Shown here: in pieces, positions 1-64,000 of the stretch
How the letters are laid out: every line of letters starts with the position of its first letter
How positions within the stretch are numbered: the stretch's first letter is position 1
Origin: Gemmatimonas sp.
GTDB taxonomy: Bacteria > Gemmatimonadota > Gemmatimonadetes > Gemmatimonadales > Gemmatimonadaceae
Assembly: GCA_040379205.1 (NCBI GenBank)
Contig: JBEILM010000005.1
Coordinates: 486-64,485 of the forward strand
Reading direction: 5' to 3'
Length of the DNA: 64,000 nucleotides
The notes under the pieces: model-generated
What the model was told of the DNA's origin: nothing
The model's input: the letters and a program-made list of their open reading frames with translations, nothing else
Databases searched by the model: none
Made by a program: the position numbers and the translations under genes

Positions 1-578
1 TACAGCCGGGCGCGGAAGGCCTGTTCGTCGATGGATTGCAGCGCGAGGTCGCCCTGCTGCACAGCCGCCGCCAGCAGACGCGCGGCCCGCACCAGCTCGG
101 CGCGGCCACCGTACGAGATGAACAGATTGAGACCGAGGCGATTGCCCCCGGCGGTCTCGCGGCGCACGCGCTCGACGGCGCTGGAAGCAGGCGGGCTCAG
201 ACGCTCGAGATCGCCATGCACATGCACCTGCACACCTTGCTGGCGCAGTTCGGCCGCCTCGCGGGCGATGTACTCCTCGAGGAGTGACATCAGGGCCGAC
301 ACCTCGGTTTCGGGGCGCTGCCAGTTCTCCTGCGAGAACGCGAACAGGGACAGCCACTCGACGCCGGCTTCGAGGCACCCCTCGACGACCGCGCGCACGG
401 CCTTCATACCCGACCGGTGCCCGAACGGCCGCGGCATGTGGCGCTCACGCGCCCAGCGGCCGTTGCCGTCCATGATGATCGCAATGTGCTGCGGCACCGC
501 CCCATGCACGCGAATGCGTGCCAGCAGATCCGACTTGGTGTCAGTCACGGTGGGAGGGGGCGGTGGCGGCGGGAACAT
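1..578 (-). CDS. uppS: Undecaprenyl diphosphate synthase (isoprenyl transferase), 3'-truncated by the window edge
   Basis: Not in the ORF track (no stop in window). Manual minus-strand translation gives PQHIAIIMDGNGRWA...GHRSGM...WLSLFAFSQENWQRP...SYGGRAEL. It follows frr as usual. Start is ATG 578 or GTG 548. Confidence 0.92.
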   Translation of the reverse strand, partial: MFPPPPPPPTVTDTKSDLLARIRVHGAVPQHIAIIMDGNGRWARERHMPRPFGHRSGMKAVRAVVEGCLEAGVEWLSLFAFSQENWQRPETEVSALMSLLEEYIAREAAELRQQGVQVHVHGDLERLSPPASSAVERVRRETAGGNRLGLNLFISYGGRAELVRAARLLAAAVQQGDLALQSIDEQAFRARL

Positions 579-602
579 CGACGAACAGTCCGCAGCGCGG
601 AC

Positions 603-1157
603 TCAAACCTCCATGATCTCGACTTCCTTGGCCTTCAACAGGCCATCGAGCTTGGCAATCGCCTCGTCGTGCTGCTTCTGGAGGTCCTTCTCCGCGTGCT
701 TCTTGTCGTCCTCGGACACGCCTTCGACCTTCTTGACCTTGTCGCGGGCGTCGGTGCGCGCATGGCGGATCGCGATGCGACCGTCCTCCGCCAGCTTGTG
801 CAGCACCCTCACGAGCTCCTTGCGGCGCTGCTCGGTCATGCTGGGCAGCGGCACCCGGATAATGCCGTTCTGGTGTGCGGGGTCGAGTCCGAGTTCCGAC
901 TCGCGGATGGCCTTCTCGATCCCCTTGGCCTGCCCCTTGTCGAACGGGGTGACCAGGAGGATGCGCGGCTCGGGGGCCGAAACGGAAGCCACCTGATTGA
1001 GCGGCACGAGCGAGCCGTACGCCTCGACCTTGATCGTGTCGAGCATGTTCGGCGACGCCTTGCCGGAGCGGATGCCGGAGAACTCACGCTTGGAGTTCTC
1101 GAGGGCCTTTTCCATGCCGCTCTTGGAATCCCTCAGGATCTGCGCGATGGTGCTCAT
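603..1157 (-). CDS. frr: Ribosome recycling factor
   Basis: [39 protein letters not shown]; start trimmed to ATG 1157. Confidence 0.97.
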
Positions 1158-1903
1158 GAAACCAGTGTCCCTACGCGTTCGCCCCGAACGGCGCGCATGA
1201 TGGCGCCAGGGCGGTGAAGGTTGAGGACGACCAGCGGCAACTGATTCTCCTTGCAAAGCGTGATGGCTGTCTGATCCATCACGCGCAGCTCTTCGAGCAT
1301 CACGTCGCGGTAACTGATCGCCTCGTAGAGGGTGGCGTTGGGGTCCTTCTTCGGGTCGGCCGAATAGATCCCGTCGACGCTGGTGGCCTTGATGATGACA
1401 TCCGCCTTCATCTGGATGGCCCGCAGCACCGCCGCCGTGTCGGTTGAAAAATACGGGTTGCCGGTGCCGGCGGCAAAGATCACCGTGCGCCCCTTCTCGA
1501 AGTGGCGCAGGGCCCGGCGACGGATGTACGGCTCCGCCAGCTCCTCCATGCGGATCGCCGTCATGACGCGGGTATCCAGCCCACGCTTCTCGAGGACGTC
1601 CTGCAAGGCCATCGCGTTGATGACCGTCCCGAGCATGCCCATGTAGTCGGCGCCGACCCGATCCATGCCCATCTGGGAGAGCTGCGTCCCGCGAACAATG
1701 TTTCCGCCCCCGATCACCAGCCCGAGCTGCACGCCCATGCGGGCGACTTCCACGATCTGGTCGGCGAAGAAGCCGATGCGATCGAAATCGAAGCCCACCT
1801 TACGCTCCCCGGCGAGTGCTTCGCCGGAGAGCTTGAGGAGGACGCGCGGGTACCGCAGCGAAGCCGTCGACGCCTGCGGGTCCGGTTGCGCGCTGCCGCT
1901 CAT
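1154..1903 (-). CDS. pyrH: UMP kinase
   Basis: [40 protein letters not shown]. Confidence 0.97.
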
Positions 1904-1910
1904 GGCGCGC

Positions 1911-2795
1911 TTACTCGGCGCCGAGCTGCAGACGGGCGAAACGGTCCACCGTGATGCTGCCACCCGCCTTCTTGGCGTGGTCAGCGACGAGCTGCGTGAT
2001 CGTGACGGCCGCGTCACGCACCCACGGCTGCGGCATCAGCGTCACGTCCCTGAGGAACGCCTCGACCTTGCCCGTGGCGATCTTCTCGATCATCGCGTCC
2101 GGCTTTCCGGCCTCGCGGGCCTGCTCCTCGGCGATGCGCTTCTCGCTTTCGATCTTCTCGGCGGGCACGCCCGTGCGATCGACGGCCATTGGGGCGGACG
2201 CGGCCACATGTTCGGCGATGTACTTCACGAGCTCCCTGGTGGCCTCGTGCTGCGCCACCTCGGCCGACGACGCGGTGATCTGTACCAGCGTGGCCAGCTT
2301 GCCGTTGTGGTGGCGGTACATGCCCACGAGGCCGTTCTCGCCGGCGTCGAACCGGGCGGTGCGCTTGACGTTTACCGCCTCACCGGTCCGCGCCGCGGCC
2401 GCCTTGACGTACTCATCGACCGTGCCCGTGTCACCGGTCATGCGCTCGGCGAGGAAGGCTGCCACGTCGCCCGCGGTGGACTGCACGCGCTGCGCGACGA
2501 GGGCGGCGACGATCTTGCCGAAGTCCTCGTTGCGGGCCACGAAGTCCGTCTCGCAGGCGACTTCGACGAGTGCGCCAGCGGAGCCGTTGTTGAACACCTC
2601 GCCGCCGACGATGCCTTCGCTCGTGGAACGGTCCGACCGCTTCTCGGCCTTGGCGATGCCCTTCTTGCGGAGGTACTCGATGGCGGCATCCATGTCGCCA
2701 TTGTTCTCTTCGAGCGCCTTCTTGCAGTCCATCATGCCGGCGCCGGTGCGCTGGCGGAGTTCGGAGACGGCCTTGGCCGAAATCGCGGTGGTCAT
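1911..2795 (-). CDS. tsf: Elongation factor Ts
   Basis: [31 protein letters not shown]. Confidence 0.97.
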
Positions 2796-2963
2796 CGTCG
2801 AGTCCTGGGAGAGCGGTCTATGCTGAAATGCCGTGAGGTTCACTGGTGGGCCCTGCGAACGAACGCCGCCGGTGAAGTGCCGGCGGCGTCGTGGTGCTGC
2901 ATCCGGGAAGGGCCACGCCGCAGCGGGTGCGGCCCTTCGGGAATTCGTGCCGACGCCGTTCCG

Positions 2964-3905
2964 TTACTCGGCGTCCGCCGGCGCCGCGGTCTCGCCCGCG
3001 TCAGCCTCGGGCGCCGCCGACTCACCGCCCTTGAGGCGGGCGGCAATCGCTTCGGGCTTCGCACGACGACGACGCGGACGACCACCCGCACCGCCCTGAT
3101 CGCCACCGCGGCCACCGCGGTCGCCGCCGCGATCGCGACGGTCACCACGATCGGCACGCTCGGCCCCGCGGTCGCTGGAGAAGGTGTAGCTCTCGTGCTC
3201 CTCCTCGGCCGGGCGCGCGGGCGCCTCGCGGCGCGCGTCCTCGATCGTGGCGGCAACCGCCTTCGTGATCAGCTCCACCGAGCGGATCGCGTCGTCATTT
3301 CCGGCGATGGGCACGGTGATGAGGTCCGGATCGGCGTTCGTATCGACGATGGCCACGATGGGCACGCCGAGCTTGTTCGCCTCCGACACCGCGATACGCT
3401 CCTTCTTCGAGTCGATGATGAACAGCAGCCCGGGGAGGCGGTTCATCGTCTTGATGCCCGAGAGGTACTTGGACAACTTCTCGCGCTGACGCGACATGAG
3501 AAGCTGTTCCTTCTTGGTGTAATTGGCGAGGCTGCCATCCTCGCTGCCGGCCTCGAGCTCCTTGAGCTTCTTGACCTGCTTCTTGACCGTCTGGTAGTTG
3601 GTCAGCATGCCGCCGAGCCAACGCTCGGTGACGAACATCGCACCGCACTTCTCGGCCTCATCGCGCACGATGGCGGCGAGCTGGCGCTTGGTGCAGACGA
3701 AGAGGACGTTCTCGCCGCGCAGGACGACCTCGCGGACGAGCTTCTGCGCCAGTTCGATCTGGCGGAGCGTCTTCTGCAGGTCGATGATGTGAATGCCGTT
3801 GCGCTCGGCGAAGATGAACCGGCGCATCTTGGGGTTCCAGCGACGGGTCTGATGCCCGAAGTGGACGCCCGCGGCGAGCAGCTGCTCGAGGGACGGAGTC
3901 GACAT
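2964..3905 (-). CDS. rpsB: 30S ribosomal protein S2 with Arg/Gly-rich C-terminal extension
   Basis: [35 protein letters not shown]-like motif. Confidence 0.98.
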
Positions 3906-3920
3906 GGTACGAGATCCTGA

Positions 3921-4010
3921 GGGTGTTGTACGCGTCCGTGATCGTCACCGTCGGAGGCGACTGCGCCGCACATGGGCGCAGCACCCGCCACCGACTCGGA
4001 CCACGTGTGA
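3921..4010 (-). promoter_or_regulatory. rpsB 5' leader, t44/S2-autoregulatory RNA-like
   Basis: Minus strand CACAC...GGGTG-CTGCGCC-catgtgc-GGCGCAG-TCG...GGACGCGTACAAC resembles the recalled architecture of the enterobacterial rpsB (t44) leader. Confidence 0.55.
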
Positions 4011-4056
4011 GATATGCTGGACGAGTCGCCGGCGCCCGAAGCGCCAGCGGACTCGA

Positions 4057-4446
4057 TCAGCGCTTCGAGAACTGGAAGCGCTTGCGGGCGCCAGCGCGGC
4101 CCGGCTTCTTGCGCTCGACCTCGCGCGCATCGCGCGTGAGGAGGCCGAACTCGCGGAGCTTCTTCTTGTTGCTCGCGTCGATCTTCACCAGCGCGCGCGC
4201 CACGGCAAGGCGCACGGCGCCCGCCTGGCCCGACACGCCACCGCCGTCCACGACACACTTGATGTCGAAGCGGCCCATGGTGTCCGTCAGCGTGAACGGC
4301 TGCTGGATGGCCGAGACCAGCGTGGGGCGGGGGAAGTAGTCACCGAGCGTCCGGCCGTTGACGTCCCACTTGCCCGAACCCGGGGTGAGATAAAGGCGGC
4401 ACACCGCCTCCTTGCGACGGCCGACGGCCTGAATCTGTTCCGACAT
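4057..4446 (-). CDS. rpsI: 30S ribosomal protein S9
   Basis: GRRKEAV, GGGVSGQAGAVRL, VERKKPGRAGARKRFQFSKR. Confidence 0.98.
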   Translation of the reverse strand: MSEQIQAVGRRKEAVCRLYLTPGSGKWDVNGRTLGDYFPRPTLVSAIQQPFTLTDTMGRFDIKCVVDGGGVSGQAGAVRLAVARALVKIDASNKKKLREFGLLTRDAREVERKKPGRAGARKRFQFSKR

Positions 4447-4895
4447 TACTTGGCCTCGGCGTTCGAGAAGGTGAGCGTGGCCGGCGTCTGCGCCACATGC
4501 GGGTGCTCGGCACCGGCAAAGACGCGCAGCTTGCGGCGCAGCACCTGACGGCCCAGCGCGGTCTTCGGCAGCATGCCGTACACCGCCTTCTCGATCACGC
4601 GCTCGGGGTGCTTGGCCAGCACGGAGGCAAAGGGCGTGTGCTTCTCATGGCCCATGTAGCCGGTGTGGCTGAAGTAGGTCTTCTGCTCGGCCTTGCGGCC
4701 CGTGACCTGCACCTTCGACGCATTGATCACGATGACGAAGTCACCCGTGTCCATGTGCGGCGTGAACATGGGCTTGTGCTTGCCGCGGATGATCTTCGCG
4801 ACTTCCGACGCGAGCCGGCCCAGGACCATTCCTTCCGCGTCGACGATATACCACCGACGGTCGATATCCTTCGGGGTCGCGCTGTAGGTCTTCAT
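4446..4895 (-). CDS. rplM: 50S ribosomal protein L13
   Basis: [30 protein letters not shown]; start ATG 4895. Confidence 0.98.
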
Positions 4896-5015
4896 GCTAA
4901 CGTGATCCGTACGTGATGCGAGAAGTGCGGGACAGTCACCCGTCACTCCCGGCAAAGGGGTGAACTGACGCTGCGAACGAGAAATCGGGCCCCGCGTTGA
5001 GCGGGACAGACCCGT

Positions 5016-5044
5016 AGCTTACTCAGCCCAGAAGTGGTTGTCAA
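5016..5044 (-). promoter_or_regulatory. Sigma70-type promoter of rplM-rpsI
   Basis: TTGACA(5044-5039)-N17-TAAGCT(5021-5016). Confidence 0.8.
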
Positions 5045-5142
5045 TGCGGGGGTTGGCCTTGCTGACTCCCGTGTGGTCCCACACTGTGCCCCAGGTCTAC
5101 GGGCCGTCGGCCCGGACCCCTACCCTCTTGCAGGAGCGCGTG

Positions 5143-5496
5143 ATGTCGATGATGTCAGAGTTCAAGGAATTCGCCATGAAGGGCAGCGTGATCGACCTGG
5201 CGATCGGTGTCATTATCGGCGGGGCCTTCCAGAAGATCGTCGACAGCATGGTCACCGACATCATCATGCCGCTCGTCGGACTCCTCACCGGCGGCGTGGA
5301 CTTCACCAACCGCTTTCTCGCGCTGGGGGGCGGTCAGTTCGCCACCCTCGAGGAAGCCAAGGCGGCCGGGGCGCCGATCCTCGCCTACGGGCTGTTCCTC
5401 AACCACGTGCTGACGTTCCTCATCGTGGCGGTCGTGCTGTTCCTCGTCATCAAGGGCGTGAACCGCATGCGCCAGAGCGCCCCCGCCAAGACCTGA
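5143..5496 (+). CDS. mscL: Large-conductance mechanosensitive channel
   Basis: [39 protein letters not shown]; AGGAG RBS at 5132-5136. Confidence 0.95.
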
Positions 5497-5523
5497 GGCC
5501 GATCGGCGCGCCGGTGTCCGCCG

Positions 5524-6036
5524 TCAGGCGGGCACCGGCCCCAATTCCACCAGCACGGCGCCCTTTTCCACCGGCTGTCCCGGCGTGGCCCGCACCGCCG
5601 TCACGACCCCGGCCGAGGTCGTCCGCAGTTCGTTCTCCATCTTCATGGCCTCGATGACCACGAGGCCCTGGCCGGCGCTGACTTCGTCCCCCACCGCCAC
5701 GGCCACCCTCACCACCAACCCAGGCATCGGCGCCAGCAGCGGGGCCGGTCCGGACGCCGACGCGCTCGATGCCGTGAGGTCCTTGATCGCGCGCATGCGC
5801 TCGTCGAGTGCCTCTGCCTCCACCCGGGCGCCGTCCACGTCCAGCACCCACTGACCACGGCTGGTCCCCCGGCGGGCCACGATGCGATGCACCTGTTCGC
5901 CGATCCGCACCAGGCGCACCGGCGTCCCTGCCACCAGGGTCAAGGCCACCTCGAGGCGCTCGCCCTCGACCACCGCCTGCGACCCGTCGAACTCGACGGT
6001 CATCCGGTGCCCGTTCACGTCCACGATGTACTTCAT
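5524..6036 (-). CDS. Biotin carboxyl carrier protein (stand-alone, acyl-CoA carboxylase)
   Basis: APMPGLVV...EAMKMENEL biotinylation motif; N-terminal MKYIVDVNG domain. Confidence 0.92.
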   Translation of the reverse strand: MKYIVDVNGHRMTVEFDGSQAVVEGERLEVALTLVAGTPVRLVRIGEQVHRIVARRGTSRGQWVLDVDGARVEAEALDERMRAIKDLTASSASASGPAPLLAPMPGLVVRVAVAVGDEVSAGQGLVVIEAMKMENELRTTSAGVVTAVRATPGQPVEKGAVLVELGPVPA

Positions 6037-7418
6037 GCGCCCTCCCGGCGCAGCACGCACACGGTCTCCACGTGTGCCGTCTGCGGAAACATGTCGAAAC
6101 ACTGCACGGCGTCCACCCGCCACGACGGCAGGCGCGACACGTCCCGCGCCAGCGTCCCCGGATCACAACTCACATAGACCACGGCGCGCACCGACGGACC
6201 TGCCTCCGTCTCCAGCCAGCGCGTGACGGCCGCCTCCACCCCGCGACGCGGGGGATTGAGCACGATCACGTCCGGACGCTCCGACACCCCGGCCGCCTCG
6301 GGCAGCGCGCGCTCCACCAGGTCACACACCACCCGCACCCGCCCCGCGACCGACGGGCCGGCGCGCCGGACCCGAGCCACACTCGCCTCGGCGCCCGCCG
6401 GATCGGCCTCGATCGCCACGACGTCCACGCCAGCCTCCGCCAACACCGCCGCGAGGCGTCCGGTGCCGGCATAGGCATCGACCACCCGCCGCGGGGACAG
6501 CGCCAGAACCTCGCCGAGGACGAACGCCCGCAGCGCATTCGCCACGACGGCGTTGACCTGTGCGAACGCGAGCGCCTCCTGTGCCGCCGGCCCCACGCCG
6601 GTGGATAGCGCGGCCGTGCCGGTAGTCGGAGCCTCAGCCGTCCAGAGTACCTGCGCCACCGCCGGGTGCGCGGCGCGGGCCGCCGTCGTCCACGCCTCCC
6701 GTGCAGGCCACGAGGCCCCGCCTTCGACCACCAGCGCCACCGATGGGGCCGAGCCCGCCTCCATGCCGCTCTCGTCGAGCCGGAGGGCCAGGCGCACCGC
6801 GGAGGCCTCGGGAAGCGCCGGCGCATTGCTGCGGAGCAGCGGGCGAAGCGCCTGCCACACGCCGACGAGGATGGGATGCGCGATGGCGCACTCCTCGAGG
6901 GGGAAGATCCGGGTCGGGTCGTCATGCGGGTGCAACCCACCGGCCCACCCAGCTCCGCGGCGGTGCAGCGTCAGCGTCAGGCGACCCCGGTACTCCCACT
7001 GCACGCCACTCACGATGGGCGGCAACGGGATGTCACGCCCGCCGATGCGGCGCAGGCTCTCCTGGACGATTTCCTGCCGAGCCCGCCGCTGGCTGGCCGG
7101 ATCCAGATGCTGGAGCTGGCAGCCACCGCACCGGTCCTGCTCATAGTGCCGGCATCGCGAGTCCACGCGGGCCGGCGACGGAGTCAACAGCTGCAGGACA
7201 CGTCCCCGCCCATGCCGGGCATGCATCGTGAGAGCGATCTGTGCCACATCGCCAGGTGCCGTACGGGGGACGAACACGGCGAGCCCCCCCACCCGGCCAA
7301 CACCGTCACCGCCGGCGGCGATGCGATCGATCGTAATCGTTTCCACCGACTCGGGGGCGCGTGTACTGCGCGACCGGCCGGCACCCGGCGACCGACCGCG
7401 CGGTTGCTGTCGCTTCAC
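6033..7418 (-). CDS. TRAM-domain RNA (uracil-C5)-methyltransferase, RlmD/RlmC family
   Basis: TRAM N-terminus (GGDGVGR), CxxxxxxCGGC Fe-S motif, YAGTG, NPPRRG, YVSCDPGTLARD, DMFPQTAHVE. Confidence 0.88.
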   Translation of the reverse strand: MKRQQPRGRSPGAGRSRSTRAPESVETITIDRIAAGGDGVGRVGGLAVFVPRTAPGDVAQIALTMHARHGRGRVLQLLTPSPARVDSRCRHYEQDRCGGCQLQHLDPASQRRARQEIVQESLRRIGGRDIPLPPIVSGVQWEYRGRLTLTLHRRGAGWAGGLHPHDDPTRIFPLEECAIAHPILVGVWQALRPLLRSNAPALPEASAVRLALRLDESGMEAGSAPSVALVVEGGASWPAREAWTTAARAAHPAVAQVLWTAEAPTTGTAALSTGVGPAAQEALAFAQVNAVVANALRAFVLGEVLALSPRRVVDAYAGTGRLAAVLAEAGVDVVAIEADPAGAEASVARVRRAGPSVAGRVRVVCDLVERALPEAAGVSERPDVIVLNPPRRGVEAAVTRWLETEAGPSVRAVVYVSCDPGTLARDVSRLPSWRVDAVQCFDMFPQTAHVETVCVLRREGA

Positions 7419-7428
7419 CGTGGGTCAC

Positions 7429-8955
7429 TCACGAGCGGAGCCCCTCGCGGCGGGCCACGTCGGCCCAGGTGGGCCCGGAGCGGACCGACGGCACGGCGTC
7501 GGCCGGGCCCGCGGGCCGCGTTACCCGCCCCGCCGTCCGCTCCTCATGCGCCACGAGCGCGGCGGCGATGGCCGCGAGGCGCACCGTCGCCGGGTCGGTG
7601 TCCGGCGCCGTCAGCGACGCCAGCCGCTGTTCGAGCCACTGGATGCTGATGTCTCCGCGCTGGAACTCGGGGTCGTCCATGACCCGCAGGTGAAAGGCGC
7701 GAGACGTTTCGATGCCGTCGATCGTGAGCTCGTGCAGGGCGCGCCGCATGCGCGCGATGGCCAGCGGGCGCGTCGGCGCGTGCACGATGAGCTTGGCCAG
7801 CATGGGATCGTAATGCAGACCCACCTCGCTGCCGGCCTCGATGCCACCGTCCCAGCGCACGCCGGGACCGCTGGGCAGATGCAGGTACTCGATCCGCCCC
7901 GTGCTCGGCAGGAACCCGTTCGCCGAGTCCTCGCTCGTGATCCGGCACTCGATCGCCCAGCCACGCGGGGCAAAATCCTTCTGCGCAAACGGCAGCGTTT
8001 CCCCGGCCGCGATGCGGATCTGCCACTGCACGAGATCGAGCCCCATGACGAGTTCCGTCACCGGGTGCTCCACCTGAATGCGCGTGTTCATCTCGAGGAA
8101 GTAGTACTGACCGTCCCGGTCGAGCAGGAACTCGCAGGTGCCCGCGTTCACGTAGCCGGCGGCACGCGCCGCCGCCACCGCCGTCGCCCCCATGCGCGCG
8201 CGCAACGCGGGCGTCACCGCCACACTCGGCGCTTCCTCGATCATCTTCTGATGGCGGCGCTGCACCGAGCACTCACGTTCACCCAGATGCAGCACGGTGC
8301 CGTGCGTGTCGGCCAGCACCTGAATCTCGACGTGGCGTGGCCCCTCGATGTACTTCTCGACGTACACCGCATCGTCGCCGAAGGCGTTCTGCGCCTCACG
8401 CCGCGCCGACGCCAGCGCGTCAGGCAGGTCGGCCGCGGCACGCACCACGCGCATGCCCTTGCCGCCGCCACCGGCCGCTGCCTTGAGCAGCACCGGGTAG
8501 CCATACGACGCAGCGATGGCCATGGCCTCGTCGGCGTCACGCACCCCCTCGGCATTGCCCGGCACCACGGGCACTCCTGCGGCCATGGCCAGCTGGCGCG
8601 CGGCGGTCTTCGAGCCCATGGCTTCGATGGCTTCCGCCGGCGGCCCGATGAATATCAGCCCGGCCTCACGCACGGCCCGCGCGAACCACGCCCGTTCGGA
8701 CAGGAACCCGTACCCGGGATGGATGGCCTCCGCACCCACACGCTTCGCGACCTCGATGAGGCGCTCTCCCACCAGATAACTCTGACTCGACGGCGGCGGG
8801 CCGATCAGGACCGCTTCATCGGCCTCCCGCACGTGCGGCGCCGACGCATCGGCCTCCGAATACACGGCCACCGTCCGCACGCCGAGTTCCTGGCATGCGC
8901 GGATCACGCGCAGGGCGATCTCGCCGCGATTGGCCACCAACACTTTCGTGAACAT
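7429..8955 (-). CDS. Biotin carboxylase subunit of acyl-CoA (acetyl/propionyl-CoA) carboxylase
   Basis: KVLVANRGEIALRV, HPGYGFLSE, GGGGKGMR, ERECSVQRRHQK, EMNTRIQVEHPVTE, YDPMLAKL. Confidence 0.95.
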   Translation of the reverse strand: MFTKVLVANRGEIALRVIRACQELGVRTVAVYSEADASAPHVREADEAVLIGPPPSSQSYLVGERLIEVAKRVGAEAIHPGYGFLSERAWFARAVREAGLIFIGPPAEAIEAMGSKTAARQLAMAAGVPVVPGNAEGVRDADEAMAIAASYGYPVLLKAAAGGGGKGMRVVRAAADLPDALASARREAQNAFGDDAVYVEKYIEGPRHVEIQVLADTHGTVLHLGERECSVQRRHQKMIEEAPSVAVTPALRARMGATAVAAARAAGYVNAGTCEFLLDRDGQYYFLEMNTRIQVEHPVTELVMGLDLVQWQIRIAAGETLPFAQKDFAPRGWAIECRITSEDSANGFLPSTGRIEYLHLPSGPGVRWDGGIEAGSEVGLHYDPMLAKLIVHAPTRPLAIARMRRALHELTIDGIETSRAFHLRVMDDPEFQRGDISIQWLEQRLASLTAPDTDPATVRLAAIAAALVAHEERTAGRVTRPAGPADAVPSVRSGPTWADVARREGLRS

Positions 8956-8963
8956 CGGGCAGC

Positions 8964-10529
<1,566 letters not shown>

Positions 10530-10651
10530 GGCGGCGGAAGCTAGCGCCCGGACGCGGAAAAACGAGGAGCCGGCCCCTTTCGGGACCGGCTCCGCTGCCG
10601 TGCTGGTGGGTGCGTCCCGTTCAGAAGGCCGGGGCGCCGCCACGGACGGCG

Positions 10652-11059
10652 TTACGGCTTGTAGATGATCGGCAGGACGACCTTGGTCTTCACCGGATTG
10701 CCGTTGACCTTGCCTGGCTGGAAGGCCAGCTTGGCCGCGACCTTCTTGGCGGCGTCGCCCAGCGCCGTCTGCGTCGCGTCCACGACCTCGACCGACGCCG
10801 GATCGACCTTACCCTTTGCATCGACGACGAACTGGAGCTCGACCATGCCACCCACCCCGCGACCCTTGAGGTCCGACGGGTACGACTCCTGGATCAGGCG
10901 CGCCGCCACGACCGACGAGGAGAGCTTCGGCGGACTGGTCAGCTCGGCAATGGGATACACTTTATCGTCCTGCGCGGCGGCCGAAGACGCGAGCGGCCCG
11001 GCGAACAGGAGCGTGGCGAGCACGGGGTAGACGGCGACGCGGAGGGTCGGCTTGAACAT
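10652..11059 (-). CDS. Secreted TonB C-terminal-domain protein
   Basis: Signal peptide ending AAA|Q; YP...[19 protein letters not shown]...[11 protein letters not shown] TonB_C signature. Confidence 0.8.
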
Positions 11060-11362
11060 GAGATGGTGATCCTCGGGATCATTCAGGAAGAGCGATTTGG
11101 CCGGCGCACCTCCCCACGTCGGGACGCGCCTCGGAACCGGTCGCGCCGGATAACCGGCGGCTGGCTAACCGCTGCCCTCTTTTATCGGATCATGACAACT
11201 TGGGCTTGAGCATTCCTCACTTCTGACATGTACATTGTCACGCAGCTGGCACGCGGGCGCCTTGCGGTCCCGGCATTCCCCCGCCATGGGCTGCTGGAAC
11301 GTCGTTTGCAATGTGTCGGGCGTAGTCTCGCCTCCACCCTTTCCCGGTCGTCGTCCCCTCCC

Positions 11363-11893
11363 ATGCCTGATTTTCTCGATCTGCACGAAGACTCCACTGC
11401 CCGTCTGGTGCTCTATGCCGTCGCACTCATCCTGCTGGTGATTCCGTTCGTGCAGGTTGGCACGCAGCTCTGGCCGCTGCAGCTGAGCAACATCCAGTGG
11501 CGCTTCGGCGCTGCAAGTTCCCTCTCCGGCATCCTCACGCTGCCGTTCCTCGGTCTGACGGTGCTGGTCCTCATGGCCCGCGGTCTGGGGAACCGTGGTC
11601 TGGCGATGCTTTCCGGCAGTGTGGCAGCGATCTTTGCCCTGGGGCTCATGGGTTCCCTCGGCCTCTTCATCCTCGACGCCCAACAGCTCAAGGCCATCGT
11701 CAGCACCCAGATGGCGGGCGCCTTCACGAACACCACGATTCGGGTGGTGATGGTGTCCGGGCTCTTCCTGTGCGGCTTCCTCGTGTTGACGCTGGCCGGC
11801 TTCCGGGCGCCGCGCAGCGGGGTGAGCGCGCGCATGGCGAAGGGCGACAGCGGATCGGACGAGGGCGTCGGCCTGATCGTCGGTCAGGTCTGA
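11363..11893 (+). CDS. Hypothetical four-TM membrane protein
   Basis: Four hydrophobic segments; ends at a bidirectional terminator; start uncertain (11228 or 11363). Confidence 0.7.
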   Translation: MPDFLDLHEDSTARLVLYAVALILLVIPFVQVGTQLWPLQLSNIQWRFGAASSLSGILTLPFLGLTVLVLMARGLGNRGLAMLSGSVAAIFALGLMGSLGLFILDAQQLKAIVSTQMAGAFTNTTIRVVMVSGLFLCGFLVLTLAGFRAPRSGVSARMAKGDSGSDEGVGLIVGQV

Positions 11894-11910
11894 CTGCACG
11901 CGCCCAAGAC

Positions 11911-11948
11911 ACAAAAAAGCCCCGGCATCGCTGCCGGGGCTTTTTTGT
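11911..11948. terminator. Bidirectional Rho-independent terminator
   Basis: ACAAAAAAGCCCCGGCA-tcgc-TGCCGGGGCTTTTTTGT between convergent genes (membrane protein and rpsA). Confidence 0.95.
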
Positions 11949-11966
11949 TTCGGTCGGGATCAGAAC

Positions 11967-13766
11967 TCAGAGACCGAGTTCGTCTTCCGAGCTGTGCACC
12001 TTGCTCGGCTCAGCCGGCTTGGGCGGCTGCTCTTCCGGGATCGACGACACGGCGAGCACGATCCGACGGTGGATGGGATCCACCTCCAGCACGCGCATCA
12101 CGAAGTTCATGCCTTCGTAGGTGAAGTCGGCCGGATTGGTGACCGTCCCTTCCGGGTTGAGCTGGCTGACAGGCACGAAGCCTTCGATGTCGTTGCCGAG
12201 ATCGACGACCACGCCCTTGTCCATCAGGCGCACGACCTTGCCGGGGAGTTCGGTGCCGACCGGGTAGGTCTCACCGATGCGCAGCCACGGATCTTCCTCG
12301 GCCTGCTTGAGGCCGAGCGAGATGCGCTTGTTCTCGCTGTCGATGTTGAGGATCACCACATCGACCGCGTCGCCCTTCTTCACCACTTCCGACGGGTGCT
12401 GGACACGCTTGGTCCAGGACATGTCGGAGATGTGAATGAGACCGTCGATGCCGGGCTCGATCTCGACGAAGGCGCCGAACGACGTGAGGTTGCGGACCTT
12501 GCCGGTGATGCGCGTACCCACCGGGTACTTGAGCGGCAGGATGACCCACGGATCCTGCTCGGTCTGCTTCATGCCGAGCGAGATCTTCTCCTCGGTCTCA
12601 TCGACCTTGAGCACCACCGCCTCGATGGCCTCGCCGATCGAGACGATCTTGGAGGGGTGCCGGACGTTGCGCGTCCAGCTCATCTCGGAGATGTGGACGA
12701 GGCCTTCGATGCCCGGCTCGAGCTCGATGAAGGCACCGTAGTTGGTGATCGAGACGACCTTGCCGCTGACGCGCGTACCCACCGGATACTTGGCCGCCAC
12801 GTCCTTCCACGGATAGCTCTGGAGCTGCTTGAGGCCGAGCGAGATACGCTCGCGCTCCCAATCGATGTCGAGGACCTTGATCTCGAGCTCCATGCCGATC
12901 TGCACCATCTCGCTGGGATGCGAGATGCGGCCCCACGACATGTCGGTGATGTGGAGCAGGCCGTCGACGCCGCCGAGATCGATGAAGGCACCGAAGTCGG
13001 TGATGTTCTTGACCACGCCCTTCCGCACCTGATCCTTCGAGAGCTCCTTCATGAGCTTCTCACGCTTGCCGGCGCGCTCGGTCTCGAGGATCACGCGACG
13101 CGACACGACGATGTTGCGGCGGCGCTTGTTGAGCTTGATGATCTTGAACTCGTACTTCTGGCCGAGCAGCTCGTCGATGTTGGGCACGCGACGCAGGGCG
13201 ATCTGCGAACCCGGGAGGAACGCGTCGACGCCCATGAGGTCGACGACCACGCCGCCCTTGATCTTCTTGACGAGCGTGCCCTCGACCGGCTGATCGCTCT
13301 CGTAGGCGACGCGGATGCGCTCCCACACGCGCATGAAGTCGGCCTTCTTCTTGGAGAGGACGACCGAGCCTTCCTGGTCCTCGAGGTGCTCGAGGAGAAC
13401 TTCGACTTCATCGCCCGCCTTGAGGTCGGGCATGTCCTTGAACTCTTCGAGCGGGATCGTCCCTTCGGACTTGAAGCCGATGTCGAGGACGACGAGGTTC
13501 TCGCGGATCTCAAGGACGCGCGACTTGACGATCTCGCCTTCCTCGATGGACGCCAGCGTCCCGTTGTACAGCTCCATCATCCGCTCGTACTCGTCGGACG
13601 AGAATTCGTCCTCCTCGTAGAGTTCGGGGCGGCGATTGGCGAGGGGGCGCAATTGGCTCTTCTGCTTGTCGCGCTTCTCCCGGGCGGTCATCGTGGGATA
13701 CGCCGGGACTTCGTCAAGCGCGGCTTCGATTTCCGCGTTCAGCTCGGGGCTCAGTTCAGTGCTCAT
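11967..13766 (-). CDS. rpsA: 30S ribosomal protein S1
   Basis: Six S1 repeats (DIGFKSEG, FGAFIDLGGVDGLLHITDMSW, GIEGLVHISEMSW and others). Confidence 0.97.
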   Translation of the reverse strand: MSTELSPELNAEIEAALDEVPAYPTMTAREKRDKQKSQLRPLANRRPELYEEDEFSSDEYERMMELYNGTLASIEEGEIVKSRVLEIRENLVVLDIGFKSEGTIPLEEFKDMPDLKAGDEVEVLLEHLEDQEGSVVLSKKKADFMRVWERIRVAYESDQPVEGTLVKKIKGGVVVDLMGVDAFLPGSQIALRRVPNIDELLGQKYEFKIIKLNKRRRNIVVSRRVILETERAGKREKLMKELSKDQVRKGVVKNITDFGAFIDLGGVDGLLHITDMSWGRISHPSEMVQIGMELEIKVLDIDWERERISLGLKQLQSYPWKDVAAKYPVGTRVSGKVVSITNYGAFIELEPGIEGLVHISEMSWTRNVRHPSKIVSIGEAIEAVVLKVDETEEKISLGMKQTEQDPWVILPLKYPVGTRITGKVRNLTSFGAFVEIEPGIDGLIHISDMSWTKRVQHPSEVVKKGDAVDVVILNIDSENKRISLGLKQAEEDPWLRIGETYPVGTELPGKVVRLMDKGVVVDLGNDIEGFVPVSQLNPEGTVTNPADFTYEGMNFVMRVLEVDPIHRRIVLAVSSIPEEQPPKPAEPSKVHSSEDELGL

Positions 13767-13856
13767 ACGGTCGGGTTTCTCCAGGCTCGCGGAACTGCAC
13801 TCGCCGCGCCGAGACAGGGGGACAGGTCGTGTCGGTTTCTCCGACGGGAACCCGGA

Positions 13857-13885
13857 AACGTAGGCCCCCCCGAGCCTTCCGGCAA
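13857..13885 (-). promoter_or_regulatory. Sigma70-type promoter of rpsA
   Basis: TTGCCG(13885-13880)-N17-TACGTT(13862-13857). Confidence 0.65.
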
Positions 13886-13917
13886 TGCCCCCCGACCGAC
13901 GCGCCCCACCCGAGCCG

Positions 13918-15927
13918 TCAGGCGGGGCTGAGCCGCTCCCGCGTGGCCCGCGCCAGGGCGACGATCCGCTCCACCTGTTCGGCCTGGGTCACGGTGGTTG
14001 TATCGATGGTGATGGCATCGCTGGCGGGAACGCTCTGGGTCGCATCCTGGGCATCCCGGGCCACCAGTGCCTCGACTTCCTGCGCGATCTCCGCGTCGGT
14101 CGGGCGCCGCCCGAGCCGCTGGATCAGCCGCCGGCGCGCCCGCTCCCGGGTGTCGGCGATCAGAAACACCTTGAGCTGGGCATCCGGGAAGACCGCCGTC
14201 CCGATGTCCCGGCCGTCCACCACGACATCCACGGCCGCGCCGGCCGCCCGTACCTGGTCATTAACCCACTCCCGAACGGGGCCCATCGCGGCCACCCGGG
14301 AGACGTGGCGGGTGACCGCATTCCCCCGCAGTGCCTCGTCCTGCACCTGCCCGTCGATGAGCGGCAGCACCGACCGCGTGGTCAGCCGCCGGGTGACCCG
14401 GTGCGCCGCTGACAGCACATGGTCGGGCGTCCAGGTGTCCGGGGCTCCCCCCGTGCCGAGCGCCAGGAACGTGATAGCCCGATAGAAAGCGCCCGAGTCG
14501 ACATGCCGCACATCCAGTTCCTCGGCGACCCACTGGGCCGTGGAGCTCTTGCCAGACGCCGCCGGCCCGTCGATCGCGATGACCAGCGGCGCCGGCATGG
14601 TGTGTGGAGCCAGCGCCCCGCCTGCCCCGCCCACGCTGGTCGGAGCGGGTCCCACCACGGCAGCCAGGTCACGCCAGAAGGTGGGATACGATACCGCCAC
14701 GCAGCCCGGGTCATCCACCATGATCGAATTGCCGGGCAGCGCTCCCAATACGCCGAACGCCATCGCCAGCCGATGGTCACCGTGCGTCGTGACCCGCCCG
14801 ACCATCGGGCGCCTCGACCCCATGATGCGCATGCCGTCCGGGAGTTCCTCGACCTCCGCACCCAGCCCACGCAGGTTGTCGACCACGGCCCGGATGCGGT
14901 CGCTCTCCTTGACCCGAAGCTCCTGCGCGTCGGTGACGACGGTCTCGCCGCCGGCGCGCGCCGCAAGACAGGCGAGCATCGGCAGCTCATCGATGCACCG
15001 CGGGATCTCCGCCCCGCCGATCCGGGTGCCGTGCAGCGACGCCGGCCGCACGACCAGCGTGCCGATCGACTCGCCGCCCACCTCGCGCTCGTCCTCCACC
15101 GCGATGTCCACCCCCATGCGGCGCAGCACGTCGAACGCGCCGGCGCGCGTGGGGTTGAGGCACACCTGCTCGAGACGCAACTCGCCGTCATCGGCCAGCG
15201 CCGCCAGCGCGACAAAAAATGTGGCGGACGAGGGATCCGATGGCACCGTGACGTCGGCTGCCACGAGGTGCTGTCCCCCGCGGAGCGTGATGGCGTGTTC
15301 GTCCTGCTCGAGCACGACCCCGCGGGCGCGCAACATGCGCTCGGAGTGATCGCGTGATCGGCGCGGCTCCTCGACCACCACGTCGACGCCCGAGGCGAGG
15401 CCGGCGAGCAGCAATGCGCCCTTTACCTGGGCACTGGCATGCGCATTCACGTACCGGATGGGACGCAGCGCCGCCCCATGGACACGCATGGGCAGGCCGT
15501 CGTGCCCGGGCGCCCCTTCGAACTCGATGCGGGCGCCCATGGCCGCGAGCGGCTCGGCGACACGCCGCATCGGCCGGCGACTGAGGCTCGCGTCACCCTC
15601 GAAGCGCGCGGACCGTCCAGCCAGCCCGGCCACGAGGCCCGCGAGAAGGCGCGTCGTGGTGCCACTGTTGGCACAATCAAGCGCCGATTCCGGCGAATGC
15701 AGCGCCGCCAGGCCGCGCCCCTGCACCACGAAGTCGGCATCGAGCGCAGGAACCGCCACGCCCATGGCGCGGAGTGCCCCGGCGGTTGCATGCACATCGG
15801 CGGAGCGGAGAATGTCGCGAATGCGCGTCTCCCCATCCGCTATGGCCGCGAACATGAGTGCCCGGTGACTGATGGACTTGTCGCCCGGGGCCCGGATGGT
15901 GCCCCGCACCACGAGGCGCGCCGGCAT
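13918..15927 (-). CDS. aroA-cmk: Fused EPSP synthase / cytidylate kinase
   Basis: PGDKSISHRA, NSGTTTRL, SAQVK, RDHSERML, LRVKESDRI, DHRLAM, then IAIDGPAASGKSS...VDGRDIGT of Cmk in one frame. Confidence 0.9.
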   Translation of the reverse strand: MPARLVVRGTIRAPGDKSISHRALMFAAIADGETRIRDILRSADVHATAGALRAMGVAVPALDADFVVQGRGLAALHSPESALDCANSGTTTRLLAGLVAGLAGRSARFEGDASLSRRPMRRVAEPLAAMGARIEFEGAPGHDGLPMRVHGAALRPIRYVNAHASAQVKGALLLAGLASGVDVVVEEPRRSRDHSERMLRARGVVLEQDEHAITLRGGQHLVAADVTVPSDPSSATFFVALAALADDGELRLEQVCLNPTRAGAFDVLRRMGVDIAVEDEREVGGESIGTLVVRPASLHGTRIGGAEIPRCIDELPMLACLAARAGGETVVTDAQELRVKESDRIRAVVDNLRGLGAEVEELPDGMRIMGSRRPMVGRVTTHGDHRLAMAFGVLGALPGNSIMVDDPGCVAVSYPTFWRDLAAVVGPAPTSVGGAGGALAPHTMPAPLVIAIDGPAASGKSSTAQWVAEELDVRHVDSGAFYRAITFLALGTGGAPDTWTPDHVLSAAHRVTRRLTTRSVLPLIDGQVQDEALRGNAVTRHVSRVAAMGPVREWVNDQVRAAGAAVDVVVDGRDIGTAVFPDAQLKVFLIADTRERARRRLIQRLGRRPTDAEIAQEVEALVARDAQDATQSVPASDAITIDTTTVTQAEQVERIVALARATRERLSPA

Positions 15928-15929
15928 CG

Positions 15930-16781
15930 TCACCGCAGCCACGCCTCCAGCGCCGTGGCGGCATCCGTCTTGTCGTCGCGGTACTTCACGATAACCGGCG
16001 TCTGGAGCGACAGCCCCTGCGCCTCACCGAAGGCCGACGACACCTTGCGCGCGCCCGGCACCACCACCGCCCCCTCGGGGATGATGAGCGGCTGGTCGGC
16101 GCTGGCGCGATGCACGGTTTCCTTGACCAAGTCATAGACGGGCGTGGCACGGGTGAGAATCACCCCGGCGCCAAGCACCGCCTTGCTGCGCACCACGGTG
16201 CCCTCGTACACCCCGCAGTTGCCGCCAACGATGACATCGTCCTCGATGATCACGGGCGAGGCATTGATGGGCTCCAGCACCCCGCCGATCTGCGCCGCGG
16301 CGCTCAGGTGCACCCGCTCGCCGATCTGTGCACAGCTCCCGACCAGTGCATGCGAATCCACCATGGTCCCGCGACCAACGTAGGCGCCCACGTTGATGTA
16401 CATGGGCGGCATGCACACCACGTTCGGGGCCAGGTAGGCGCCGCGGCGCACGCTCGACCCGCCGGGGACGATGCGCACCTGATTCTCCATGCGGAACTCG
16501 CGCGTGGGAAACGTATGCTTGTCGAAGAAGCTGAAGGGGGCGTGTGCCGCGAACTCGGTCACCCGACCGATGCGGAACCCGAGGAGGATGGCTCGCTTGA
16601 CCCACGGCACCGCGTACCAATTGCCCTGTGCATCGCGCTGCGCGGCCCGGATATCGCCGCGCTCGAGGTGCGCGATGGCGGTGTCGAACAGCTGCTGGGC
16701 ATCGTGCGCCAGCGGCGCGCCGCCGTCGAGCAAATGCGGGTCGTTGAAGCGCGCTTCGAGGTCAGCGATGGACAGGGCCAT
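15930..16781 (-). CDS. dapD: Tetrahydrodipicolinate N-succinyltransferase
   Basis: WVKRAILLGFR, RIVPGGSSVRRGAY, GGVLEP, hexapeptide repeats. Confidence 0.93.
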   Translation of the reverse strand: MALSIADLEARFNDPHLLDGGAPLAHDAQQLFDTAIAHLERGDIRAAQRDAQGNWYAVPWVKRAILLGFRIGRVTEFAAHAPFSFFDKHTFPTREFRMENQVRIVPGGSSVRRGAYLAPNVVCMPPMYINVGAYVGRGTMVDSHALVGSCAQIGERVHLSAAAQIGGVLEPINASPVIIEDDVIVGGNCGVYEGTVVRSKAVLGAGVILTRATPVYDLVKETVHRASADQPLIIPEGAVVVPGARKVSSAFGEAQGLSLQTPVIVKYRDDKTDAATALEAWLR

Positions 16782-16825
16782 GGTGAGGTGCGGGTACGGG
16801 CAGGAAGGTCAGGAGCGGAGACAGA

Positions 16826-17719
16826 TCAGACGGGCAGCCGGCCGGCCTGCTGCAGAATGTCGCGTACGGAAGCACGATGCGCCTCGGCCAGCGGCACCAG
16901 CGGCAGACGGAGCACCTCATCCATGCGACCCATCCAGGCGAGCATCGCCTTGGCCGGAATCGGATTCGATTCCACGAACGCCGCGTCGACGACAGGAGCG
17001 AGCGTGGCCTCGAGGGCTCGCGCGGTCGCCAGGTCCCCGCGCGACAGGGCGTCGTACAGCGCGGCCACCGCCCGCGGCATGACGTTGGACACCACGGAGA
17101 TGATGCCGTCTCCGCCGTGCGCCATGAGGGCGAGCGTAAAACCGTCGTCGCCGGCCAGCACGCTGAAGTGCTCGGGCCGGTCGCGAAGAATCGTGACCAT
17201 CTGTGCCAGACTGCCCGACGCTTCCTTCACCGCCACAAAGCGCGGATCGGCGGCGAGTTCCAAGCAGGTGCGCGCCTCGAGATTGACGGCCGTACGCCCC
17301 GGCACGTTGTAGAGCACGATGGGGAGCGCGCAGGCATCGGCGATGGCGCGAAAGTGCGCCATCAACGCACGCTGCGGCGGCTTGTTGTACATCGGCGTCA
17401 CGTGCAGCAGGTGCGTGGCCCCGATCGCCTGCATCTCGCGCGAGGTGGCGATCGCCTTCTGCGTGTCGTTGGAGCCGGCACCGGCGATCACCGGTACCCG
17501 CCCGTTGACCTGCTCCACCGTGATCTCCACCACGCGACGATGCTCGGCCGGCGTGAGGGTCACCGCTTCCCCTGTGGAACCGCAGGGGACGACCATGTGC
17601 ACCCCTTCGGCGAGCTGCCAGTCCACGAACGCGCGCAACGCGGGCTCGTCCAGCGACCCATCGGCGCGAAACGGCGTGACGAGGGCGGTTCCGCACCCGC
17701 GGAGTCGGATATTGGTCAT
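16826..17719 (-). CDS. dapA: 4-hydroxy-tetrahydrodipicolinate synthase
   Basis: ALVTPF, GSTGE, PMYNKP, LYNVPGRT, VAVKEASG, ESNPIPAK. Confidence 0.96.
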   Translation of the reverse strand: MTNIRLRGCGTALVTPFRADGSLDEPALRAFVDWQLAEGVHMVVPCGSTGEAVTLTPAEHRRVVEITVEQVNGRVPVIAGAGSNDTQKAIATSREMQAIGATHLLHVTPMYNKPPQRALMAHFRAIADACALPIVLYNVPGRTAVNLEARTCLELAADPRFVAVKEASGSLAQMVTILRDRPEHFSVLAGDDGFTLALMAHGGDGIISVVSNVMPRAVAALYDALSRGDLATARALEATLAPVVDAAFVESNPIPAKAMLAWMGRMDEVLRLPLVPLAEAHRASVRDILQQAGRLPV

Positions 17720-17728
17720 GACGGGCAC

Positions 17729-18442
17729 TCAGGCGGTGGCGGCGTCGCCACGGAGGAGGTCGCGCATGGTGTAGACCCCAGGGGCCCGTGGGGCTGCGAG
17801 CCAGCGCGCCGCGGCCAGGGCCCCATCGGCGAAGACCCGCCGGTCGCGCGCCTCGTGCACCAGCCGGATCTGCTCGAAGGGCGCATCGAGGATGACTTCG
17901 TGCGTGCCGGGGACGTCGCCCACGCGCACGCTGGTGATCGGCACCTGGTGCCCGAGACCGACCGCGAGGCATTCGCCGATCGCGAGGCCGGTGCCCGACG
18001 GGGCGTCCTTCTTCGCGGCATGATGCGTTTCCACCACGTGGCAGTCGAACCCCGCCACGTCACGCACCCGACGGGCGGCATCTTCCGCGAGGGCCAAAAA
18101 GAGCTGGACACCCAGCGAGAAGTTCGGTGACCAGAGCGCCGCGCCGCGATGGGTACGGACCGCCGCATCGAGCCGCGCGGCTTCGGCGTGCCACCCCGTG
18201 GTGCCCACCACGACGGGGCACCCGAGCGTTAACAGCGCCTCCGCATTGTCGAGCGCCGTTTCCGGTGTGGTGAATTCGATCGCGACCTGAGCGCCACCAA
18301 GATCGGTGAGGGTGAGGCCGCGCGTCATCTCGGGCGCATCGAGGCGCGCCACGACCGAGCACTCGCGCTCCGGCGCGAGCGCCTCGAGTGCGCGGCCCAT
18401 GCGGCCCATACCGACGAGCGCCACCTTCACGGGTGCGCTCAT
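17729..18442 (-). CDS. dapB: 4-hydroxy-tetrahydrodipicolinate reductase
   Basis: GMGRMG, VVGTTG, SPNFSLG, ETHHAAKKDAPSGT. Confidence 0.95.
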   Translation of the reverse strand: MSAPVKVALVGMGRMGRALEALAPERECSVVARLDAPEMTRGLTLTDLGGAQVAIEFTTPETALDNAEALLTLGCPVVVGTTGWHAEAARLDAAVRTHRGAALWSPNFSLGVQLFLALAEDAARRVRDVAGFDCHVVETHHAAKKDAPSGTGLAIGECLAVGLGHQVPITSVRVGDVPGTHEVILDAPFEQIRLVHEARDRRVFADGALAAARWLAAPRAPGVYTMRDLLRGDAATA

Positions 18443-19794
18443 GCCGGCTGCTCGAAGAAAGCGGCGTGCAGGCGCCGCATGGCCGGAACCACCTGTTCGT
18501 CGTCGATGACAAGCGTGAAGTTGATGCCAGTGGCACTGAGCGAGGCCATGTGCACCGGAATCGGTCCGAGCGCTGCGAGGGCCTGCGCCAAGGCCGCGCT
18601 GCCATCGGCGATGCCGGCGCCGACCACGGCAACCACGCCGCTGCGCCGCTCCACCGAGACATCACCGAACGCGGCGAGGTCCTGCAGAATCGCCGCGAGG
18701 TGATTCGTGCCGTCGAGCGTGACCGATACCGACACCTCCGACGTGGTGACCACATCGACCGACGTGCGGTGGGTTTCGAACACCTCGAAAACGCGGCGCA
18801 GGAAGCCCGGCGCGAGCAGCATGCGGGAGGAGCGCAGCTTGATCATCGTCGTGCTGCGCTTGCCGGCGATGGCGCGCACCGGGAGTCGCGGGGCGTCGAA
18901 GGCGATCATGGTCCCCTGTCCGCCCGGGTTGCGCGAGTTGAACACGTACACGGGGATGCCCCGCTGCACTGCGGGCGCAATGGTGGCAGGGTGCAGCACC
19001 TTGGCACCGAACGCCGCGAGCTCCGCCGCTTCCTCGAAGCTGATGCGCTCGATGAGCCGCGCCCCGGGAATGACGCGCGGATCGGCCGTGAGCATGCCGT
19101 CGACGTCGGTCCAGATCTCGATGCCGGCGGCGTCGATCGCCGCCCCGATCAGGGAGGCCGAATAGTCCGAGCCGCCACGCCCCAGCGTGGTGGTGACCCG
19201 CGCCGACGTGCTGCCCACGAAGCCGCCCAGTACCGGAATGCGCTGCTGCTGGAGCAGCGGCACGATGCGATCACGACAGGCCTGTTCGATGGCGTCGGTG
19301 TCGGGTTCCGCTCTGGTGAAGAAGTCGTTCGTGCGCATGACATCGCGGGCGTCGACGAAGACCCCGGGGAACCCGCGCTGCCGAAATGCCGCCGCCACGA
19401 TCTGCGACGACAAAAGCTCCCCCACCGCAGCCACGGCATCGAGGGACCGCGGCGCGAGGTAGCCGAGGATTCGGAACGCTTCAGCGAGGTGCGCGAGCTC
19501 CTCGAATGCCGAGCCGATCTCGAGGGCGAGTTCATCGGCGTCGGGCGTACCTGCGAGCAGCGCCTGAGCTTCCCGCAGATGCCGCTCGCGGAGCTGCTCG
19601 ATGATCTGCAGGGCGGCCAGCAACTCCCCGTTGGCCGCCATGTGGGCGAGGTCGAGCAGCTGATTGGTGGCGCCTCCCAGCGCCGACACCACCACCACCG
19701 GCTGCTGCTCGAGCTTGGCGGTCACGATGTCGACGACCCGCGTGATCGCCGCCGCGTCGGCGACGGAGGTCCCGCCGAACTTGCAGACGATCAC
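18439..19794 (-). CDS. lysC: Aspartate kinase (LysC-type, two ACT domains)
   Basis: KFGGTSVAD, TTLGRGGSDYSA, WTDVDG, GAKVLHP, TTSEVSVS. Confidence 0.95.
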   Translation of the reverse strand: MIVCKFGGTSVADAAAITRVVDIVTAKLEQQPVVVVSALGGATNQLLDLAHMAANGELLAALQIIEQLRERHLREAQALLAGTPDADELALEIGSAFEELAHLAEAFRILGYLAPRSLDAVAAVGELLSSQIVAAAFRQRGFPGVFVDARDVMRTNDFFTRAEPDTDAIEQACRDRIVPLLQQQRIPVLGGFVGSTSARVTTTLGRGGSDYSASLIGAAIDAAGIEIWTDVDGMLTADPRVIPGARLIERISFEEAAELAAFGAKVLHPATIAPAVQRGIPVYVFNSRNPGGQGTMIAFDAPRLPVRAIAGKRSTTMIKLRSSRMLLAPGFLRRVFEVFETHRTSVDVVTTSEVSVSVTLDGTNHLAAILQDLAAFGDVSVERRSGVVAVVGAGIADGSAALAQALAALGPIPVHMASLSATGINFTLVIDDEQVVPAMRRLHAAFFEQPA

Positions 19795-20867
19795 GATCCG
19801 CGCAGCCCCGCCAACTGCCCGGTGGCCACGAGCAGCTCGGCGTTGAGGATCGATCCGCCGGCGGCTCCGCGCACGACATTGTGCGACATCGCCACCAGTC
19901 GCAGATCGAACAGATGGTCCTCACGGACGCGGCCCACCGTGGTGGCCATGCCACGCCCGGCATTCACGTCGCGCCGCGGCTGCGGACGGTCGAGCTCATC
20001 CCGAATGATCAGCGCCGGCTCCGGCGCCGAGGGGAGCCCGCGCACGGCGCTGTGTCCGGTCCACGCGCGCAGCACCTCGAGGGCCTGCGCCGGCGTCGGC
20101 TTTTGTGCAAACGCGACCGAGAGACACACGGTGTGTCCATGCTCGACCGGCACGCGATTGGCATGGGCGCTGGTCACGATGTCCGCATGCATCACCGTGG
20201 TCCCGTCGAAGGTGCCGAGCAGCTTGACCAGTTCGGTCTCGATCTTGGGCTCCTCGTCGCCGATGTACGGAATGACATTCCCGAGGATGTCGAGTGACGC
20301 CACACCTGGATAGCCGGCCCCGGAGACCGCCTGCATGGTGGTGGCGAACACCTTCGTCACCGTGAAGGCACGGTGCAGCGGCGCCAGCGCCGCCGCGATG
20401 ACGGTCACGGCACAGTTGGCGTTGGTGACGATGCCACCGCACCATCCGCGCACAGCCCGCTGATGCGCGAGCATGGCCAGGTGATCGCCGTTGACCTCCG
20501 GGATCACCAGCGGCACGTCCGGCGCCATGCGGTAGTTCTTGGCGTTCGACAGCACGAGCCGACCGGCCCGCGCAAAGGCGGCCTCGACCTCGCCGGCCAC
20601 GCCGGAATCGAGCGCCGAAAAGACGATCGGCGCCGTGACCTCATCGGGGGTGCAATTGCGCACGGGCAACGCGGCCACAGCGGACGGCAGCCGCCCCTCG
20701 AGCCAACGGGCGGCCTCCCGATACGGTTTGCCGGCGCTTCGCTCTGATGCGGCGACTTCGACGAGATCGAACCAGGGGTGCCCGTCGAGCGAGCGAATGA
20801 AGGCCTGTCCGACGGCACCGGTGGCGCCGAGGACGGCGACCGGCCAACGAGTGGCGGAGGTTGTCAT
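19791..20867 (-). CDS. asd: Aspartate-semialdehyde dehydrogenase
   Basis: VLGATGAVGQ, TNANC, QAVSGAG, NRVPVEHGH, HNVVRGAAG. Confidence 0.95.
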   Translation of the reverse strand: MTTSATRWPVAVLGATGAVGQAFIRSLDGHPWFDLVEVAASERSAGKPYREAARWLEGRLPSAVAALPVRNCTPDEVTAPIVFSALDSGVAGEVEAAFARAGRLVLSNAKNYRMAPDVPLVIPEVNGDHLAMLAHQRAVRGWCGGIVTNANCAVTVIAAALAPLHRAFTVTKVFATTMQAVSGAGYPGVASLDILGNVIPYIGDEEPKIETELVKLLGTFDGTTVMHADIVTSAHANRVPVEHGHTVCLSVAFAQKPTPAQALEVLRAWTGHSAVRGLPSAPEPALIIRDELDRPQPRRDVNAGRGMATTVGRVREDHLFDLRLVAMSHNVVRGAAGGSILNAELLVATGQLAGLRGS

Positions 20868-21856
20868 GCGAGCAGGGTGCGGACGATGCGGACGTAGGCG
20901 TCGACCGACGCCTCGAGTTCCGCCACATCGATGTACTCGATGGGCGTGTGCGCCACGTGGATGGAACCGGGCCCGAAGAGCAGCGGCGTGCCCCAGCGAT
21001 CAAGCAGCGGGATGTCGCTGGTGTAGGCCACCGGCGCGACGGCGAAGCCGTCGATCACGTGGAAGTGCTGCGCGGGAATGTGCGACCCCCACACGAGTTC
21101 GGCGCGATCGCCGGCCCAGGCGGTGAACGCCTGCTTCACCGGTGCCACGTCGCCCACGAGGCGGATCATGATCTCCGCTTCGGCCATCCCGGGCACGATG
21201 TTCGCCTCGGTACCGGCGCGGAGCACGCCGATGTTGTACGTGGTGGCGCCCAGGACGGGATCGACCGGCAACTGGAGGGTGCGCAACTCGGGGAGCATGT
21301 CGAGCAGCGGCTCGAGGGCGCTCTGCCCGAGATGGGCGTACGCCGAATGCGCCTCCCGGCCGCGCACGCGCACGATGACCCGCTGCGCCCCCTTTCCGCC
21401 CGAGGCGAGGGTGCTTTCGGTCGGCTCGCCATTGACGAGGAACCGGCTGGTGGCGGGCAGCCGGTTGGCGGCGCGCGCACCGGGCGAGCCCTTCTCCTCC
21501 CCCACCACATACAGCAGGTCGACGCGCTCCTCCCCTTCATCGGCGAGTCGCTGGGCCGCGATCATCATCGCGGCGGCGATGCTCTTGGCGTCGCACGCGC
21601 CGCGCCCGGAGAGCCGGCTCCCTTCGAGCCGAGGGGGAATGAAGGGGGGCACGGTGTCGAGGTGGGTGGACAGGGTGACCCCGCCCCCGCGCCGCTTGGC
21701 CCAGAGATTGGACCGGCCCGGTTCGACTTCCTGCAGGGAGACGTTCCACCCATGGCCGACCAGCCAGCGGGAGGCGAAGTCCACCGCCTCCCGCTCGCGG
21801 CCAGTGGTGGACTCGATGGACAGCAGTTCGGTGGCGAGGGCGACGACGTCGGACAT
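20864..21856 (-). CDS. M20/M25/M40 metallopeptidase (ArgE/DapE family), first gene of the dap operon
   Basis: THLDTVPP, GRGACDAK, VGEEKG, GEPT, GSIHVAHT. Confidence 0.85.
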   Translation of the reverse strand: MSDVVALATELLSIESTTGREREAVDFASRWLVGHGWNVSLQEVEPGRSNLWAKRRGGGVTLSTHLDTVPPFIPPRLEGSRLSGRGACDAKSIAAAMMIAAQRLADEGEERVDLLYVVGEEKGSPGARAANRLPATSRFLVNGEPTESTLASGGKGAQRVIVRVRGREAHSAYAHLGQSALEPLLDMLPELRTLQLPVDPVLGATTYNIGVLRAGTEANIVPGMAEAEIMIRLVGDVAPVKQAFTAWAGDRAELVWGSHIPAQHFHVIDGFAVAPVAYTSDIPLLDRWGTPLLFGPGSIHVAHTPIEYIDVAELEASVDAYVRIVRTLLA

Positions 21857-21923
21857 GGCGCACAAGATACAAGCATTGGCTCCCCGAGGGTCCCCCCCGC
21901 CGGGGATGCCGCTGCCTCCGCAC

Positions 21924-24900
21924 TTACACGGTGATGGCGAGCCCCCGGTAGATGCGGGCCTTGTACCGGCTGTGCACGGGCTCCGGCAGGGGCGCGCTGG
22001 CCAGCAGGACCGCGTGGGCGAACCGCTCCTGCTCCTCCGCCTGTTCGGCCGTGTCCCGCGGCTCCTCCGATCGAACCCGCCGGGTGAGGTTGATCTGGTT
22101 CACGGGGACGTTGTGCACGAGGCGCTCGTTCTCCATGCCGAGCGTGGCCGTGAGCGCATGCAGCGTCGTCTTCACGAAGTTGGCCAGCGCGAACTCGGCG
22201 TGGGTGGGCCGCACGGGCACGTCCGGCGACACGAGTACGAGGCGCACGTGGTCGAGCAACAATACCTTTCGGGCGATGCGGAGGTGATGGGTGAGATGCG
22301 CCTCGACGAGATCGGCGAAGCCGCCGGCGTCGAGCGCCGGCGTCCCGTCGTCCCGGAAGATCTGCGCCGGCAGGGGCGTGAACGGGGTGGAGACCACGGC
22401 GGCCGGCGCGCCGCCGGCGAGCAGCGCGCGGTCCATCCCTGCCTCGAGGTCGTCGCCGGTGACGATGTTCTCGATGCGTTCGGCGCCCAGCACGATGCGC
22501 AGCAGCGACTGCACATCGCGCCCCGCCTCGGCACTGCGCGTGAGCAGCATGATGCGCCCGACCTGGCTCTGCTCGAGGGCCAGCCGCGCCGCCCGCGCCA
22601 GGTGCGAAGTGAGATATTCGCCGATGAGCCAGATGGTCTGCCCGCGCATTTTGGCCACCCGTTCCGGCTTCGCCCGTCCGAACAGTTCGCGCTCGGTGAT
22701 GGCACGCTCCTGGTGCAGCCCCCCCGACGGTTGAAACGTCTCGCCGCTGACGGCCCGGTCACTCAGGAAGAACACGGTGGCCAGCGCCACCTCCACTTCG
22801 GTGGGCATGTTGCGCAGGTGGAGCATGCCCACGACGCCCTTGCCGATCTTCTCCGCCTCACGCGCGATTTCCCGCGCGGCGATGAACGGCGACGCCTCGG
22901 GCAGCGCGGCCAGCACCGCCGCGTCATTGCCCTGCACCAACCCGAGCAGCCCGTCGATGTCGGCGCCCTGCCGCAGCGCCTCGATGATGGCGGCGTATAC
23001 CGCATTCAGCCGACGGTTCTCGAGAAAAGCCGACCACGCCGCTCGAACAATCCGGGCTTCCCGCCCACGCTCCGCAGGCGGTTGCCGTCCACCGGCCCCG
23101 GCGCGATGGCGTTGACCTGAATCTCCGGGCCCACGATGCGGGCGAAGTTCTCGGTGATGGCGCGCTGGCCGGCCTTGGAGACGGCGTAGTCGGCACGATT
23201 CGGATACGGCACGGCCACGTACTTCTCGCCGCCGAAGTACGAGGACACGTTGAGGATGTAGCCCGTGCCCTGGCGCTTCATGATGGGCACGACCTTCTCG
23301 ATGAGCGAGTAGTTCGAGATGAGGTTTGCATTGAGCGTGGCGCGCCACGCGTCGATGTCCATATCGACTACCATCTGCTCAGCGCCGGCGACACCGGCGT
23401 TGTTGACGAGGTAGTCGATACGCCCGAACGCCTCCATCGTCGCCGCGACCGCGCGGCCGAGCGACGCTTCGTCGGCCACGTCGACATCGGCCAGCGTACG
23501 GACCCGGTCGAGGGCCCCGTTGTACCCGATGTCCTCCAGTTCGCGCACGATCCCGCTGCGCATCTCCTCGAGTTGGTCGGCACGGCGCGCCACGAGCATC
23601 ACACGCGCGCCGGCAATGGCGAGCAGGCGCCCCAACTGTCCGCCGATCCCCGCTGAGCCACCGGTAATGAGCGCCACCTTGCCCAGGTGCAGCCCCATCA
23701 GCGACTCCATCCACCCGAAGATGGCGCGCCGGGAGCCGGTCGCCTCGACGATGGATGCCGGCAGGTAGAGGTTGACCGGCCGAATGCGCCGCCGCGTGAA
23801 CAGCAGCCGCGCCGCCTGACCGGCGGCGAAGGGGACCTCTTCGGAATCGCGATTCCCCCACCGGATGATCTGGTTGGACCACTCCACGAAGGGGCGCTCG
23901 CCCGCCTGTTGCTGGGCATCCGATTCGTCGCGCCAGACGCGGCACAGCTCCTCCAACGCCCCGCGCAGCACGTCCGCATACACGTTGCCGTGCCCGTCAT
24001 CCCCATTCGACAGGAACACCACCCGCGGATCGGTGACCATGCCGGTCGGTTGCTGCCAGAGGCGAGTGAGGGCACGCGCCAGCGCCATCATGCCCGCGAT
24101 CTCGCCATCGAGGAAGGCCCCGACATCGCTGTCCGAGAGCGCCACGAAGTCGCCGCGGAAGCGCCACGCGCCGAACGCCGGCATGATGATCGCGCCGTGC
24201 AGCGTCTCCCCGTCTTCGCCTATCTCGCCGAAGAACGCCCGCACGGTGTCCTCACGCGAACGATCGAGCAGCGACACCCGGATGCGCTGGTCCACTGCGT
24301 CGAGACCAAGCGCGTCCTCGGCGGCACGCACGCTTTCCTCGCTGCCCAGCGTGAGCCGCACCTCGGCACCGCAGCTGGCCTGCACACGCGCCACGGCCAG
24401 GGCATCCGTCACCTGGTCACCAGCGGCCACCAGCACGCGCAGTCCGGATCCGTCCACGGTGCGCAGCTCGGGGCGCGACGCCCAGGTGCTCCGCGACTCC
24501 TGCCGCACACTCATGCCATGCGTGACTTCGAAGTTGTGCCCGTTGAGTGCCGCCGACTCGTCGCTGGCCAGAAACACAATCGTGTTGGCGACATCGGAGA
24601 CGGTGGGGAAGCCCTTCGTCGGCACCGTGGACTCCGTCGGCGCCTCCACCGGCGGCGGACCATCGGCCGCCGCCGCAATGCGCGCCAGCGCCGGATTGCG
24701 CGAGAGCGTCATCAGCCCCAGGAAATCCTCGGCCGTCGTGCCGGCAGCGACCTTGCGCAGGCCGTCCATGGCCGCGAATACAGTGCGGATACGGGGCGAT
24801 TCGATGGGACCGGGGAAGACGGTGTTCACCCGGATGCCGCGCGGCCCGAGCTGCGCGGCGAGCAGCCGGCTGAAGGTGTTGAGCGCGGCCTTCGGTACCA

Positions 24901-25522
24901 CATCGGCGGCCCGACTGTAGTACTGGGTACGCGAAAAGATAGTGGACACGTTGATGACCGACGCGCCCGCCTCGAGGTGAGGCGCCACTGCGCGGACCAG
25001 TTTCCACGCGAGCCCGAGAAGATTGCGCGCGGCGGCACCGACCGTCTCCGACTCCACCAGCCCGCGTTCGGCGAGGTGGGCCAGATCGGCGGCGTCGAAG
25101 GGCAGATCGAGCAGTCGGCACTTGGGCCCCGCAGTCTCGGCATTGTTCACCAGGATGTCGATGCGCCCAACGGTGGCAAGCAGCTGCGTGATCGCGCTGC
25201 GTACCTGACCGGGTTCGCCGGCGTCCATCGGCAAGACCACGATCCGGGACGCCGGCACGTGCAGCTCCTCGCGCAGTGCCGCACGAGCCGCATCGAGCCT
25301 GCGACGGTCACGCCCGGTCATCACCACGGTGGCGCCCTCGCGCAGGAACCGGCGCGTGATCCCGGTGCCGATGTTGCCGGCCGCCCCGGTGATGACGGCG
25401 ACCTTGCCCGCCAGCCGCCCGCGCGGCGCGCGTCGCCGCTCGCGGCCGGTTTCGGTCCCGGTCTCCGAAGCCACGGTGTCGCCGCCAGCGGTGGCCGTCT
25501 CGCCTGTCCGTCGTCCGCTCAT
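21924..25522 (-). pseudogene. mcr: Bifunctional malonyl-CoA reductase (Chloroflexus Mcr type), split by a 1-nt frameshift near 23025-23028
   Basis: ORF 23006-25522 has RLAGKVAVITGAAGNIG, VNTVFPGPIESPRIRTVF, LHLGKVALITGGSAGIGGQLGRLLA and YPNRADYAVSKAGQRA. The second frame continues LENRRLN...GETFQPSGGL...RIYRGLAITV, matching the recalled Mcr C-terminus. One added base gives a 1199-aa protein. Confidence 0.88.
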
Positions 25523-28500
25523 CGCTGCATCTCCTGTGCTGCCCAGGCTTCGTAGAGATGATCGACCGTGCGCAGCCCGAGCGCGGGCAACGCGTGATTC
25601 ACGACGTAGGTGGCACCGGTATGCCGATTGTCCCACATTGCCTGATGGGCCTCGGCCAGTCCCTCCCACGGTACCACGGTGGGAGTGGTGACTTCGAGCA
25701 GACCGGCATCCACCATCTCATTTATGCGGACCACCTCGTACGCGTTGCACAGGTGCGTACCGAGGATGCTGGCGGTTGGCATGAGGATGCGGCGCTGGCG
25801 TGTCCACACCTGAGGCGCATAGAAGCTGTAGCGGCGGTGGCGCATGTCCTCGAAGTACAGCACGCGACCAGTGAACGGCTGCACCAGCGACGTGGACACC
25901 GCGAGCGCATCGTGACCGGCGCGTTCGATGATCACCGACGGCGCGCCGCGCGGATTGTCCGCCGACCGGAGCACCCGGCCCACGGCGGAGCCGAACGGCT
26001 TCAGCGTATGCTCCTGAAAGGCCCGCACGGCGTCACGGAATGCCGCCGAGTCGCGCCGGACGTCGGGCAGCGACGGCATGGTCGGGGGCCACGAGAATTC
26101 ATCGCCCAGCCGGCGTCCCAGTTCCTCGAGCGCGATCATCCCACGAATGCGATCGCCGAAGCCCAGCGACTGGACGAACTCACGCTGCGCATCGGTGCGC
26201 GTCACGATGCAGCCACGCGCGCCGGCGGCAGCCACCGCCTCGATCGCCACCAACCCATCCGGATCGACCAACTCCCCCTCGGGCAACCCGACGCCGTAGT
26301 ACACGAGCGCCGCCTCACCCGCGCGCACCGCAGCACGACGCAACATGGCGTCGGGAGCCACGGCGCCCGGCTTGCCCACGAACGTGAAGTGGTACCCCGA
26401 CGAGGCGCCATAGAAGGTGAGCGCCCCGCCCTCCTCCAGCAGCTGGAAGCTCCGCGGGAACGCACGCTCGCCGGCATGCGACACCACATAATCGGCCAGG
26501 TGACCGTCATGCTGCGCACGAAAGGCAGCGCTGAGCGCGTCGCCCTCCGCCTCCCACACCGCGATCGCCTCGGCTCCCTCCGGCACCATGCGGAACGCCG
26601 AGGCCCACGAGGGATCGGCACGATTCAGGAAGCCACGCCCACCGAACGACGTCACCACCGCACCACGTGCCTCGCTGGACACGAGACCGGTGACGGCGCA
26701 TCCGTGTTGCGAGGCCGCCTTGAGCGCCTCGAGGCCCGTGCCCGTGGCAGCGCCCTCCACCAGAATGGTGCGCCCCGGCTCGACGCGTAGCGTCGTGAAC
26801 AGGGCGCGCACGATGGTGCCGAGGTTCAGGATGTATGAACCGGCCGCCTCCAGCGAGAGGTCCTGCGGCACTGGATGCAGCTGTGGCGCCTGCACGGCGA
26901 GGAACTGCTGATGGCTGCCGGTGCGCGACTCGTATCCCTGGATGCGGAAGTCTGCCGACATTGGATCGCGGGCCGCGAACGGGGACAGCAGCGCGCTCTG
27001 CCCACTGTAGACGGCCACCAGGTCGCCCACACGCAGCCGCCCCTCGGCCTTCGCTTCGCTGCCGAGCGCCGCCACGAGCCCTACGCCGCCGGAGCCGGTG
27101 ACCTGCCAATCCTGATCGTGATTGTCGAACGGCGAAACCGGAATGCCGGTGATAGCCCAGATGTCGTTGAAGTTCACCTCCGACGCCAGCATGTACACAA
27201 GGGCTTCGTTCGGCGAGGGCGTGTCCACCGGAACCAGCAGCTCGTGCTCCACCTCGGCGGGTAACCCGTGCCGGGGCGCACCCGTCTCCGGGTCGCGCAC
27301 GACGCCCTGCCCCAATTGCCACGCCGGAATGGGGGTGACGCCGGGATAGAACGGCGCGCCCACCGGCAGCAGGTCGCCGCGGGCGATCAGGTCGGCGCGA
27401 CGGTCGCTGCCCACGACCTGCCGCCGTGTGGGGAGCGGCGCGCTGCGCCGATCGAAGAAGGCGCGGATGCCCGCCTTACCCCCGGCCGGATCGACGACGG
27501 CTTCGGCGAAGAGCCGCGCCTCACGGGCGAGGCCGGCGGTGAGACCGTCACGCCAGCCCGTGCGCACGGCATCGAGGATGCGCCCGGTGGCCCCCGCGCG
27601 ACCGACCCGCTCCGCCTGGGCCAGGAGTCGGGTCACCGGCGGGAGCGCCAACAGCCCTTCGACGTCGAGGTGCCCCGCCGCATCCCACGCCCGCCGCCGC
27701 TCGGCGACCGTCGCCATATGGCGTCCGAACGTCGTCCGGCCTTCCTCTGCGAGCCACTCGCGCACCAGGGCCGCGGCGCGCGCTACCGCATCGTCGCTGC
27801 CGGACACCACCTCGTCGATGACACCGGCGGCCAGCGCCTCGGTGGCATCGAGCTGCCGTCCACCCAGGATGATCTCCATGGCCTGCACGAATCCCTCGGC
27901 GCCATCGCGATCGGCGAGCAGTCGCGTGAGGCGCTGCGTGCCACCATAGCCCGGCAGGAGGTTGAGTCGAATCTCCGGCTGCCCGAACACCGCCACCGGC
28001 TCGGCGATACGATAGTGACAGGCCAGCGCGAACTCGAGACCACCCCCGAGCGCCACACCGTTGATGGCCGCGACACAGGGTTTGCCCATGCGTTCGATCA
28101 TGCGGAATGCCAGATGCGCCACATTGGGAAGCGGTAGCGCCTCCTCCAGCGTGTGCACGTCCTCCAGCAACTGCCGCACATCGGCGCCGGCCACGAACGA
28201 GCTGTTGCCGCCGCCGGTGAAGAGCACCGCGCGCACATCCTCCTGTCGCGACAGGTGCTCCACTACCGTGCACAACTCGTCGAGCGCCCGCTCGTTGAGC
28301 GCATTGACCGGCGGGTTGCTGACCGTGACCACGGCCAGCCGCGCGCCCGGCTGCAGCGTGTGGTAATGCACCCGGAAGTAGCGCCACGACACGAGCACCC
28401 GTTGCGCCTCGCTGATGCGCTGCACCGCCTGCCACTGCCCGATCACCTGCGCCAGTGCCGGAATGCTCTCGGGATTGCGCAGGGTGGTGGTGTCCCCGAT

Positions 28501-30981
28501 GGATTCACCGTCGACCAGGGCCCGCACCATGCGGCGCATGTACTTGCCACTGCGGGTTTCGGGAAACGCGGCCACCTCGAGAAACTCCTCGGGCACGGCC
28601 ACGGCGCCCTTCTCCTGCCGTACCAGTTCGGTGAGACGGCGACGGTCGTCCATGGTGATGCGACGGCCGGCGGCGGGCACGACGAAGGCCAGCGGCGTCA
28701 GCCCCTTCTCGCGATGCGGCGCCCCCACCACGATGACGTTGCCCACCGGGGAGTCGGGGTTGACCTGCTTGTCGCGCAGGATGGCTCCCTCGATCTCCTC
28801 GGTGCCCATGCGATGGCCGCTGACGTTGATCACATCGTCGCTGCGGCCGTGCAGCGAGAAGCTGCCATCGGCATGACGGATGGCCACATCGCCCTGCGTG
28901 TAGGCCCACGCCCCCTGCCAGCGCGCCCAGTAGGTGGCGCGGTAGCGCTCGGCGTCACCTCGCCACGAGGGAACCACACTGCCGTCGGTGACCTGAAAAC
29001 CGTCGGCGTCTCCCCAGATGGTGCGCGCCAGGTAGGGATAGGGTGCCTGGATGACGATCTCACCCTTTTCACCATCCGCCGCCCGTCGTGACGGCAGCCG
29101 GCCTGCGGCGTCGGGCTCGCCTGCAGGGATCCATACATCCCCGTCAACCCACGGCAGCGGATAGGTGTGCGCATCCGGCCGCAGCGGGAACGCCGCATTG
29201 CCAAAGAAGTGCGTCCATACGATGCCGCCGTGCTCGGTGGCCCAGTACGAGTTGATGTACTGTGGACACAGATGATCCATCCCGAACTGCTGCACGGCCA
29301 GTGACACCGGCTCGGCGCAGAAGGTCGCCACGCGCAGGCCGCTCACGTCGTGGCGACGCACGTCCTCGAGGTTCTGCGGATCGGTCATCACCGACTTGAG
29401 GAACGTGACCCCCGCCTTGAAGATCGTTACGCCATACCGCTCGATGATGGACGCGAACCGGCCGGCACTCGGAAAGACGGGCGCGCCCTCGGCCAACATC
29501 GACGTGACGCGCGTCGCCAGCGCGGCGGCAATCATGTACGACTGTCCCGTGATCCACCCCGGATCGGCCACCACGTACATCACATCACCGGGGCGCGCAT
29601 CGAACGCCACGCGCATGGTGTGCGACACACCGGCCAGCCAGCCACCGTGCACGTGCACTACGCCCTTCGGCTTCCCGGTCGAACCGGACGTGTAGATGAA
29701 GAACAGTGGAAACTCGGCATCGACCGGGCGTGGCGGCACCACCCGCCAGATCTCGCGCACAAGCGATGCATCGTCGAGTGCGCGCAGGGCGTCGACGCCG
29801 CGAACCACGCTGCCGGCCGCCTGCAGCTGCGCAAGCAGCTCCGCATCGGCGTCGGCCAGGAGCTCGTGCGCCCACCGATCGCGACCGGCACGCCACGGGA
29901 CATCCGCCTGCCCGGTATGTCGTACCACCACGACGTGCTCCACCGCACTGGTGACGCCGACCAGTGCCCGCGCGCACCCCGTACGCGCCGCGCTCGCGCT
30001 CGCGGCGTCGAGCACACCGGAGTCCACGTGCGCCGCCAGCGCGCGCCCCACGCCGCGCATGACATCGCTGCGTTCCACAGTGATCTCGCCGGAAAGGGCG
30101 CGCGTCACCTCGTCGGTGAGGCGCGTGCGCGCGTCGTCGGTGAGGCCGAGCGCCACCGCTGCTTCGCGCACCGCCGCTACAGCCCGCGGCACCGGGACAT
30201 ACCGATCGAGTGCCGGATCGGTGTATGCCGCCTTGAACGGCACGATCTGCGCGTTGCGATAGCCGCCATCGGCGGTGATGACCACGCGCGCCCCGGCATC
30301 GCACACGCGATCGGCCAGCGTCTTGTCGGAGAAGCCGCCGAAGACGGGCGTGTAGACAATGCCCAGCCGCTTGGCGGCCTCCGTCCACGCGACCTGCTCC
30401 GGAATGTTCGGGAGGTTGAGCGCGATGCGGTCGCCCGTGCGGAGGCCAAGGCGACGCAGGGCGATGGCGCATCGGGCAACTTCGAGGAGCAGGTCGCGCC
30501 GAGTCCAACGCCACGCGACGACGGGCCCACCGCGCCCGCCATCGAGCGACTGGTCCCAGCGATCGCCTTCCACGAAAAACGCTGCCTCTGCTCCATGGCC
30601 CGCGAGCACGTGGCGATCCACTTCGTTGAAGCAGGCGTTCGTGCGGGCGCCCACGAACCAGCGATAGTTCGGCGGATCCGCGTCGTCGAACGCGAGCGAC
30701 CACGGGGAGAAGTCGGCCTCGGCCGACCAGCTGACGGGGCCACCCGTGCGCCCATCGTATCCGCGCCAGGCGCCGTCCGCATCGCGCGTCAACCAGGCCT
30801 GCGCCGCCGGCACGTACCAGTGCAGCATCTCGGCGGCGATCGCACCATGCCAGCCTCCCGGATCGCGCTGACAGGCGTCACGTATCGTGTGCCAGTCGTC
30901 GCCGGTGCGAATGGGGTTGGCAACGACAGGAGCGGCGTGGTCCGGGGACATGCCCGGAACCGATCGCGGAGTCACGGTCAT
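25519..30981 (-). CDS. pcs: Trifunctional propionyl-CoA synthase (3-hydroxypropionyl-CoA synthetase / dehydratase / acrylyl-CoA reductase)
   Basis: 1820 aa. ACS domain (YTSGSTGKPKG, YWATEHGG, ETRSGKYMRR), crotonase domain (GGGLEFALACH, QPEIRLNLLPGYGGTQRL) and Ecr/MDR domain (SEVNFNDIW, GAATGTG, GTHLCN). N-terminal NPIR...W..HGAIA and EGDRWD..GRGGPVV match recalled Pcs. Confidence 0.95.
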   Translation of the reverse strand: MTVTPRSVPGMSPDHAAPVVANPIRTGDDWHTIRDACQRDPGGWHGAIAAEMLHWYVPAAQAWLTRDADGAWRGYDGRTGGPVSWSAEADFSPWSLAFDDADPPNYRWFVGARTNACFNEVDRHVLAGHGAEAAFFVEGDRWDQSLDGGRGGPVVAWRWTRRDLLLEVARCAIALRRLGLRTGDRIALNLPNIPEQVAWTEAAKRLGIVYTPVFGGFSDKTLADRVCDAGARVVITADGGYRNAQIVPFKAAYTDPALDRYVPVPRAVAAVREAAVALGLTDDARTRLTDEVTRALSGEITVERSDVMRGVGRALAAHVDSGVLDAASASAARTGCARALVGVTSAVEHVVVVRHTGQADVPWRAGRDRWAHELLADADAELLAQLQAAGSVVRGVDALRALDDASLVREIWRVVPPRPVDAEFPLFFIYTSGSTGKPKGVVHVHGGWLAGVSHTMRVAFDARPGDVMYVVADPGWITGQSYMIAAALATRVTSMLAEGAPVFPSAGRFASIIERYGVTIFKAGVTFLKSVMTDPQNLEDVRRHDVSGLRVATFCAEPVSLAVQQFGMDHLCPQYINSYWATEHGGIVWTHFFGNAAFPLRPDAHTYPLPWVDGDVWIPAGEPDAAGRLPSRRAADGEKGEIVIQAPYPYLARTIWGDADGFQVTDGSVVPSWRGDAERYRATYWARWQGAWAYTQGDVAIRHADGSFSLHGRSDDVINVSGHRMGTEEIEGAILRDKQVNPDSPVGNVIVVGAPHREKGLTPLAFVVPAAGRRITMDDRRRLTELVRQEKGAVAVPEEFLEVAAFPETRSGKYMRRMVRALVDGESIGDTTTLRNPESIPALAQVIGQWQAVQRISEAQRVLVSWRYFRVHYHTLQPGARLAVVTVSNPPVNALNERALDELCTVVEHLSRQEDVRAVLFTGGGNSSFVAGADVRQLLEDVHTLEEALPLPNVAHLAFRMIERMGKPCVAAINGVALGGGLEFALACHYRIAEPVAVFGQPEIRLNLLPGYGGTQRLTRLLADRDGAEGFVQAMEIILGGRQLDATEALAAGVIDEVVSGSDDAVARAAALVREWLAEEGRTTFGRHMATVAERRRAWDAAGHLDVEGLLALPPVTRLLAQAERVGRAGATGRILDAVRTGWRDGLTAGLAREARLFAEAVVDPAGGKAGIRAFFDRRSAPLPTRRQVVGSDRRADLIARGDLLPVGAPFYPGVTPIPAWQLGQGVVRDPETGAPRHGLPAEVEHELLVPVDTPSPNEALVYMLASEVNFNDIWAITGIPVSPFDNHDQDWQVTGSGGVGLVAALGSEAKAEGRLRVGDLVAVYSGQSALLSPFAARDPMSADFRIQGYESRTGSHQQFLAVQAPQLHPVPQDLSLEAAGSYILNLGTIVRALFTTLRVEPGRTILVEGAATGTGLEALKAASQHGCAVTGLVSSEARGAVVTSFGGRGFLNRADPSWASAFRMVPEGAEAIAVWEAEGDALSAAFRAQHDGHLADYVVSHAGERAFPRSFQLLEEGGALTFYGASSGYHFTFVGKPGAVAPDAMLRRAAVRAGEAALVYYGVGLPEGELVDPDGLVAIEAVAAAGARGCIVTRTDAQREFVQSLGFGDRIRGMIALEELGRRLGDEFSWPPTMPSLPDVRRDSAAFRDAVRAFQEHTLKPFGSAVGRVLRSADNPRGAPSVIIERAGHDALAVSTSLVQPFTGRVLYFEDMRHRRYSFYAPQVWTRQRRILMPTASILGTHLCNAYEVVRINEMVDAGLLEVTTPTVVPWEGLAEAHQAMWDNRHTGATYVVNHALPALGLRTVDHLYEAWAAQEMQR

Positions 30982-31208
30982 GGCATCGCCGAGGCGTCAT
31001 CGGGGGTGGTGACGCGGCACCAGTCACGACGACGCGCCCACACGCCACTGCCGCGATGGCCGCAGTGACGAGTGATGGGCCCGTTGTGCTGGAAGACCGC
31101 ACCGGCGTTCGAGGAACGGCCGCAAGAATCCGAGGACGCCGACAACGCCGGCGCGTCAGCCGCATGAAACTGGCGGCGACTGCTGCTCGGCGATCACGCT
31201 GTCGCAAG

Positions 31209-31430
31209 CTAATGCATGAACGCGCTGATCGTTGCCGTCAACCGCGCATCGTCCATGTTGTCATCCCACCCGGGTGGCACCAACGCAATCACACGTTGCG
31301 CACCGGAATTGCATTCGATGGCGACGGTGTCGCCGGGCATCGTCTCGGCAACCGCGCGCTGTTCGACCGGGATCTCCGGCAATTCGAGACAGATCCAGGT
31401 CACACCGCGCTGATCGGCTACCGTACGCAC
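31209..31430 (-). CDS. Small hypothetical protein (73 aa)
   Basis: GGAG RBS before the GTG; fills the gap between tRNA-Leu and the pcs upstream region. Confidence 0.55.
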   Translation of the reverse strand: MRTVADQRGVTWICLELPEIPVEQRAVAETMPGDTVAIECNSGAQRVIALVPPGWDDNMDDARLTATISAFMH

Positions 31431-31498
31431 AAGACACTCCGGATGGTGGGAACGCGAAAGCTACCCCGACAGACCATGTTCGGTCACCTGCTGGTGAA

Positions 31499-31582
31499 TA
31501 CCCGGAGCGGGACTCGAACCCGCACGCCCTTTCGAGCAAGAGATTTTAAGTCTCGCGCGTCTACCGATTTCGCCATCCGGGT
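31499..31582 (-). tRNA. tRNA-Leu(TAA)
   Basis: ACCCGGATGGCGAAATCGGTAGACGCGCGAGACTTAAAATCTC...long variable arm...GGTTCGAGTCCCGCTCCGGGTA; CCA not encoded directly. Confidence 0.95.
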
Positions 31583-31607
31583 GTGCCACGAGGCGCCGCA
31601 CGAGGCG

Positions 31608-31636
31608 ACGATAGTGCGCGCCGGTATCAAACGCAA
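31608..31636 (-). promoter_or_regulatory. Putative separate promoter for tRNA-Leu
   Basis: TTGCGT(31636-31631)-N17-TATCGT(31613-31608). Confidence 0.5.
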
Positions 31637-31660
31637 AACGGGAGCGCCAAAGCGCTCCCG
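31635..31660 (-). terminator. Rho-independent terminator after tRNA-Gly
   Basis: CGGGAGCGC-tttg-GCGCTCCCG followed by TTTT on the minus strand. Confidence 0.75.
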
Positions 31661-31682
31661 CAATGCAACGCTGACCATGAAG

Positions 31683-31755
31683 AGCGGGAAACGGGACTCG
31701 AACCCGCGACCCCAACCTTGGCAAGGTTGTGCTCTACCAACTGAGCTATTCCCGC
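31683..31755 (-). tRNA. tRNA-Gly(GCC)
   Basis: GCGGGAATAGCTCAGTTGGTAGAGCACAACCTTGCCAAGGTTGGGGTCGCGGGTTCGAGTCCCGTTTCCCGCT; CCA not encoded. Confidence 0.97.
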
Positions 31756-31819
31756 ATACCTGCTGCCCCCCCCGATTCTAGCCATGACGCGGGGCGCGGA
31801 CAAGCACCCCTCACCGCCC

Positions 31820-33628
31820 TCACTCCCGGACGCCGAGGGCGTGCGAGGCGTACCAGAGCGTGTAGGCAAGCAGGCCGGCCAGTGCGGCGTCTCCGCCGTT
31901 CCCCACCGCTCGTCCCTCGCCGTCGACCCGCTCGGCGGCGATCCCCTGGTCGAGCGGAGCGCGGCGGAGCCAGCTCATGACCTCCTGCGCTTCCGGCCCG
32001 AGGAGTCGGGCGAGCTGAGGCAGCAGCGGCCCGACGTCTCCGGCCGGCGGACGAACCGCCCGCACCGTGCGGCGGTAGAGCGAGTCATCGCGATCCATGG
32101 CCTCGTAGAGCGGCAGCCACAGCAGCGACCCCACCGTGTCATCATCGAGCGCGGTGCCACCGGCGAGGTCCACCGCTGTGGCCAGACGCGCTTTCTCACC
32201 GCGTTCGACCGCGAAATGGCGACGGATCGCCGCCCGCACCGCCGCCGGGTCTTCGACGCCCGCAGCCGCCTCCTCGTCGAGCGTCCGTCGGAACACGTCG
32301 AGGGCCATCGCCACGACGGCGTTGCCATGGAGCGTGAACGGATGGGTCGCCGGGGCTCCGGACGGCGTGACTTCGGTGGAGTAGAGCGGCAGCCGCTCGT
32401 CACGCCGGGCGTGGATGTCGTCCGACGCCAGGTACAGCGTGTCTGCCACGACCGGGTCCTCCACGATCTGACCGTCTTCCGTATCGCGAATGTACCGGTC
32501 GGTGGCAATGGCGAAGGCCGCCGGCCCCTCGAGCGAAAAGCCGGGCTGGAAGAGCGTGCCGTCGAAGTAGTTCACCCCCTGCCCCGGCGCGTACCCGTGC
32601 AGTTCACAGGCCCGCACGAGCAGCTCCCGCGCCAGACCGGAGTCCGCCAGTTGCACCGCCGGCAGGGTCCACATGAGGGCGTCCCAGTCACGCACGGTAC
32701 ACCCCATGCCATGCCACGGGGCACGCGACCGCATGAGGTAGTAGTGCGCATCGTCGAGCCCGCGGCCCACCCCGTAGAAGTAGGCGAACAGCAGGTTGCG
32801 ATTCAGGATGCGGTCCATGCCGTCACTACCCGTGGACTGCTCGAGACCGGTCAGCGCCTCGCGCGTGGCGGTCAGCAGCGCACGCCAGCCACGGCGGCGC
32901 AGGACTCCGACCGTGGCCTGCGCGCCGTCGCGCTCGGGTCCGACGGCCAGATAGAACGCCGTCTGTACCGAGCCGCCCGCCGGCGCCACGAGGGCCCGGC
33001 GAATGGCGAACGGGCGCGGCTCGCGTGACGCCCCGTCGGCCACCTCGAGCGCCGCCGGTCCATCGCAGCCGACCGCCACCGCCACGAGCCCGGGAATGGC
33101 CGCCCCTTCGAGCAGGATGATGCCGTCGTCGGTGCGACTGACCACGTGTTCGTCGTCGAACGGCCGCGCGGTGCGCACCCGCTGCTGGCGGTGGCCCAGC
33201 GTTCCCTCGAGCGCCACTTCCACGCTCACGTCGCTGCCGCCACGATTCTCGATGGCGAAGGTGTAGACGGCTCCGGCCATGTCGGCATCACGGCCGTACG
33301 GCGCGAAGATGGTGCCGCGCACCACCAGCGACCCGATCGTGCAGGTGAACGTCGGCAGCCAGCCCACCGCACGCTCCCACGCGATTCCCTCGGCCGCGAG
33401 CGCTCGGACTTCCCCGCCCACCCGCAACACCGGCCCAATCAGCGGGGTACCCTGTCCCGACAGGAACCCCGGCGACCCCGCCATTTCGATCGCGGCGCGG
33501 GCGCCACGATGCAGCACCCCCAGCGCGTGGATCGACCCGTCTGCCGGATGGATGCACGGGAGGGTCAGCCAGTGGTTGCCGGTGAGCTGCCAGGGAACCG
33601 ACGGAAGGGGCACCATGTGAACGGTCAT
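31820..33628 (-). CDS. Cytoplasmic six-hairpin (alpha/alpha)6 glycoside hydrolase-like protein, GH125-like
   Basis: NRNLLFAYFY, RDWDALMWTLPAVQLAD, YFDGTLFQPGF, HPFTLHGN, GSLLWLPLY, GIAAE resemble recalled long GH125-type proteins. The first ~380 aa of the 986-aa ORF are antisense to the neighbouring gene. Confidence 0.55.
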   Translation of the reverse strand: MTVHMVPLPSVPWQLTGNHWLTLPCIHPADGSIHALGVLHRGARAAIEMAGSPGFLSGQGTPLIGPVLRVGGEVRALAAEGIAWERAVGWLPTFTCTIGSLVVRGTIFAPYGRDADMAGAVYTFAIENRGGSDVSVEVALEGTLGHRQQRVRTARPFDDEHVVSRTDDGIILLEGAAIPGLVAVAVGCDGPAALEVADGASREPRPFAIRRALVAPAGGSVQTAFYLAVGPERDGAQATVGVLRRRGWRALLTATREALTGLEQSTGSDGMDRILNRNLLFAYFYGVGRGLDDAHYYLMRSRAPWHGMGCTVRDWDALMWTLPAVQLADSGLARELLVRACELHGYAPGQGVNYFDGTLFQPGFSLEGPAAFAIATDRYIRDTEDGQIVEDPVVADTLYLASDDIHARRDERLPLYSTEVTPSGAPATHPFTLHGNAVVAMALDVFRRTLDEEAAAGVEDPAAVRAAIRRHFAVERGEKARLATAVDLAGGTALDDDTVGSLLWLPLYEAMDRDDSLYRRTVRAVRPPAGDVGPLLPQLARLLGPEAQEVMSWLRRAPLDQGIAAERVDGEGRAVGNGGDAALAGLLAYTLWYASHALGVRE

Positions 33629-33680
33629 CACGACTGCGCGGCGAGGAATCCTGATCGGGGAGCGCGCGTCGCCAGTTGCG

Positions 33681-33709
33681 TTGACGCACCTCCGGAGCAG
33701 GGCTAATCT
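33681..33709 (+). promoter_or_regulatory. Sigma70-type promoter of the 33761 gene; -10 overlaps an opposite-strand -10
   Basis: TTGACG(33681-33686)-N17-TAATCT(33704-33709); the minus strand reads TAGATT at 33710-33705. Confidence 0.7.
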
Positions 33710-33760
33710 AGCCGGTTCGGTTCGAATCGGTCGTCTCTCGGATCCCCGTCCCCACTCGTC

Positions 33761-35452
33761 GTGCCCCCTGCGTCCATAGGCCGTCCCGTTCTGCCGCGCG
33801 TTCGCGTCCGATGGATGCTTCCCGCCGTCTCCGCGCTGCTGGGGGCCGCGTGGTCCGGCGCCGGCGCCCAGGCCGTGGCCGGTGTCGGCGATGACGCGAT
33901 TCCGCTCCCCAAGGGCGGCTATCGCTTCCTGATCTCGGGACTCTGGAACGATTACGACGCCGTGTTCCATCCCGCGGGCGGCGGCGCGCGTCGGCCGCTG
34001 CTCGCGGCACTGGCCACGCCGTCGCTCGGGACCGACTTCCTGCCCCAGCTGACCAACGCGCAGGCCGGCATTCGGGCCCTGTCCGGGGAGTCCACCTTCG
34101 CCCTCTCCCTCGGGACCCTGGACGCGTCGGGCGCCGTACGCCAGAGCATCGCCCCGATCGCGGTGGATTACGGCGTCACCCGCCGCGTGTCGGTGCGTCT
34201 GCTGGTGCCGTACGTCGAATCGCGCGACGCCACGCAACTGCTGCTCAATCGGACCGGAGGCACCGCAAATGTCGGCGCCAATCCGGCCTTCGGCGCGACC
34301 ACCGGCGCCCAGGCGCGGACGGCCAACGGCGCCCTCGTGTCCCAGATCGAACAGGCACGCACTCGTCTCAGCGCAGAGCTGGCGCGGTGCGCCGATCTGA
34401 ATGCCACCGGATGCGAGGCCATCCGTGCCAACCCGGCTGGAGCGCAGGCGCTCCTCACCCGCGCGCAGGAGACGCGCACGAATCTCGTCACCGTGTATGG
34501 CGATGCCACCCGTGGCGGCTCTCCGGTGGTGCCCATCAACGGGTCCGCGGTGCACGCCGGCGTGGTCTCCACCATCGGCGCTCTGCGGACCGACTTCAAC
34601 GCGTACGGCATCACGTCCATCTCGGCCACCGCGCCCGCCGGCGCCACTACCATCTACGGGCCCGCCGGCATGCCGATCGTCGCCTCCGACTCGGCGTTCG
34701 GCGTCGGCTATGCGCGCATCGGTGACACCCGCCGAGCGGGCATCGGCGACATCGACCTGAGTGCGACCGTGCTGCTGCACGACACCTTCGGCGCCGATCA
34801 GGTGCGCCGACTGCTCACCCCCACGCGTGGATTTCGCAGCGCACTCACGGTGGGCTGGCGATTCGGCACCGCAGGCGCGGACCGCACCGAGGATCCGTTC
34901 GACGTCCCGATCGGCGACGGGGCCAACGCCCTGCTGCTGCGCACCACCACCGACTTCATCATTTCACGCCGGGCCTGGGTGAGCGCGACGATCCGCGCGG
35001 TTCAACCGGTCGGTGATCGCGTGGCGATGGTGGTCCCTCTCCGCGACGAAGCAGCCACGTTCGGCGGGCCGCTGACGGTGGGCGATGCAGCCCGCACCCT
35101 CGGGACCCGACTCGATGTGGAGGTCGCGCAGCGGCTAGCGCTGGGTCAGTTCTTCGGTGTGTCCGGCGGACTCCTGCTGCGCCGCTGGGGCGCCGATCGC
35201 TACGCCCCGTCGGCCACCGACGCCGACGCCCCGGCGCCCGCCGCGGTGGAGGTGGAGGCGCGCACGCTGCGGGCGGCGGCTTTCGGCGTGACCTTCTCCA
35301 CGCTGGCCAGCTACGCGCGCGGCCGCTCGCGCTTCCCGGCCGAGGTCATCTACACGCACACCATGGCACTCGGAGCCTCGGGCGGGGCGATCCCGGCCGT
35401 GGCCTCCGATCGCCTCGAACTGCGCGTCTACACGGGCTTCCCGCGGCGCTGA
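33761..35452 (+). CDS. Hypothetical exported protein, possible outer-membrane beta-barrel
   Basis: Signal peptide (AGA|Q), alternating amphipathic strands, C-terminal LELRVYTGF; preceded by a canonical promoter. Confidence 0.7.
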   Translation: MPPASIGRPVLPRVRVRWMLPAVSALLGAAWSGAGAQAVAGVGDDAIPLPKGGYRFLISGLWNDYDAVFHPAGGGARRPLLAALATPSLGTDFLPQLTNAQAGIRALSGESTFALSLGTLDASGAVRQSIAPIAVDYGVTRRVSVRLLVPYVESRDATQLLLNRTGGTANVGANPAFGATTGAQARTANGALVSQIEQARTRLSAELARCADLNATGCEAIRANPAGAQALLTRAQETRTNLVTVYGDATRGGSPVVPINGSAVHAGVVSTIGALRTDFNAYGITSISATAPAGATTIYGPAGMPIVASDSAFGVGYARIGDTRRAGIGDIDLSATVLLHDTFGADQVRRLLTPTRGFRSALTVGWRFGTAGADRTEDPFDVPIGDGANALLLRTTTDFIISRRAWVSATIRAVQPVGDRVAMVVPLRDEAATFGGPLTVGDAARTLGTRLDVEVAQRLALGQFFGVSGGLLLRRWGADRYAPSATDADAPAPAAVEVEARTLRAAAFGVTFSTLASYARGRSRFPAEVIYTHTMALGASGGAIPAVASDRLELRVYTGFPRR

Positions 35453-37179
35453 GCACCACGGCGCGGTGACGACGCCGACTGCCCCGCTGTCGCCTCGTGC
35501 GTCACCGCAGCATCCTGCCCACCACGCTCCAGCAGTTCCCGGGCGTGGGCCCGGCTTACCTCACGGTCGGCGTCCCCACCAAGCATGCGCGCAATCTCGA
35601 CCACGCGGGCGTCGTCCTGCACCACGGTGGTGTCGGAGGTGGTGACCACGCCACCTTCACTCTTGCGCACGACGATGTGGTGGTGCGCGCGCGCCGCGAT
35701 CAGGGCAAGGTGCGAGATGGCCAGCACCTGATGATGCGAGGCGACGCGTCGCATGAGGGCGCCGACCTCCCACGCAACTGCGCCACCGACGCCGGCATCG
35801 ACCTCGTCGAACACCAGGGTGGGTACTTGCTGCAGCCGGGCCAGCACGGTGCTCAGTGCCAGCATCACCCGTGACAGCTCCCCACCCGACGCGATGCGGG
35901 ACAACGGGCGGGCCTCGCTGCCGGCGTTCAGGGTGGCGACCAGCAGAACCGATTCCGCGCCGCGTGCGCCAACCGCATCAAGCGGGGTGAGCACCACCTC
36001 TACCCGCCCCTCGCGCATGCCCAGTTCAGGCAGCAGCGCAGTTACGGCGTGCGCCAATTGCCCGGCGCCACGCTGACGCAATCGTGTGAGGTCGGCGGCT
36101 GCCTCCGTCAGCGCCCCTTCCGCCGCGGCGCGAGCTTCCGTGATGGCGGCCAGATCGAGCGCGCCGCCATCAACGAGGTCGAGCTCACGCTTGGCCTCCT
36201 CGCCCGTGCGCAGCACCTCGCCAAGCGTTGGGCCGTGCTTGCGCATGAGGCCCAGCAGCTGGTCGCGTCGGCGCTCGAGCGCGCGCAGGCGCTGCGGATC
36301 GGCCTCGATGGACTCGGCGTAGCTCTCGAGCTCTCGTGCCAGTTCGTCGAGGGCGTACACGGCGGCATCGAAGCCGCCCTGCAGCCGCTCCGTCTCGGGA
36401 TCGATGCGGGCCAGCGAAGCGAGCGCACGACGCACCATCGCGAGCCGCGACAGCGCAGCTCGTTCGTCGCCCGCAATGGCGGTAGCGGCCTGCGCTGCCA
36501 GCCCCTGGAGCTCTTCGGCGTGCGCCAACCGGCGGATGTCGCCGTCGAGCGCCTCGTCTTCGCCCAGGACGGGGCTGGCCTCGGCGATCTCCTGCGCCAC
36601 GAAGCGCAGGTAATCGGCACGCCGGGTGGCTTCATGCCGACGCTGCTCGAGCTCCCGCTCCCTCGCTCGCAGCGCCGCCACCGCGGCGTGCGCCTGCGCC
36701 ACGGCGTCGCGCGCCGCCGTGGCCTGCACATAGGCATCGAGCAGTTCCCGCTGATGCTCGGGGTCGACGAGCTGGCGAGAGTCATGCTGCCCATGCACGC
36801 TCACGAGCCGAGCGCCGATATCGGCCAGCACCCCCGCCGTGACGGGCGACCCGTTGATCCACGCGCGGGAGCGGCCGTTGGCGCTGACCTCGCGCTTGAG
36901 CACGAGGTGGTCGTCGTCCACCTCGACGCCGCGTTCATCCAGTGCGGCGCGGAGCTCGACATGAGTCCCCAGGTCGAAAACGCCTTCCACCGTGGCCTTC
37001 TCGGCGCCGCTGCGCACCCGATCGGACGCCGCTCGCTCGCCCAGCAGCATGCCCAGCGCACCGATGATGAGTGACTTGCCCGCGCCGGTCTCACCGGTGA
37101 GCACGTTCAGCCCACCTGCCAGTGGCAGCGTGACCGTATCGATGACGGCCACGTTGCGTATGCGCAGTTCGACGAGCAT
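35428..37179 (-). CDS. recN: DNA repair protein RecN
   Basis: MLVELRIRNVAVI, TGETGAGKS, IASGGELSRVMLAL, FDEVDAGVGG. Confidence 0.96.
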   Translation of the reverse strand: MLVELRIRNVAVIDTVTLPLAGGLNVLTGETGAGKSLIIGALGMLLGERAASDRVRSGAEKATVEGVFDLGTHVELRAALDERGVEVDDDHLVLKREVSANGRSRAWINGSPVTAGVLADIGARLVSVHGQHDSRQLVDPEHQRELLDAYVQATAARDAVAQAHAAVAALRARERELEQRRHEATRRADYLRFVAQEIAEASPVLGEDEALDGDIRRLAHAEELQGLAAQAATAIAGDERAALSRLAMVRRALASLARIDPETERLQGGFDAAVYALDELARELESYAESIEADPQRLRALERRRDQLLGLMRKHGPTLGEVLRTGEEAKRELDLVDGGALDLAAITEARAAAEGALTEAAADLTRLRQRGAGQLAHAVTALLPELGMREGRVEVVLTPLDAVGARGAESVLLVATLNAGSEARPLSRIASGGELSRVMLALSTVLARLQQVPTLVFDEVDAGVGGAVAWEVGALMRRVASHHQVLAISHLALIAARAHHHIVVRKSEGGVVTTSDTTVVQDDARVVEIARMLGGDADREVSRAHARELLERGGQDAAVTHEATAGQSASSPRRGAQRRGKPV

Positions 37180-37208
37180 CGGCCCCTCCGCGATCGGACG
37201 GTCGGACG

Positions 37209-38078
37209 TCAGGCGGTACCGCCGTCGCGCTCGGACAGACCTCCCCATCCCAGCTTGTGGCGCAACCGCGTGAAAAAGGTGGTTCCCGGAAAGCGCACGA
37301 TCCGCACCGAACTCGGCGCCCGGCGGACCACCAGCGACTCTCCACCGGTGAACGTAGTGCCGACCTGTCCATCGATCGTTACCAGAAGTTCTTCCGGCCC
37401 ATCTTCTGCACGCACCTTCACCTCGGCCTGGGGCGGCAGCACCAGCGGGCGCATGGCCAGCGTGTGCGGCGAGACGGGCGTGAGCACGATGCTCTCCACC
37501 GTCGGCACGACGATCGGGCCGCCGGCGCTCAGCGAGTAGCCGGTGGACCCGGTCGGCGTGGAAATCACCAGGCCGTCCGCCGAGTAGGAGCCGATCGGTT
37601 CGTCGTCGACGAACACCGAGAAGCGCACGACCCGCGCAAAGCCGCCCTTGTGCAGCACGACATCATTGAGCGCACGCCACCCGCACCGCTCGTGTCCATC
37701 CCGGTCGAGGGCGCACGACTCCAGCGCCATGCGCGGCTCCGAGACATAGTCGCCCCGGGCAAAGCGGCGCACCCCCTCCTCGAGGTCGGCACCGCTGCAA
37801 CTCGTGAGAAAACCGAGCCGCCCGAGGTTGATGCCGAGAATGGGCACCGTGTGTACGTCGAGGAACCGGGCGCCGCGCAGCAGCGTGCCGTCACCGCCCA
37901 GCGTGATGAGCGCGTCGACGGAATCGGGACGTCCCAGCCGATCTCCTTCTTTGGCGATCTCCCACAGTTCGTCCTCGAAGGCCAGGGTCAGCCCCAGCGA
38001 CGGCGCCATGTCCAGCAGGGTCCCGAGGATCGCCGGGAGCCCGCCGTATCCGCGATGTCCGACGACGCCGACGCGCAT
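37209..38078 (-). CDS. nadK: NAD+ kinase
   Basis: LGGDGTLL, GINLGRLGFL, LNDVV, ADGLVISTPTGSTGYSLSAGGP. Confidence 0.96.
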   Translation of the reverse strand: MRVGVVGHRGYGGLPAILGTLLDMAPSLGLTLAFEDELWEIAKEGDRLGRPDSVDALITLGGDGTLLRGARFLDVHTVPILGINLGRLGFLTSCSGADLEEGVRRFARGDYVSEPRMALESCALDRDGHERCGWRALNDVVLHKGGFARVVRFSVFVDDEPIGSYSADGLVISTPTGSTGYSLSAGGPIVVPTVESIVLTPVSPHTLAMRPLVLPPQAEVKVRAEDGPEELLVTIDGQVGTTFTGGESLVVRRAPSSVRIVRFPGTTFFTRLRHKLGWGGLSERDGGTA

Positions 38079-39970
38079 CAGCCGGCGAGCGCTTCGGAAT
38101 CGTGCAGCGCACGCACCCGATCGGCGATGGCGGCGGGATCGAGACCGGCGAGCGCCAGCTGCTTCTTGCGCGACGCCGCGTAGATGATCTTGTCAGGCAC
38201 CCCGAGCACCGCCACGCGCACATGCGGCGACTGCCGTTGGATGATCGCGCTCATGAAGGCCCCGAAGCCGTTCACCACCGTGCCCTCCTCGACCGTCAGC
38301 ACGTGTGAATGCTGCGCAAGGATGGCCGCCAGCGTGACCTCGTCATGGGGCTTGAGATACCGGCAATTGACCACCGTCACATCGAGCCCCTCCGCCGCCA
38401 GCGCGTCGGCGGCGGCGAGCGACTGCTCCACCATCGTTCCCACGGCCAGGATGGCCACCTCGCGCCCCTGCCGCACCACGTCCCAAGTGGCATACGGCGT
38501 GGCGGGGATCTGCGACATGTCGCCCGGCACGTCGGGCGACGCGTCACGCGGATAGCGGAGACAGAACGGGCCCCCGGTGTATTCGACGCCGGCGCGAAGC
38601 AGGCCGAGCATCTCGGTGCCGTTGCGCGGCGCCGTGACCGTCATGTTGGGCACCGCCAGCATGTAGGCGATGTCGTACAGGCCGGCGTGCGTCTCGCCGT
38701 CTTCACCCACGAGTCCCGCACGGTCCATGGCGAACACCACGGGCAGCTTCTGAATGGCCGCATCGTGGATGATGTTGTCGTAGCCGCGCTGAAGGAACGT
38801 GGAGTAGATCGTCACCACCGGCCGCACATTCCGGGTAGCCAGACCGGCCGCGAAGGTCACGCCATGGCCTTCGGCGATTCCGACGTCGAAGAACCGGTTG
38901 GGATACGCCTTGGCGAAGGCCGCCGTCCCCGTACCTCCCGGCATGGCCGCCGTGATGACCGCCACGTCGGAGCGCTCGGCCCCGAGTTCCACGAGCCCCC
39001 TCCCGTACACCGCCGTGTACGCAGGATTGCCCGCCGCCACCGTGAGCTGCTTGCCGGTGGCTGGATCATGATTGGGCGGCAGCGCGTGCCACTTCTCGCC
39101 GTGCTCGCCGGCGGGAAAGCCCTTGCCCTTCTTGGTGATGACGTGCACGAGACGCGGCGTGTTCATGTCGCGCACCGCCGTGAACGTGTCCATCAGCGCA
39201 TCGATGTCGTGCCCGTCGATGGGGCCGAAATAACGGAAGCCGAGTTCCTCGAACAGCACGCCCGGGGTGAGGAACGACTTCACGCTCTCTTCCCACTTGC
39301 GAAGCAGCGTGCCCGCCCCCTGGAACGGACCGGGCGCGTGATCGACGATGTCCCCGATGCGCGAGCGTAGCCGATTGTAGAGCGGATTGCGCTGGATGCT
39401 CGTGAGGTACTTGTGCATCGCCCCGACGTTCGGGGCGATCGACATTTCGTTGTCGTTCAGCACCACGATGATGTCGCGGTCGGAGTGCCCGGCGTTGTTG
39501 AGCCCCTCGTACGCCAACCCCGATCCCAGCGACCCGTCACCGATGACGGCGGCCACCTTGAACGACTCCCCCATCACGTCACGGCCGGCCGCCATGCCGA
39601 GCGCCGCCGAAATCGCCGTGGCCGCATGTCCGGCGCCGAACGTGTCGTACTCGCTCTCGGTGCGCTTGAGGAAGCCCGACAGCCCGCCCTCCTGGCGCAG
39701 CGTCTCCATGCGGCCGTTGCGGCCGGTCAGGAGCTTGTGCGGGTAGCCTTGGTGCCCGACGTCCCACACGATGTGGTCTTTGGGCGTGTCGAAGGCGGCG
39801 TGCAGGGCGATGGTGAGTTCCACCACGCCGAGCCCGGCGCCGATGTGCCCGCCCGTACGCGAGCACACATCGATGAGACGCTCGCGCATGTCCTGGGCCA
39901 GGACACGCATCTCGTCGCGCGAGAGGCGACGAACGTCAGCGGGCGAATTGATGCCTTCGAGAAGGGACAT
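38078..39970 (-). CDS. dxs: 1-deoxy-D-xylulose-5-phosphate synthase
   Basis: GGHIGAGLG, WDVGHQGYPHK, LNDNEMSI, DVGIAEGH, DRAGLVGEDGETH. Confidence 0.97.
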   Translation of the reverse strand: MSLLEGINSPADVRRLSRDEMRVLAQDMRERLIDVCSRTGGHIGAGLGVVELTIALHAAFDTPKDHIVWDVGHQGYPHKLLTGRNGRMETLRQEGGLSGFLKRTESEYDTFGAGHAATAISAALGMAAGRDVMGESFKVAAVIGDGSLGSGLAYEGLNNAGHSDRDIIVVLNDNEMSIAPNVGAMHKYLTSIQRNPLYNRLRSRIGDIVDHAPGPFQGAGTLLRKWEESVKSFLTPGVLFEELGFRYFGPIDGHDIDALMDTFTAVRDMNTPRLVHVITKKGKGFPAGEHGEKWHALPPNHDPATGKQLTVAAGNPAYTAVYGRGLVELGAERSDVAVITAAMPGGTGTAAFAKAYPNRFFDVGIAEGHGVTFAAGLATRNVRPVVTIYSTFLQRGYDNIIHDAAIQKLPVVFAMDRAGLVGEDGETHAGLYDIAYMLAVPNMTVTAPRNGTEMLGLLRAGVEYTGGPFCLRYPRDASPDVPGDMSQIPATPYATWDVVRQGREVAILAVGTMVEQSLAAADALAAEGLDVTVVNCRYLKPHDEVTLAAILAQHSHVLTVEEGTVVNGFGAFMSAIIQRQSPHVRVAVLGVPDKIIYAASRKKQLALAGLDPAAIADRVRALHDSEALAG

Positions 39971-40068
39971 GGAAGCTCGGGAAAGCGTCGCGACAGACAG
40001 TCGAAACGGTCAGGAACCACGGGGGAAACGGACGAACACGGGCGAACCCACCACCAGCAACCTCCACA

Positions 40069-40998
40069 TCAGGAGCGACGTTCGACGATGTACCGGGCCA
40101 ATTGCTCGAGGGGGGCCGTGAGCAGCCCTTCCTCGTGCAGCGCGGCGCAGCCGTCTTCGACCAACGCCACCGCCCGCTCGATCGCTCCCTCGACCCCCAG
40201 CAGCGCCGGGTAGGTGCTCTTGTTGAGGTCGAGGTCACGGCCGGCGGTCTTGCCGAGTTGGTCGGTGGTCGCAGTGATGTCGAGCACGTCGTCGGCAATC
40301 TGGAACGCGAGGCCGATGGCTGCGCCGTAGCGCGCCAGGGCGACCCGCCGCGCCTCCGGGGCCTCGGCCGCCCGCGCGCCCAGCGACACGGAGGCCGTGA
40401 TCAGCGCCCCCGTCTTGAGTCGGTGCACGCGCTCCAGCGCGTCGAGGGTGAGATGCACCCCTTCGGCCTCGAGGTCGAGCAGCTGGCCGCCGATCATACC
40501 GCCGGCCCCCGAGGCGTCCATCAGGTCGCGCACGATATCGCCCGAGACCACATCGGACAGCCCCATCGCCTTGGCGGCATGCCAGGCGCTGCGCGCGGCC
40601 AGCGGAACCATGGCCAACCCGGCGGCGGTGGCCACCGGTACACCGTACACCCGATGCACCGTGGGGCGCCCGCGGCGCACGTCGTCGTCGTCCATGCACG
40701 GCAGATCGTCGTGCACCAGCGAATAGGCGTGCACGACCTCCACCGACGCCGCGAGGTCGAGGGCGTCACCAGTACCGCCACAAGCCCGGTACGCCTCGAG
40801 CAGGAGAATGGCGCGCAGGCGCTTGCCCTCGCCGAGCAGCGCATACCGGATGGCCTCGGCGGTGAGCGGCGCGATGTCGGCCAACCACCGGGCGCAGAAG
40901 CCGTCGAGGGCGCGCTGCACCGCGACGCGCTCATGGGCGAACGTCCGCGCGGTATCCTCGGACATGGCCAAGGGGGCGGCGAATTCCCCGGTGTACAT
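40069..40998 (-). CDS. ispA: Polyprenyl diphosphate synthase (IspA-like)
   Basis: GKRLR, HAYSLVHDDLPCMDDDDVRRG, FQIADDVLD, GKTAGRD. Confidence 0.93.
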   Translation of the reverse strand: MYTGEFAAPLAMSEDTARTFAHERVAVQRALDGFCARWLADIAPLTAEAIRYALLGEGKRLRAILLLEAYRACGGTGDALDLAASVEVVHAYSLVHDDLPCMDDDDVRRGRPTVHRVYGVPVATAAGLAMVPLAARSAWHAAKAMGLSDVVSGDIVRDLMDASGAGGMIGGQLLDLEAEGVHLTLDALERVHRLKTGALITASVSLGARAAEAPEARRVALARYGAAIGLAFQIADDVLDITATTDQLGKTAGRDLDLNKSTYPALLGVEGAIERAVALVEDGCAALHEEGLLTAPLEQLARYIVERRS

Positions 40999-41220
40999 CT
41001 ACGCCCCGAACTCGACAACCGAGAAGGAACCGTCGGCGGCCTCGACGAGCTGTTGCACTCGCGCATCGACGGCCTTGAGCGCCGTCCCCGCCGAGCGGAG
41101 ATGCGAAATACCCTCCTCGAACAGGCGCAGCGACTGCTCCAGGTCGAGCTCGTTGCGCTCCAGATCGCGAACGATCTCCTCCAGGCGAGTCAGGGACTGT
41201 TCGAAGCTCACGTCGGTCAT
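40999..41220 (-). CDS. xseB: Exodeoxyribonuclease VII small subunit
   Basis: SFEQSLTRLEEIV..LE...LDLEQSL..FEEG. Confidence 0.95.
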   Translation of the reverse strand: MTDVSFEQSLTRLEEIVRDLERNELDLEQSLRLFEEGISHLRSAGTALKAVDARVQQLVEAADGSFSVVEFGA

Positions 41221-42461
41221 GCGCGTTCCTCGTCGATCGGTGCCGCGGACGGCCCGGCAACCCCCGGGGGAAGCGGGCGCTGCTCCCCCGCCACCGCGTC
41301 CACGATGCCATCCTGCAGCCAGAGGGCAAACGGAGCGCCAGCCACGAACTGCCGGCTCCCGCTCAAAGTAGCGCCCTCGGGCGTTCGCGCCACCGCAAAC
41401 CCCCGCGCGAGCGTGGCAAGCGGTGAAAGCGCATGCAGTTGTCCCGCCAGCGTTTCGATCCGGGCCCGGCGCCGTTCGACCACCCGACCGGCCGCCAGAC
41501 CAAGCCGCCGCTGAAGTTGCGACAGTGCCACCACCGCACGCTCCTCACGCCGCCGAGCGGCGGCCGCGAGACGCTTCCCGAGGGAGTCCACCCGCACCGC
41601 GAGCTCACGTCGTGACGGCACCGCCAGCTCGGCCGCCGCCGACGGGGTGGCGGCCCGCACATCCGCGACCAGGTCGCAGATGCTGATGTCCACCTCGTGC
41701 CCGACCGCCGAGACCGTCGGAACGGGTGACGCGGCCAGCGCCCGGGCCACGCGTTCGTCGTTGAAGGCCCAGAGATCTTCCCGCGAACCGCCGCCCCGGC
41801 CGATGATCAGCACGTCCGCTCCGCCCCACCGCGCGCACTGGCCGATGGCCGCCACCAGCGACTCCGGCGCCCCCTCCCCCTGCACTTTGGCGGGGATGAT
41901 CACGAGTTCGACATCGGCGCTGCGGGCATGGGCCACCGTAATGATGTCGTGCATCGCCGCGCTGTCAGGGCTGGTGATGACCGCGATCCGGCGCGGAAAC
42001 GCCGGCAACGACCGCTTCCGCGCCGGATCGAGCAGGCCATCCCGCTCGAGGCGCCGCCGTGTCTCCTCCAACGCCTTGCGCCAGAGCCCGTCGCCCTCGG
42101 CTTCGAGCTGGCGCACCGAGAACTGCAGGTCGCCGCGCACGGGCCAGACCGTCATCTGTCCGAACGCCAGCACCTGCATGCCGTCGTCCGGGGGCGCCGG
42201 CAGGCGACGCGCCGCCGAACTCCAGATCACGCAGTTCACCTGCGCCTCGGCATCGCGGAGAGAGAAGTACCAATGGCCGTTGCGATGGGCCTTGAAATTC
42301 GACACCTCGCCGCGCACCCAGAGCGGCGGGAACGCGCCCTCGATGAGGTCCTTGGCGGCGGTGGTGAGCGTGTGCACGCTGATCGCCACGTCGGGCGATC
42401 CACCAGGTGTTGCATCGGCCGCCACCGGCGGCCCGTAGCCGCTGGTGCGACGCGAAGCCAT
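41217..42461 (-). CDS. xseA: Exodeoxyribonuclease VII large subunit
   Basis: WVRGEVSN, GHWYFSL, GRGGGSREDLWAFNDE, SAVGHEVD, TPSAAAE. Confidence 0.96.
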   Translation of the reverse strand: MASRRTSGYGPPVAADATPGGSPDVAISVHTLTTAAKDLIEGAFPPLWVRGEVSNFKAHRNGHWYFSLRDAEAQVNCVIWSSAARRLPAPPDDGMQVLAFGQMTVWPVRGDLQFSVRQLEAEGDGLWRKALEETRRRLERDGLLDPARKRSLPAFPRRIAVITSPDSAAMHDIITVAHARSADVELVIIPAKVQGEGAPESLVAAIGQCARWGGADVLIIGRGGGSREDLWAFNDERVARALAASPVPTVSAVGHEVDISICDLVADVRAATPSAAAELAVPSRRELAVRVDSLGKRLAAAARRREERAVVALSQLQRRLGLAAGRVVERRRARIETLAGQLHALSPLATLARGFAVARTPEGATLSGSRQFVAGAPFALWLQDGIVDAVAGEQRPLPPGVAGPSAAPIDEERA

Positions 42462-42463
42462 GG

Positions 42464-43357
42464 TTAGGAGGCCTTCTCGAGGGTGCGCTGCGCGGCGCGC
42501 ACGGTGTTCCGCAGCAGCAGGGCGATGGTCATCGGCCCGACACCGCCAGGCACCGGCGTGATCCTGGAAGCCACCTCGACCGCGCTCTCGAAATGCACGT
42601 CACCACAGAGGCGCGTCCCCTGGGCTCTGGTGGCATCGGGCTTCGTGTTCATGCCGACGTCGATCACCACCGCGCCCGGCTTGATCATGTCGCCGGTGAT
42701 CATCTCCGCCCGCCCGATCGCCGCAATGAGGATGTCTGCACGACGGGTGTGTGCAGCCAGATCCCTGGTGCGGCTGTGGCACACGGTGACGGTGGCATCC
42801 CCCCCACGACGCGCCTGGACGAGCAGCGCGGCCATCGGCTTGCCCACGATGTTGCTCCGCCCGACCACCACGACTTCGGCGCCGCGCGTCTCCACGCCGC
42901 TGCGCAGCAGCAGCTCGATGACACCGGCCGGTGTGCACGACACGAAGCCGTCGGTATGACCGATGAGCAACTTGCCGACGTTCACGGGATGAAATCCATC
43001 CACATCCTTCTCAGGCAGAATGTGGCGGATGACCGTATCGGGATCGATGTGCGCCGGCAGCGGCATCTGCACGAGAATGCCGTGCACGGCCCGATCGGCG
43101 TTCAGACGCTCCACCACACCGAGCAGCTCGGTCTGCGTGGTCGATGCCGGCAGCCTGATGGTCTCGCCCGCCATGCCGGCCTCGCGCGAGGCCTTCTCTT
43201 TGGCGCCCACGTAGGTGGCGCTGGCCGTGTCGTCTCCCACGAGCACTACCGTGAGGCCGGGCACCACGCCGCGCGCGGTCAAGGCGGCCACGTCGGCGGC
43301 AACCTCGCCGCGAATGGTGGCCGCAATCGCCTTCCCGTCGATCAGTTCAGCGCGCAA
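42464..43357 (-). CDS. folD: Methylenetetrahydrofolate dehydrogenase/cyclohydrolase
   Basis: [34 protein letters not shown]. Confidence 0.97.
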
Positions 43358-44933
43358 AGTCCACCGCCCGGCTTTCGCGAATGACGACCACCTTGATCTG
43401 CCCCGGATACTGCAGCTCCGACTCGATGCGCCGTGCGATCTCCTCGGACATGGCCGTCATGCGCGCGTCGTCCACCTGCTCGGGCGTCACCACCACGCGC
43501 ACCTCGCGCCCCGCCTGAATGGCGAAGACCCGCTCCACGCCACGGTAACTCGACGCGATCTTCTCGAGTCCCTCGAGACGCTTCACGTACGTCTCGAAGG
43601 CCTCGCGACGCGCGCCGGGGCGCGACCCCGAGATGGCATCGGCAGCCTGCACCAGCACCGACACCTCGCTCTCGTGCGGCACGTCGTCGTGGTGCGCGGC
43701 GATGCAGTTCACCACCAGCGGATTCTCGCCGTACTTGGTGGCCACCTCCACGCCGAGCTGCACGTGCGTACCCTCGTGCTCGTGCGTGAGCACCTTGCCT
43801 ATGTCGTGCAGCAGCGCACCACGCTTGGCCAGCGCGACATCGAGCCCCAGTTCGGCGGCCATCATGCCGGCGAGCCACGCCACTTCCTTGCTGTGCGCGA
43901 GGATGTTCTGCCCGTAGCTGGTGCGCCATCGCATGCGGCCGATCAGCTTGATCAACTCCGGATGCAATCCGGTCACGCCGGCATCGTAGGCAGCCTGCTC
44001 GCCGGTCTCGACGATGGCAGTGTCCACTTCCTTGCGCGCCTTCGCTACCACTTCCTCGATGCGTCCGGGATGAATACGGCCGTCGCTGACCAGCTTCTCC
44101 AGCGCAAGGCGCGCCGTCTCACGGCGTACAGGATCGAAGCACGACACCACGACCGTGTCCGGCGTGTCATCGATGATGACGTCGACGCCGGTCGCGAGCT
44201 CGAAGGCCCGGATGTTGCGCCCTTCACGTCCGATGATGCGCCCCTTCATCTCATCGTTGGGGAGCGCCACCGCCGACACCGTGGTCTCGGCCGTCGTTTC
44301 GGCAGCCACGCGCTGCACGGCCAACGCGACGATCTTCTTCGCTTCACGTTCCGCGTTTCGCTTGGCGGACTCCCGGATCTCGCGCAGGCGGCTCGCGGCG
44401 TCGGCGAGGGCTTCATCTTCCAGACGGCGCACGAGCTCGTTCTTGGCCTGCTCGGCGCTGAGGCCGGCAAGCTGTTCGAGCCGACGCCGTTCATCGGCGA
44501 TCAGCCGATCGAGCTCCTGTTCGCGCGCCGCGGAGGCCTGCTCCCGGGTGCCGAACTCGCGGCCCCGGCGCTGCAGCTCCTGTTCACGCCCCTCGAGCGA
44601 TTCGCGGGCCCGGTCGAGCTGACCCTCGCGCTCGATCACACGCTTCTCATCGCGCTCAACTTCGAGGCGGCGATTGCGCACCTCCTGCTCCAGCGATTCA
44701 CGGAGCTGGAGGATTTCTTCCTTGCCGGCCACCACGGCACCCTTCCGCAGCGTCTCCGCTTCCCGACGCGCGTCTTCGAGGACGCGGGCGGCCGTCTCCT
44801 CGGCGGTCGCCTTGGCCCGCTGTTGCCCGCCAATCTCGACCTGTCGGCCGGACTTCCGTCCCAGCACAAAAGCCAGCACAGCCGCAACGACGCCCGCCGC
44901 GCTGGTCAGCGCCGCCAGGGGTAGTTCTCCCAT
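43347..44933 (-). CDS. rny: Ribonuclease Y
   Basis: N-terminal TM, coiled coil, KH domain ([13 protein letters not shown]), HD domain (LLHDIGK), [10 protein letters not shown]. Confidence 0.97.
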
Positions 44934-45164
44934 GAGGATCTATACTCCGCCGCGTCAGGGACGCAGGACTTGTTCGTGGGCCGCAGGATCTATTCGGAAG
45001 GACAACCGCACGAGCAACAGCCGGCGCGCCCGCTGGCCCGGCGGAAAGCATGGCTTCCGCGGCCGCGAATCACCCCAGCCTGTCACGATCGGCTGACCGA
45101 CAGAACGTACGAACGGATGGAAGGCGCCGCAACGGTACCGGGACGCGACGACCCGCGCCGGGCT

Positions 45165-45476
45165 TCAGACGCCGCCCAACTCCTCACCGCGCTTCGCGGG
45201 CGGCAGGAGCGGACGGATATCCGACGCCAGCTGACGCATATCCGCAGTGACCGCGTCCATGGCCCGATTCTCACGGAAGAGCTCGTCGGTGATCTGCAGG
45301 GCCGCCAGAATGGCCGCCTTCTGCGTCTCCCTCGTCGAGCTCCCCGCAAGGATGGCCCGAATCGTCCGGTCGACGTGCTCGGCCACCGCCTTGGTGTGTT
45401 CGGCCGACGCCTCGGTCCGGAGCGTGTACTCGTCGCCGAGAATCCGGACCTTCACCACGCTGCGTTGATCCATCAT
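45165..45476 (-). CDS. zapA: Cell division protein ZapA
   Basis: VKVRILGDEYTL...AAILAALQITDELF; zapA-rny synteny. Confidence 0.88.
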   Translation of the reverse strand: MMDQRSVVKVRILGDEYTLRTEASAEHTKAVAEHVDRTIRAILAGSSTRETQKAAILAALQITDELFRENRAMDAVTADMRQLASDIRPLLPPAKRGEELGGV

Positions 45477-45913
45477 CGGTCGGCGGGTTGTGTCACCTGC
45501 TGCCGGAGAAAGCGCACCCGCTCCGTGAGCTGGGTGGTCCGTTCCCGTGCCTCCCCCAATCGCGACCGCAGCCGCTCGTTCTCCCGGGCCAGCTCCTGGT
45601 CGCGCGCCTCGGGGGTGCCCCGGGCTTCCGCCACGGTGAGCGCCGCCCGGGTCTGCTGGGCCTCGCGCCGCAGCGTATCCAGCTGCCCCTGCAGCGTCCG
45701 CGCCTCCACCACCGCGGCATCCCGCGACCCCTGGATGTCCTCCAACTGCTGCCGCACTTCATCGAGCTTCCCGGTCATGCCGGCAAGAATCTGCTCCAGC
45801 TCGCGCGTGCGCGCCTCCGCCGACAGCGCACGCCGCCGATAGCCCGCCAACTGATCGCTCAGGTTGCGGACGAGGGTGTCAAGTTCGCGAAACGCGACCG
45901 TTTCAGGACGCAC
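45473..45913 (-). CDS. Coiled-coil protein, ZapB-like
   Basis: Almost entirely heptad coiled coil; lies between pheT and zapA. Confidence 0.65.
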   Translation of the reverse strand: MRPETVAFRELDTLVRNLSDQLAGYRRRALSAEARTRELEQILAGMTGKLDEVRQQLEDIQGSRDAAVVEARTLQGQLDTLRREAQQTRAALTVAEARGTPEARDQELARENERLRSRLGEARERTTQLTERVRFLRQQVTQPADR

Positions 45914-48338
45914 GTGGACGTATACCGAGTTCCTTGTCGAGGTGCTCGAGCAGGCGTGCCCGACGCCCCTCGATCTCCTTGTCCCGGAGGGTGCGCTCCG
46001 GATGTCGCCAGGTCAACCGCCACGCGAGACTCCGCGAACCGGCGGGGATGCCCGCGCCGCGGAACTCATCGAAGAGCTCGACCCGCTCGAGCAGCTCGCC
46101 GCCGGCCTGCTTCAGGGCCGCCTCGACGGTCGCGGCCTGCGTCGCGTCGGGCACCAGCAGCGCCAGATCGACCTCAACCGCCGGCGTGGTCGGCAGCGGC
46201 GTTACCCGCACGGCCCTCGTCGCGCCCGACTCCCGCTCAACCGGCGCGTGCGCATGATGCCCCGCCGGTGCCACGTCGTCCGACGACATCACCCCGAGGG
46301 CAACCTCCACCCCCCACGCATCGCTGGCCCAGACCGGCTTGTCCAACCGCACGGCTTCGACGCGACCCACCACGCCCAGCGCCTCGATCGACAGCGTCCA
46401 ACCGGCCCCACCGGCGTCAGCGGCACAGGTGGAGCGCCGACCCGGGAATGCGGCAGCCAGAATGCGCGCCGCCAGTTCCTTCGCGTCCCACATGTCGAAC
46501 GCCGGCGGCTGCGGTTCGGTGAAGTGCGCCGGCCGACGCGCGCCCATCAGCAGGGCGCCGACCCGCAGCTCTTCCAGCGGCAGCCGACCGTCGCGTCCCG
46601 TGAACGTGTTGCCGATCTCGAACAGTCGCAGGTTACCCTGCATGCGCGAGAGATTGTACTCGGCACGACGGGCCAGCGTGTCCAGCACCGACGAGCGCAG
46701 GAACGGTTCGTCCTCGGCTAGCGGGTTGCGTACGCGCGGCGTGCGCTCGTCGCCCGTCGCCGTGAACGGCATCGGCCGCGTTTCGGCAAGTCCGAGCCCC
46801 ACCAGCGCGTCGCGCACGCGCCGTGAGGCCAGGTGCAACGGGTGGTCGGGAGCCGTGCCGGGGCGGAACGCCCGCAGTTCATCGGGCAGCGCATCGAAGC
46901 CGACGAGCCGCGCCACCTCCTCGATGAGATCGACTTCGAGGCCAAGATCGTGGCGCCACGACGGGGCGACCACCGCGAGCGCCTCGCCCTGCGGCGTCAC
47001 CGTGCACCCCAGCGACTCGAGGCGCCGCACGATCTCCGCCTCGGGTACCGGCACCCCCAGCAACCGGGCCAGGCGCGACGGCCGCAGGGTCACGGCCGGT
47101 CGTTCCGCCGGCGCGTCGCCGACGACCATGAGCTCCGCCACCTCGCCACCCGCCACCTGCGTGATAAGCGCGGCGGCCACACGGGCCACATGTTCGGTGT
47201 GTCCGGCGTCGATGCCGCGCTCGAAGCGATAGGCGGCGTCGGTGTTGAGGCCGACCAGCTTCTTCACCCCGCGCACGAAACGCGGGGCGAACACCGCCAC
47301 TTCGAGCAGGATGTCGGTCGTGGCATCGGTGACCTCGCTGTCGCGACCCCCCATGACACCGGCCAGTGCCACCGGAGCCTGCCCGTCACAGATCACCGTC
47401 GTCCCCTCGGGGAGGGCACGCGACATGCCGTCGAGCGTGACCAGCGATTCCCCCGCGCGCGTCGGACGCACGACGATGGCCTGCCCCGCCAGCTTCGCCA
47501 GATCGAAGGCGTGTACCGGCTGCCCGAGGCCATGGAGCACGTAGTTGGTGGCATCCACCACGTTGCTGATGCTGCGCTGCCCGATGCTCTCGAGGCGCGT
47601 CCGGAGCCACGCGGGGCTCGCATCCACCGTCACCCCCTTGATGACCACGGCGATGTACCGCGGGCACTGCGCGGGATCCTCCACGCGGACCACGGCGTGC
47701 GCGCCCTGCACCGCCGTCGCCCCGCAATGCGCGTCGATCGCTGCCGGCGCCACGGTGACGTCGGCGGGTACGGCGACCATGGGTGCCCCCATGATCGCGC
47801 TGAGTTCGCGAGCCACCCCGAGATGCGACAGCAGATCCGGTCGGTTCGGCAGCACATCGAGGTCGAGCCGGACATCACCGGCCGCGATCACGTCGGCGAA
47901 CGGCGTACCCGGCGCGTACGCCGTGTCCAGCGTGAGGATGCCATCGTGCTCGTCTCCGAGCCCAAGTTCGCGCGCCGAGCAGAGCATGCCGTTGGACGTC
48001 TCGCCACGAATCTTGCGCCGTTCGATCTTCAGGCCGTCAGGCATCACGGTACCCGTCCGCGCGAACGGGTACTTGTTCCCCGCGACCACGTTGGGCGCAC
48101 CGCACACCACGTCGAGCAGCGTGCCGCTGCCGTCATCGACCTTCGTTACCCAGAGCCGATCCGAGTTCGGATGCCGACCGGCCTCCACGACCTGGGCCAC
48201 GACGAACGCCGACAGGTCGGCACCGACCCGCTCGAGGCCGTCGAGCGTGACGCAGTGCCTGCTCAACAGCTCGCCGACCTGCTGCGCGTCACGGTCGTGC
48301 GGAACGAACTGGGTAAGCCACGTGTGCGAGACGATCAT
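45903..48338 (-). CDS. pheT: Phenylalanine--tRNA ligase beta subunit
   Basis: VCGAPN, SNGMLCS, PNRPDLLSHLG, YRFERG, DLIEEVAR, FDEFRG. Confidence 0.97.
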   Translation of the reverse strand: MIVSHTWLTQFVPHDRDAQQVGELLSRHCVTLDGLERVGADLSAFVVAQVVEAGRHPNSDRLWVTKVDDGSGTLLDVVCGAPNVVAGNKYPFARTGTVMPDGLKIERRKIRGETSNGMLCSARELGLGDEHDGILTLDTAYAPGTPFADVIAAGDVRLDLDVLPNRPDLLSHLGVARELSAIMGAPMVAVPADVTVAPAAIDAHCGATAVQGAHAVVRVEDPAQCPRYIAVVIKGVTVDASPAWLRTRLESIGQRSISNVVDATNYVLHGLGQPVHAFDLAKLAGQAIVVRPTRAGESLVTLDGMSRALPEGTTVICDGQAPVALAGVMGGRDSEVTDATTDILLEVAVFAPRFVRGVKKLVGLNTDAAYRFERGIDAGHTEHVARVAAALITQVAGGEVAELMVVGDAPAERPAVTLRPSRLARLLGVPVPEAEIVRRLESLGCTVTPQGEALAVVAPSWRHDLGLEVDLIEEVARLVGFDALPDELRAFRPGTAPDHPLHLASRRVRDALVGLGLAETRPMPFTATGDERTPRVRNPLAEDEPFLRSSVLDTLARRAEYNLSRMQGNLRLFEIGNTFTGRDGRLPLEELRVGALLMGARRPAHFTEPQPPAFDMWDAKELAARILAAAFPGRRSTCAADAGGAGWTLSIEALGVVGRVEAVRLDKPVWASDAWGVEVALGVMSSDDVAPAGHHAHAPVERESGATRAVRVTPLPTTPAVEVDLALLVPDATQAATVEAALKQAGGELLERVELFDEFRGAGIPAGSRSLAWRLTWRHPERTLRDKEIEGRRARLLEHLDKELGIRPRAS

Positions 48339-49345
48339 CGCGCGAACTGCTCCAGGAAGCGGACATCGGAATCGTAGAAGGCGCGAATGTCATTGACGCC
48401 GTAGCGTGACATCGCGATGCGGGCCGGCCCCATGCCGAAGGCCCAGCCGGTGTGGCGCTCACTGTCGAGCCCCGCGGATACGATCACGTTGGGGTGGACC
48501 ATGCCGCAGCCAAGAATCTCGACCCAGCGCAGCCCCTTGCCGTCGCCGAGGTCAACCTCGACGTCCATCTGCGCCCCGGGCTCGACGAACGGAAAGTACG
48601 ACGGCCCGAAGCGCACGCGCCGCGTGGCGCCGTAGAAGCGGCGCGCGAATTCCGCGAGCGTGGCCTTGAGATCCACGAAGCTGACGCCCTCGTCGACGGC
48701 CAACCCTTCGAGCTGCATGAACGCCGGCGCGTGCGTCGCATCGAAAAAGTCGCGGCGATAGACCTGTCCCGGCGCCAGTACGCGGACGGGCGGCGCAAAG
48801 CGCTGCAGGGTACGCACCTGCACCGGCGAGGTGTGGGTGCGCAGCAGCGTGTCCTCACCCAGGTAGAGCGTGTCGTGCAGCTCCATCGCCGGGTGATCGG
48901 GGGGGAAGTTGAGCGCGCCGAAGTTGTACCACTCCGTTTCCGCTTCCGGTCCGAGCGCGATGGTGAAGCCCAACTCGCGGAAGATGTCGCAGATCTCGTC
49001 GATCACGAGCGTGACCGGATGCAGCGAACCGCGCCAGTGGCCACGGGCGGGCATCGTCCCGTCGAACGCCTCGGCGCCGCCGCTGGCGGCCTGCCGCGCC
49101 GCGAAGGCATCGAGCGCCTCCTGAATGGTCGTCTTGAGCGTATTGAACGCCGTGCCCGCCACTCGCCGATCCTCGGCCGGCAAGGCGCGCAGCGCCGTCT
49201 GCAGCGCGGCGAGCCGGTCGTCCTTGAGCGCGTTCAATTGGCCCTTCGCGACGTCGAGCCGCGTGGCAGGGTCGAGACCATCGAGCAGCGCCCGGCACTT
49301 GAGCGCGAGGGCGTCGGCCTGGGCGAGGTAGTCGGAAAGGATCAC
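48335..49345 (-). CDS. pheS: Phenylalanine--tRNA ligase alpha subunit
   Basis: HPAMELHDT, LLRTHTSPVQ, SYFPFVEP, GCGMVHP, GWAFGMG; start uncertain (GTG 49345 chosen). Confidence 0.96.
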   Translation of the reverse strand: MILSDYLAQADALALKCRALLDGLDPATRLDVAKGQLNALKDDRLAALQTALRALPAEDRRVAGTAFNTLKTTIQEALDAFAARQAASGGAEAFDGTMPARGHWRGSLHPVTLVIDEICDIFRELGFTIALGPEAETEWYNFGALNFPPDHPAMELHDTLYLGEDTLLRTHTSPVQVRTLQRFAPPVRVLAPGQVYRRDFFDATHAPAFMQLEGLAVDEGVSFVDLKATLAEFARRFYGATRRVRFGPSYFPFVEPGAQMDVEVDLGDGKGLRWVEILGCGMVHPNVIVSAGLDSERHTGWAFGMGPARIAMSRYGVNDIRAFYDSDVRFLEQFAR

Positions 49346-49450
49346 GGAAAGTTCGGAGACGGGAGCACGAAGGGCCGGCACCTCGCGATGCCGGCCCCAC
49401 AACTTAACCAACCAACCCGCACCGAGATGGGCGCGGCACGAGCGACGGGC

Positions 49451-49825
49451 TTACGCGGCGGCCTTCTTCGCGTCGAGCGCCTTGCGGGCCTGCTCGGCGA
49501 TCACACCGAAGGCCTCCGGCTCACGGACGGCGAGGTCGGCCAGCACCTTGCGGTCGATCTCGATCCCGGCCGCGTGCAGGCCGTTGATGAACGCGCTGTA
49601 CGACATGTCGTGCATGCGCGCGGCGGCGTTGATGCGGATGATCCAGAGGCGACGGAAGTCGCGCTTCTTGTTCTTGCGGTCGCGATACGCGTAGCGCCAG
49701 CCGCGCTCCACGGTTTCCTTCGCGGCCTTCCACAGCTTGGAGCGGCCACCGAAGGCGCCCTTCGCGTGCTTGAGGATCTGCTTCTTGCGCTTGAGACGAA
49801 CGACGTTGGACTTGACGCGTGGCAT
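49451..49825 (-). CDS. rplT: 50S ribosomal protein L20
   Basis: [29 protein letters not shown]. Confidence 0.98.
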
Positions 49826-49837
49826 AGTGGGAGATCC

Positions 49838-50035
49838 TCAGGCCAGGATGAGACGCTTGATACGCTTGACTTCGCCGTTGGTCTCGACGATGGCCGGGCG
49901 ACGGAGATTACGCTTCCGCTTGGCGTCCTTCTTGGTCAGGATGTGGCTCTTGTACGCCTTCAGGCGCCGCACCTTCCCCGAACCCGTCACGGAGAAGCGC
50001 TTCTTGGCGCCGCTGTGGGTCTTCATCTTCGGCAT
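49838..50035 (-). CDS. rpmI: 50S ribosomal protein L35
   Basis: [14 protein letters not shown]. Confidence 0.98.
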
Positions 50036-50101
50036 GATATGCTCACGTCAACGGTCGACCGCCCTGATGTTAGGACGGCCCTACTGCAGATCACGCGCCG
50101 A

Positions 50102-50623
50102 TCACTTCGGCGCGAGGATCATCGTCATCGACTTCCCTTCCATGGTCGGTGCGCTTTCGACCTTTGCCAGGTCGGCGAGCTCCTGCGACACCCGATCGAC
50201 CACCGCGCGTCCCAGTTCGGGATGGGCGATCTGCCGGCCGCGGAACATCAGCGTCACCTTCACCTTGTTGCCTTCTTCGAGGAATTTCCGCGCGTGGCGG
50301 GTCTTCGTGTCGAAATCGTGATCGTCGATCCCCGGGCGGTACTTGACCTCCTTGAGATGGATCACGTGCTGCTTCTTCTTCGCGAGTCGGGCCTGCTTGG
50401 CCTGTTCGAACTTGAACTTCCCGTAGTCCATGATGCGGACCACCGGAGGCCGAGCCGCCGCCGCCACTTCCACGAGATCGAGGCCGAGTTCCTGCGCCAT
50501 CGACAGTGCCGCGTCGACCTCGAGGATCCCCAGCTGGCTGCCGTCGGCACCGATCACACGAACGGGACTGATCCGGATCTGCCGGTTCACCCGTGGCGGA
50601 CGCTTCGTCGAATCCTGAATAAT
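50102..50623 (-). CDS. infC: Translation initiation factor IF-3, ATT start
   Basis: RVNRQIRISPVRVIG, LDLVEV, IMDYGKFKFE, KVKVTLMFRGRQ; GGAG followed by tandem in-frame ATT ATT (50623, 50620). Confidence 0.95.
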   Translation of the reverse strand: MIQDSTKRPPRVNRQIRISPVRVIGADGSQLGILEVDAALSMAQELGLDLVEVAAAARPPVVRIMDYGKFKFEQAKQARLAKKKQHVIHLKEVKYRPGIDDHDFDTKTRHARKFLEEGNKVKVTLMFRGRQIAHPELGRAVVDRVSQELADLAKVESAPTMEGKSMTMILAPK

Positions 50624-50635
50624 GCGTACTCCGGT

Positions 50636-50674
50636 AGAAGAAACAGAAAACGCGGACCCCAGAGGAATCCGCGT
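50636..50674 (-). terminator. Terminator hairpin inside the infC 5' leader (attenuator)
   Basis: ACGCGGATTCC-tct-GGGGTCCGCGT then TTTCTGTTTCTT, ending a few nt before the infC Shine-Dalgarno. Confidence 0.7.
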
Positions 50675-50834
50675 CGCGCACAACACCCCGTACACGCAAC
50701 CACACGTGACAGGGAAGCCGGTTCGATGGACTCCAGCAGCGCGCCTCCGCAGGACCAGCCTGTCGCGAGGGCCGAAGGGTGGATACGGCGTCGATGCCGT
50801 ACCGCTTCTCGATTGTCTCTACGCCAACAGGGTA

Positions 50835-50862
50835 AACCTAGACGGCCCCGCCCGCAGGTCAA
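50835..50862 (-). promoter_or_regulatory. Sigma70-type promoter of infC-rpmI-rplT
   Basis: TTGACC(50862-50857)-N16-TAGGTT(50840-50835). Confidence 0.7.
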
Positions 50863-50886
50863 CCCCCGACCGCGAGGTCGCCGGCA

Positions 50887-51762
50887 TCACTCGGCGAGCC
50901 GATAGGCCTTGCCGTCGTGTGCCACCCGTCCGAATCCCACACGGGCGTCGTGTTCAAACACCAGCAGCCACTCTTCCCGCAGCGCGTCGGCCAGGAGCGC
51001 CCGCTTGCTCTCCAGCGTCACCAGCGGCTCGACATCGTAGCCCATGATCCACGGCAGCGGCAGATGGTGCGCCGTCGGCACCACGTCACCGAGGAAGCAC
51101 AGCGTCTCCCCGCCGGAACGCAGCAGCACACTCTGGTGGTGCGGTGTGTGGCCGGGGGTGGGCCGCACCGTGATCCCGGAGACGATTTCGCGTTCGCCGG
51201 ACACGAAGTCGAACCGGCCAGCGGCCACGATGGGCGCCCAGTTGGGAGGGAAATAACTGGCCGTGGTCCGCTCGTTGGGACGCTCGGCGTACGTCCGCTC
51301 TCCAGACTGGACCACATACCGGGCATTCGGAAAGGCGGGCAGGATCTCGCCGGTGGGTGCCCGCCAGCTGTTGCCGCCCGCGTGGTCGAAATGCAGGTGC
51401 GTGTTGATGACGAGCTTGATGTCGCCCGGGGTGAACCCCGCCGCCCGGATACCATCTTCGAGCGCCGTCCGCCCCTCCGCCCCGGCATTCTCGATGCCGT
51501 AGATCTCGTGGAACTTGGGCGTTTCCTTGTTGCCGAGGCCGGTGTCGATCAGCACCAGCCCATCGTCGTGCTCGATCAGCAGGCAGCGCATCCCCATGGG
51601 AATGCGGTTGCGGTCGTCCGCCGGCAGGCGCTTCGACCAGAGCGTCTTCGGGACCACGCCGAACATGGCGCCGCCGTCGAGCTGCTGCCCGCCCGCCTGA
51701 ATGGCGTGCACCCGCAGTCGCCCAACGGTCCGAGTGTCCAGCAGGGGCTGCGGCATGCTCAT
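50887..51762 (-). CDS. MBL-fold metallo-hydrolase (YtnP-like)
   Basis: LDGGAMFGVVPK, THLHFDHAGG, PGHTPHH, GD, EHD. Confidence 0.9.
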   Translation of the reverse strand: MSMPQPLLDTRTVGRLRVHAIQAGGQQLDGGAMFGVVPKTLWSKRLPADDRNRIPMGMRCLLIEHDDGLVLIDTGLGNKETPKFHEIYGIENAGAEGRTALEDGIRAAGFTPGDIKLVINTHLHFDHAGGNSWRAPTGEILPAFPNARYVVQSGERTYAERPNERTTASYFPPNWAPIVAAGRFDFVSGEREIVSGITVRPTPGHTPHHQSVLLRSGGETLCFLGDVVPTAHHLPLPWIMGYDVEPLVTLESKRALLADALREEWLLVFEHDARVGFGRVAHDGKAYRLAE

Positions 51763-52673
51763 GTATAGCGCTCCTCGGTGGCGGGCAACGGAACGGTGCG
51801 CCGACGCCGATCCCCCGTGGTGCGCGGGCGACGCGCGGCACGTGACCGGGTGAGGCCATCCAACTCGGACCAGGTCCGAATCCCCTCGCAATCGGCGAGT
51901 TGGAGCATGCGGCAGAGGGCACGCGCCGTGGCCACGGCATCGCCAGCCGCCCGGTGCCGCGCCTCGATCTCGATCCCGAAGTAGCGGCTGAGATGATCCA
52001 GCGAGCGCCTCGGCAGATCCGGGAGCAGGGCCTTGGCCAGCCGCACCGTACACAGCGACGGCCCGACGAGTTCGAACCCGGCGGCCCGACGTAGTTCGGC
52101 AGAGACGAACCGCCAGTCGAACGCGGCATTGTGCGCCACGAACACCGCCCCCTGCAGCCGCCGACGCACCTCGTCCGCCACATCCCGGAACAGCGGTTGA
52201 TCGCGCACCATCTCCTGCGTGATCTGGGTCAGCGAGGTGATGTAGGCCGGAATGGCGCGCTCCGGGTTGACCAGCTGGGCGAACACCTCCGTGATTTCGC
52301 CGCCCTCGACGTGGGCAATGGCGATCTCCGTGATGCGATCGCCCATCGCCGCGCGGGTCCCGGTGGTTTCGACATCGACCACGGCGAAGGTGATGTCTGA
52401 AAGGCGCGGGCCGGACTCGGGACCAGTCTCTCGACGATCGGTCCTGGCCTGACGACGCTCGCGCAGGGCCCAGTGGCCACTCGGCAGCCGGACGAATTCC
52501 GGATGCGGGGAAAGCAGCGCCTCGGCCATGCGCTCGGCCGCCTCGGGCTGGAGCCGATCGACCTGACAGACATCACGCATCAGCGTCAGCGCATCGACCG
52601 GCCCGTTGGCCAATCGCCGCACCGCCCTCGCCGACAGCGTCGTCGGCCGTGTAATGAAAGACGTTCCGAACAC
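51759..52673 (-). CDS. DEDDh 3'-5' exonuclease (DnaQ/PolC-like) with extra N-terminal domain
   Basis: VVDVETTG, VAHNAAFD, LCT, HRAAGDA. Confidence 0.88.
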   Translation of the reverse strand: MFGTSFITRPTTLSARAVRRLANGPVDALTLMRDVCQVDRLQPEAAERMAEALLSPHPEFVRLPSGHWALRERRQARTDRRETGPESGPRLSDITFAVVDVETTGTRAAMGDRITEIAIAHVEGGEITEVFAQLVNPERAIPAYITSLTQITQEMVRDQPLFRDVADEVRRRLQGAVFVAHNAAFDWRFVSAELRRAAGFELVGPSLCTVRLAKALLPDLPRRSLDHLSRYFGIEIEARHRAAGDAVATARALCRMLQLADCEGIRTWSELDGLTRSRAARRPRTTGDRRRRTVPLPATEERYT

Positions 52674-52724
52674 GAGGGACAAGATACAGCCGGTGCTGGA
52701 ATTGCGTGAAGCCGTCGTCTACCT

Positions 52725-52742
52725 TTGTGAAGAATTTCACAA
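52725..52742. promoter_or_regulatory. Rex operator
   Basis: TTGTGAA-GAAT-TTCACAA, an exact match to the Rex consensus TTGTGAA-N4-TTCACAA, 16 nt upstream of the rex start. Confidence 0.92.
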
Positions 52743-52758
52743 GCCCAAGCCTGCCGCC

Positions 52759-53403
52759 GTGAAACGCATCGCCGACTCCACTGTCCGCCGCCTGTCCATG
52801 TACCTCCGCTACCTTGAGGACCTCGACACCCGGGGACATCAAACCGCCTCCAGCGACGAGCTGGCTCATCTGTGCGGCACCACGCCGGCGCAGGTTCGCA
52901 AGGACCTCTCGTTCTTCGGCTCGTTCGGCAAGCGCGGCCTCGGCTATCCAGTGCACGAACTCACCGCGCACCTTCGGGACATTCTCGGGCTCCAGCGGGA
53001 ATGGAAGGTCATCATCGTCGGCGCGGGAAAGATCGGCGCGGCGCTCGCCAACTACCGCGGGTTCCGTCAGCGCGGCTTCACGGTGGTGGGCGTCTACGAC
53101 AACGACCCACGCAAAGTCGGCCAGCCGTGGGGCGAGTCGATCATCCGCTCGATGGACGCGCTCGACGCCGACATCGCCCGCGAGGGAACGCCCATTGCGG
53201 TGCTCGCCATCCCGGCCGAAAACGCACAAACCGTGGTGGACCGCATCGTCGAGGCCGGCATTCGCGCCATCCTGAACTTTGCGCCGGCCCAGATCAGCGT
53301 GCCCCCCCACGTGTCGCTCAAGTCGGTGAACATGGCAATGGAGCTGGAAGGGCTCTCGTTCGCGCTCACCAACGGCGGCGCCTTCGATCAGGGCGCGGCC
53401 TGA
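52759..53403 (+). CDS. rex: Redox-sensing transcriptional repressor Rex
   Basis: RRLSMYLRYL, SSDELA, QVRKDLSFFGSFGKRGLGY, VGAGKIG, ILNFAP. Confidence 0.97.
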   Translation: MKRIADSTVRRLSMYLRYLEDLDTRGHQTASSDELAHLCGTTPAQVRKDLSFFGSFGKRGLGYPVHELTAHLRDILGLQREWKVIIVGAGKIGAALANYRGFRQRGFTVVGVYDNDPRKVGQPWGESIIRSMDALDADIAREGTPIAVLAIPAENAQTVVDRIVEAGIRAILNFAPAQISVPPHVSLKSVNMAMELEGLSFALTNGGAFDQGAA

Positions 53404-54227
53404 CTCCGCGGCGCGGACAGCGCCCGGACGAGCGTCGCAAAACCCGCCGGCGAGAGCGTTTCCGGACGCGCCTCCGGTGACAGCCCGCACGCCGTGACGA
53501 TCTCGAGCGCCTGCACGGCGTCGAGATGCGACACGGTCCGCACCACACGCACGAGTTGCTTGCGCCGCAGACCAAACGCGGCAAGCACGAAGCTGCGAAA
53601 GCGCGCCTCGAGCGGGGCCTCGATGACCGGATCCGTGCGTGGGACCAGCCGCACCACCGCCGAATCCACCGCGGGCGGCGGATTGAAGGCCCCCGGCGGC
53701 ACGTGCCGCACGAGCTCGACGTGCACGAGGGCCTGCAGATTCACGCTGAGCGCTCCGTACGTCTTGCTCCCCGGCGCCGCCGCCATGCGCTCTGCCACTT
53801 CCTTCTGCACGAGGTACACCGCCACCTCGGGACGCGGCACCTCGAGCGCGTGAAAGATGATCGGCGTCGTGATGTAGTACGGCACGTTGCCGGCCAGCAC
53901 ATACGGCCCGCCCGCCAGGTCGGCGAGCGAGCGGGTGAGCACGTCGCCCTCCACGATCTCGACGTGCGGCTGCGCCGCATAGCGCGCCCTGAGGTGCTGC
54001 ACGAGGTCGCGATCCACCTCGATGGCCACGACCCGCGCGGCCCGGGTCACCAGCCGGTCGGTGAGCGCGCCACGCCCGGGGCCAATCTCCACGACCGTGC
54101 GCCCCGCGAGGTCACCAAGGGCGTCGGCGATGCCGTCGAGCACGCTCGTGTCCTTGAGGAAGTGCTGCCCGAATCGTTTGCGCGGTGGCGGCAGACGGTC
54201 GCCGCGGGACCCGACCGGAGGCATCAT
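53388..54227 (-). CDS. rsmA: 16S rRNA m6,2A1518/1519 dimethyltransferase
   Basis: RKRFGQHFL, VEIGPGRG, NVPYYITTP, FNPPPAVDS, RPETL. Confidence 0.96.
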   Translation of the reverse strand: MMPPVGSRGDRLPPPRKRFGQHFLKDTSVLDGIADALGDLAGRTVVEIGPGRGALTDRLVTRAARVVAIEVDRDLVQHLRARYAAQPHVEIVEGDVLTRSLADLAGGPYVLAGNVPYYITTPIIFHALEVPRPEVAVYLVQKEVAERMAAAPGSKTYGALSVNLQALVHVELVRHVPPGAFNPPPAVDSAVVRLVPRTDPVIEAPLEARFRSFVLAAFGLRRKQLVRVVRTVSHLDAVQALEIVTACGLSPEARPETLSPAGFATLVRALSAPRSQAAP

Positions 54228-55858
54228 GGCCGGTCCACCACGATCACAGTGCAGTCGTCGCGCAACGGCGTCCGCGCCACGTGGGCGTCGAGTTGCGCGA
54301 AGAGCGCCTGCAGAATCTCCGTCGGTGCTTCGCCGTGCGTCATCGAGGTGAGGGTCTCCAGCACCGCCTGTTCGGTGAGCCGCTGATCGCGGGGGTTGCG
54401 GGCGTCGACGACCCCGTCGGTGAAGAACACGAGCCGATCGCCGGCATTCCACCGCATCACGCACTCCTCGATCGGTTCATCGCTGAATCCGATCGGCGGC
54501 GCGACTGCGGCCAGACGCGTGCATTCCCCCTGGGCCGTGAGCCGGAACGCATGCGGATGTCCCGCATTCGCGAAGCGCAACTCGCCGGCGCGGCTGTCGA
54601 TCACCGCGTAGCAGAGCGAGATCGACATCTCCGTGGACATGAGTTCGTCGCGCAATGAGCGCTGCACCGCCTCAAGGGCAATCGAGGGATCGAACGCCGC
54701 CTGCACATGAATGCCGGCCGCGCTCAGGGCCAGGGCCATGACCAACGCCGACTGATACCCGTGCCCCGACACGTCGCCGATCAGCACCCCCGTGCGATCG
54801 CGATCGAGGCGCGCGAGGAGGAAAAAGTCGCCCCCGACACTCTCCGCCGGCACCACGCGTGACGCGGCACGCGCCTCGGGGAGCACCACGGTCGGACTGG
54901 GGAGCAGCTTGAGCTGGAGTTCGTGGGCCAGTTGCAGTTCGCGCACGAGCTGCCGACGTTCGACCGCGGCCCGCACCAGCGTGGCGTTGTGCATCGCGGT
55001 CCCGATCTGCGTGCTCACCGCCACCGCCAGCTTGCGGTCACCGGCGGTGAAGGGCGCTCCCCCATCGCGCCCGCCCAGCACTAGCACCCCGAGCGGGACC
55101 GCGACGCCGTCGGCACCCCGGCGGGTGGGCACGGCAAAAGTGCCCGTGATGCCGACGCCGGAACTCGGCCGCGTGATCGCCACGGCCAGCAACGGCGCCC
55201 TGCGTCCGGCGATGACCGGATCCGCCTCGGCCGCCGCGCTGCCATCCTCGGTGCAGGCGCTGCCGGCGTGGAACGCGCGCACGGCGATGTGGTCGGGCCG
55301 GTCCATGGCCACACTCGGATAGACCGTCTCGCCCAGCCCCAGCGTGGCGATGGGATCGAGCGTGCCCTGCCGCCGGTTCGTCTGCAGGAACACGGCCCGC
55401 TTCGCCCCGACGGTCGCGGCCAGTTCGCCCAGCAGGGTGTCGGCGACACTTTCGACCGAGGTGGTGCCCCCCAGCAGTTCGCCGATGGCATAGAGGAGGT
55501 TGATTTCCTCGTAGCGTTCGGCGAGTTCGCGGGTGGCCCCGTCACGCTCGCGCGTGAGCCGGCGGATGATGGGCACCAACCGACCGAGCAGGCGATCGGC
55601 ATCGACGGCATGGCCCGGCTGCGCGAACAGCCAACCGACGCTGTCTCCCGTCGTGATGAGTTGCGCCTGCAGCCCCTGCCCGCGCGCCCAGGTGGCCACA
55701 TCCCACGCGAGGGCGCCAGCCTCGGTGCGGCGCGCGAAGGCATCGGACGAGCTTCCGAGGAGTGTCGGGACGGCCACTCCTTCTCGCCGTTCCCATATCG
55801 CCGCTTCGCGCCCGGTGGCCTCGAGGAACGCGGCCAGCAGGGCAGCGACTTCGGTCAT
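54224..55858 (-). CDS. GAF + SpoIIE/PP2C-family phosphatase (RsbU-like)
   Basis: VGGDFF, IGDVSGHG, ANAGHP, FFTDGV, DDCT; GAF domain upstream. Confidence 0.92.
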   Translation of the reverse strand: MTEVAALLAAFLEATGREAAIWERREGVAVPTLLGSSSDAFARRTEAGALAWDVATWARGQGLQAQLITTGDSVGWLFAQPGHAVDADRLLGRLVPIIRRLTRERDGATRELAERYEEINLLYAIGELLGGTTSVESVADTLLGELAATVGAKRAVFLQTNRRQGTLDPIATLGLGETVYPSVAMDRPDHIAVRAFHAGSACTEDGSAAAEADPVIAGRRAPLLAVAITRPSSGVGITGTFAVPTRRGADGVAVPLGVLVLGGRDGGAPFTAGDRKLAVAVSTQIGTAMHNATLVRAAVERRQLVRELQLAHELQLKLLPSPTVVLPEARAASRVVPAESVGGDFFLLARLDRDRTGVLIGDVSGHGYQSALVMALALSAAGIHVQAAFDPSIALEAVQRSLRDELMSTEMSISLCYAVIDSRAGELRFANAGHPHAFRLTAQGECTRLAAVAPPIGFSDEPIEECVMRWNAGDRLVFFTDGVVDARNPRDQRLTEQAVLETLTSMTHGEAPTEILQALFAQLDAHVARTPLRDDCTVIVVDRP

Positions 55859-56367
55859 GGACGATGCAGCACGAGCCGGAGGCGATGGCCGGCGCCGCCA
55901 TCCGCGCAGGCATTCTCCACCCGATCCATGAGCGCCCGCATGAGGAAGACCCCCCGTCCATCCTCGCGCTCGAACCAATCGGCCTCGGCGGTCGACTGTT
56001 CGACCGCACTCAGGTCGAAACCGGCACCCTGGTCGGCCACCTCCACCACCAGACCGGCCGCCGAAATGTCGACGGTCAGGCCCACCCGGGCGCCCGGCTC
56101 CCCGCGATTGCCGCGCAGCATGGCGTTGGCGAGCGCCTCGGTGACGGCCACCGGCACGTTGAGCCCGCACTGGCGGTCCGAGAACCCGGCGGCTCGGCAG
56201 AGCGACACGATTTCGCGCACGACCGGCTCGATTTCGTGCACATCCGATGGAAGCGCCCACTGGCGCGACGTGACCGTGGCTGGCACCGCCGGACGGGCGG
56301 ACGGACTACGGCCGGTACCATCGACCGTGTCGGCCTGCGGACGGACACTGCGACGGCGGATGGCCAC
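55855..56367 (-). CDS. Anti-sigma factor Ser/Thr kinase (RsbW/SpoIIAB-like)
   Basis: AVTEALANAMLRGN, VADQGAGFD, DGRGVFLM. Confidence 0.9.
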   Translation of the reverse strand: MAIRRRSVRPQADTVDGTGRSPSARPAVPATVTSRQWALPSDVHEIEPVVREIVSLCRAAGFSDRQCGLNVPVAVTEALANAMLRGNRGEPGARVGLTVDISAAGLVVEVADQGAGFDLSAVEQSTAEADWFEREDGRGVFLMRALMDRVENACADGGAGHRLRLVLHRP

Positions 56368-56371
56368 CGGC

Positions 56372-56704
56372 TCAGCGACCGGCCAGCGCGTCCGCGCGCG
56401 TCGCGTAGAGCGGGAAGAGCGCGTCCAGTCGGGTCAGCTCGAACAGGGCCCGCAGATCGTCGTTCAGGCCGATCAACCGCAGGTCGCCGCCCACCTCGCG
56501 CAGCCGCCGGCTCAGCGAGACCAACGCCCCGAGCCCCGAACTGTCGATGTACCCGGCGTTCGCGAAGTCGACGAGCACCAGGCGCGCCCCCTGCTCGACC
56601 GCATCGAGGATGGCCTGCTTGAACTCGTGCCGATTACTCACGACGAGTTGCTCGTCGACGGTCACGCTCAGCAGGTCGTCGGTGCGATCCAGCGCAAAAC
56701 TCAT
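56372..56704 (-). CDS. STAS anti-sigma factor antagonist (RsbV/SpoIIAA-like)
   Basis: DFANAGYIDSSGLGALV, LFELTRL. Confidence 0.92.
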   Translation of the reverse strand: MSFALDRTDDLLSVTVDEQLVVSNRHEFKQAILDAVEQGARLVLVDFANAGYIDSSGLGALVSLSRRLREVGGDLRLIGLNDDLRALFELTRLDALFPLYATRADALAGR

Positions 56705-56717
56705 GGCGGAACTCAGG

Positions 56718-57743
56718 CTACGGGGTGGACGGGCGGTCGGGATCGGCTGCCTGCAGCGCCGTGATGGCTGCCGCGTGTACAATGTCGTCGGCCGTTGCCC
56801 CTCGCGACAAGTCACTGCAGGGTCTGGCGAGACCCTGGAGGATGGGGCCGACGGCCGTGCCGTGGGCCAACCGCTGAGTCAGCTTGTAGGCGATGTTGCC
56901 GGCATCGAGCGACGGAAAGACGAGCACGTTGGCGACCCCCGCAGCGGGCTCGCCGGGCGCCTTGCGGCGCGCCAGTTCGGGAATGAGTGCGGCATCCACC
57001 TGCAGCTCCCCCGACACCTGCAGAGTGGGCTCGGCGGCCTGCACCAGCGCCACCGCCTCCCGCACCTTGCTGACCGACGGCCCGTCGGCGCTGCCCATCG
57101 TGCTGTAGGACAGGAAGGCCACCCGCGGTTCGTCGCCCACGATCCGGCGCCGGGCCGTCGCCGCCGCCAGGGCGATGTCGGCCAGCTGACGCGCGGACGG
57201 ATCGGGCACGACGGCGCAATCGGTGTATGTGAGCACCTCGCTCGTCTCCCCGCGAAATGGCGGCACGATGAGATAGAACGAAGACGACACCGTGCGTACG
57301 CCCGGCGCGGTGCCGATGGTCCAGAGGGCCGCCCGCAGCACATCGGCGGTCGTGTGCACTGCACCGGCCACGCACCCATCGGCCTCGCCGAGTGCGACCA
57401 GACTGTCGGCGAAGTAGAGGGGATCGCGCGCCAGCCGTTCCGCCTCCTCGCGCGTCAGCCCCTTGTCGCCCCGCCGCGCCAGCAGGTGGGCCACCACCCG
57501 GGGGGTGCGCGGGTCTTCGAGCGGATCGAGCATCTCGACGCCGGCGGCCACGACACCGGTGGGGGCGTCGCTGCGCCGCACCAGCACCGGGCGTACGCTA
57601 CCCCGCTTCCCGAGCGCGAGCGCCGCCTGGACCGTGCGGGGATCGGTGGCCTCGGGGAACAGGATGCACCGCGGATTCGCCCCCGCCCTCGCGTGCACCG
57701 CCTCGAGAAAGGCGCTCGCCGCCGACGCCACGGCGACACTCAT
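56718..57743 (-). CDS. pta: Phosphate acetyltransferase (short Pta)
   Basis: [50 protein letters not shown]. Confidence 0.9.
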
Positions 57744-58297
57744 GGCGCCGCCGTCCCGGCCGCACGGGCGGCATAGCGGGCAATGAGCGCGTCGCCCACG
57801 GCCGGATGCACCAGACCGGACACGTCGCCGCCGAACTTCGCCACTTCCCGCACCATGCTCGAGCTGATGTACGTGGTATCGAGCGAGGGCGTCATGAACA
57901 CGGTCTCGAGTTCCGGCCGCAAATGCCGGTTCATGAGCGCGATCTGAAACTCATACTCGAAGTCGCTCACGGCGCGCAGTCCGCGCACGTTCACGCGCGC
58001 GCCCACTTCCCGCGCAAAATCCACCAGCAGGCCGGTGAAGGTCCGCACCTCGATGCGCGGATCGTTGCCGGTGACCTCCCGGATGAACCCCACCCGCTCC
58101 TTCACCGAGAACAGCGGCTGCTTGTTCATGTTGTTGGCCACCGCCACGATGAGCCGGTCGGCGAAGGTCAGGGTCCGGGTGATGAGATCTTCGTGTCCGT
58201 GCGTGATCGGATCGAAGGAGCCGGCGTAGAGCGCCAGCAACGGCGTCCGCGCGGCGATGGCGGGCGCGGAGAGCGCCTGAGATGCGGGCTTCGTCAC
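57740..58297 (-). CDS. coaD: Phosphopantetheine adenylyltransferase
   Basis: [34 protein letters not shown]. Confidence 0.97.
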
Positions 58298-58815
58298 GAC
58301 GCGACGCGGAAGAAGGTCAGGGCAGTGGAACCGTACCGGCGGGTCTCCCCGATCGCCGGCAGGGCGACTGCGGAGGAATGTTCCACCGCGAACACCGAGG
58401 CGAAAGGGACCGCCATCCAGCAGTCCACCAGTTGCTGCGCCGTTGGCGCGTCGTACGGCGGATCGGCGAAGGCCAGGTCGTACGCGCCCGCCGGCAGGCG
58501 CGACACAAAGCGCACCGCCTCATCCCGATGCACGGCGGCCCCGGGGTGCCCACCCAGCGCCTCAAGATTGCCCTGGAGTACCTTGAGCACGCGGGGCGAC
58601 TCTTCGACGAAGTCGCATTCAGCGGCACCACGGGAAAGGCATTCGAGTCCCAGCGCACCACTCCCGGCACAGAGATCGAGCACCCGGGCGTCGGGGAGCA
58701 GCGAGTGCACGATGCTCATCCACGCCTCGCGGACCCGGTCGCCCGTGGGGCGCACGAGGTCTCCAGGGGGCGCCACGATGCGCCGCCCTTTCCATCGTCC
58801 CGCAATGATGCGCAT
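58294..58815 (-). CDS. rsmD: 16S rRNA m2G966 methyltransferase
   Basis: MRIIAGRWKGR, RPTGDRVRE, DLCAGSGALGLE, FADPPY. Confidence 0.94.
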   Translation of the reverse strand: MRIIAGRWKGRRIVAPPGDLVRPTGDRVREAWMSIVHSLLPDARVLDLCAGSGALGLECLSRGAAECDFVEESPRVLKVLQGNLEALGGHPGAAVHRDEAVRFVSRLPAGAYDLAFADPPYDAPTAQQLVDCWMAVPFASVFAVEHSSAVALPAIGETRRYGSTALTFFRVAS

Positions 58816-58818
58816 GAA

Positions 58819-60585
58819 TCAGACTCCGGCGGGGCGCACGTCGGCGACCCGCAGTTGCAGGCGCGAGGCGCCGCGATACTCGTCACGTTCGAGCTTGAAG
58901 GCCACATCGAGTGGTTGCGATACGTCGAGCGAGGGCGTGCGGCCGGCGAGCCCCCAGCCGATGCCTTCGAGGGCCCCGCTGGCCACGTCGAAGCTCATCT
59001 TCAGCCCATCGGTTCCCACCCGCCGCGGCGGCGCCGCCAGGCGCACGCCACCGGCGCGGAACAGCGGAGCCGGATTGCCGATCCCGAAGGGCTCGAAATG
59101 CCGCACCAGTTTCTCGAGATCCTCGCCAACCTCGTCGATCGGCACATCGAGATCCACCCGCAGTACCGGCACGAGATCGTCGGGGGACAGGCGCGTCCGT
59201 GCGACCTCGTCGAACCGCTCGACGAACTGTGGCAGGCGCGCGGCGTCCATGGTGAGTCCCGCGGCGGCCCGATGCCCACCGAAGCGCTGAAAGAGATCGG
59301 CACAGGCGCCAAGCGCGCCGTGAAGATCGAAAGCGCTGATCGAGCGCCCCGAGCCCTTCCCCACCCCGTCGTCCACGGCCACCAGCACCGCCGGCCGTGC
59401 CGTCTGCTCCACGATGCGCGAGGCCACGATGCCGATCACCCCGGCATGCCAGCCACGCTGCCACACCACATGGCCGACGCGATCGCGCATGTCGTCGCGA
59501 TCGACCTGCCGCAGCGCCTCGTCCAGCACCACCCGATCAAGATCCTGGCGCGCACGATTGAGCTCCTCGAGCTCACGGGCGATGATGTTCGCCTCATCCT
59601 CGCGTTCGGCCAGCAGCAGCTGGAGCCCCCGTTTCGCATCGGCGATGCGGCCCGCGGCGTTGAGGCGCGGCGCGAGCACGAACCCCACTCGCCCTGCGGT
59701 GAGCGGCTTGCCATCGAGCCCGGAGGACCGCATCAGCGCCCGCAGCCCCGGATGAGTCGTTTCGGCCAGAAGCTTGAGTCCGTAGCGCACGAGCACCCGA
59801 TTCTCACCGCGCAGCGGCGCCACGTCGGCGATGGTCGCCAACGCCACAAGGTCGAGCTGTCGATGCGCGAGCCCGGGCGACACGCCAAACGCCTCGCAGA
59901 GGCCCAGGGCGAGCTTGTACGCCACGCCGACCGCCGCGAGGTCCTTGTCGGTGGACGCGCACAGCGGCTGACGCGGATTGCAGACGGCGTAGGCCGGCGG
60001 CAGACCGTGGCCCGGCAAATGGTGGTCGGTGACGATCACGTCGACGCCGGCCGCCATGAGCGCCCGCACCGGCTCGTGGGCACTCGTCCCGCAGTCACAC
60101 GTCACCACCAGCCTGGCGCCAGCCGCGCGGGCGGCAGCCACCCCCGCCGCGCCGAGGTCGTATCCGTCGGTGAGGCGATTGGGCACGAAGGGCACCACGT
60201 GCCGGGCGCCGAGTCCGCGCAGCACGCGCGTGAGCAACGCGGTGGACGACATGCCGTCCACGTCATAATCGCCGTGCACGAAGATCGTCTCCTGGCGCCG
60301 GACCGCGTCAGCAATGCGGGACACCGCCCGCTCGGCATCGTGGAGCCGGTCGTGACGCTCGACATGCTCGAGTCGTGGGCGCAGAAAGCGCCTGGCGGCG
60401 TCGGCGTCGGTGTATCCGCGACCGGCGAGCAGGCGGCAGACGCTCTCCGGCAGCAGCAGCGACGTCATCAGCGCCTGCACGATCTCGACCGGCGGCGGGG
60501 ACGCCGGCACCCAACGCGCCTCGGGGCGCATCGGACTGCCGACGCCTCGCGCGGGGCGAATGGGGGACACGGGGGGAGCGGACAC
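58819..60585 (-). CDS. recJ: ssDNA-specific exonuclease RecJ
   Basis: GDYDVDG, TCDCG, TDHH, TIADV, PRLNAAGR, GSGRS, GGHRAAAG. Confidence 0.96.
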   Translation of the reverse strand: MSAPPVSPIRPARGVGSPMRPEARWVPASPPPVEIVQALMTSLLLPESVCRLLAGRGYTDADAARRFLRPRLEHVERHDRLHDAERAVSRIADAVRRQETIFVHGDYDVDGMSSTALLTRVLRGLGARHVVPFVPNRLTDGYDLGAAGVAAARAAGARLVVTCDCGTSAHEPVRALMAAGVDVIVTDHHLPGHGLPPAYAVCNPRQPLCASTDKDLAAVGVAYKLALGLCEAFGVSPGLAHRQLDLVALATIADVAPLRGENRVLVRYGLKLLAETTHPGLRALMRSSGLDGKPLTAGRVGFVLAPRLNAAGRIADAKRGLQLLLAEREDEANIIARELEELNRARQDLDRVVLDEALRQVDRDDMRDRVGHVVWQRGWHAGVIGIVASRIVEQTARPAVLVAVDDGVGKGSGRSISAFDLHGALGACADLFQRFGGHRAAAGLTMDAARLPQFVERFDEVARTRLSPDDLVPVLRVDLDVPIDEVGEDLEKLVRHFEPFGIGNPAPLFRAGGVRLAAPPRRVGTDGLKMSFDVASGALEGIGWGLAGRTPSLDVSQPLDVAFKLERDEYRGASRLQLRVADVRPAGV

Positions 60586-60679
60586 CCGCGTAATCTACCG
60601 GGGGACGGCGCGCAGAGGCACCCGAAACAACGCCGCCAGGATCACGGCAACGCCACGGTCCCCCGCGGCCGCCCGGCAG

Positions 60680-61408
60680 TTACGCGGGCGGCACGTCCGC
60701 AGGCGCCGGCTGGAAATACAGCAGCACGCCACACGCCTCGCACGGTTCGATGCGCATGCCGGTGGACATTGCCGGGCGCCGCTGCAGCGGAATGGCCGTA
60801 TCACACGCACTGCAGCAGAAATCGCGCAGCTCCACCAGCACCGTCGTCCGACGCTTGCTCTGCACCCGATCGTACTTGGCGAGCAACCCCGCTTCGACCC
60901 CCCGCGCCGACAGGGCCCGCCTGGCCCGCGCGGCGGCCAGCTCGGCCGCCAGCGCCGCCGCCTCTGCGCCAATGGTGGACCGAGCCGCCGCCTGCTCGGC
61001 GGTGACCTGCTCGAGCACCTCCCGGTGCGCCGCGAGCGCGGTGCGAAGGTCGGCCACCCGCCGCATGACGGCGTGCAACTCGCTCTCCTCTTCGGCGAGC
61101 GCACGCCGGGCCGCCTCGACCTGGGTGCCGGCGGCAGTGGCCTCCTTCACCTTGTGCGCATTGTTGAGCAGGGCGACGCTCTTCTCGTGCCGTGCCCGAT
61201 GATCGGCAAGGCGCCCCTCGGTGAGCCGCTGCTTGACCCGTTCGCGTTCAAGGTCGGCCTCGGCGCGAGCCACGCGATCCTGCGCCCGGCGCTGCGACGC
61301 GTCGAGTGCGGCCATGCGAGGCGCCAGCGCCGCCCCGCGTGCCTCGAGCTCGCGAATGGCTTCGTCTTCGCCCTGCACGACCAGCAACGCCTGCACGTCC
61401 GGATTCAC
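60680..61408 (-). CDS. Coiled-coil protein with C-terminal C4 zinc ribbon
   Basis: Long coiled coil then CSAC...CEACG; GGGGAG RBS before GTG 61408. Confidence 0.85.
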   Translation of the reverse strand: MNPDVQALLVVQGEDEAIRELEARGAALAPRMAALDASQRRAQDRVARAEADLERERVKQRLTEGRLADHRARHEKSVALLNNAHKVKEATAAGTQVEAARRALAEEESELHAVMRRVADLRTALAAHREVLEQVTAEQAAARSTIGAEAAALAAELAAARARRALSARGVEAGLLAKYDRVQSKRRTTVLVELRDFCCSACDTAIPLQRRPAMSTGMRIEPCEACGVLLYFQPAPADVPPA

Positions 61409-61455
61409 GTCTCCCCCAGCGTTGAACGACACCGGCGCCGACGATCGCGGCCCGA

Positions 61456-63414
61456 TCACCCTCTCGGTTTAGTACGCGGGCTGCGAATCGGCAAGATGCG
61501 ATGGAGTTCACGTTCGAGTTCGGTGCGCTCCTGCAATAGCGGCCCCTGCTCTTCCGGGGTGACCGTCCGCATAGCCTCGCGAATCTCGTCGATGCGCACT
61601 TCGAGCACCCGCGCGTCGAGCTTGCTGAGGTTGAGGCCGATGTCGGCGGCTTCCGCATCGTACGGCCCGCTCTCCGTCAGCTCCCGCATGACGCGCAGCG
61701 CCTCCGGCGACAGCTGGTCGGCCAGCGCCTCGAGACCCTCATCGAGGGGCGCCGTCAACATCGTCGCGAACAGCTCCCGATACACGACGTCGCGGAAGGC
61801 CTCGGGCGGATGCCGCTCGGCCACCCGTTCGGCCACCCCGCGATCGCCGAGCATCGCCCGCACCAGCGACCGCTCGACCGGCTCGTCGCGACGCGGGCGC
61901 GGCGGCACCGTCGTGGCCTGCCACTCCGGCCCCTGATTCTTCCAGCGTTTCCCTTTCCACGGGGGCCGCGCACTGCCAGTGGGCGGCGGCAACGGTGCCG
62001 GGCTCTCCTCCGACCGTTCACCGGTATACTCCGGCGGCGGTCCCGCGAACGGCGGCGGCTCCCAGTCGCCCTCGCCGATGTCCACCGGCTCTCCCTCACG
62101 ACGTACGACGGCAGTCCGCCGACGCTCCGGGTCGGGGAGCGATTCCGCTTCGGCCAGCAGCGTCGCCTTGTCCAGATGCGTGACATCGGCGAGGCGCGCG
62201 AGATACAGGTCACGCGTGAGCGGATCCCTCGCCGCGCGAATGGTGGGCAGCAGCTTGTCGATGGCGGTCCGGCGATGGCGCAGATCGGCAAACCATCCGC
62301 GTCGTTCCAGCAACTGCACCTGTCGGTCGAGCAGGTCGATGGCGCTGCCCAGCTGGCTCTCCATGGCCGCCCGGCCACGGTCACGAACGAACGAGTCCGG
62401 GTCTTCACCGTCGGGCAGCGAGACGACCCGCACCGTGGCTTTCACGCGAAGCAACTCGAGTCCCGATCGGAAGGTGGCCTTCTGGCCGGCCTCATCGCTG
62501 TCGTACAGCAGGAACACCTCCGTCGCGTAGCGCACGAGCAGTTGCGCCTGTTCCTCGGTCAGCGCCGTACCCAGCGGGGCCACCACCTCCTCGATGCCCG
62601 CCAGCGCCAGGCGGATGGCATCGAGATATCCTTCCACCACGATCGCCCGCGACACGCGCCGCATCGCCTGCTTGGCCGTGTGCAGCCCATACAGCGTGCG
62701 TCGCTTCTGAAAGACCGCCGACTCGGGGCTGTTCAGGTACTTCGGCGTGTCGTCACCCATGGCGCGACCACCGAAGCCCACCGGACGCCCCAACTCGTCG
62801 TGAATGGGAAACATGACCCGACCACGGAAACGCACGCGTGGCTCCGACTCCCCTTCACGCAGCACCAGCAGCCCGGCCTCCAGTTGGCGCGCATCGTCGT
62901 AGCCGAGGGAGTGCAGGTAGCGGCGCAGCAACTGGGCATCGCGAGGCGCAAACCCCAACCCGAAACGCTGCCACGCCTGTGCCGGCAGATCTCGCTGCTG
63001 CAGGTACTCGCGGGCCGCCCTTCCCACGCTGTCATCGAGCAGCTGCCGCTGAAACCACTCAGCGGCGGCGGCCAGCGCCTCATGACTCGGCTCGTTCGGG
63101 TCGGGGGCCTGCGCGCGTCGCGGCGCGTCGATCACCTCGATACCCACCTTCTCTCCCACGTACTTCACGGCCGATGGCCAATCCAGGCCCAGCCGTTTCC
63201 GCAGGAAGGTGAAGACGTCGCCACTCTCATGGCAGACGAAGCAGTGGTAGCTCCCATGCGACGCCGACACCGAGAAGTTCGGGTTCTTTCCCTGGTGAAA
63301 GGGACACGGGCCACGCCACGTGCCGCCGGAGCGCTTGAGCGGCACGTACTCGCTGATGATGCCCACGATGTCCGCCGCCGAGCGTACGCGCTCCACGATC
63401 TCATCGGGAATCAT
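61456..63414 (-). CDS. dnaG: DNA primase
   Basis: CPFH..KNPNF, HCFVC zinc finger; GFGGR, KYLNSPE, VVEGYLD, YDSDEAGQKA TOPRIM. Confidence 0.97.
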   Translation of the reverse strand: MIPDEIVERVRSAADIVGIISEYVPLKRSGGTWRGPCPFHQGKNPNFSVSASHGSYHCFVCHESGDVFTFLRKRLGLDWPSAVKYVGEKVGIEVIDAPRRAQAPDPNEPSHEALAAAAEWFQRQLLDDSVGRAAREYLQQRDLPAQAWQRFGLGFAPRDAQLLRRYLHSLGYDDARQLEAGLLVLREGESEPRVRFRGRVMFPIHDELGRPVGFGGRAMGDDTPKYLNSPESAVFQKRRTLYGLHTAKQAMRRVSRAIVVEGYLDAIRLALAGIEEVVAPLGTALTEEQAQLLVRYATEVFLLYDSDEAGQKATFRSGLELLRVKATVRVVSLPDGEDPDSFVRDRGRAAMESQLGSAIDLLDRQVQLLERRGWFADLRHRRTAIDKLLPTIRAARDPLTRDLYLARLADVTHLDKATLLAEAESLPDPERRRTAVVRREGEPVDIGEGDWEPPPFAGPPPEYTGERSEESPAPLPPPTGSARPPWKGKRWKNQGPEWQATTVPPRPRRDEPVERSLVRAMLGDRGVAERVAERHPPEAFRDVVYRELFATMLTAPLDEGLEALADQLSPEALRVMRELTESGPYDAEAADIGLNLSKLDARVLEVRIDEIREAMRTVTPEEQGPLLQERTELERELHRILPIRSPRTKPRG

Positions 63415-63458
63415 CGGCGTGGCTCGCGGCGCGATCGCATGCGCGGAATCAACCGCCG

Positions 63459-64000
63459 CTACGCCAGCTCGGCTACCGTCACGCCGGCGCCGCCCTCGTT
63501 CCACGCGCCGAGGCGGAACCCGGTGACCCGGGTGTCCTTCTTGAGCATCTCACCCACCCGAGCCCGCAACGCGCCGGTCCCCTTGCCGTGAATGATGCGG
63601 AGTTCGCGCAGGTCGTTGCGCACCGCGGCATCGAGTGCCTGGAGAATCTGGTCGTCGATCTCGTCGACACGCAGTCCGCGCACGTCCACTTCCCGCACGG
63701 GCTCGACCTCGGGAATGTCCCCCGACAGCATCATCCGCCCCGTAACGGCCGGCGCCGCGGCCGAGCGTGTCAGGCTCGACACCGGCACCGTGACCGTGAG
63801 CGAGCCCACCGCAACGCGCGCATCACTGCCGCGCACGTTCACGATACGCCCCGTCTTACCGCCAAGCGTACCGACCAGCACGTGGTCGCCCTCGGCCAAC
63901 GGGGCATCGGCGCGCCCACGACCAGTCGGTGCGGGCGTCCGGGCCCCCCCGACCTCCGGCGCCGACGCGGCGACGCGGCGCTTCGCTTCGGCCTTCGCCC
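63459..64000 (-). CDS. mutS2: MutS2 C-terminal part with Smr domain, 5'-truncated by the window edge
   Basis: EVDVRGLRVDE, IIHGKGTGALR, GGAGVTVAEL. Confidence 0.88.
   Translation of the reverse strand, partial: AKAEAKRRVAASAPEVGGARTPAPTGRGRADAPLAEGDHVLVGTLGGKTGRIVNVRGSDARVAVGSLTVTVPVSSLTRSAAAPAVTGRMMLSGDIPEVEPVREVDVRGLRVDEIDDQILQALDAAVRNDLRELRIIHGKGTGALRARVGEMLKKDTRVTGFRLGAWNEGGAGVTVAELA

Follow-up and report, generated by a model that had tools for sequence, protein, structure and literature searches.

The window, a 64,000-nucleotide stretch of a Gemmatimonas contig, carries an intact pcs gene and, next to it on the same strand, what appear to be the remains of mcr, the gene for malonyl-CoA reductase, the pair lying between two conserved flanking genes (Table 1). 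A first-pass annotation made from the letters alone had read the upstream gene as a complete 1820-aa fusion of acyl-CoA synthetase, crotonase and reductase whose TGA overlaps the following ATG, and both points were confirmed, the ATGA lying at 25522-25519. Pfam places PF16177/PF00501/PF13193, then PF00378, then PF00107/PF13602 along the single polypeptide, giving the order acyl-CoA ligase, enoyl-CoA hydratase and enoyl-CoA reductase, the last of the Zn-ADH type. Residues 27-1817 are colinear with residues 26-1843 of the Erythrobacter sp. NAP1 enzyme (PDB 6EQO; 2410.6 bits), which, like the Pcs of Chloroflexus aurantiacus, shares the three-domain fusion over its full length. In a tree of 66 Pcs sequences aligned with MAFFT the window protein groups with true Pcs and not with stand-alone acyl-CoA synthetases or CCR, as the first reading required; it falls in a Gemmatimonadota clade (support 98) that is separate from, and sister to, the Sphingomonadales clade, with Chloroflexaceae outside. 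Its identity to Sphingomonadales Pcs is 60-63%. Judged by domain order, alignment and phylogeny, the protein is a true propionyl-CoA synthase, orthologous to the characterised enzymes. The 5.46-kb gene contains no stops or frameshifts in its translation and, in the Pcs alignment, F1407L is the sole change among 389 universally invariant columns, and a conservative one. Outside the bacteria, haloarchaeal loci carry pcs without mcr within 8 kb, an arrangement compatible with stand-alone use of the gene.

Table 1. The pcs-mcr locus, its flanks and the lesions in mcr (positions in the window)
Feature	Position	Strand	Basis
M20 peptidase (DapE-like), downstream flank of the pcs-mcr site	20864..21865	-	Pfam, synteny
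mcr pseudogene (predicted), 3' part: rest of extra domain and SDR4 in shifted frame, ending RIYRGLAITV	21924..23027	-	Translation, PdMCR-C match
Junction of 204-nt (68-codon) in-frame deletion in the alpha-helical lid/extra domain of MCR-C	22884..22904	-	DNA alignment, PDB alignment
mcr pseudogene (predicted), 5' part: 838-aa ORF, SDR1-SDR2-SDR3, frameshift-induced stop	23006..25522	-	Translation, PDB alignments
mcr frameshift site cggCTTTTCtcgag, 1-nt deletion	23025..23029	-	Sequence and DNA alignment with 10 relatives
mcr codon 207, GAT: Asp for the catalytic Tyr of SDR1 YxxxK (Y207D)	24902..24904	-	Alignments
mcr codon 129, GAG: SDR NNAG to NNAE (G129E)	25136..25138	-	Gly in 12/12 relatives
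pcs, propionyl-CoA synthase, 1820 aa, intact	25519..30981	-	ORF/translation, Pfam, PDB 6EQO match, tree
Conserved 986-aa gene, no Pfam match, upstream flank of the pcs-mcr insertion site	31820..34780	-	Synteny

The same chromosomal site houses pcs-mcr in at least nine Gemmatimonas species. The 986-aa flanking gene is 58-81% identical at the same position in 10 Gemmatimonad loci, and the M20 gene opens an asd-lysC-dapB-dapA-dapD block; in pcs-negative congeners the two flanks stand 0.9 kb apart, the site being empty in two of the six examined. In all relatives mcr lies directly downstream of pcs and is translationally coupled to it. The gene is uninterrupted, at 1249-1271 aa, in 12 Gemmatimonad genomes (the 10 complete loci, among them that of G022, listed as L076, together with G015 and G019), and in about 50 non-Gemmatimonad loci it was recovered as a single full-length HSP. 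Both the Pcs tree and synteny place the genome in Gemmatimonadota, in agreement with the origin first suggested, and the lineage is Gemmatimonas. Contamination of the contig or mis-binning was rejected, since the flanks match Gemmatimonas loci at 58-88% identity, with gene order conserved.

The window resembles Erythrobacter NAP1 in having mcr next to pcs on the same strand, but here the second gene appears to be dead. The first-pass annotation had described a single multi-SDR protein ending RIYRGLAITV; a frame with that ending does close at 21924, but the protein is not one ORF, as a stop at 23006 ends it after 838 aa. Indeed, the interval 25522..21924 spans 3599 nt, which is no multiple of 3. 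The family assignments of both genes nevertheless stood, resting on matches to PDB 6EQO for Pcs and to 8HI4, 8HJW and 6K8S for Mcr. Homology to the bifunctional MCRs of Chloroflexus (8HJW), Roseiflexus (8HI4) and Porphyrobacter dokdonensis (6K8S) runs along SDR1-SDR2-SDR3 and SDR4. The 5' part matches RfxMCR over residues 6-803 and CaMCR over residues 4-791 (769 bits to 8HI4), and the 3' part scores 368 bits against PdMCR-C (6K8S), in an alignment that skips PdMCR-C residues ~303-367, and is 84% identical to residues 932-1265 of G015 Mcr; overall, identity to congener Mcr is about 80%. Compared with the three solved enzymes, however, the window gene encodes a split polypeptide with a frameshift, lacks 68 lid residues and reads Asp for the SDR1 Tyr and NNAE for NNAG. 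The SDR1 motif is DVVPK where YVVPK or YVTPK is found elsewhere, and in alignments to both solved full-length MCRs position 207 corresponds to CaMCR Tyr171 and RfxMCR Tyr178. Y207D and G129E both hit columns that are invariant in the 12 Gemmatimonad relatives and the two solved structures. At the frameshift all relatives read CTN-ATY-CTC (R-L-I-L-E-N) and cggCTTTTCtcgag is one base short; the 204-nt deletion is flanked by imperfect repeats (LPDAP... / MPEPPEPF), and in a DNA alignment with 10 relatives both deletions are unique to the window. The 5' part retains the SDR3 catalytic residues (Ser, YxxRxxY and Lys) and the loop Arg, the segments 'nvssyfggek..pypnradyavskagqra' and 'gnrlr' aligning to CaMCR Ser719, Tyr731, Arg734, Tyr737, Lys741 and Arg773. 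The equivalent of the extra-domain Arg799 is also kept, the frameshift falling four residues past it. The MCR literature stresses the mechanistic importance of the SDR1 triad, of Arg799, which binds malonyl-CoA, of SDR4 Arg1164 and of the lid. In the RfxMCR study, Tyr178 is given as the SDR1 proton donor, and the triad Thr165-Tyr178-Lys182 was mutated to Ala and activity assayed (PMC10470521). By its lesions the window mcr is a pseudogene descended from a bifunctional Mcr of the SDR1-SDR2-SDR3-ED-SDR4 family; it should be emphasized that this assignment is made because of the specific lesions and not a rate signal, the overall dN/dS of mcr not being raised. The rest of the genome holds no second mcr, the other matches being generic SDRs at most 38% identical.

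The lesions were cross-checked by exact-protein look-ups in other assemblies and comparison of the assembled contigs. Two Logan contigs span all three main mcr lesions with no gaps against the window, ERR9973197 at 3 SNPs and SRR8256178 at 14, and the NCBI assembly GCA_050043615.1, at 7 SNPs and likewise gapless, covers just the frameshift and lid-deletion sites. At the frameshift site none of these three contigs (L114, L119 and L121) has a gap against the window. The SNP differences argue that these assemblies represent distinct haplotypes and, since the three main lesions recur in assemblies with up to 0.4% sequence divergence, the lesions are real and not assembly errors. Codon 129 is polymorphic: where the window haplotype has NNAE, that of SRR8256178 (L119) retains NNAG, within NNAGTAGP and with a mismatch to the window at 25137; Y207D is present in this haplotype too. 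Exact-protein look-ups of the M20 protein and of a 418-aa CoA transferase in other assemblies returned no match, probably reflecting differences in called start codons.

The glyoxylate-branch genes are absent from the window, as had been noted at the outset, and mcl, mct and mch are not intact anywhere in the genome, which is 99.8% complete. These genes encode malyl-CoA/beta-methylmalyl-CoA/citramalyl-CoA lyase (mcl), mesaconyl-CoA C1-C4 transferase (mct) and mesaconyl-C1-CoA hydratase (mch). In the congeners G015 and G019 the branch is encoded by a cluster with the order CoAT-CoAT-mct-mcl-mch; on the corresponding contig of this genome (C67) the two CoATs remain, mct and mch are missing and mcl is broken into three pieces. 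Here 17 nt stand in place of the 1.49-kb mct, and the mcl relic (17172-17861 of that contig) is frameshifted and internally deleted, with a 353-nt gap, and is followed by a DoxX gene. Genome-wide, no mct (TIGR04253) was matched at E<=1e-60, a profile on which 12 congeners score 655-706 bits; no intact mcl was found, the next-best PF03328 match scoring 43 bits; and G015 Mch gave no tblastn match at 1e-5. Contigs from Logan, JGI 3300042866 and NCBI, 99.6-99.9% identical, bear the same scar. Sequence comparison thus indicates that mct and mch are deleted and mcl is pseudogenised in this species. The two family-III CoA-transferase genes left on the contig, candidates for succinyl-CoA:malate CoA transferase (smtAB), are 80% identical to the G015 cluster genes; they are mostly intact in appearance and without an obvious role, and the first has no clear start codon. 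Of the 18 Pcs-positive congeners in the genus, 12 carry both mct and mcl, and mch is present in each of the two clusters that were read completely; G022, G082 and G091, the last being the sister species, hold intact pcs-mcr and no glyoxylate branch.

The search for phototrophy and methylmalonyl-CoA mutase genes that the first-pass annotation had advised found pufLM on contig C7 and a PF01642 match of 747 bits. Carboxyltransferase and biotin carboxylase genes lie within the window, and a second carboxyltransferase adjoins the mutase on contig C6; with PF01039 matches of 665 and 446 bits, these are carboxylase and mutase candidates assigned by family only. The Calvin cycle was rejected as an alternative means of autotrophy, the only RuBisCO-family match, at 167 bits, looking like form IV.

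We consider it very likely that the locus is a remnant of the 3-hydroxypropionate (3-HP) bi-cycle in a phototrophic Gemmatimonas, with mcr dead, the glyoxylate branch decayed and pcs retained intact and alone. The pcs gene would still be under constraint, and mcr would recently have turned into a pseudogene through loss of the SDR1 catalytic Tyr, a 1-nt deletion expected to truncate the protein and a 68-codon deletion that would strip much of the lid; the change from NNAG to NNAE would be a further mutation segregating in the population. The glyoxylate-branch cluster would have decayed in parallel, mct and mch being lost, mcl broken and two CoA-transferase genes left behind. It follows from the lesions in mcr and the glyoxylate branch that the organism would be unable to make 3-hydroxypropionate from malonyl-CoA or to run the bi-cycle; it is almost certainly incapable of malonyl-CoA reduction and of regenerating acetyl-CoA from glyoxylate. 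Survival of pcs most likely reflects assimilation of 3-hydroxypropionate or acrylate: by itself, Pcs could convert either compound, taken from outside, to propionyl-CoA, which the carboxylase and methylmalonyl-CoA mutase of the genome would carry on to succinyl-CoA. Assimilation by this route would be heterotrophic, with one bicarbonate co-fixed.

It could be argued that pcs is functionless too and has merely escaped a hit so far, the entire locus being a relic. The decay is indeed recent: neither lineage-unique changes at invariant mcr columns nor pairwise dN/dS exceed those of other long-branch relatives, and this lack of a rate excess we read as recent inactivation of mcr. In pairwise comparison with the sister L035, mcr has a dN/dS of 0.105 and pcs one of 0.111, the latter being about twice the 0.05 of the L058-L059 pair (complete-cycle species at the same dS), which could mean some relaxation. 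The CoA transferases described above, likewise mostly intact and without an obvious role, also fit a relic. Against this, pcs has no disabling lesion in its 5.46 kb, whereas mcr and the mct-mcl-mch stretch have about 1 per kb (three fixed lesions in 3.8 kb and at least four in 3.3 kb, respectively), a difference with a P of about 0.005 by a crude Poisson estimate. The single conservative change in the 389 invariant columns also speaks against a relic, the haloarchaeal pcs loci are compatible with stand-alone use, and we regard a wholly functionless locus as unlikely.

It is less probable still that the split mcr works as two polypeptides, of 838 aa and about 337 aa, or that malonate-semialdehyde reductase activity survives in the 838-aa product. 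MCR-N and MCR-C halves have been expressed separately in the literature, and all of SDR1-SDR2 as well as the SDR3 catalytic residues lie within the 838-aa ORF. The break, however, falls inside MCR-C, between SDR3 and the extra domain, away from the N/C boundary; SDR4 Arg1164 and the lid would be on the other chain or missing, the Tyr that serves as SDR1 proton donor is replaced by Asp, and no obvious start for the 3' frame lies close to the break, the ORF as called beginning ~30 codons downstream. Programmed frameshifting was rejected, there being no shift at the site in any relative and the other lesions being incompatible with function.

The first-pass annotation had proposed a working Mcr-Pcs route in which acetyl- and propionyl-CoA carboxylation would take acetyl-CoA and two bicarbonates to succinyl-CoA. 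Both genes are of the right families and overlap in an ATGA as in Erythrobacter and other Gemmatimonas, the carboxylases and mutase are present, and the three congeners with pcs-mcr alone provide a precedent. Such an operon is nevertheless hardly credible here, as Y207D, the frameshift and the lid deletion are reproduced in other assemblies and there is no other mcr to take over, and the proposed route is not supported. Equally implausible is that sequencing or assembly introduced the frameshift (T4 for T5 in a homopolymer) into an mcr that is truly one ORF: the sequence here is a short run of T, MAGs may contain consensus errors and the overall dN/dS of mcr is low, but the site is gapless and identical in the ERR9973197, SRR8256178 and GCA_050043615.1 contigs, the relatives have no T5 run in their CTN-ATY-CTC, the housekeeping genes on either side can be aligned from end to end in a single frame, and restoring the frame would leave Y207D and the lid deletion in place.

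The bi-cycle is not new to this order. Garritano et al. (2022, PMC9802188) described all of its genes in two MAGs of Gemmatimonadales, and bi-cycle genes in Gemmatimonadales were reported again in a 2026 survey, so that any claim of novelty for pcs-mcr in Gemmatimonadota is weakened. The 2022 MAGs, of the same phylum, have complete sets, whereas the species described here has neither mct nor mch and has apparently pseudogenised mcl and mcr. In being a phototrophic heterotroph without the glyoxylate branch, the window genome resembles Erythrobacter NAP1, Porphyrobacter, Blastomonas and the congeners G022, G082 and G091; these partial-module phototrophs keep an intact mcr, however, and the window genome appears one step further on, with pcs only and the scars of the lost branch.

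These comparisons raise the possibility, which we put forward tentatively and rate at somewhat below even, of an ordered dismantling of the bi-cycle within freshwater phototrophic Gemmatimonas, from the complete cycle to pcs-mcr only and then to pcs only, this species alone showing the scars of both steps. If so, Pcs alone would be selectable in aerobic anoxygenic phototrophs, through scavenging of 3-hydroxypropionate or acrylate, and the partial modules scattered through other phyla would be remnants of loss and not products of piecemeal gain. Adjacent signature genes, pcs and mcr, do not by themselves make a pathway; because homology matches outlive lesions, marker-gene surveys based on pcs, or on mcr (K14468) and mcl, may score this species as a carrier of the bi-cycle. 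At the fixed chromosomal site the genus offers a series, from the full cycle (the 12 of 18 Pcs-positive congeners) through pcs-mcr only (n=3) and pcs only, as here, to the empty site (two of six pcs-negative congeners), with which to examine what part of the bi-cycle photoheterotrophs gain from keeping.

The first-pass annotation described the propionyl-CoA synthase (Pcs) as a complete fusion of acyl-CoA synthetase, crotonase and reductase, and this is borne out by the uninterrupted open reading frame, by the order acyl-CoA ligase, crotonase, Zn-ADH-type reductase in a Pfam domain search, and by the end-to-end alignment of the product with the solved enzyme of Erythrobacter sp. NAP1 (PDB 6EQO; 2410 bits, residues 27-1817 against 26-1843). 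The reported overlap of the pcs stop codon with the start of the following malonyl-CoA reductase gene, mcr, also stands (cgATGAgc at 25522-25519; ATG 25522-25520, TGA 25521-25519). The closest relatives of the protein (67-87% identity) are without exception from Gemmatimonadales or Gemmatimonas MAGs, with Sphingomonadales next at 60-63%. A tree of 66 Pcs sequences places the window protein within a single Gemmatimonadota clade (support 98), to which the Sphingomonadales clade is sister and the Chloroflexaceae lie outside. Its partner in the tree is the protein of L035, a locus of the congener G091 (C7:654321-675798), which is also the closest in identity (86-87%) despite a different chromosomal context, as none of the window's flanking genes occurs within 8 kb of that pcs-mcr pair. 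Three haloarchaeal loci (L047, L056 and L074; Natronomonas and Natronococcus) encode full-length Pcs homologues (54-56% identity) with mcr absent within 8 kb. The pcs-mcr pairs of L084, L030 and L046, labelled Synechococcus, Acidovorax and Hydrogenophaga, are near-identical to Erythrobacter or Blastomonas copies, probably because bins or cultures were contaminated or the genes were transferred very recently.

Features of the pcs-mcr locus and its surroundings, in window coordinates
Feature	Position	Strand	Description
pcs, propionyl-CoA synthase	25519-30981	minus	1820 aa
mcr 5' ORF	ATG 25522 to stop at 23006	minus	838 aa, ending ...FERRGRLFSRTVG*
986-aa protein gene	31820-34780	minus	58-81% identity across Gemmatimonas; always adjoins pcs or the empty site
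Biotin carboxylase and carboxyltransferase, adjacent	7429-10643	minus	508 aa and 559 aa (PF01039, 665 bits); 11 kb downstream of mcr

The multi-SDR protein encoded by mcr had been taken as the intact operon partner of Pcs, a view that the reading frame contradicts. The mcr stretch (25522..21924, minus strand) comprises 3599 nt, which is no multiple of three, and beyond the premature stop the C-terminal homology, ending RIYRGLAITV, runs on in a different frame. All Gemmatimonad comparators, namely the congeners G015, G019 and G022 and ten Gemmatimonad loci of the species collection (one of which, L076, is a G022 contig), contain a single unbroken mcr of about 1250-1270 codons directly after pcs, and at some 50 loci from other phyla the mcr match is a single full-length HSP. 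The frame is lost through a 1-nt deletion, the window reading CTTTTCTC (23029-23022) where relatives have CTN-ATY-CTC (R-L-I-L-E-N). This frameshift splits SDR3 from SDR4 and lies four residues past the counterpart of Roseiflexus Arg799; PMC10470521 describes Arg799 as a malonyl-CoA-binding arginine of the extra domain, and Arg1164 as supplied by SDR4. Some 40 codons downstream, mcr has also lost 204 nt (68 codons), with a pair of imperfectly repeated motifs, LPDAP... and MPEPPEPF, on either side of the junction (22904-22884). In the Porphyrobacter MCR-C construct the missing part spans approximately residues 303-367, within the helical lid (extra) domain, the closure of which controls catalysis. 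Codon 207 is GAT (24904-24902), giving DVVPK against YV(V/T/A)PK in both solved full-length enzymes and in 12/12 Gemmatimonad relatives. The residue lost is the catalytic tyrosine of SDR1, the proton donor of its triad, and the triad was probed with alanine mutants (PMC10470521). At codon 129 (window 25137) the NNAG motif reads NNAE.

An assembler or homopolymer artefact as the source of these lesions is excluded by gapless matches in distinct haplotypes. When the exact truncated products (838 and 337 aa) were looked up in public assemblies, both were present on contigs from Logan ERR9973197 and Logan SRR8256178, and the 337-aa product on a contig of NCBI GCA_050043615.1. These contigs align to the window without gaps but differ from it at 3, 14 and 7 positions, respectively, and thus represent distinct haplotypes. 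All three contigs cover the frameshift and the lid deletion; only the two from Logan extend to Asp207. G129E is polymorphic: ERR9973197 shares NNAE with the window, while the SRR8256178 haplotype keeps NNAG, indicating that this substitution arose later and segregates in an mcr that had already been inactivated.

The glyoxylate branch of the bi-cycle is similarly scarred. In G015 and G019 its cluster consists of one or two family-III CoA transferases, mct (TIGR04253, 680-695 bits), mcl (PF03328, 93-95 bits) and mch (PF19315, G015 copy). The window's own genome (a MAG of 5.06 Mb, 507 contigs, 99.8% complete; the window is C5:486-64485) keeps both CoA transferases on contig C67 (80% identity), where 17 nt stand in place of the 1.49-kb mct and mcl persists as three pieces (residues 1-76; 76-137 in another frame; then, after a 353-nt gap, 256-347); mch has no match whatever in this genome. 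The mct-mcl scar recurs on Logan, JGI 3300042866 and NCBI contigs at 99.6-99.9% identity. The first CoA-transferase gene (C67 14640-14800; about 2640-2800 in locus L115) may also be start-less, a further lesion: no usable ATG, GTG or TTG was found upstream of its conserved N-terminal motif, the sole candidate GTG being followed four codons later by TAG.

Judged from its genes, the organism is thus shown to be without a functional malonyl-CoA reductase and without a glyoxylate branch, so that neither the bi-cycle nor the proposed route from acetyl-CoA and two bicarbonates to succinyl-CoA can run. The identities given to Pcs and Mcr hold; the function ascribed to them in this genome does not. 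Pcs would instead turn 3-hydroxypropionate taken up by the cell, or acrylate by way of the CoA ester, into propionyl-CoA, which propionyl-CoA carboxylase, an epimerase and methylmalonyl-CoA mutase would convert to succinyl-CoA, the net outcome being photoheterotrophic assimilation with one bicarbonate co-fixed. The genome carries pufL and pufM, and a methylmalonyl-CoA mutase gene on contig C6 adjoins a second carboxyltransferase gene. The biotin carboxylase-carboxyltransferase pair in the window is a predicted acyl-CoA carboxylase, and its carboxyltransferase is also present in G019, on the contig that bears mcr. Such a Pcs-only route would be in keeping with the proposal that partial cycles serve co-assimilation (Zarzycki and Fuchs 2011, as cited in PMC9802188).

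Inactivation of mcr is recent, since comparison of the window copy with that of the sister L035 gives a pairwise dN/dS of 0.105, equal before and after the frameshift (pcs 0.111; dS about 0.8), and lineage-unique changes at invariant Mcr columns (24/741) are no more numerous than in another long-branch relative. Of 389 universally invariant columns, Pcs has changed at one, conservatively, and its 5.46-kb gene has no disabling lesion against about one per kb in mcr together with the mct-mcl-mch stretch (crude Poisson P about 0.005). This speaks for continued selection on pcs. Even so, the dN/dS of pcs is double the value for a comparable species pair with the complete cycle.

A complete gene complement for the bi-cycle was reported in 2022 in two Gemmatimonadales MAGs (PMC9802188), and a 2026 preprint again places freshwater Gemmatimonadota among carriers of the mcr and mcl markers; the pcs-mcr operon as such is therefore already known. 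What is new is its decayed state and the series of pathway states within one genus. Pcs occurs in 18 of 81 sampled genomes, and in 12 of these it is accompanied by mct and mcl. G022, G082 and G091 (each at least 93% complete) have pcs, with mcr intact where read, and none of mct, mcl or the cluster CoA transferase. The intermediate, scarred state was seen, among the sampled genomes, only in that of the window. At least nine Gemmatimonas species share the order dxs-nadK-recN-(986-aa gene)-pcs-mcr-M20 peptidase-asd-lysC-dapB, and two pcs-negative congeners have an empty site, with 0.9 kb between the M20 gene and the 986-aa gene, whose product has no Pfam match. The closed 5.3-Mb Gemmatimonas genome G086 has pcs, mct and mcl together with a strong RuBisCO large-subunit match (404 bits, C1:608975-609868), and may hold two carbon-fixation gene sets in one organism; the only RuBisCO-family match in the window's genome scores 167 bits (C18). 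The uncultured Gemmatimonadaceae MAG L015 (1-8583), which branches at the base of the Pcs clade, has mct, mcl and mch immediately upstream of pcs on the same contig. This supercluster is more compact than the arrangement in other Gemmatimonas genomes, in which the two groups sit on different contigs or, in closed G086, about 0.7 Mb apart.

Follow-up and report, generated by a model that had tools for sequence, protein, structure and literature searches.

The window, by which we mean the whole 64,000-nucleotide stretch of Gemmatimonas sp. DNA that was analysed, carries on its minus strand the adjoining genes pcs and mcr, with the following features:

25519..30981, minus strand: pcs (propionyl-CoA synthase), a ligase-dehydratase-reductase fusion of 1820 aa
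21924..25522, minus strand: probable pseudogene of mcr (bifunctional malonyl-CoA reductase), with four SDR domains and a lid
24890..25138, minus strand: SDR1 active-site stretch with G129E, N174K, G203S and Y207D
23025..23029, minus strand: frameshift, CA replaced by T, net -1
22891..22892, minus strand: junction of a 207-bp in-frame deletion in the lid of the malonyl-CoA-reducing half

The start codon of mcr (ATG 25522-25520) overlaps the TGA stop codon of pcs in the tetranucleotide ATGA. The mcr frame is broken near 23027, leaving open reading frames at 25522..23006 (838 aa) and 23348..21924 that between them cover nearly the full length of the protein, with its four tandem SDR domains, when aligned to PDB 8hi4 and 8hjw (E=9e-230 for the first frame against 8hi4; 7e-226 against 8hjw). 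The 112 full-length homologues were aligned with MAFFT, and phmmer was used for comparison with the structures 8hi4 (Roseiflexus), 8hjw (Chloroflexus) and 6k8v (P. dokdonensis). No second copy of mcr was found in the genome to which the window belongs (G000), a MAG of 507 contigs that is 99.8% complete.

With the Mcr enzymes of Roseiflexus castenholzii and Chloroflexus aurantiacus (8hi4, 8hjw) and of Porphyrobacter dokdonensis (6k8v, 6k8s) the window gene shares homology along its full length, the domain order SDR1-SDR2-SDR3(ED)-SDR4, intact catalytic motifs in SDR3 and adjacency to pcs, and a sister-lineage protein (P0004, 1268 aa) aligns with the known Mcrs end to end. Unlike those enzymes, it has Asp in place of the SDR1 Tyr, reads NNAE, lacks about 69 of the roughly 150 residues of the ED, is broken at codon 832/833 and evolves neutrally. 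Other Mcrs of the Gemmatimonadota (that of Gemmatimonas groenlandica, P0022, which is 76% identical, and those of genomes G015, G019 and G022) have the pcs-mcr arrangement and an N-terminal extension in common with the window and are 75-97% identical to it in SDR1-SDR2, but all of them retain the Tyr, the Gly, the lid and an unbroken frame of about 1250-1280 aa (1258-1282 aa in the congeners G015, G019 and G022), which the window does not.

Lesions in the two halves of Mcr

The initial annotation held that the N-terminal half had lost its catalytic tyrosine, and the alignments bear this out. The minus-strand codon GAT (24904-24902) places Asp at position 207 (Y207D), in a column that is Tyr in 112/112 full-length Mcr homologues; the congeners G015, G019 and G022 have Tyr here. 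For each of the three structures (8hi4, 8hjw and 6k8v) the phmmer alignment pairs Asp207 with the YxxxK Tyr and, counted in this way, Asp207 is the equivalent of RfxMCR Tyr178. In PMC10470521 the SDR1 triad of RfxMCR is Thr165-Tyr178-Lys182, Tyr178 is proposed to donate a proton to malonate semialdehyde, and roles are given to Tyr172, which binds the semialdehyde, and to Arg175; the same text has the triad residues mutated to Ala for activity assays and reports that Ala mutants of the corresponding SDR3 residues lost all activity. Of this triad the window keeps the Thr and the Lys (AAG 24892-24890, the Lys of YxxxK).

The altered NNAG motif is confirmed as well: GAG at 25138-25136 turns it into NNAE (G129E), as had been claimed, in a column that is otherwise Gly in 112/112. 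The minus-strand translation contains ...INVSTIFSRTQYYSRAADVVPKAALN... and ...IDILVNNAETAG..., with the GAT and GAG codons. To these changes we add G203S (AGT 24916-24914), missing from the earlier list, which adjoins the substrate-binding Arg and converts YYGR to YYSR in a column of 105 Gly and 7 Ala among the 112, and N174K (25003-25001), in a column that is Asn in 106/112.

In the C-terminal half, the sequence GGCTCATTCTCGAG of relatives is replaced in the window by GGCTT-TTCTCGAG, and a stop codon follows five codons past the resulting frameshift at codon 832/833. The frameshift removes the remaining lid, the end of SDR3 and the whole of SDR4 with the equivalent of Arg1164, a residue that binds CoA according to PMC10470521. 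Programmed frameshifting at 23027 can be rejected, since the site lacks a canonical slippery heptamer, the CA-to-T change is recent and absent from all other homologues, and mcr carries many other lesions.

The lid domain of Mcr closes over malonyl-CoA. From this alpha-helical extra domain (ED) the 207-bp deletion has taken about 69 aa, corresponding approximately to RfxMCR 849-904, and among 114 full-length sequences the segment is missing only in the window and in the haplogroup-B Mcr described below (P0003). The ED of RfxMCR spans residues 783-932, about 150 in all, its limits and role being as set out in PMC10470521 and bioRxiv 10.1101/2023.03.21.533589. This half also carries G818S (column 112/112 Gly), F1081L (111/112 Phe) and S1088L (103/112 Ser). 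Its motifs are unbroken, as the initial annotation had it, with YLVNNAGVAG preserving NNAG and LNVSSYFGGEKYVAVPYPNRADYAVSK holding the SDR3 Ser-Tyr-Lys triad and YxxRxxY. The lid deletion would nonetheless be expected to abolish activity, and we would predict from the lesions that the locus yields neither an active malonyl-CoA reductase nor an active malonate-semialdehyde reductase.

Haplogroups and selection on mcr and pcs

Together with the window, ten further assemblies of its species, obtained from different runs, can be sorted into two haplogroups whose lesions are consistent. Related contigs were located by exact-protein look-ups with the M20 peptidase encoded nearby, with asd, with smtA and with a cluster variant; look-ups with the window's pcs and smtB gave no match, and a look-up with DoxX matched contigs of haplogroup A only. 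The lid deletion is common to both haplogroups, and Y207D and the frameshift occur only in that of the window (A), the frameshift being present in three assemblies and absent from the eight of group B. L026 and L023/L032 share it, with genes called as 838 and 337 aa; the mcr of haplogroup B, to which ERZ27268108 and ERZ27268114 belong, keeps the Tyr and the open frame and encodes a protein of 1199 aa.

Selection between the haplogroups was compared by dN/dS, setting the window against strain L005, which is 99.3% identical, a low divergence at which the counts are small. For mcr we obtained 20N:9S (omega 0.81; neutrality test, p=0.67), with neutral dN/dS in both halves, against 13N:19S for pcs (omega 0.24) and 17N:31S for 11 flanking housekeeping genes (omega 0.20); mcr differs from the flanks at p=0.005 (Fisher test). 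On the branch of the haplogroup with the Tyr and the open frame the same comparison gives p=0.008, and on the window-lineage branch alone (8N:4S vs 7N:10S) it is not significant (p=0.26). The gene pcs is under purifying selection. These ratios, with the frameshift and the 69-aa deletion, agree with the initial proposal that mcr is decaying and pcs kept, with the caveat that G747R is fixed in the sister haplogroup at a Pcs glycine invariant in 120/120 homologues, so that long-term retention of pcs is not proven.

The changes in haplogroup A are more concentrated than neutral decay would lead one to expect. Columns conserved at 90% or more contain nine of its ten nonsynonymous changes, where 38% would be expected (p=0.001; with the threshold raised to 95%, only p=0.05), and the changes cluster in a 79-codon stretch of the SDR1 active site (post hoc scan, p of about 0.004-0.05), while haplogroup B has no such clustering (p=0.9). 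The concentration in conserved columns exceeds the prediction of simple drift and so counts against the neutral-decay reading. It is conceivable, though in our judgement unlikely, that Mcr is dead but that selection favoured the changes to its SDR1 active site, possibly because a leftover NADPH-binding semialdehyde reductase does harm when the other steps of the cycle have gone, or possibly because the domain is becoming a non-catalytic or differently specific SDR. Five of the ten changed codons fall within residues 129-207 (G129E, N174K then R, Y201N, G203S and Y207D), Y201N affecting the equivalent of the semialdehyde-binding Tyr172 of RfxMCR, and they represent at least three separate steps, since each of G129E, K174R and Y201N occurs in only some of the assemblies. 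Against this, the width of the scanning window and the conservation threshold were both picked post hoc, the N:S ratio of 6:1 in the stretch does not significantly exceed the neutral ratio, and in a GC-rich genome GC-to-AT mutation preferentially hits glycine codons. Once Tyr207 had been lost, moreover, further inactivating changes would bring no gain, and the frameshift and lid deletion speak against a preserved protein function. Were such selection real, adaptive gene inactivation would have been caught within a natural population.

That the lesions are instead sequencing or assembly errors, or a chimeric consensus, is very improbable, even for a MAG in 507 contigs with a frameshift lying within a short T/A run. 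Asp207, Ser203 and the frameshift, along with G818S, F1081L and S1088L, recur in two independent Logan assemblies (SRR8256178 and SRR24300479), made from different runs with a different assembler and with 40-42 other differences from the window; NNAE is narrower, being confined among the assemblies to the window and SRR24300479. The lesions co-segregate with the haplogroup, the eight other assemblies consistently showing the opposite state, and the frameshift is a replacement of CA by T and not a change in homopolymer length.

Probable dismantling of the 3-HP bicycle

The damage extends beyond mcr to other genes of the 3-hydroxypropionate (3-HP) bicycle for CO2 fixation. In G000, mcl is present only as fragments (contig C67) with an internal deletion of 355 bp, which is found in both haplogroups and is joined in that of the window by a 4-bp insertion; between haplogroups the relic diverges by 1.45%, near the synonymous rate. 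In smtA, GATCAG has become GAATAG in G000 and both haplogroups, creating a TAG stop at codon 5 with a possible restart 54 codons downstream, and smtB is intact. The divergence of smtA between haplogroups is very low (1/1104 bp), a poor fit to a long-dead gene. A tblastn search with the G015 proteins found no ortholog of mct or mch in the 99.8%-complete G000.

The congener G015, by comparison, has the cluster smtA-smtB-mct-mcl-mch (mct, 695 bits to TIGR04253 and 1e-198 to 7xkg/8apq; mcl, 1e-190 to 6kin/4l7z), G019 also keeps mct and mcl, and a syntenic sister lineage (92% identical) has both smtA (421 aa) and mcl (351 aa) intact. A deletion of mct and mch from the smtB-mcl locus, as comparison with G015 would suggest, is not supported, the nearest sister lineage having smtA-smtB-mcl without either gene there. 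Replacement by the CBB cycle was rejected, as the sole RuBisCO-family gene of G000 (contig C18) falls far below all curated cut-offs and resembles a RuBisCO-like protein. The genome is that of a phototroph (pufLM-positive). The initial annotation was unaware that decay spans mcl, smtA, mct and mch and predates the loss of the Tyr.

We think it likely, with some confidence, that the mcr of the window is a pseudogene, a relic of a 3-HP bicycle that was inherited, as the congeners that still show it indicate, and then dismantled by a phototrophic Gemmatimonas-like species. Before the haplogroups split, mcl would have lost 355 bp, smtA would have gained its stop at codon 5 and the Mcr lid would have lost its ~69 aa. 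Thereafter mcr would have drifted neutrally in both haplogroups, that of the window acquiring Y207D, G203S, G818S, F1081L, S1088L and the frameshift at codon 832/833, with G129E and N174K probably arising after the other haplogroup-A changes; the order of events within a haplogroup is our reconstruction.

The further suggestion of the initial annotation, that this variant stops at malonate semialdehyde and leaves another dehydrogenase to finish the conversion to 3-HP, is scarcely credible, for although the C-half SDR3 triad, YxxRxxY and NNAG are intact and mcr retains its translational coupling to an intact pcs, that half is broken too, by a frameshift that takes the lid remainder, the SDR3 end and SDR4 with its Arg1164 equivalent, by the loss of ~69 aa of lid and by G818S, F1081L and S1088L in near-invariant columns, dN/dS is neutral in both halves, and of the downstream bicycle genes some are broken and others missing.

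Taken alone, a dead mcr is an ordinary pseudogene. The genome nevertheless calls for caution, since surveys of marker presence (mcr with or without mcl or pcs) could misread it as that of a 3-HP bicycle user, and such markers have recently led to Gemmatimonadota being put forward as possible additions to the users of this pathway. Judged by its gene content, this genome, with its mcr and recognisable mcl fragments, cannot run the 3-HP cycle. Sets of mcr and pcs without the full bicycle have been reported in aerobic anoxygenic phototrophs, and 3-HP markers in Gemmatimonadota MAGs (PMC9802188; bioRxiv 10.64898/2026.09.02.748891); the window likewise belongs to a phototrophic member of the Gemmatimonadota with mcr and pcs but, unlike those sets, has an mcr that is probably dead and an mcl that is gutted. 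The eleven assemblies would offer a dated, stepwise view of the dismantling of a large multi-gene carbon-fixation pathway in phototrophic Gemmatimonas, with early shared lesions (mcl, smtA and the Mcr lid), later haplogroup-specific ones and a pcs constrained throughout.

The 1820-codon frame of pcs is intact wherever the gene is complete in the assemblies. Its constraint points to a role for Pcs that is independent of the pathway, and the assimilation of 3-HP or acrylate into propionyl-CoA is its most likely, if putative, use; the external source proposed in the initial annotation is plausible. Translationally coupled upstream of mcr, pcs would feed 3-HP or acrylate by way of propionyl-CoA into the methylmalonyl-CoA mutase route, which the genome possesses.

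The mcr locus and the active site of its first SDR domain

The stretch in question lies in a homolog of mcr, encoding the bifunctional malonyl-CoA reductase (domains SDR1-SDR4 and a lid, or extra, domain), which adjoins the propionyl-CoA synthase gene, pcs:

30981..25519, minus strand: pcs, 1820 codons
ATG at 25522-25520, minus strand: mcr homolog, its start overlapping the pcs TGA
11967-21856, minus strand: conserved housekeeping block downstream of mcr (M20 peptidase, asd, aspartate kinase, dapB, dapA, dapD, aroA-cmk, rpsA)

Given this block, the pcs-mcr pair sits in a core-genome context, with no obvious island. A phmmer search of the PDB aligned the first mcr ORF to the full-length enzymes of Roseiflexus (RfxMCR; 8hi4, E=9e-230) and Chloroflexus (8hjw, 7e-226) and to the N-terminal half of that from Porphyrobacter dokdonensis (6k8v), and the closest named homolog is from Gemmatimonas groenlandica. 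The two minus-strand codons are GAT (24904-24902) and GAG (25138-25136), the surrounding translations being ...NVSTIFSRTQYYSRAADVVPK... and ...IDILVNNAETAG...; in all three PDB proteins the Asp is matched by Tyr and the Glu by Gly. Counted on the phmmer alignment, the Asp falls at RfxMCR Tyr178, described as donating the proton within the Thr165-Tyr178-Lys182 triad of the malonate-semialdehyde-reducing SDR1, with Tyr172 and Arg175 holding the substrate (PMC10470521); the Chloroflexus counterpart is Tyr171 (bioRxiv 10.1101/2023.03.21.533589).

In our alignment of 112 full-length Mcr homologs the catalytic column is Tyr in every sequence, none having Asp, and the glycine of the SDR1 NNAG motif is equally invariant (112/112). 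A third change, YYGR to YYSR, adjoins the substrate-binding Arg in a column of 105 Gly and 7 Ala. These substitutions are not chance variation, and the Asp and NNAE described in the initial annotation stand, as do the intact motifs it reported in the C-terminal half.

Further lesions and two haplogroups

Lesions were mapped in a three-way DNA alignment of the window, L005 (a strain 99.3% identical, ENA ERZ27268108) and the outgroup contig L006 (93.7%). A net -1 frameshift near 23027, where GGCTCATTCTCGAG of the relatives corresponds to GGCTT-TTCTCGAG in the window, leaves an mcr frame of only 838 codons. The window and L005 also have in common an in-frame deletion of 207 bp (22892/22891). It removes some 69 residues of the alpha-helical lid (RfxMCR 783-932), which closes over malonyl-CoA and contributes residues that bind CoA (bioRxiv 10.1101/2023.03.21.533589; PMC10470521); among 114 full-length Mcr sequences the segment is absent from these two only. 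The window lineage carries eight nonsynonymous changes, seven of them in columns at least 92% conserved (G129E, N174K, G203S, Y207D, G818S, F1081L and S1088L) and distributed across its N- and C-terminal halves. The proposal of a variant that stops at malonate semialdehyde is contradicted by the breakage of the C-terminal half itself.

Exact-protein look-ups with neighbouring genes yielded 10 more assemblies of the species from different runs, and the mcr variants sort the 11 into two haplogroups:

Haplogroup A (window, SRR8256178, SRR24300479): frameshifted mcr (838 + 337 aa); Tyr207 and Gly residues lost; lid deletion present; own fixed changes Y207D, G203S, V523L, G818S, F1081L, S1088L
Haplogroup B (eight assemblies): open mcr frame (1199 aa); Tyr207 and Gly residues kept; lid deletion present; own fixed changes E474K (column 110/112 E), V759A (109/112 V), E1154K (112/112 E), L587R and others

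Within haplogroup A, G129E occurs in two of the three assemblies, Asn174 has become Lys in two and Arg in the third, and SRR24300479 has also lost the Tyr172 equivalent (Y201N); one haplogroup-B assembly has R198L in a column that is Arg in 112/112. That the lesions co-segregate with the haplogroups in assemblies made independently shows them to be real, and not errors of assembly or simple homopolymer errors.

Loss of constraint on mcr

Nonsynonymous:synonymous changes, omega and neutrality p, window versus L005
mcr: 20:9; 0.81; p=0.67
pcs: 13:19; 0.24; p=7e-5
11 flanking genes: 17:31; 0.20; p=4e-8

The mcr gene differs from the flanking genes (Fisher p=0.005) and from pcs (p=0.04), in agreement with the initial reading of a decaying mcr beside a retained pcs; the retention of pcs is seen only in its unbroken frame and its low dN/dS. 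Relaxation of mcr is significant even on the haplogroup-B branch taken by itself (12:5 vs 5:16, p=0.008), where the Tyr and the open frame are still present. Y207D therefore arose after constraint had gone, the simplest timing for that loss being the shared lid deletion or some earlier point. The Tyr to Asp change is a late lesion in an already dispensable gene, and the window mcr is well supported as a real feature, a pseudogene of a known enzyme family.

The haplogroup-A substitutions accumulated in at least three steps and are clustered: 9/10 lie in columns at least 90% conserved, against 38% expected (p=0.001), and they concentrate in a 79-codon stretch of the SDR1 active site. Chance together with GC-to-AT mutation pressure on glycine codons could account for this. 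Selection to silence a leftover reductase would also produce such a stepwise excess but seems improbable, given that p is only 0.05 at a 95% threshold and that the SDR1 scan (p=0.004-0.05) was post hoc.

The pcs frame is unbroken in every assembly where it is complete. The window Pcs keeps Gly747 but has M1753I (column 120/120 Met), and haplogroup B (L005, L024-L031) has fixed G747R in the invariant NPDSPVGNVIVVGAPH block (120/120 Gly; window position 28743), which may mark the start of pcs decay there.

The remainder of the 3-HP bicycle

Genes of the 3-HP bicycle have been reported in Gemmatimonadales MAGs (PMC9802188). Within the genus, mcr and pcs occur in 4/25 genomes, always together, and one congener, G015, has a smtA-smtB-mct-mcl-mch cluster (mct, 695 bits to TIGR04253 and 1e-198 to 7xkg/8apq; mcl, 1e-190 to 6kin/4l7z). 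The assembly containing the window (507 contigs, 99.8% complete) holds:

C7:42575-44233: pufL and pufM, intact (Photo_RC, 344 and 322 bits)
C18:45466-46758: RuBisCO large-subunit family protein, far under every curated NCBIfam cut-off
C67:17172-17861 (L015 9172-9862): mcl relic with a 355-bp internal deletion common to both haplogroups

The presence of pufL and pufM marks this Gemmatimonas-like bacterium as a phototroph. Its sole RuBisCO-family gene, best matched by OiaX (211 bits vs a cut-off of 700), probably encodes a RuBisCO-like (form IV) protein and so does not count as evidence of a CBB cycle. By tblastn, smtA and smtB were found, mcl as three fragments only, and mct and mch not at all in this assembly. 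A syntenic sister lineage (L044, 92% identical) has smtA (421 aa), smtB and mcl (351 aa) intact at the same locus. Its smtA GATCAG is GAATAG in the window's genome and both haplogroups, giving a TAG stop at codon 5, and the next canonical start lies 54 codons downstream, beyond the conserved N-terminal GIRVIDVGNFLAGPY motif (C67, L015 ~6640-6800). The mcl relic has diverged by 1.45% between haplogroups, near the synonymous rate, and bears an extra 4-bp insertion, AGAA (L015 9397-9400), in haplogroup A only. Methylmalonyl-CoA mutase is retained, so that propionyl-CoA made by Pcs is usable.

In our reading the species inherited the bicycle genes and then dismantled the pathway, leaving mcr as a decaying relic. 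The main value of the case is as a warning to surveys that rely on marker genes for the bicycle, and as a natural time series in which the loss of the pathway can be followed.

Two observations concern the smtA-mcl locus. Only 1/1104 bp of smtA differs between haplogroups; so little divergence is surprising if the gene, with its early stop, is dead. Downstream of the mcl relic, a DoxX_2 gene (L015 ~10209-10242, compared with L044 and L036) also varies in length: it encodes 124 residues in haplogroup A, 76 in haplogroup B, where there is a 1-bp indel, and 109 in the sister lineage, which lacks a 249-bp stretch present there in the window's species.
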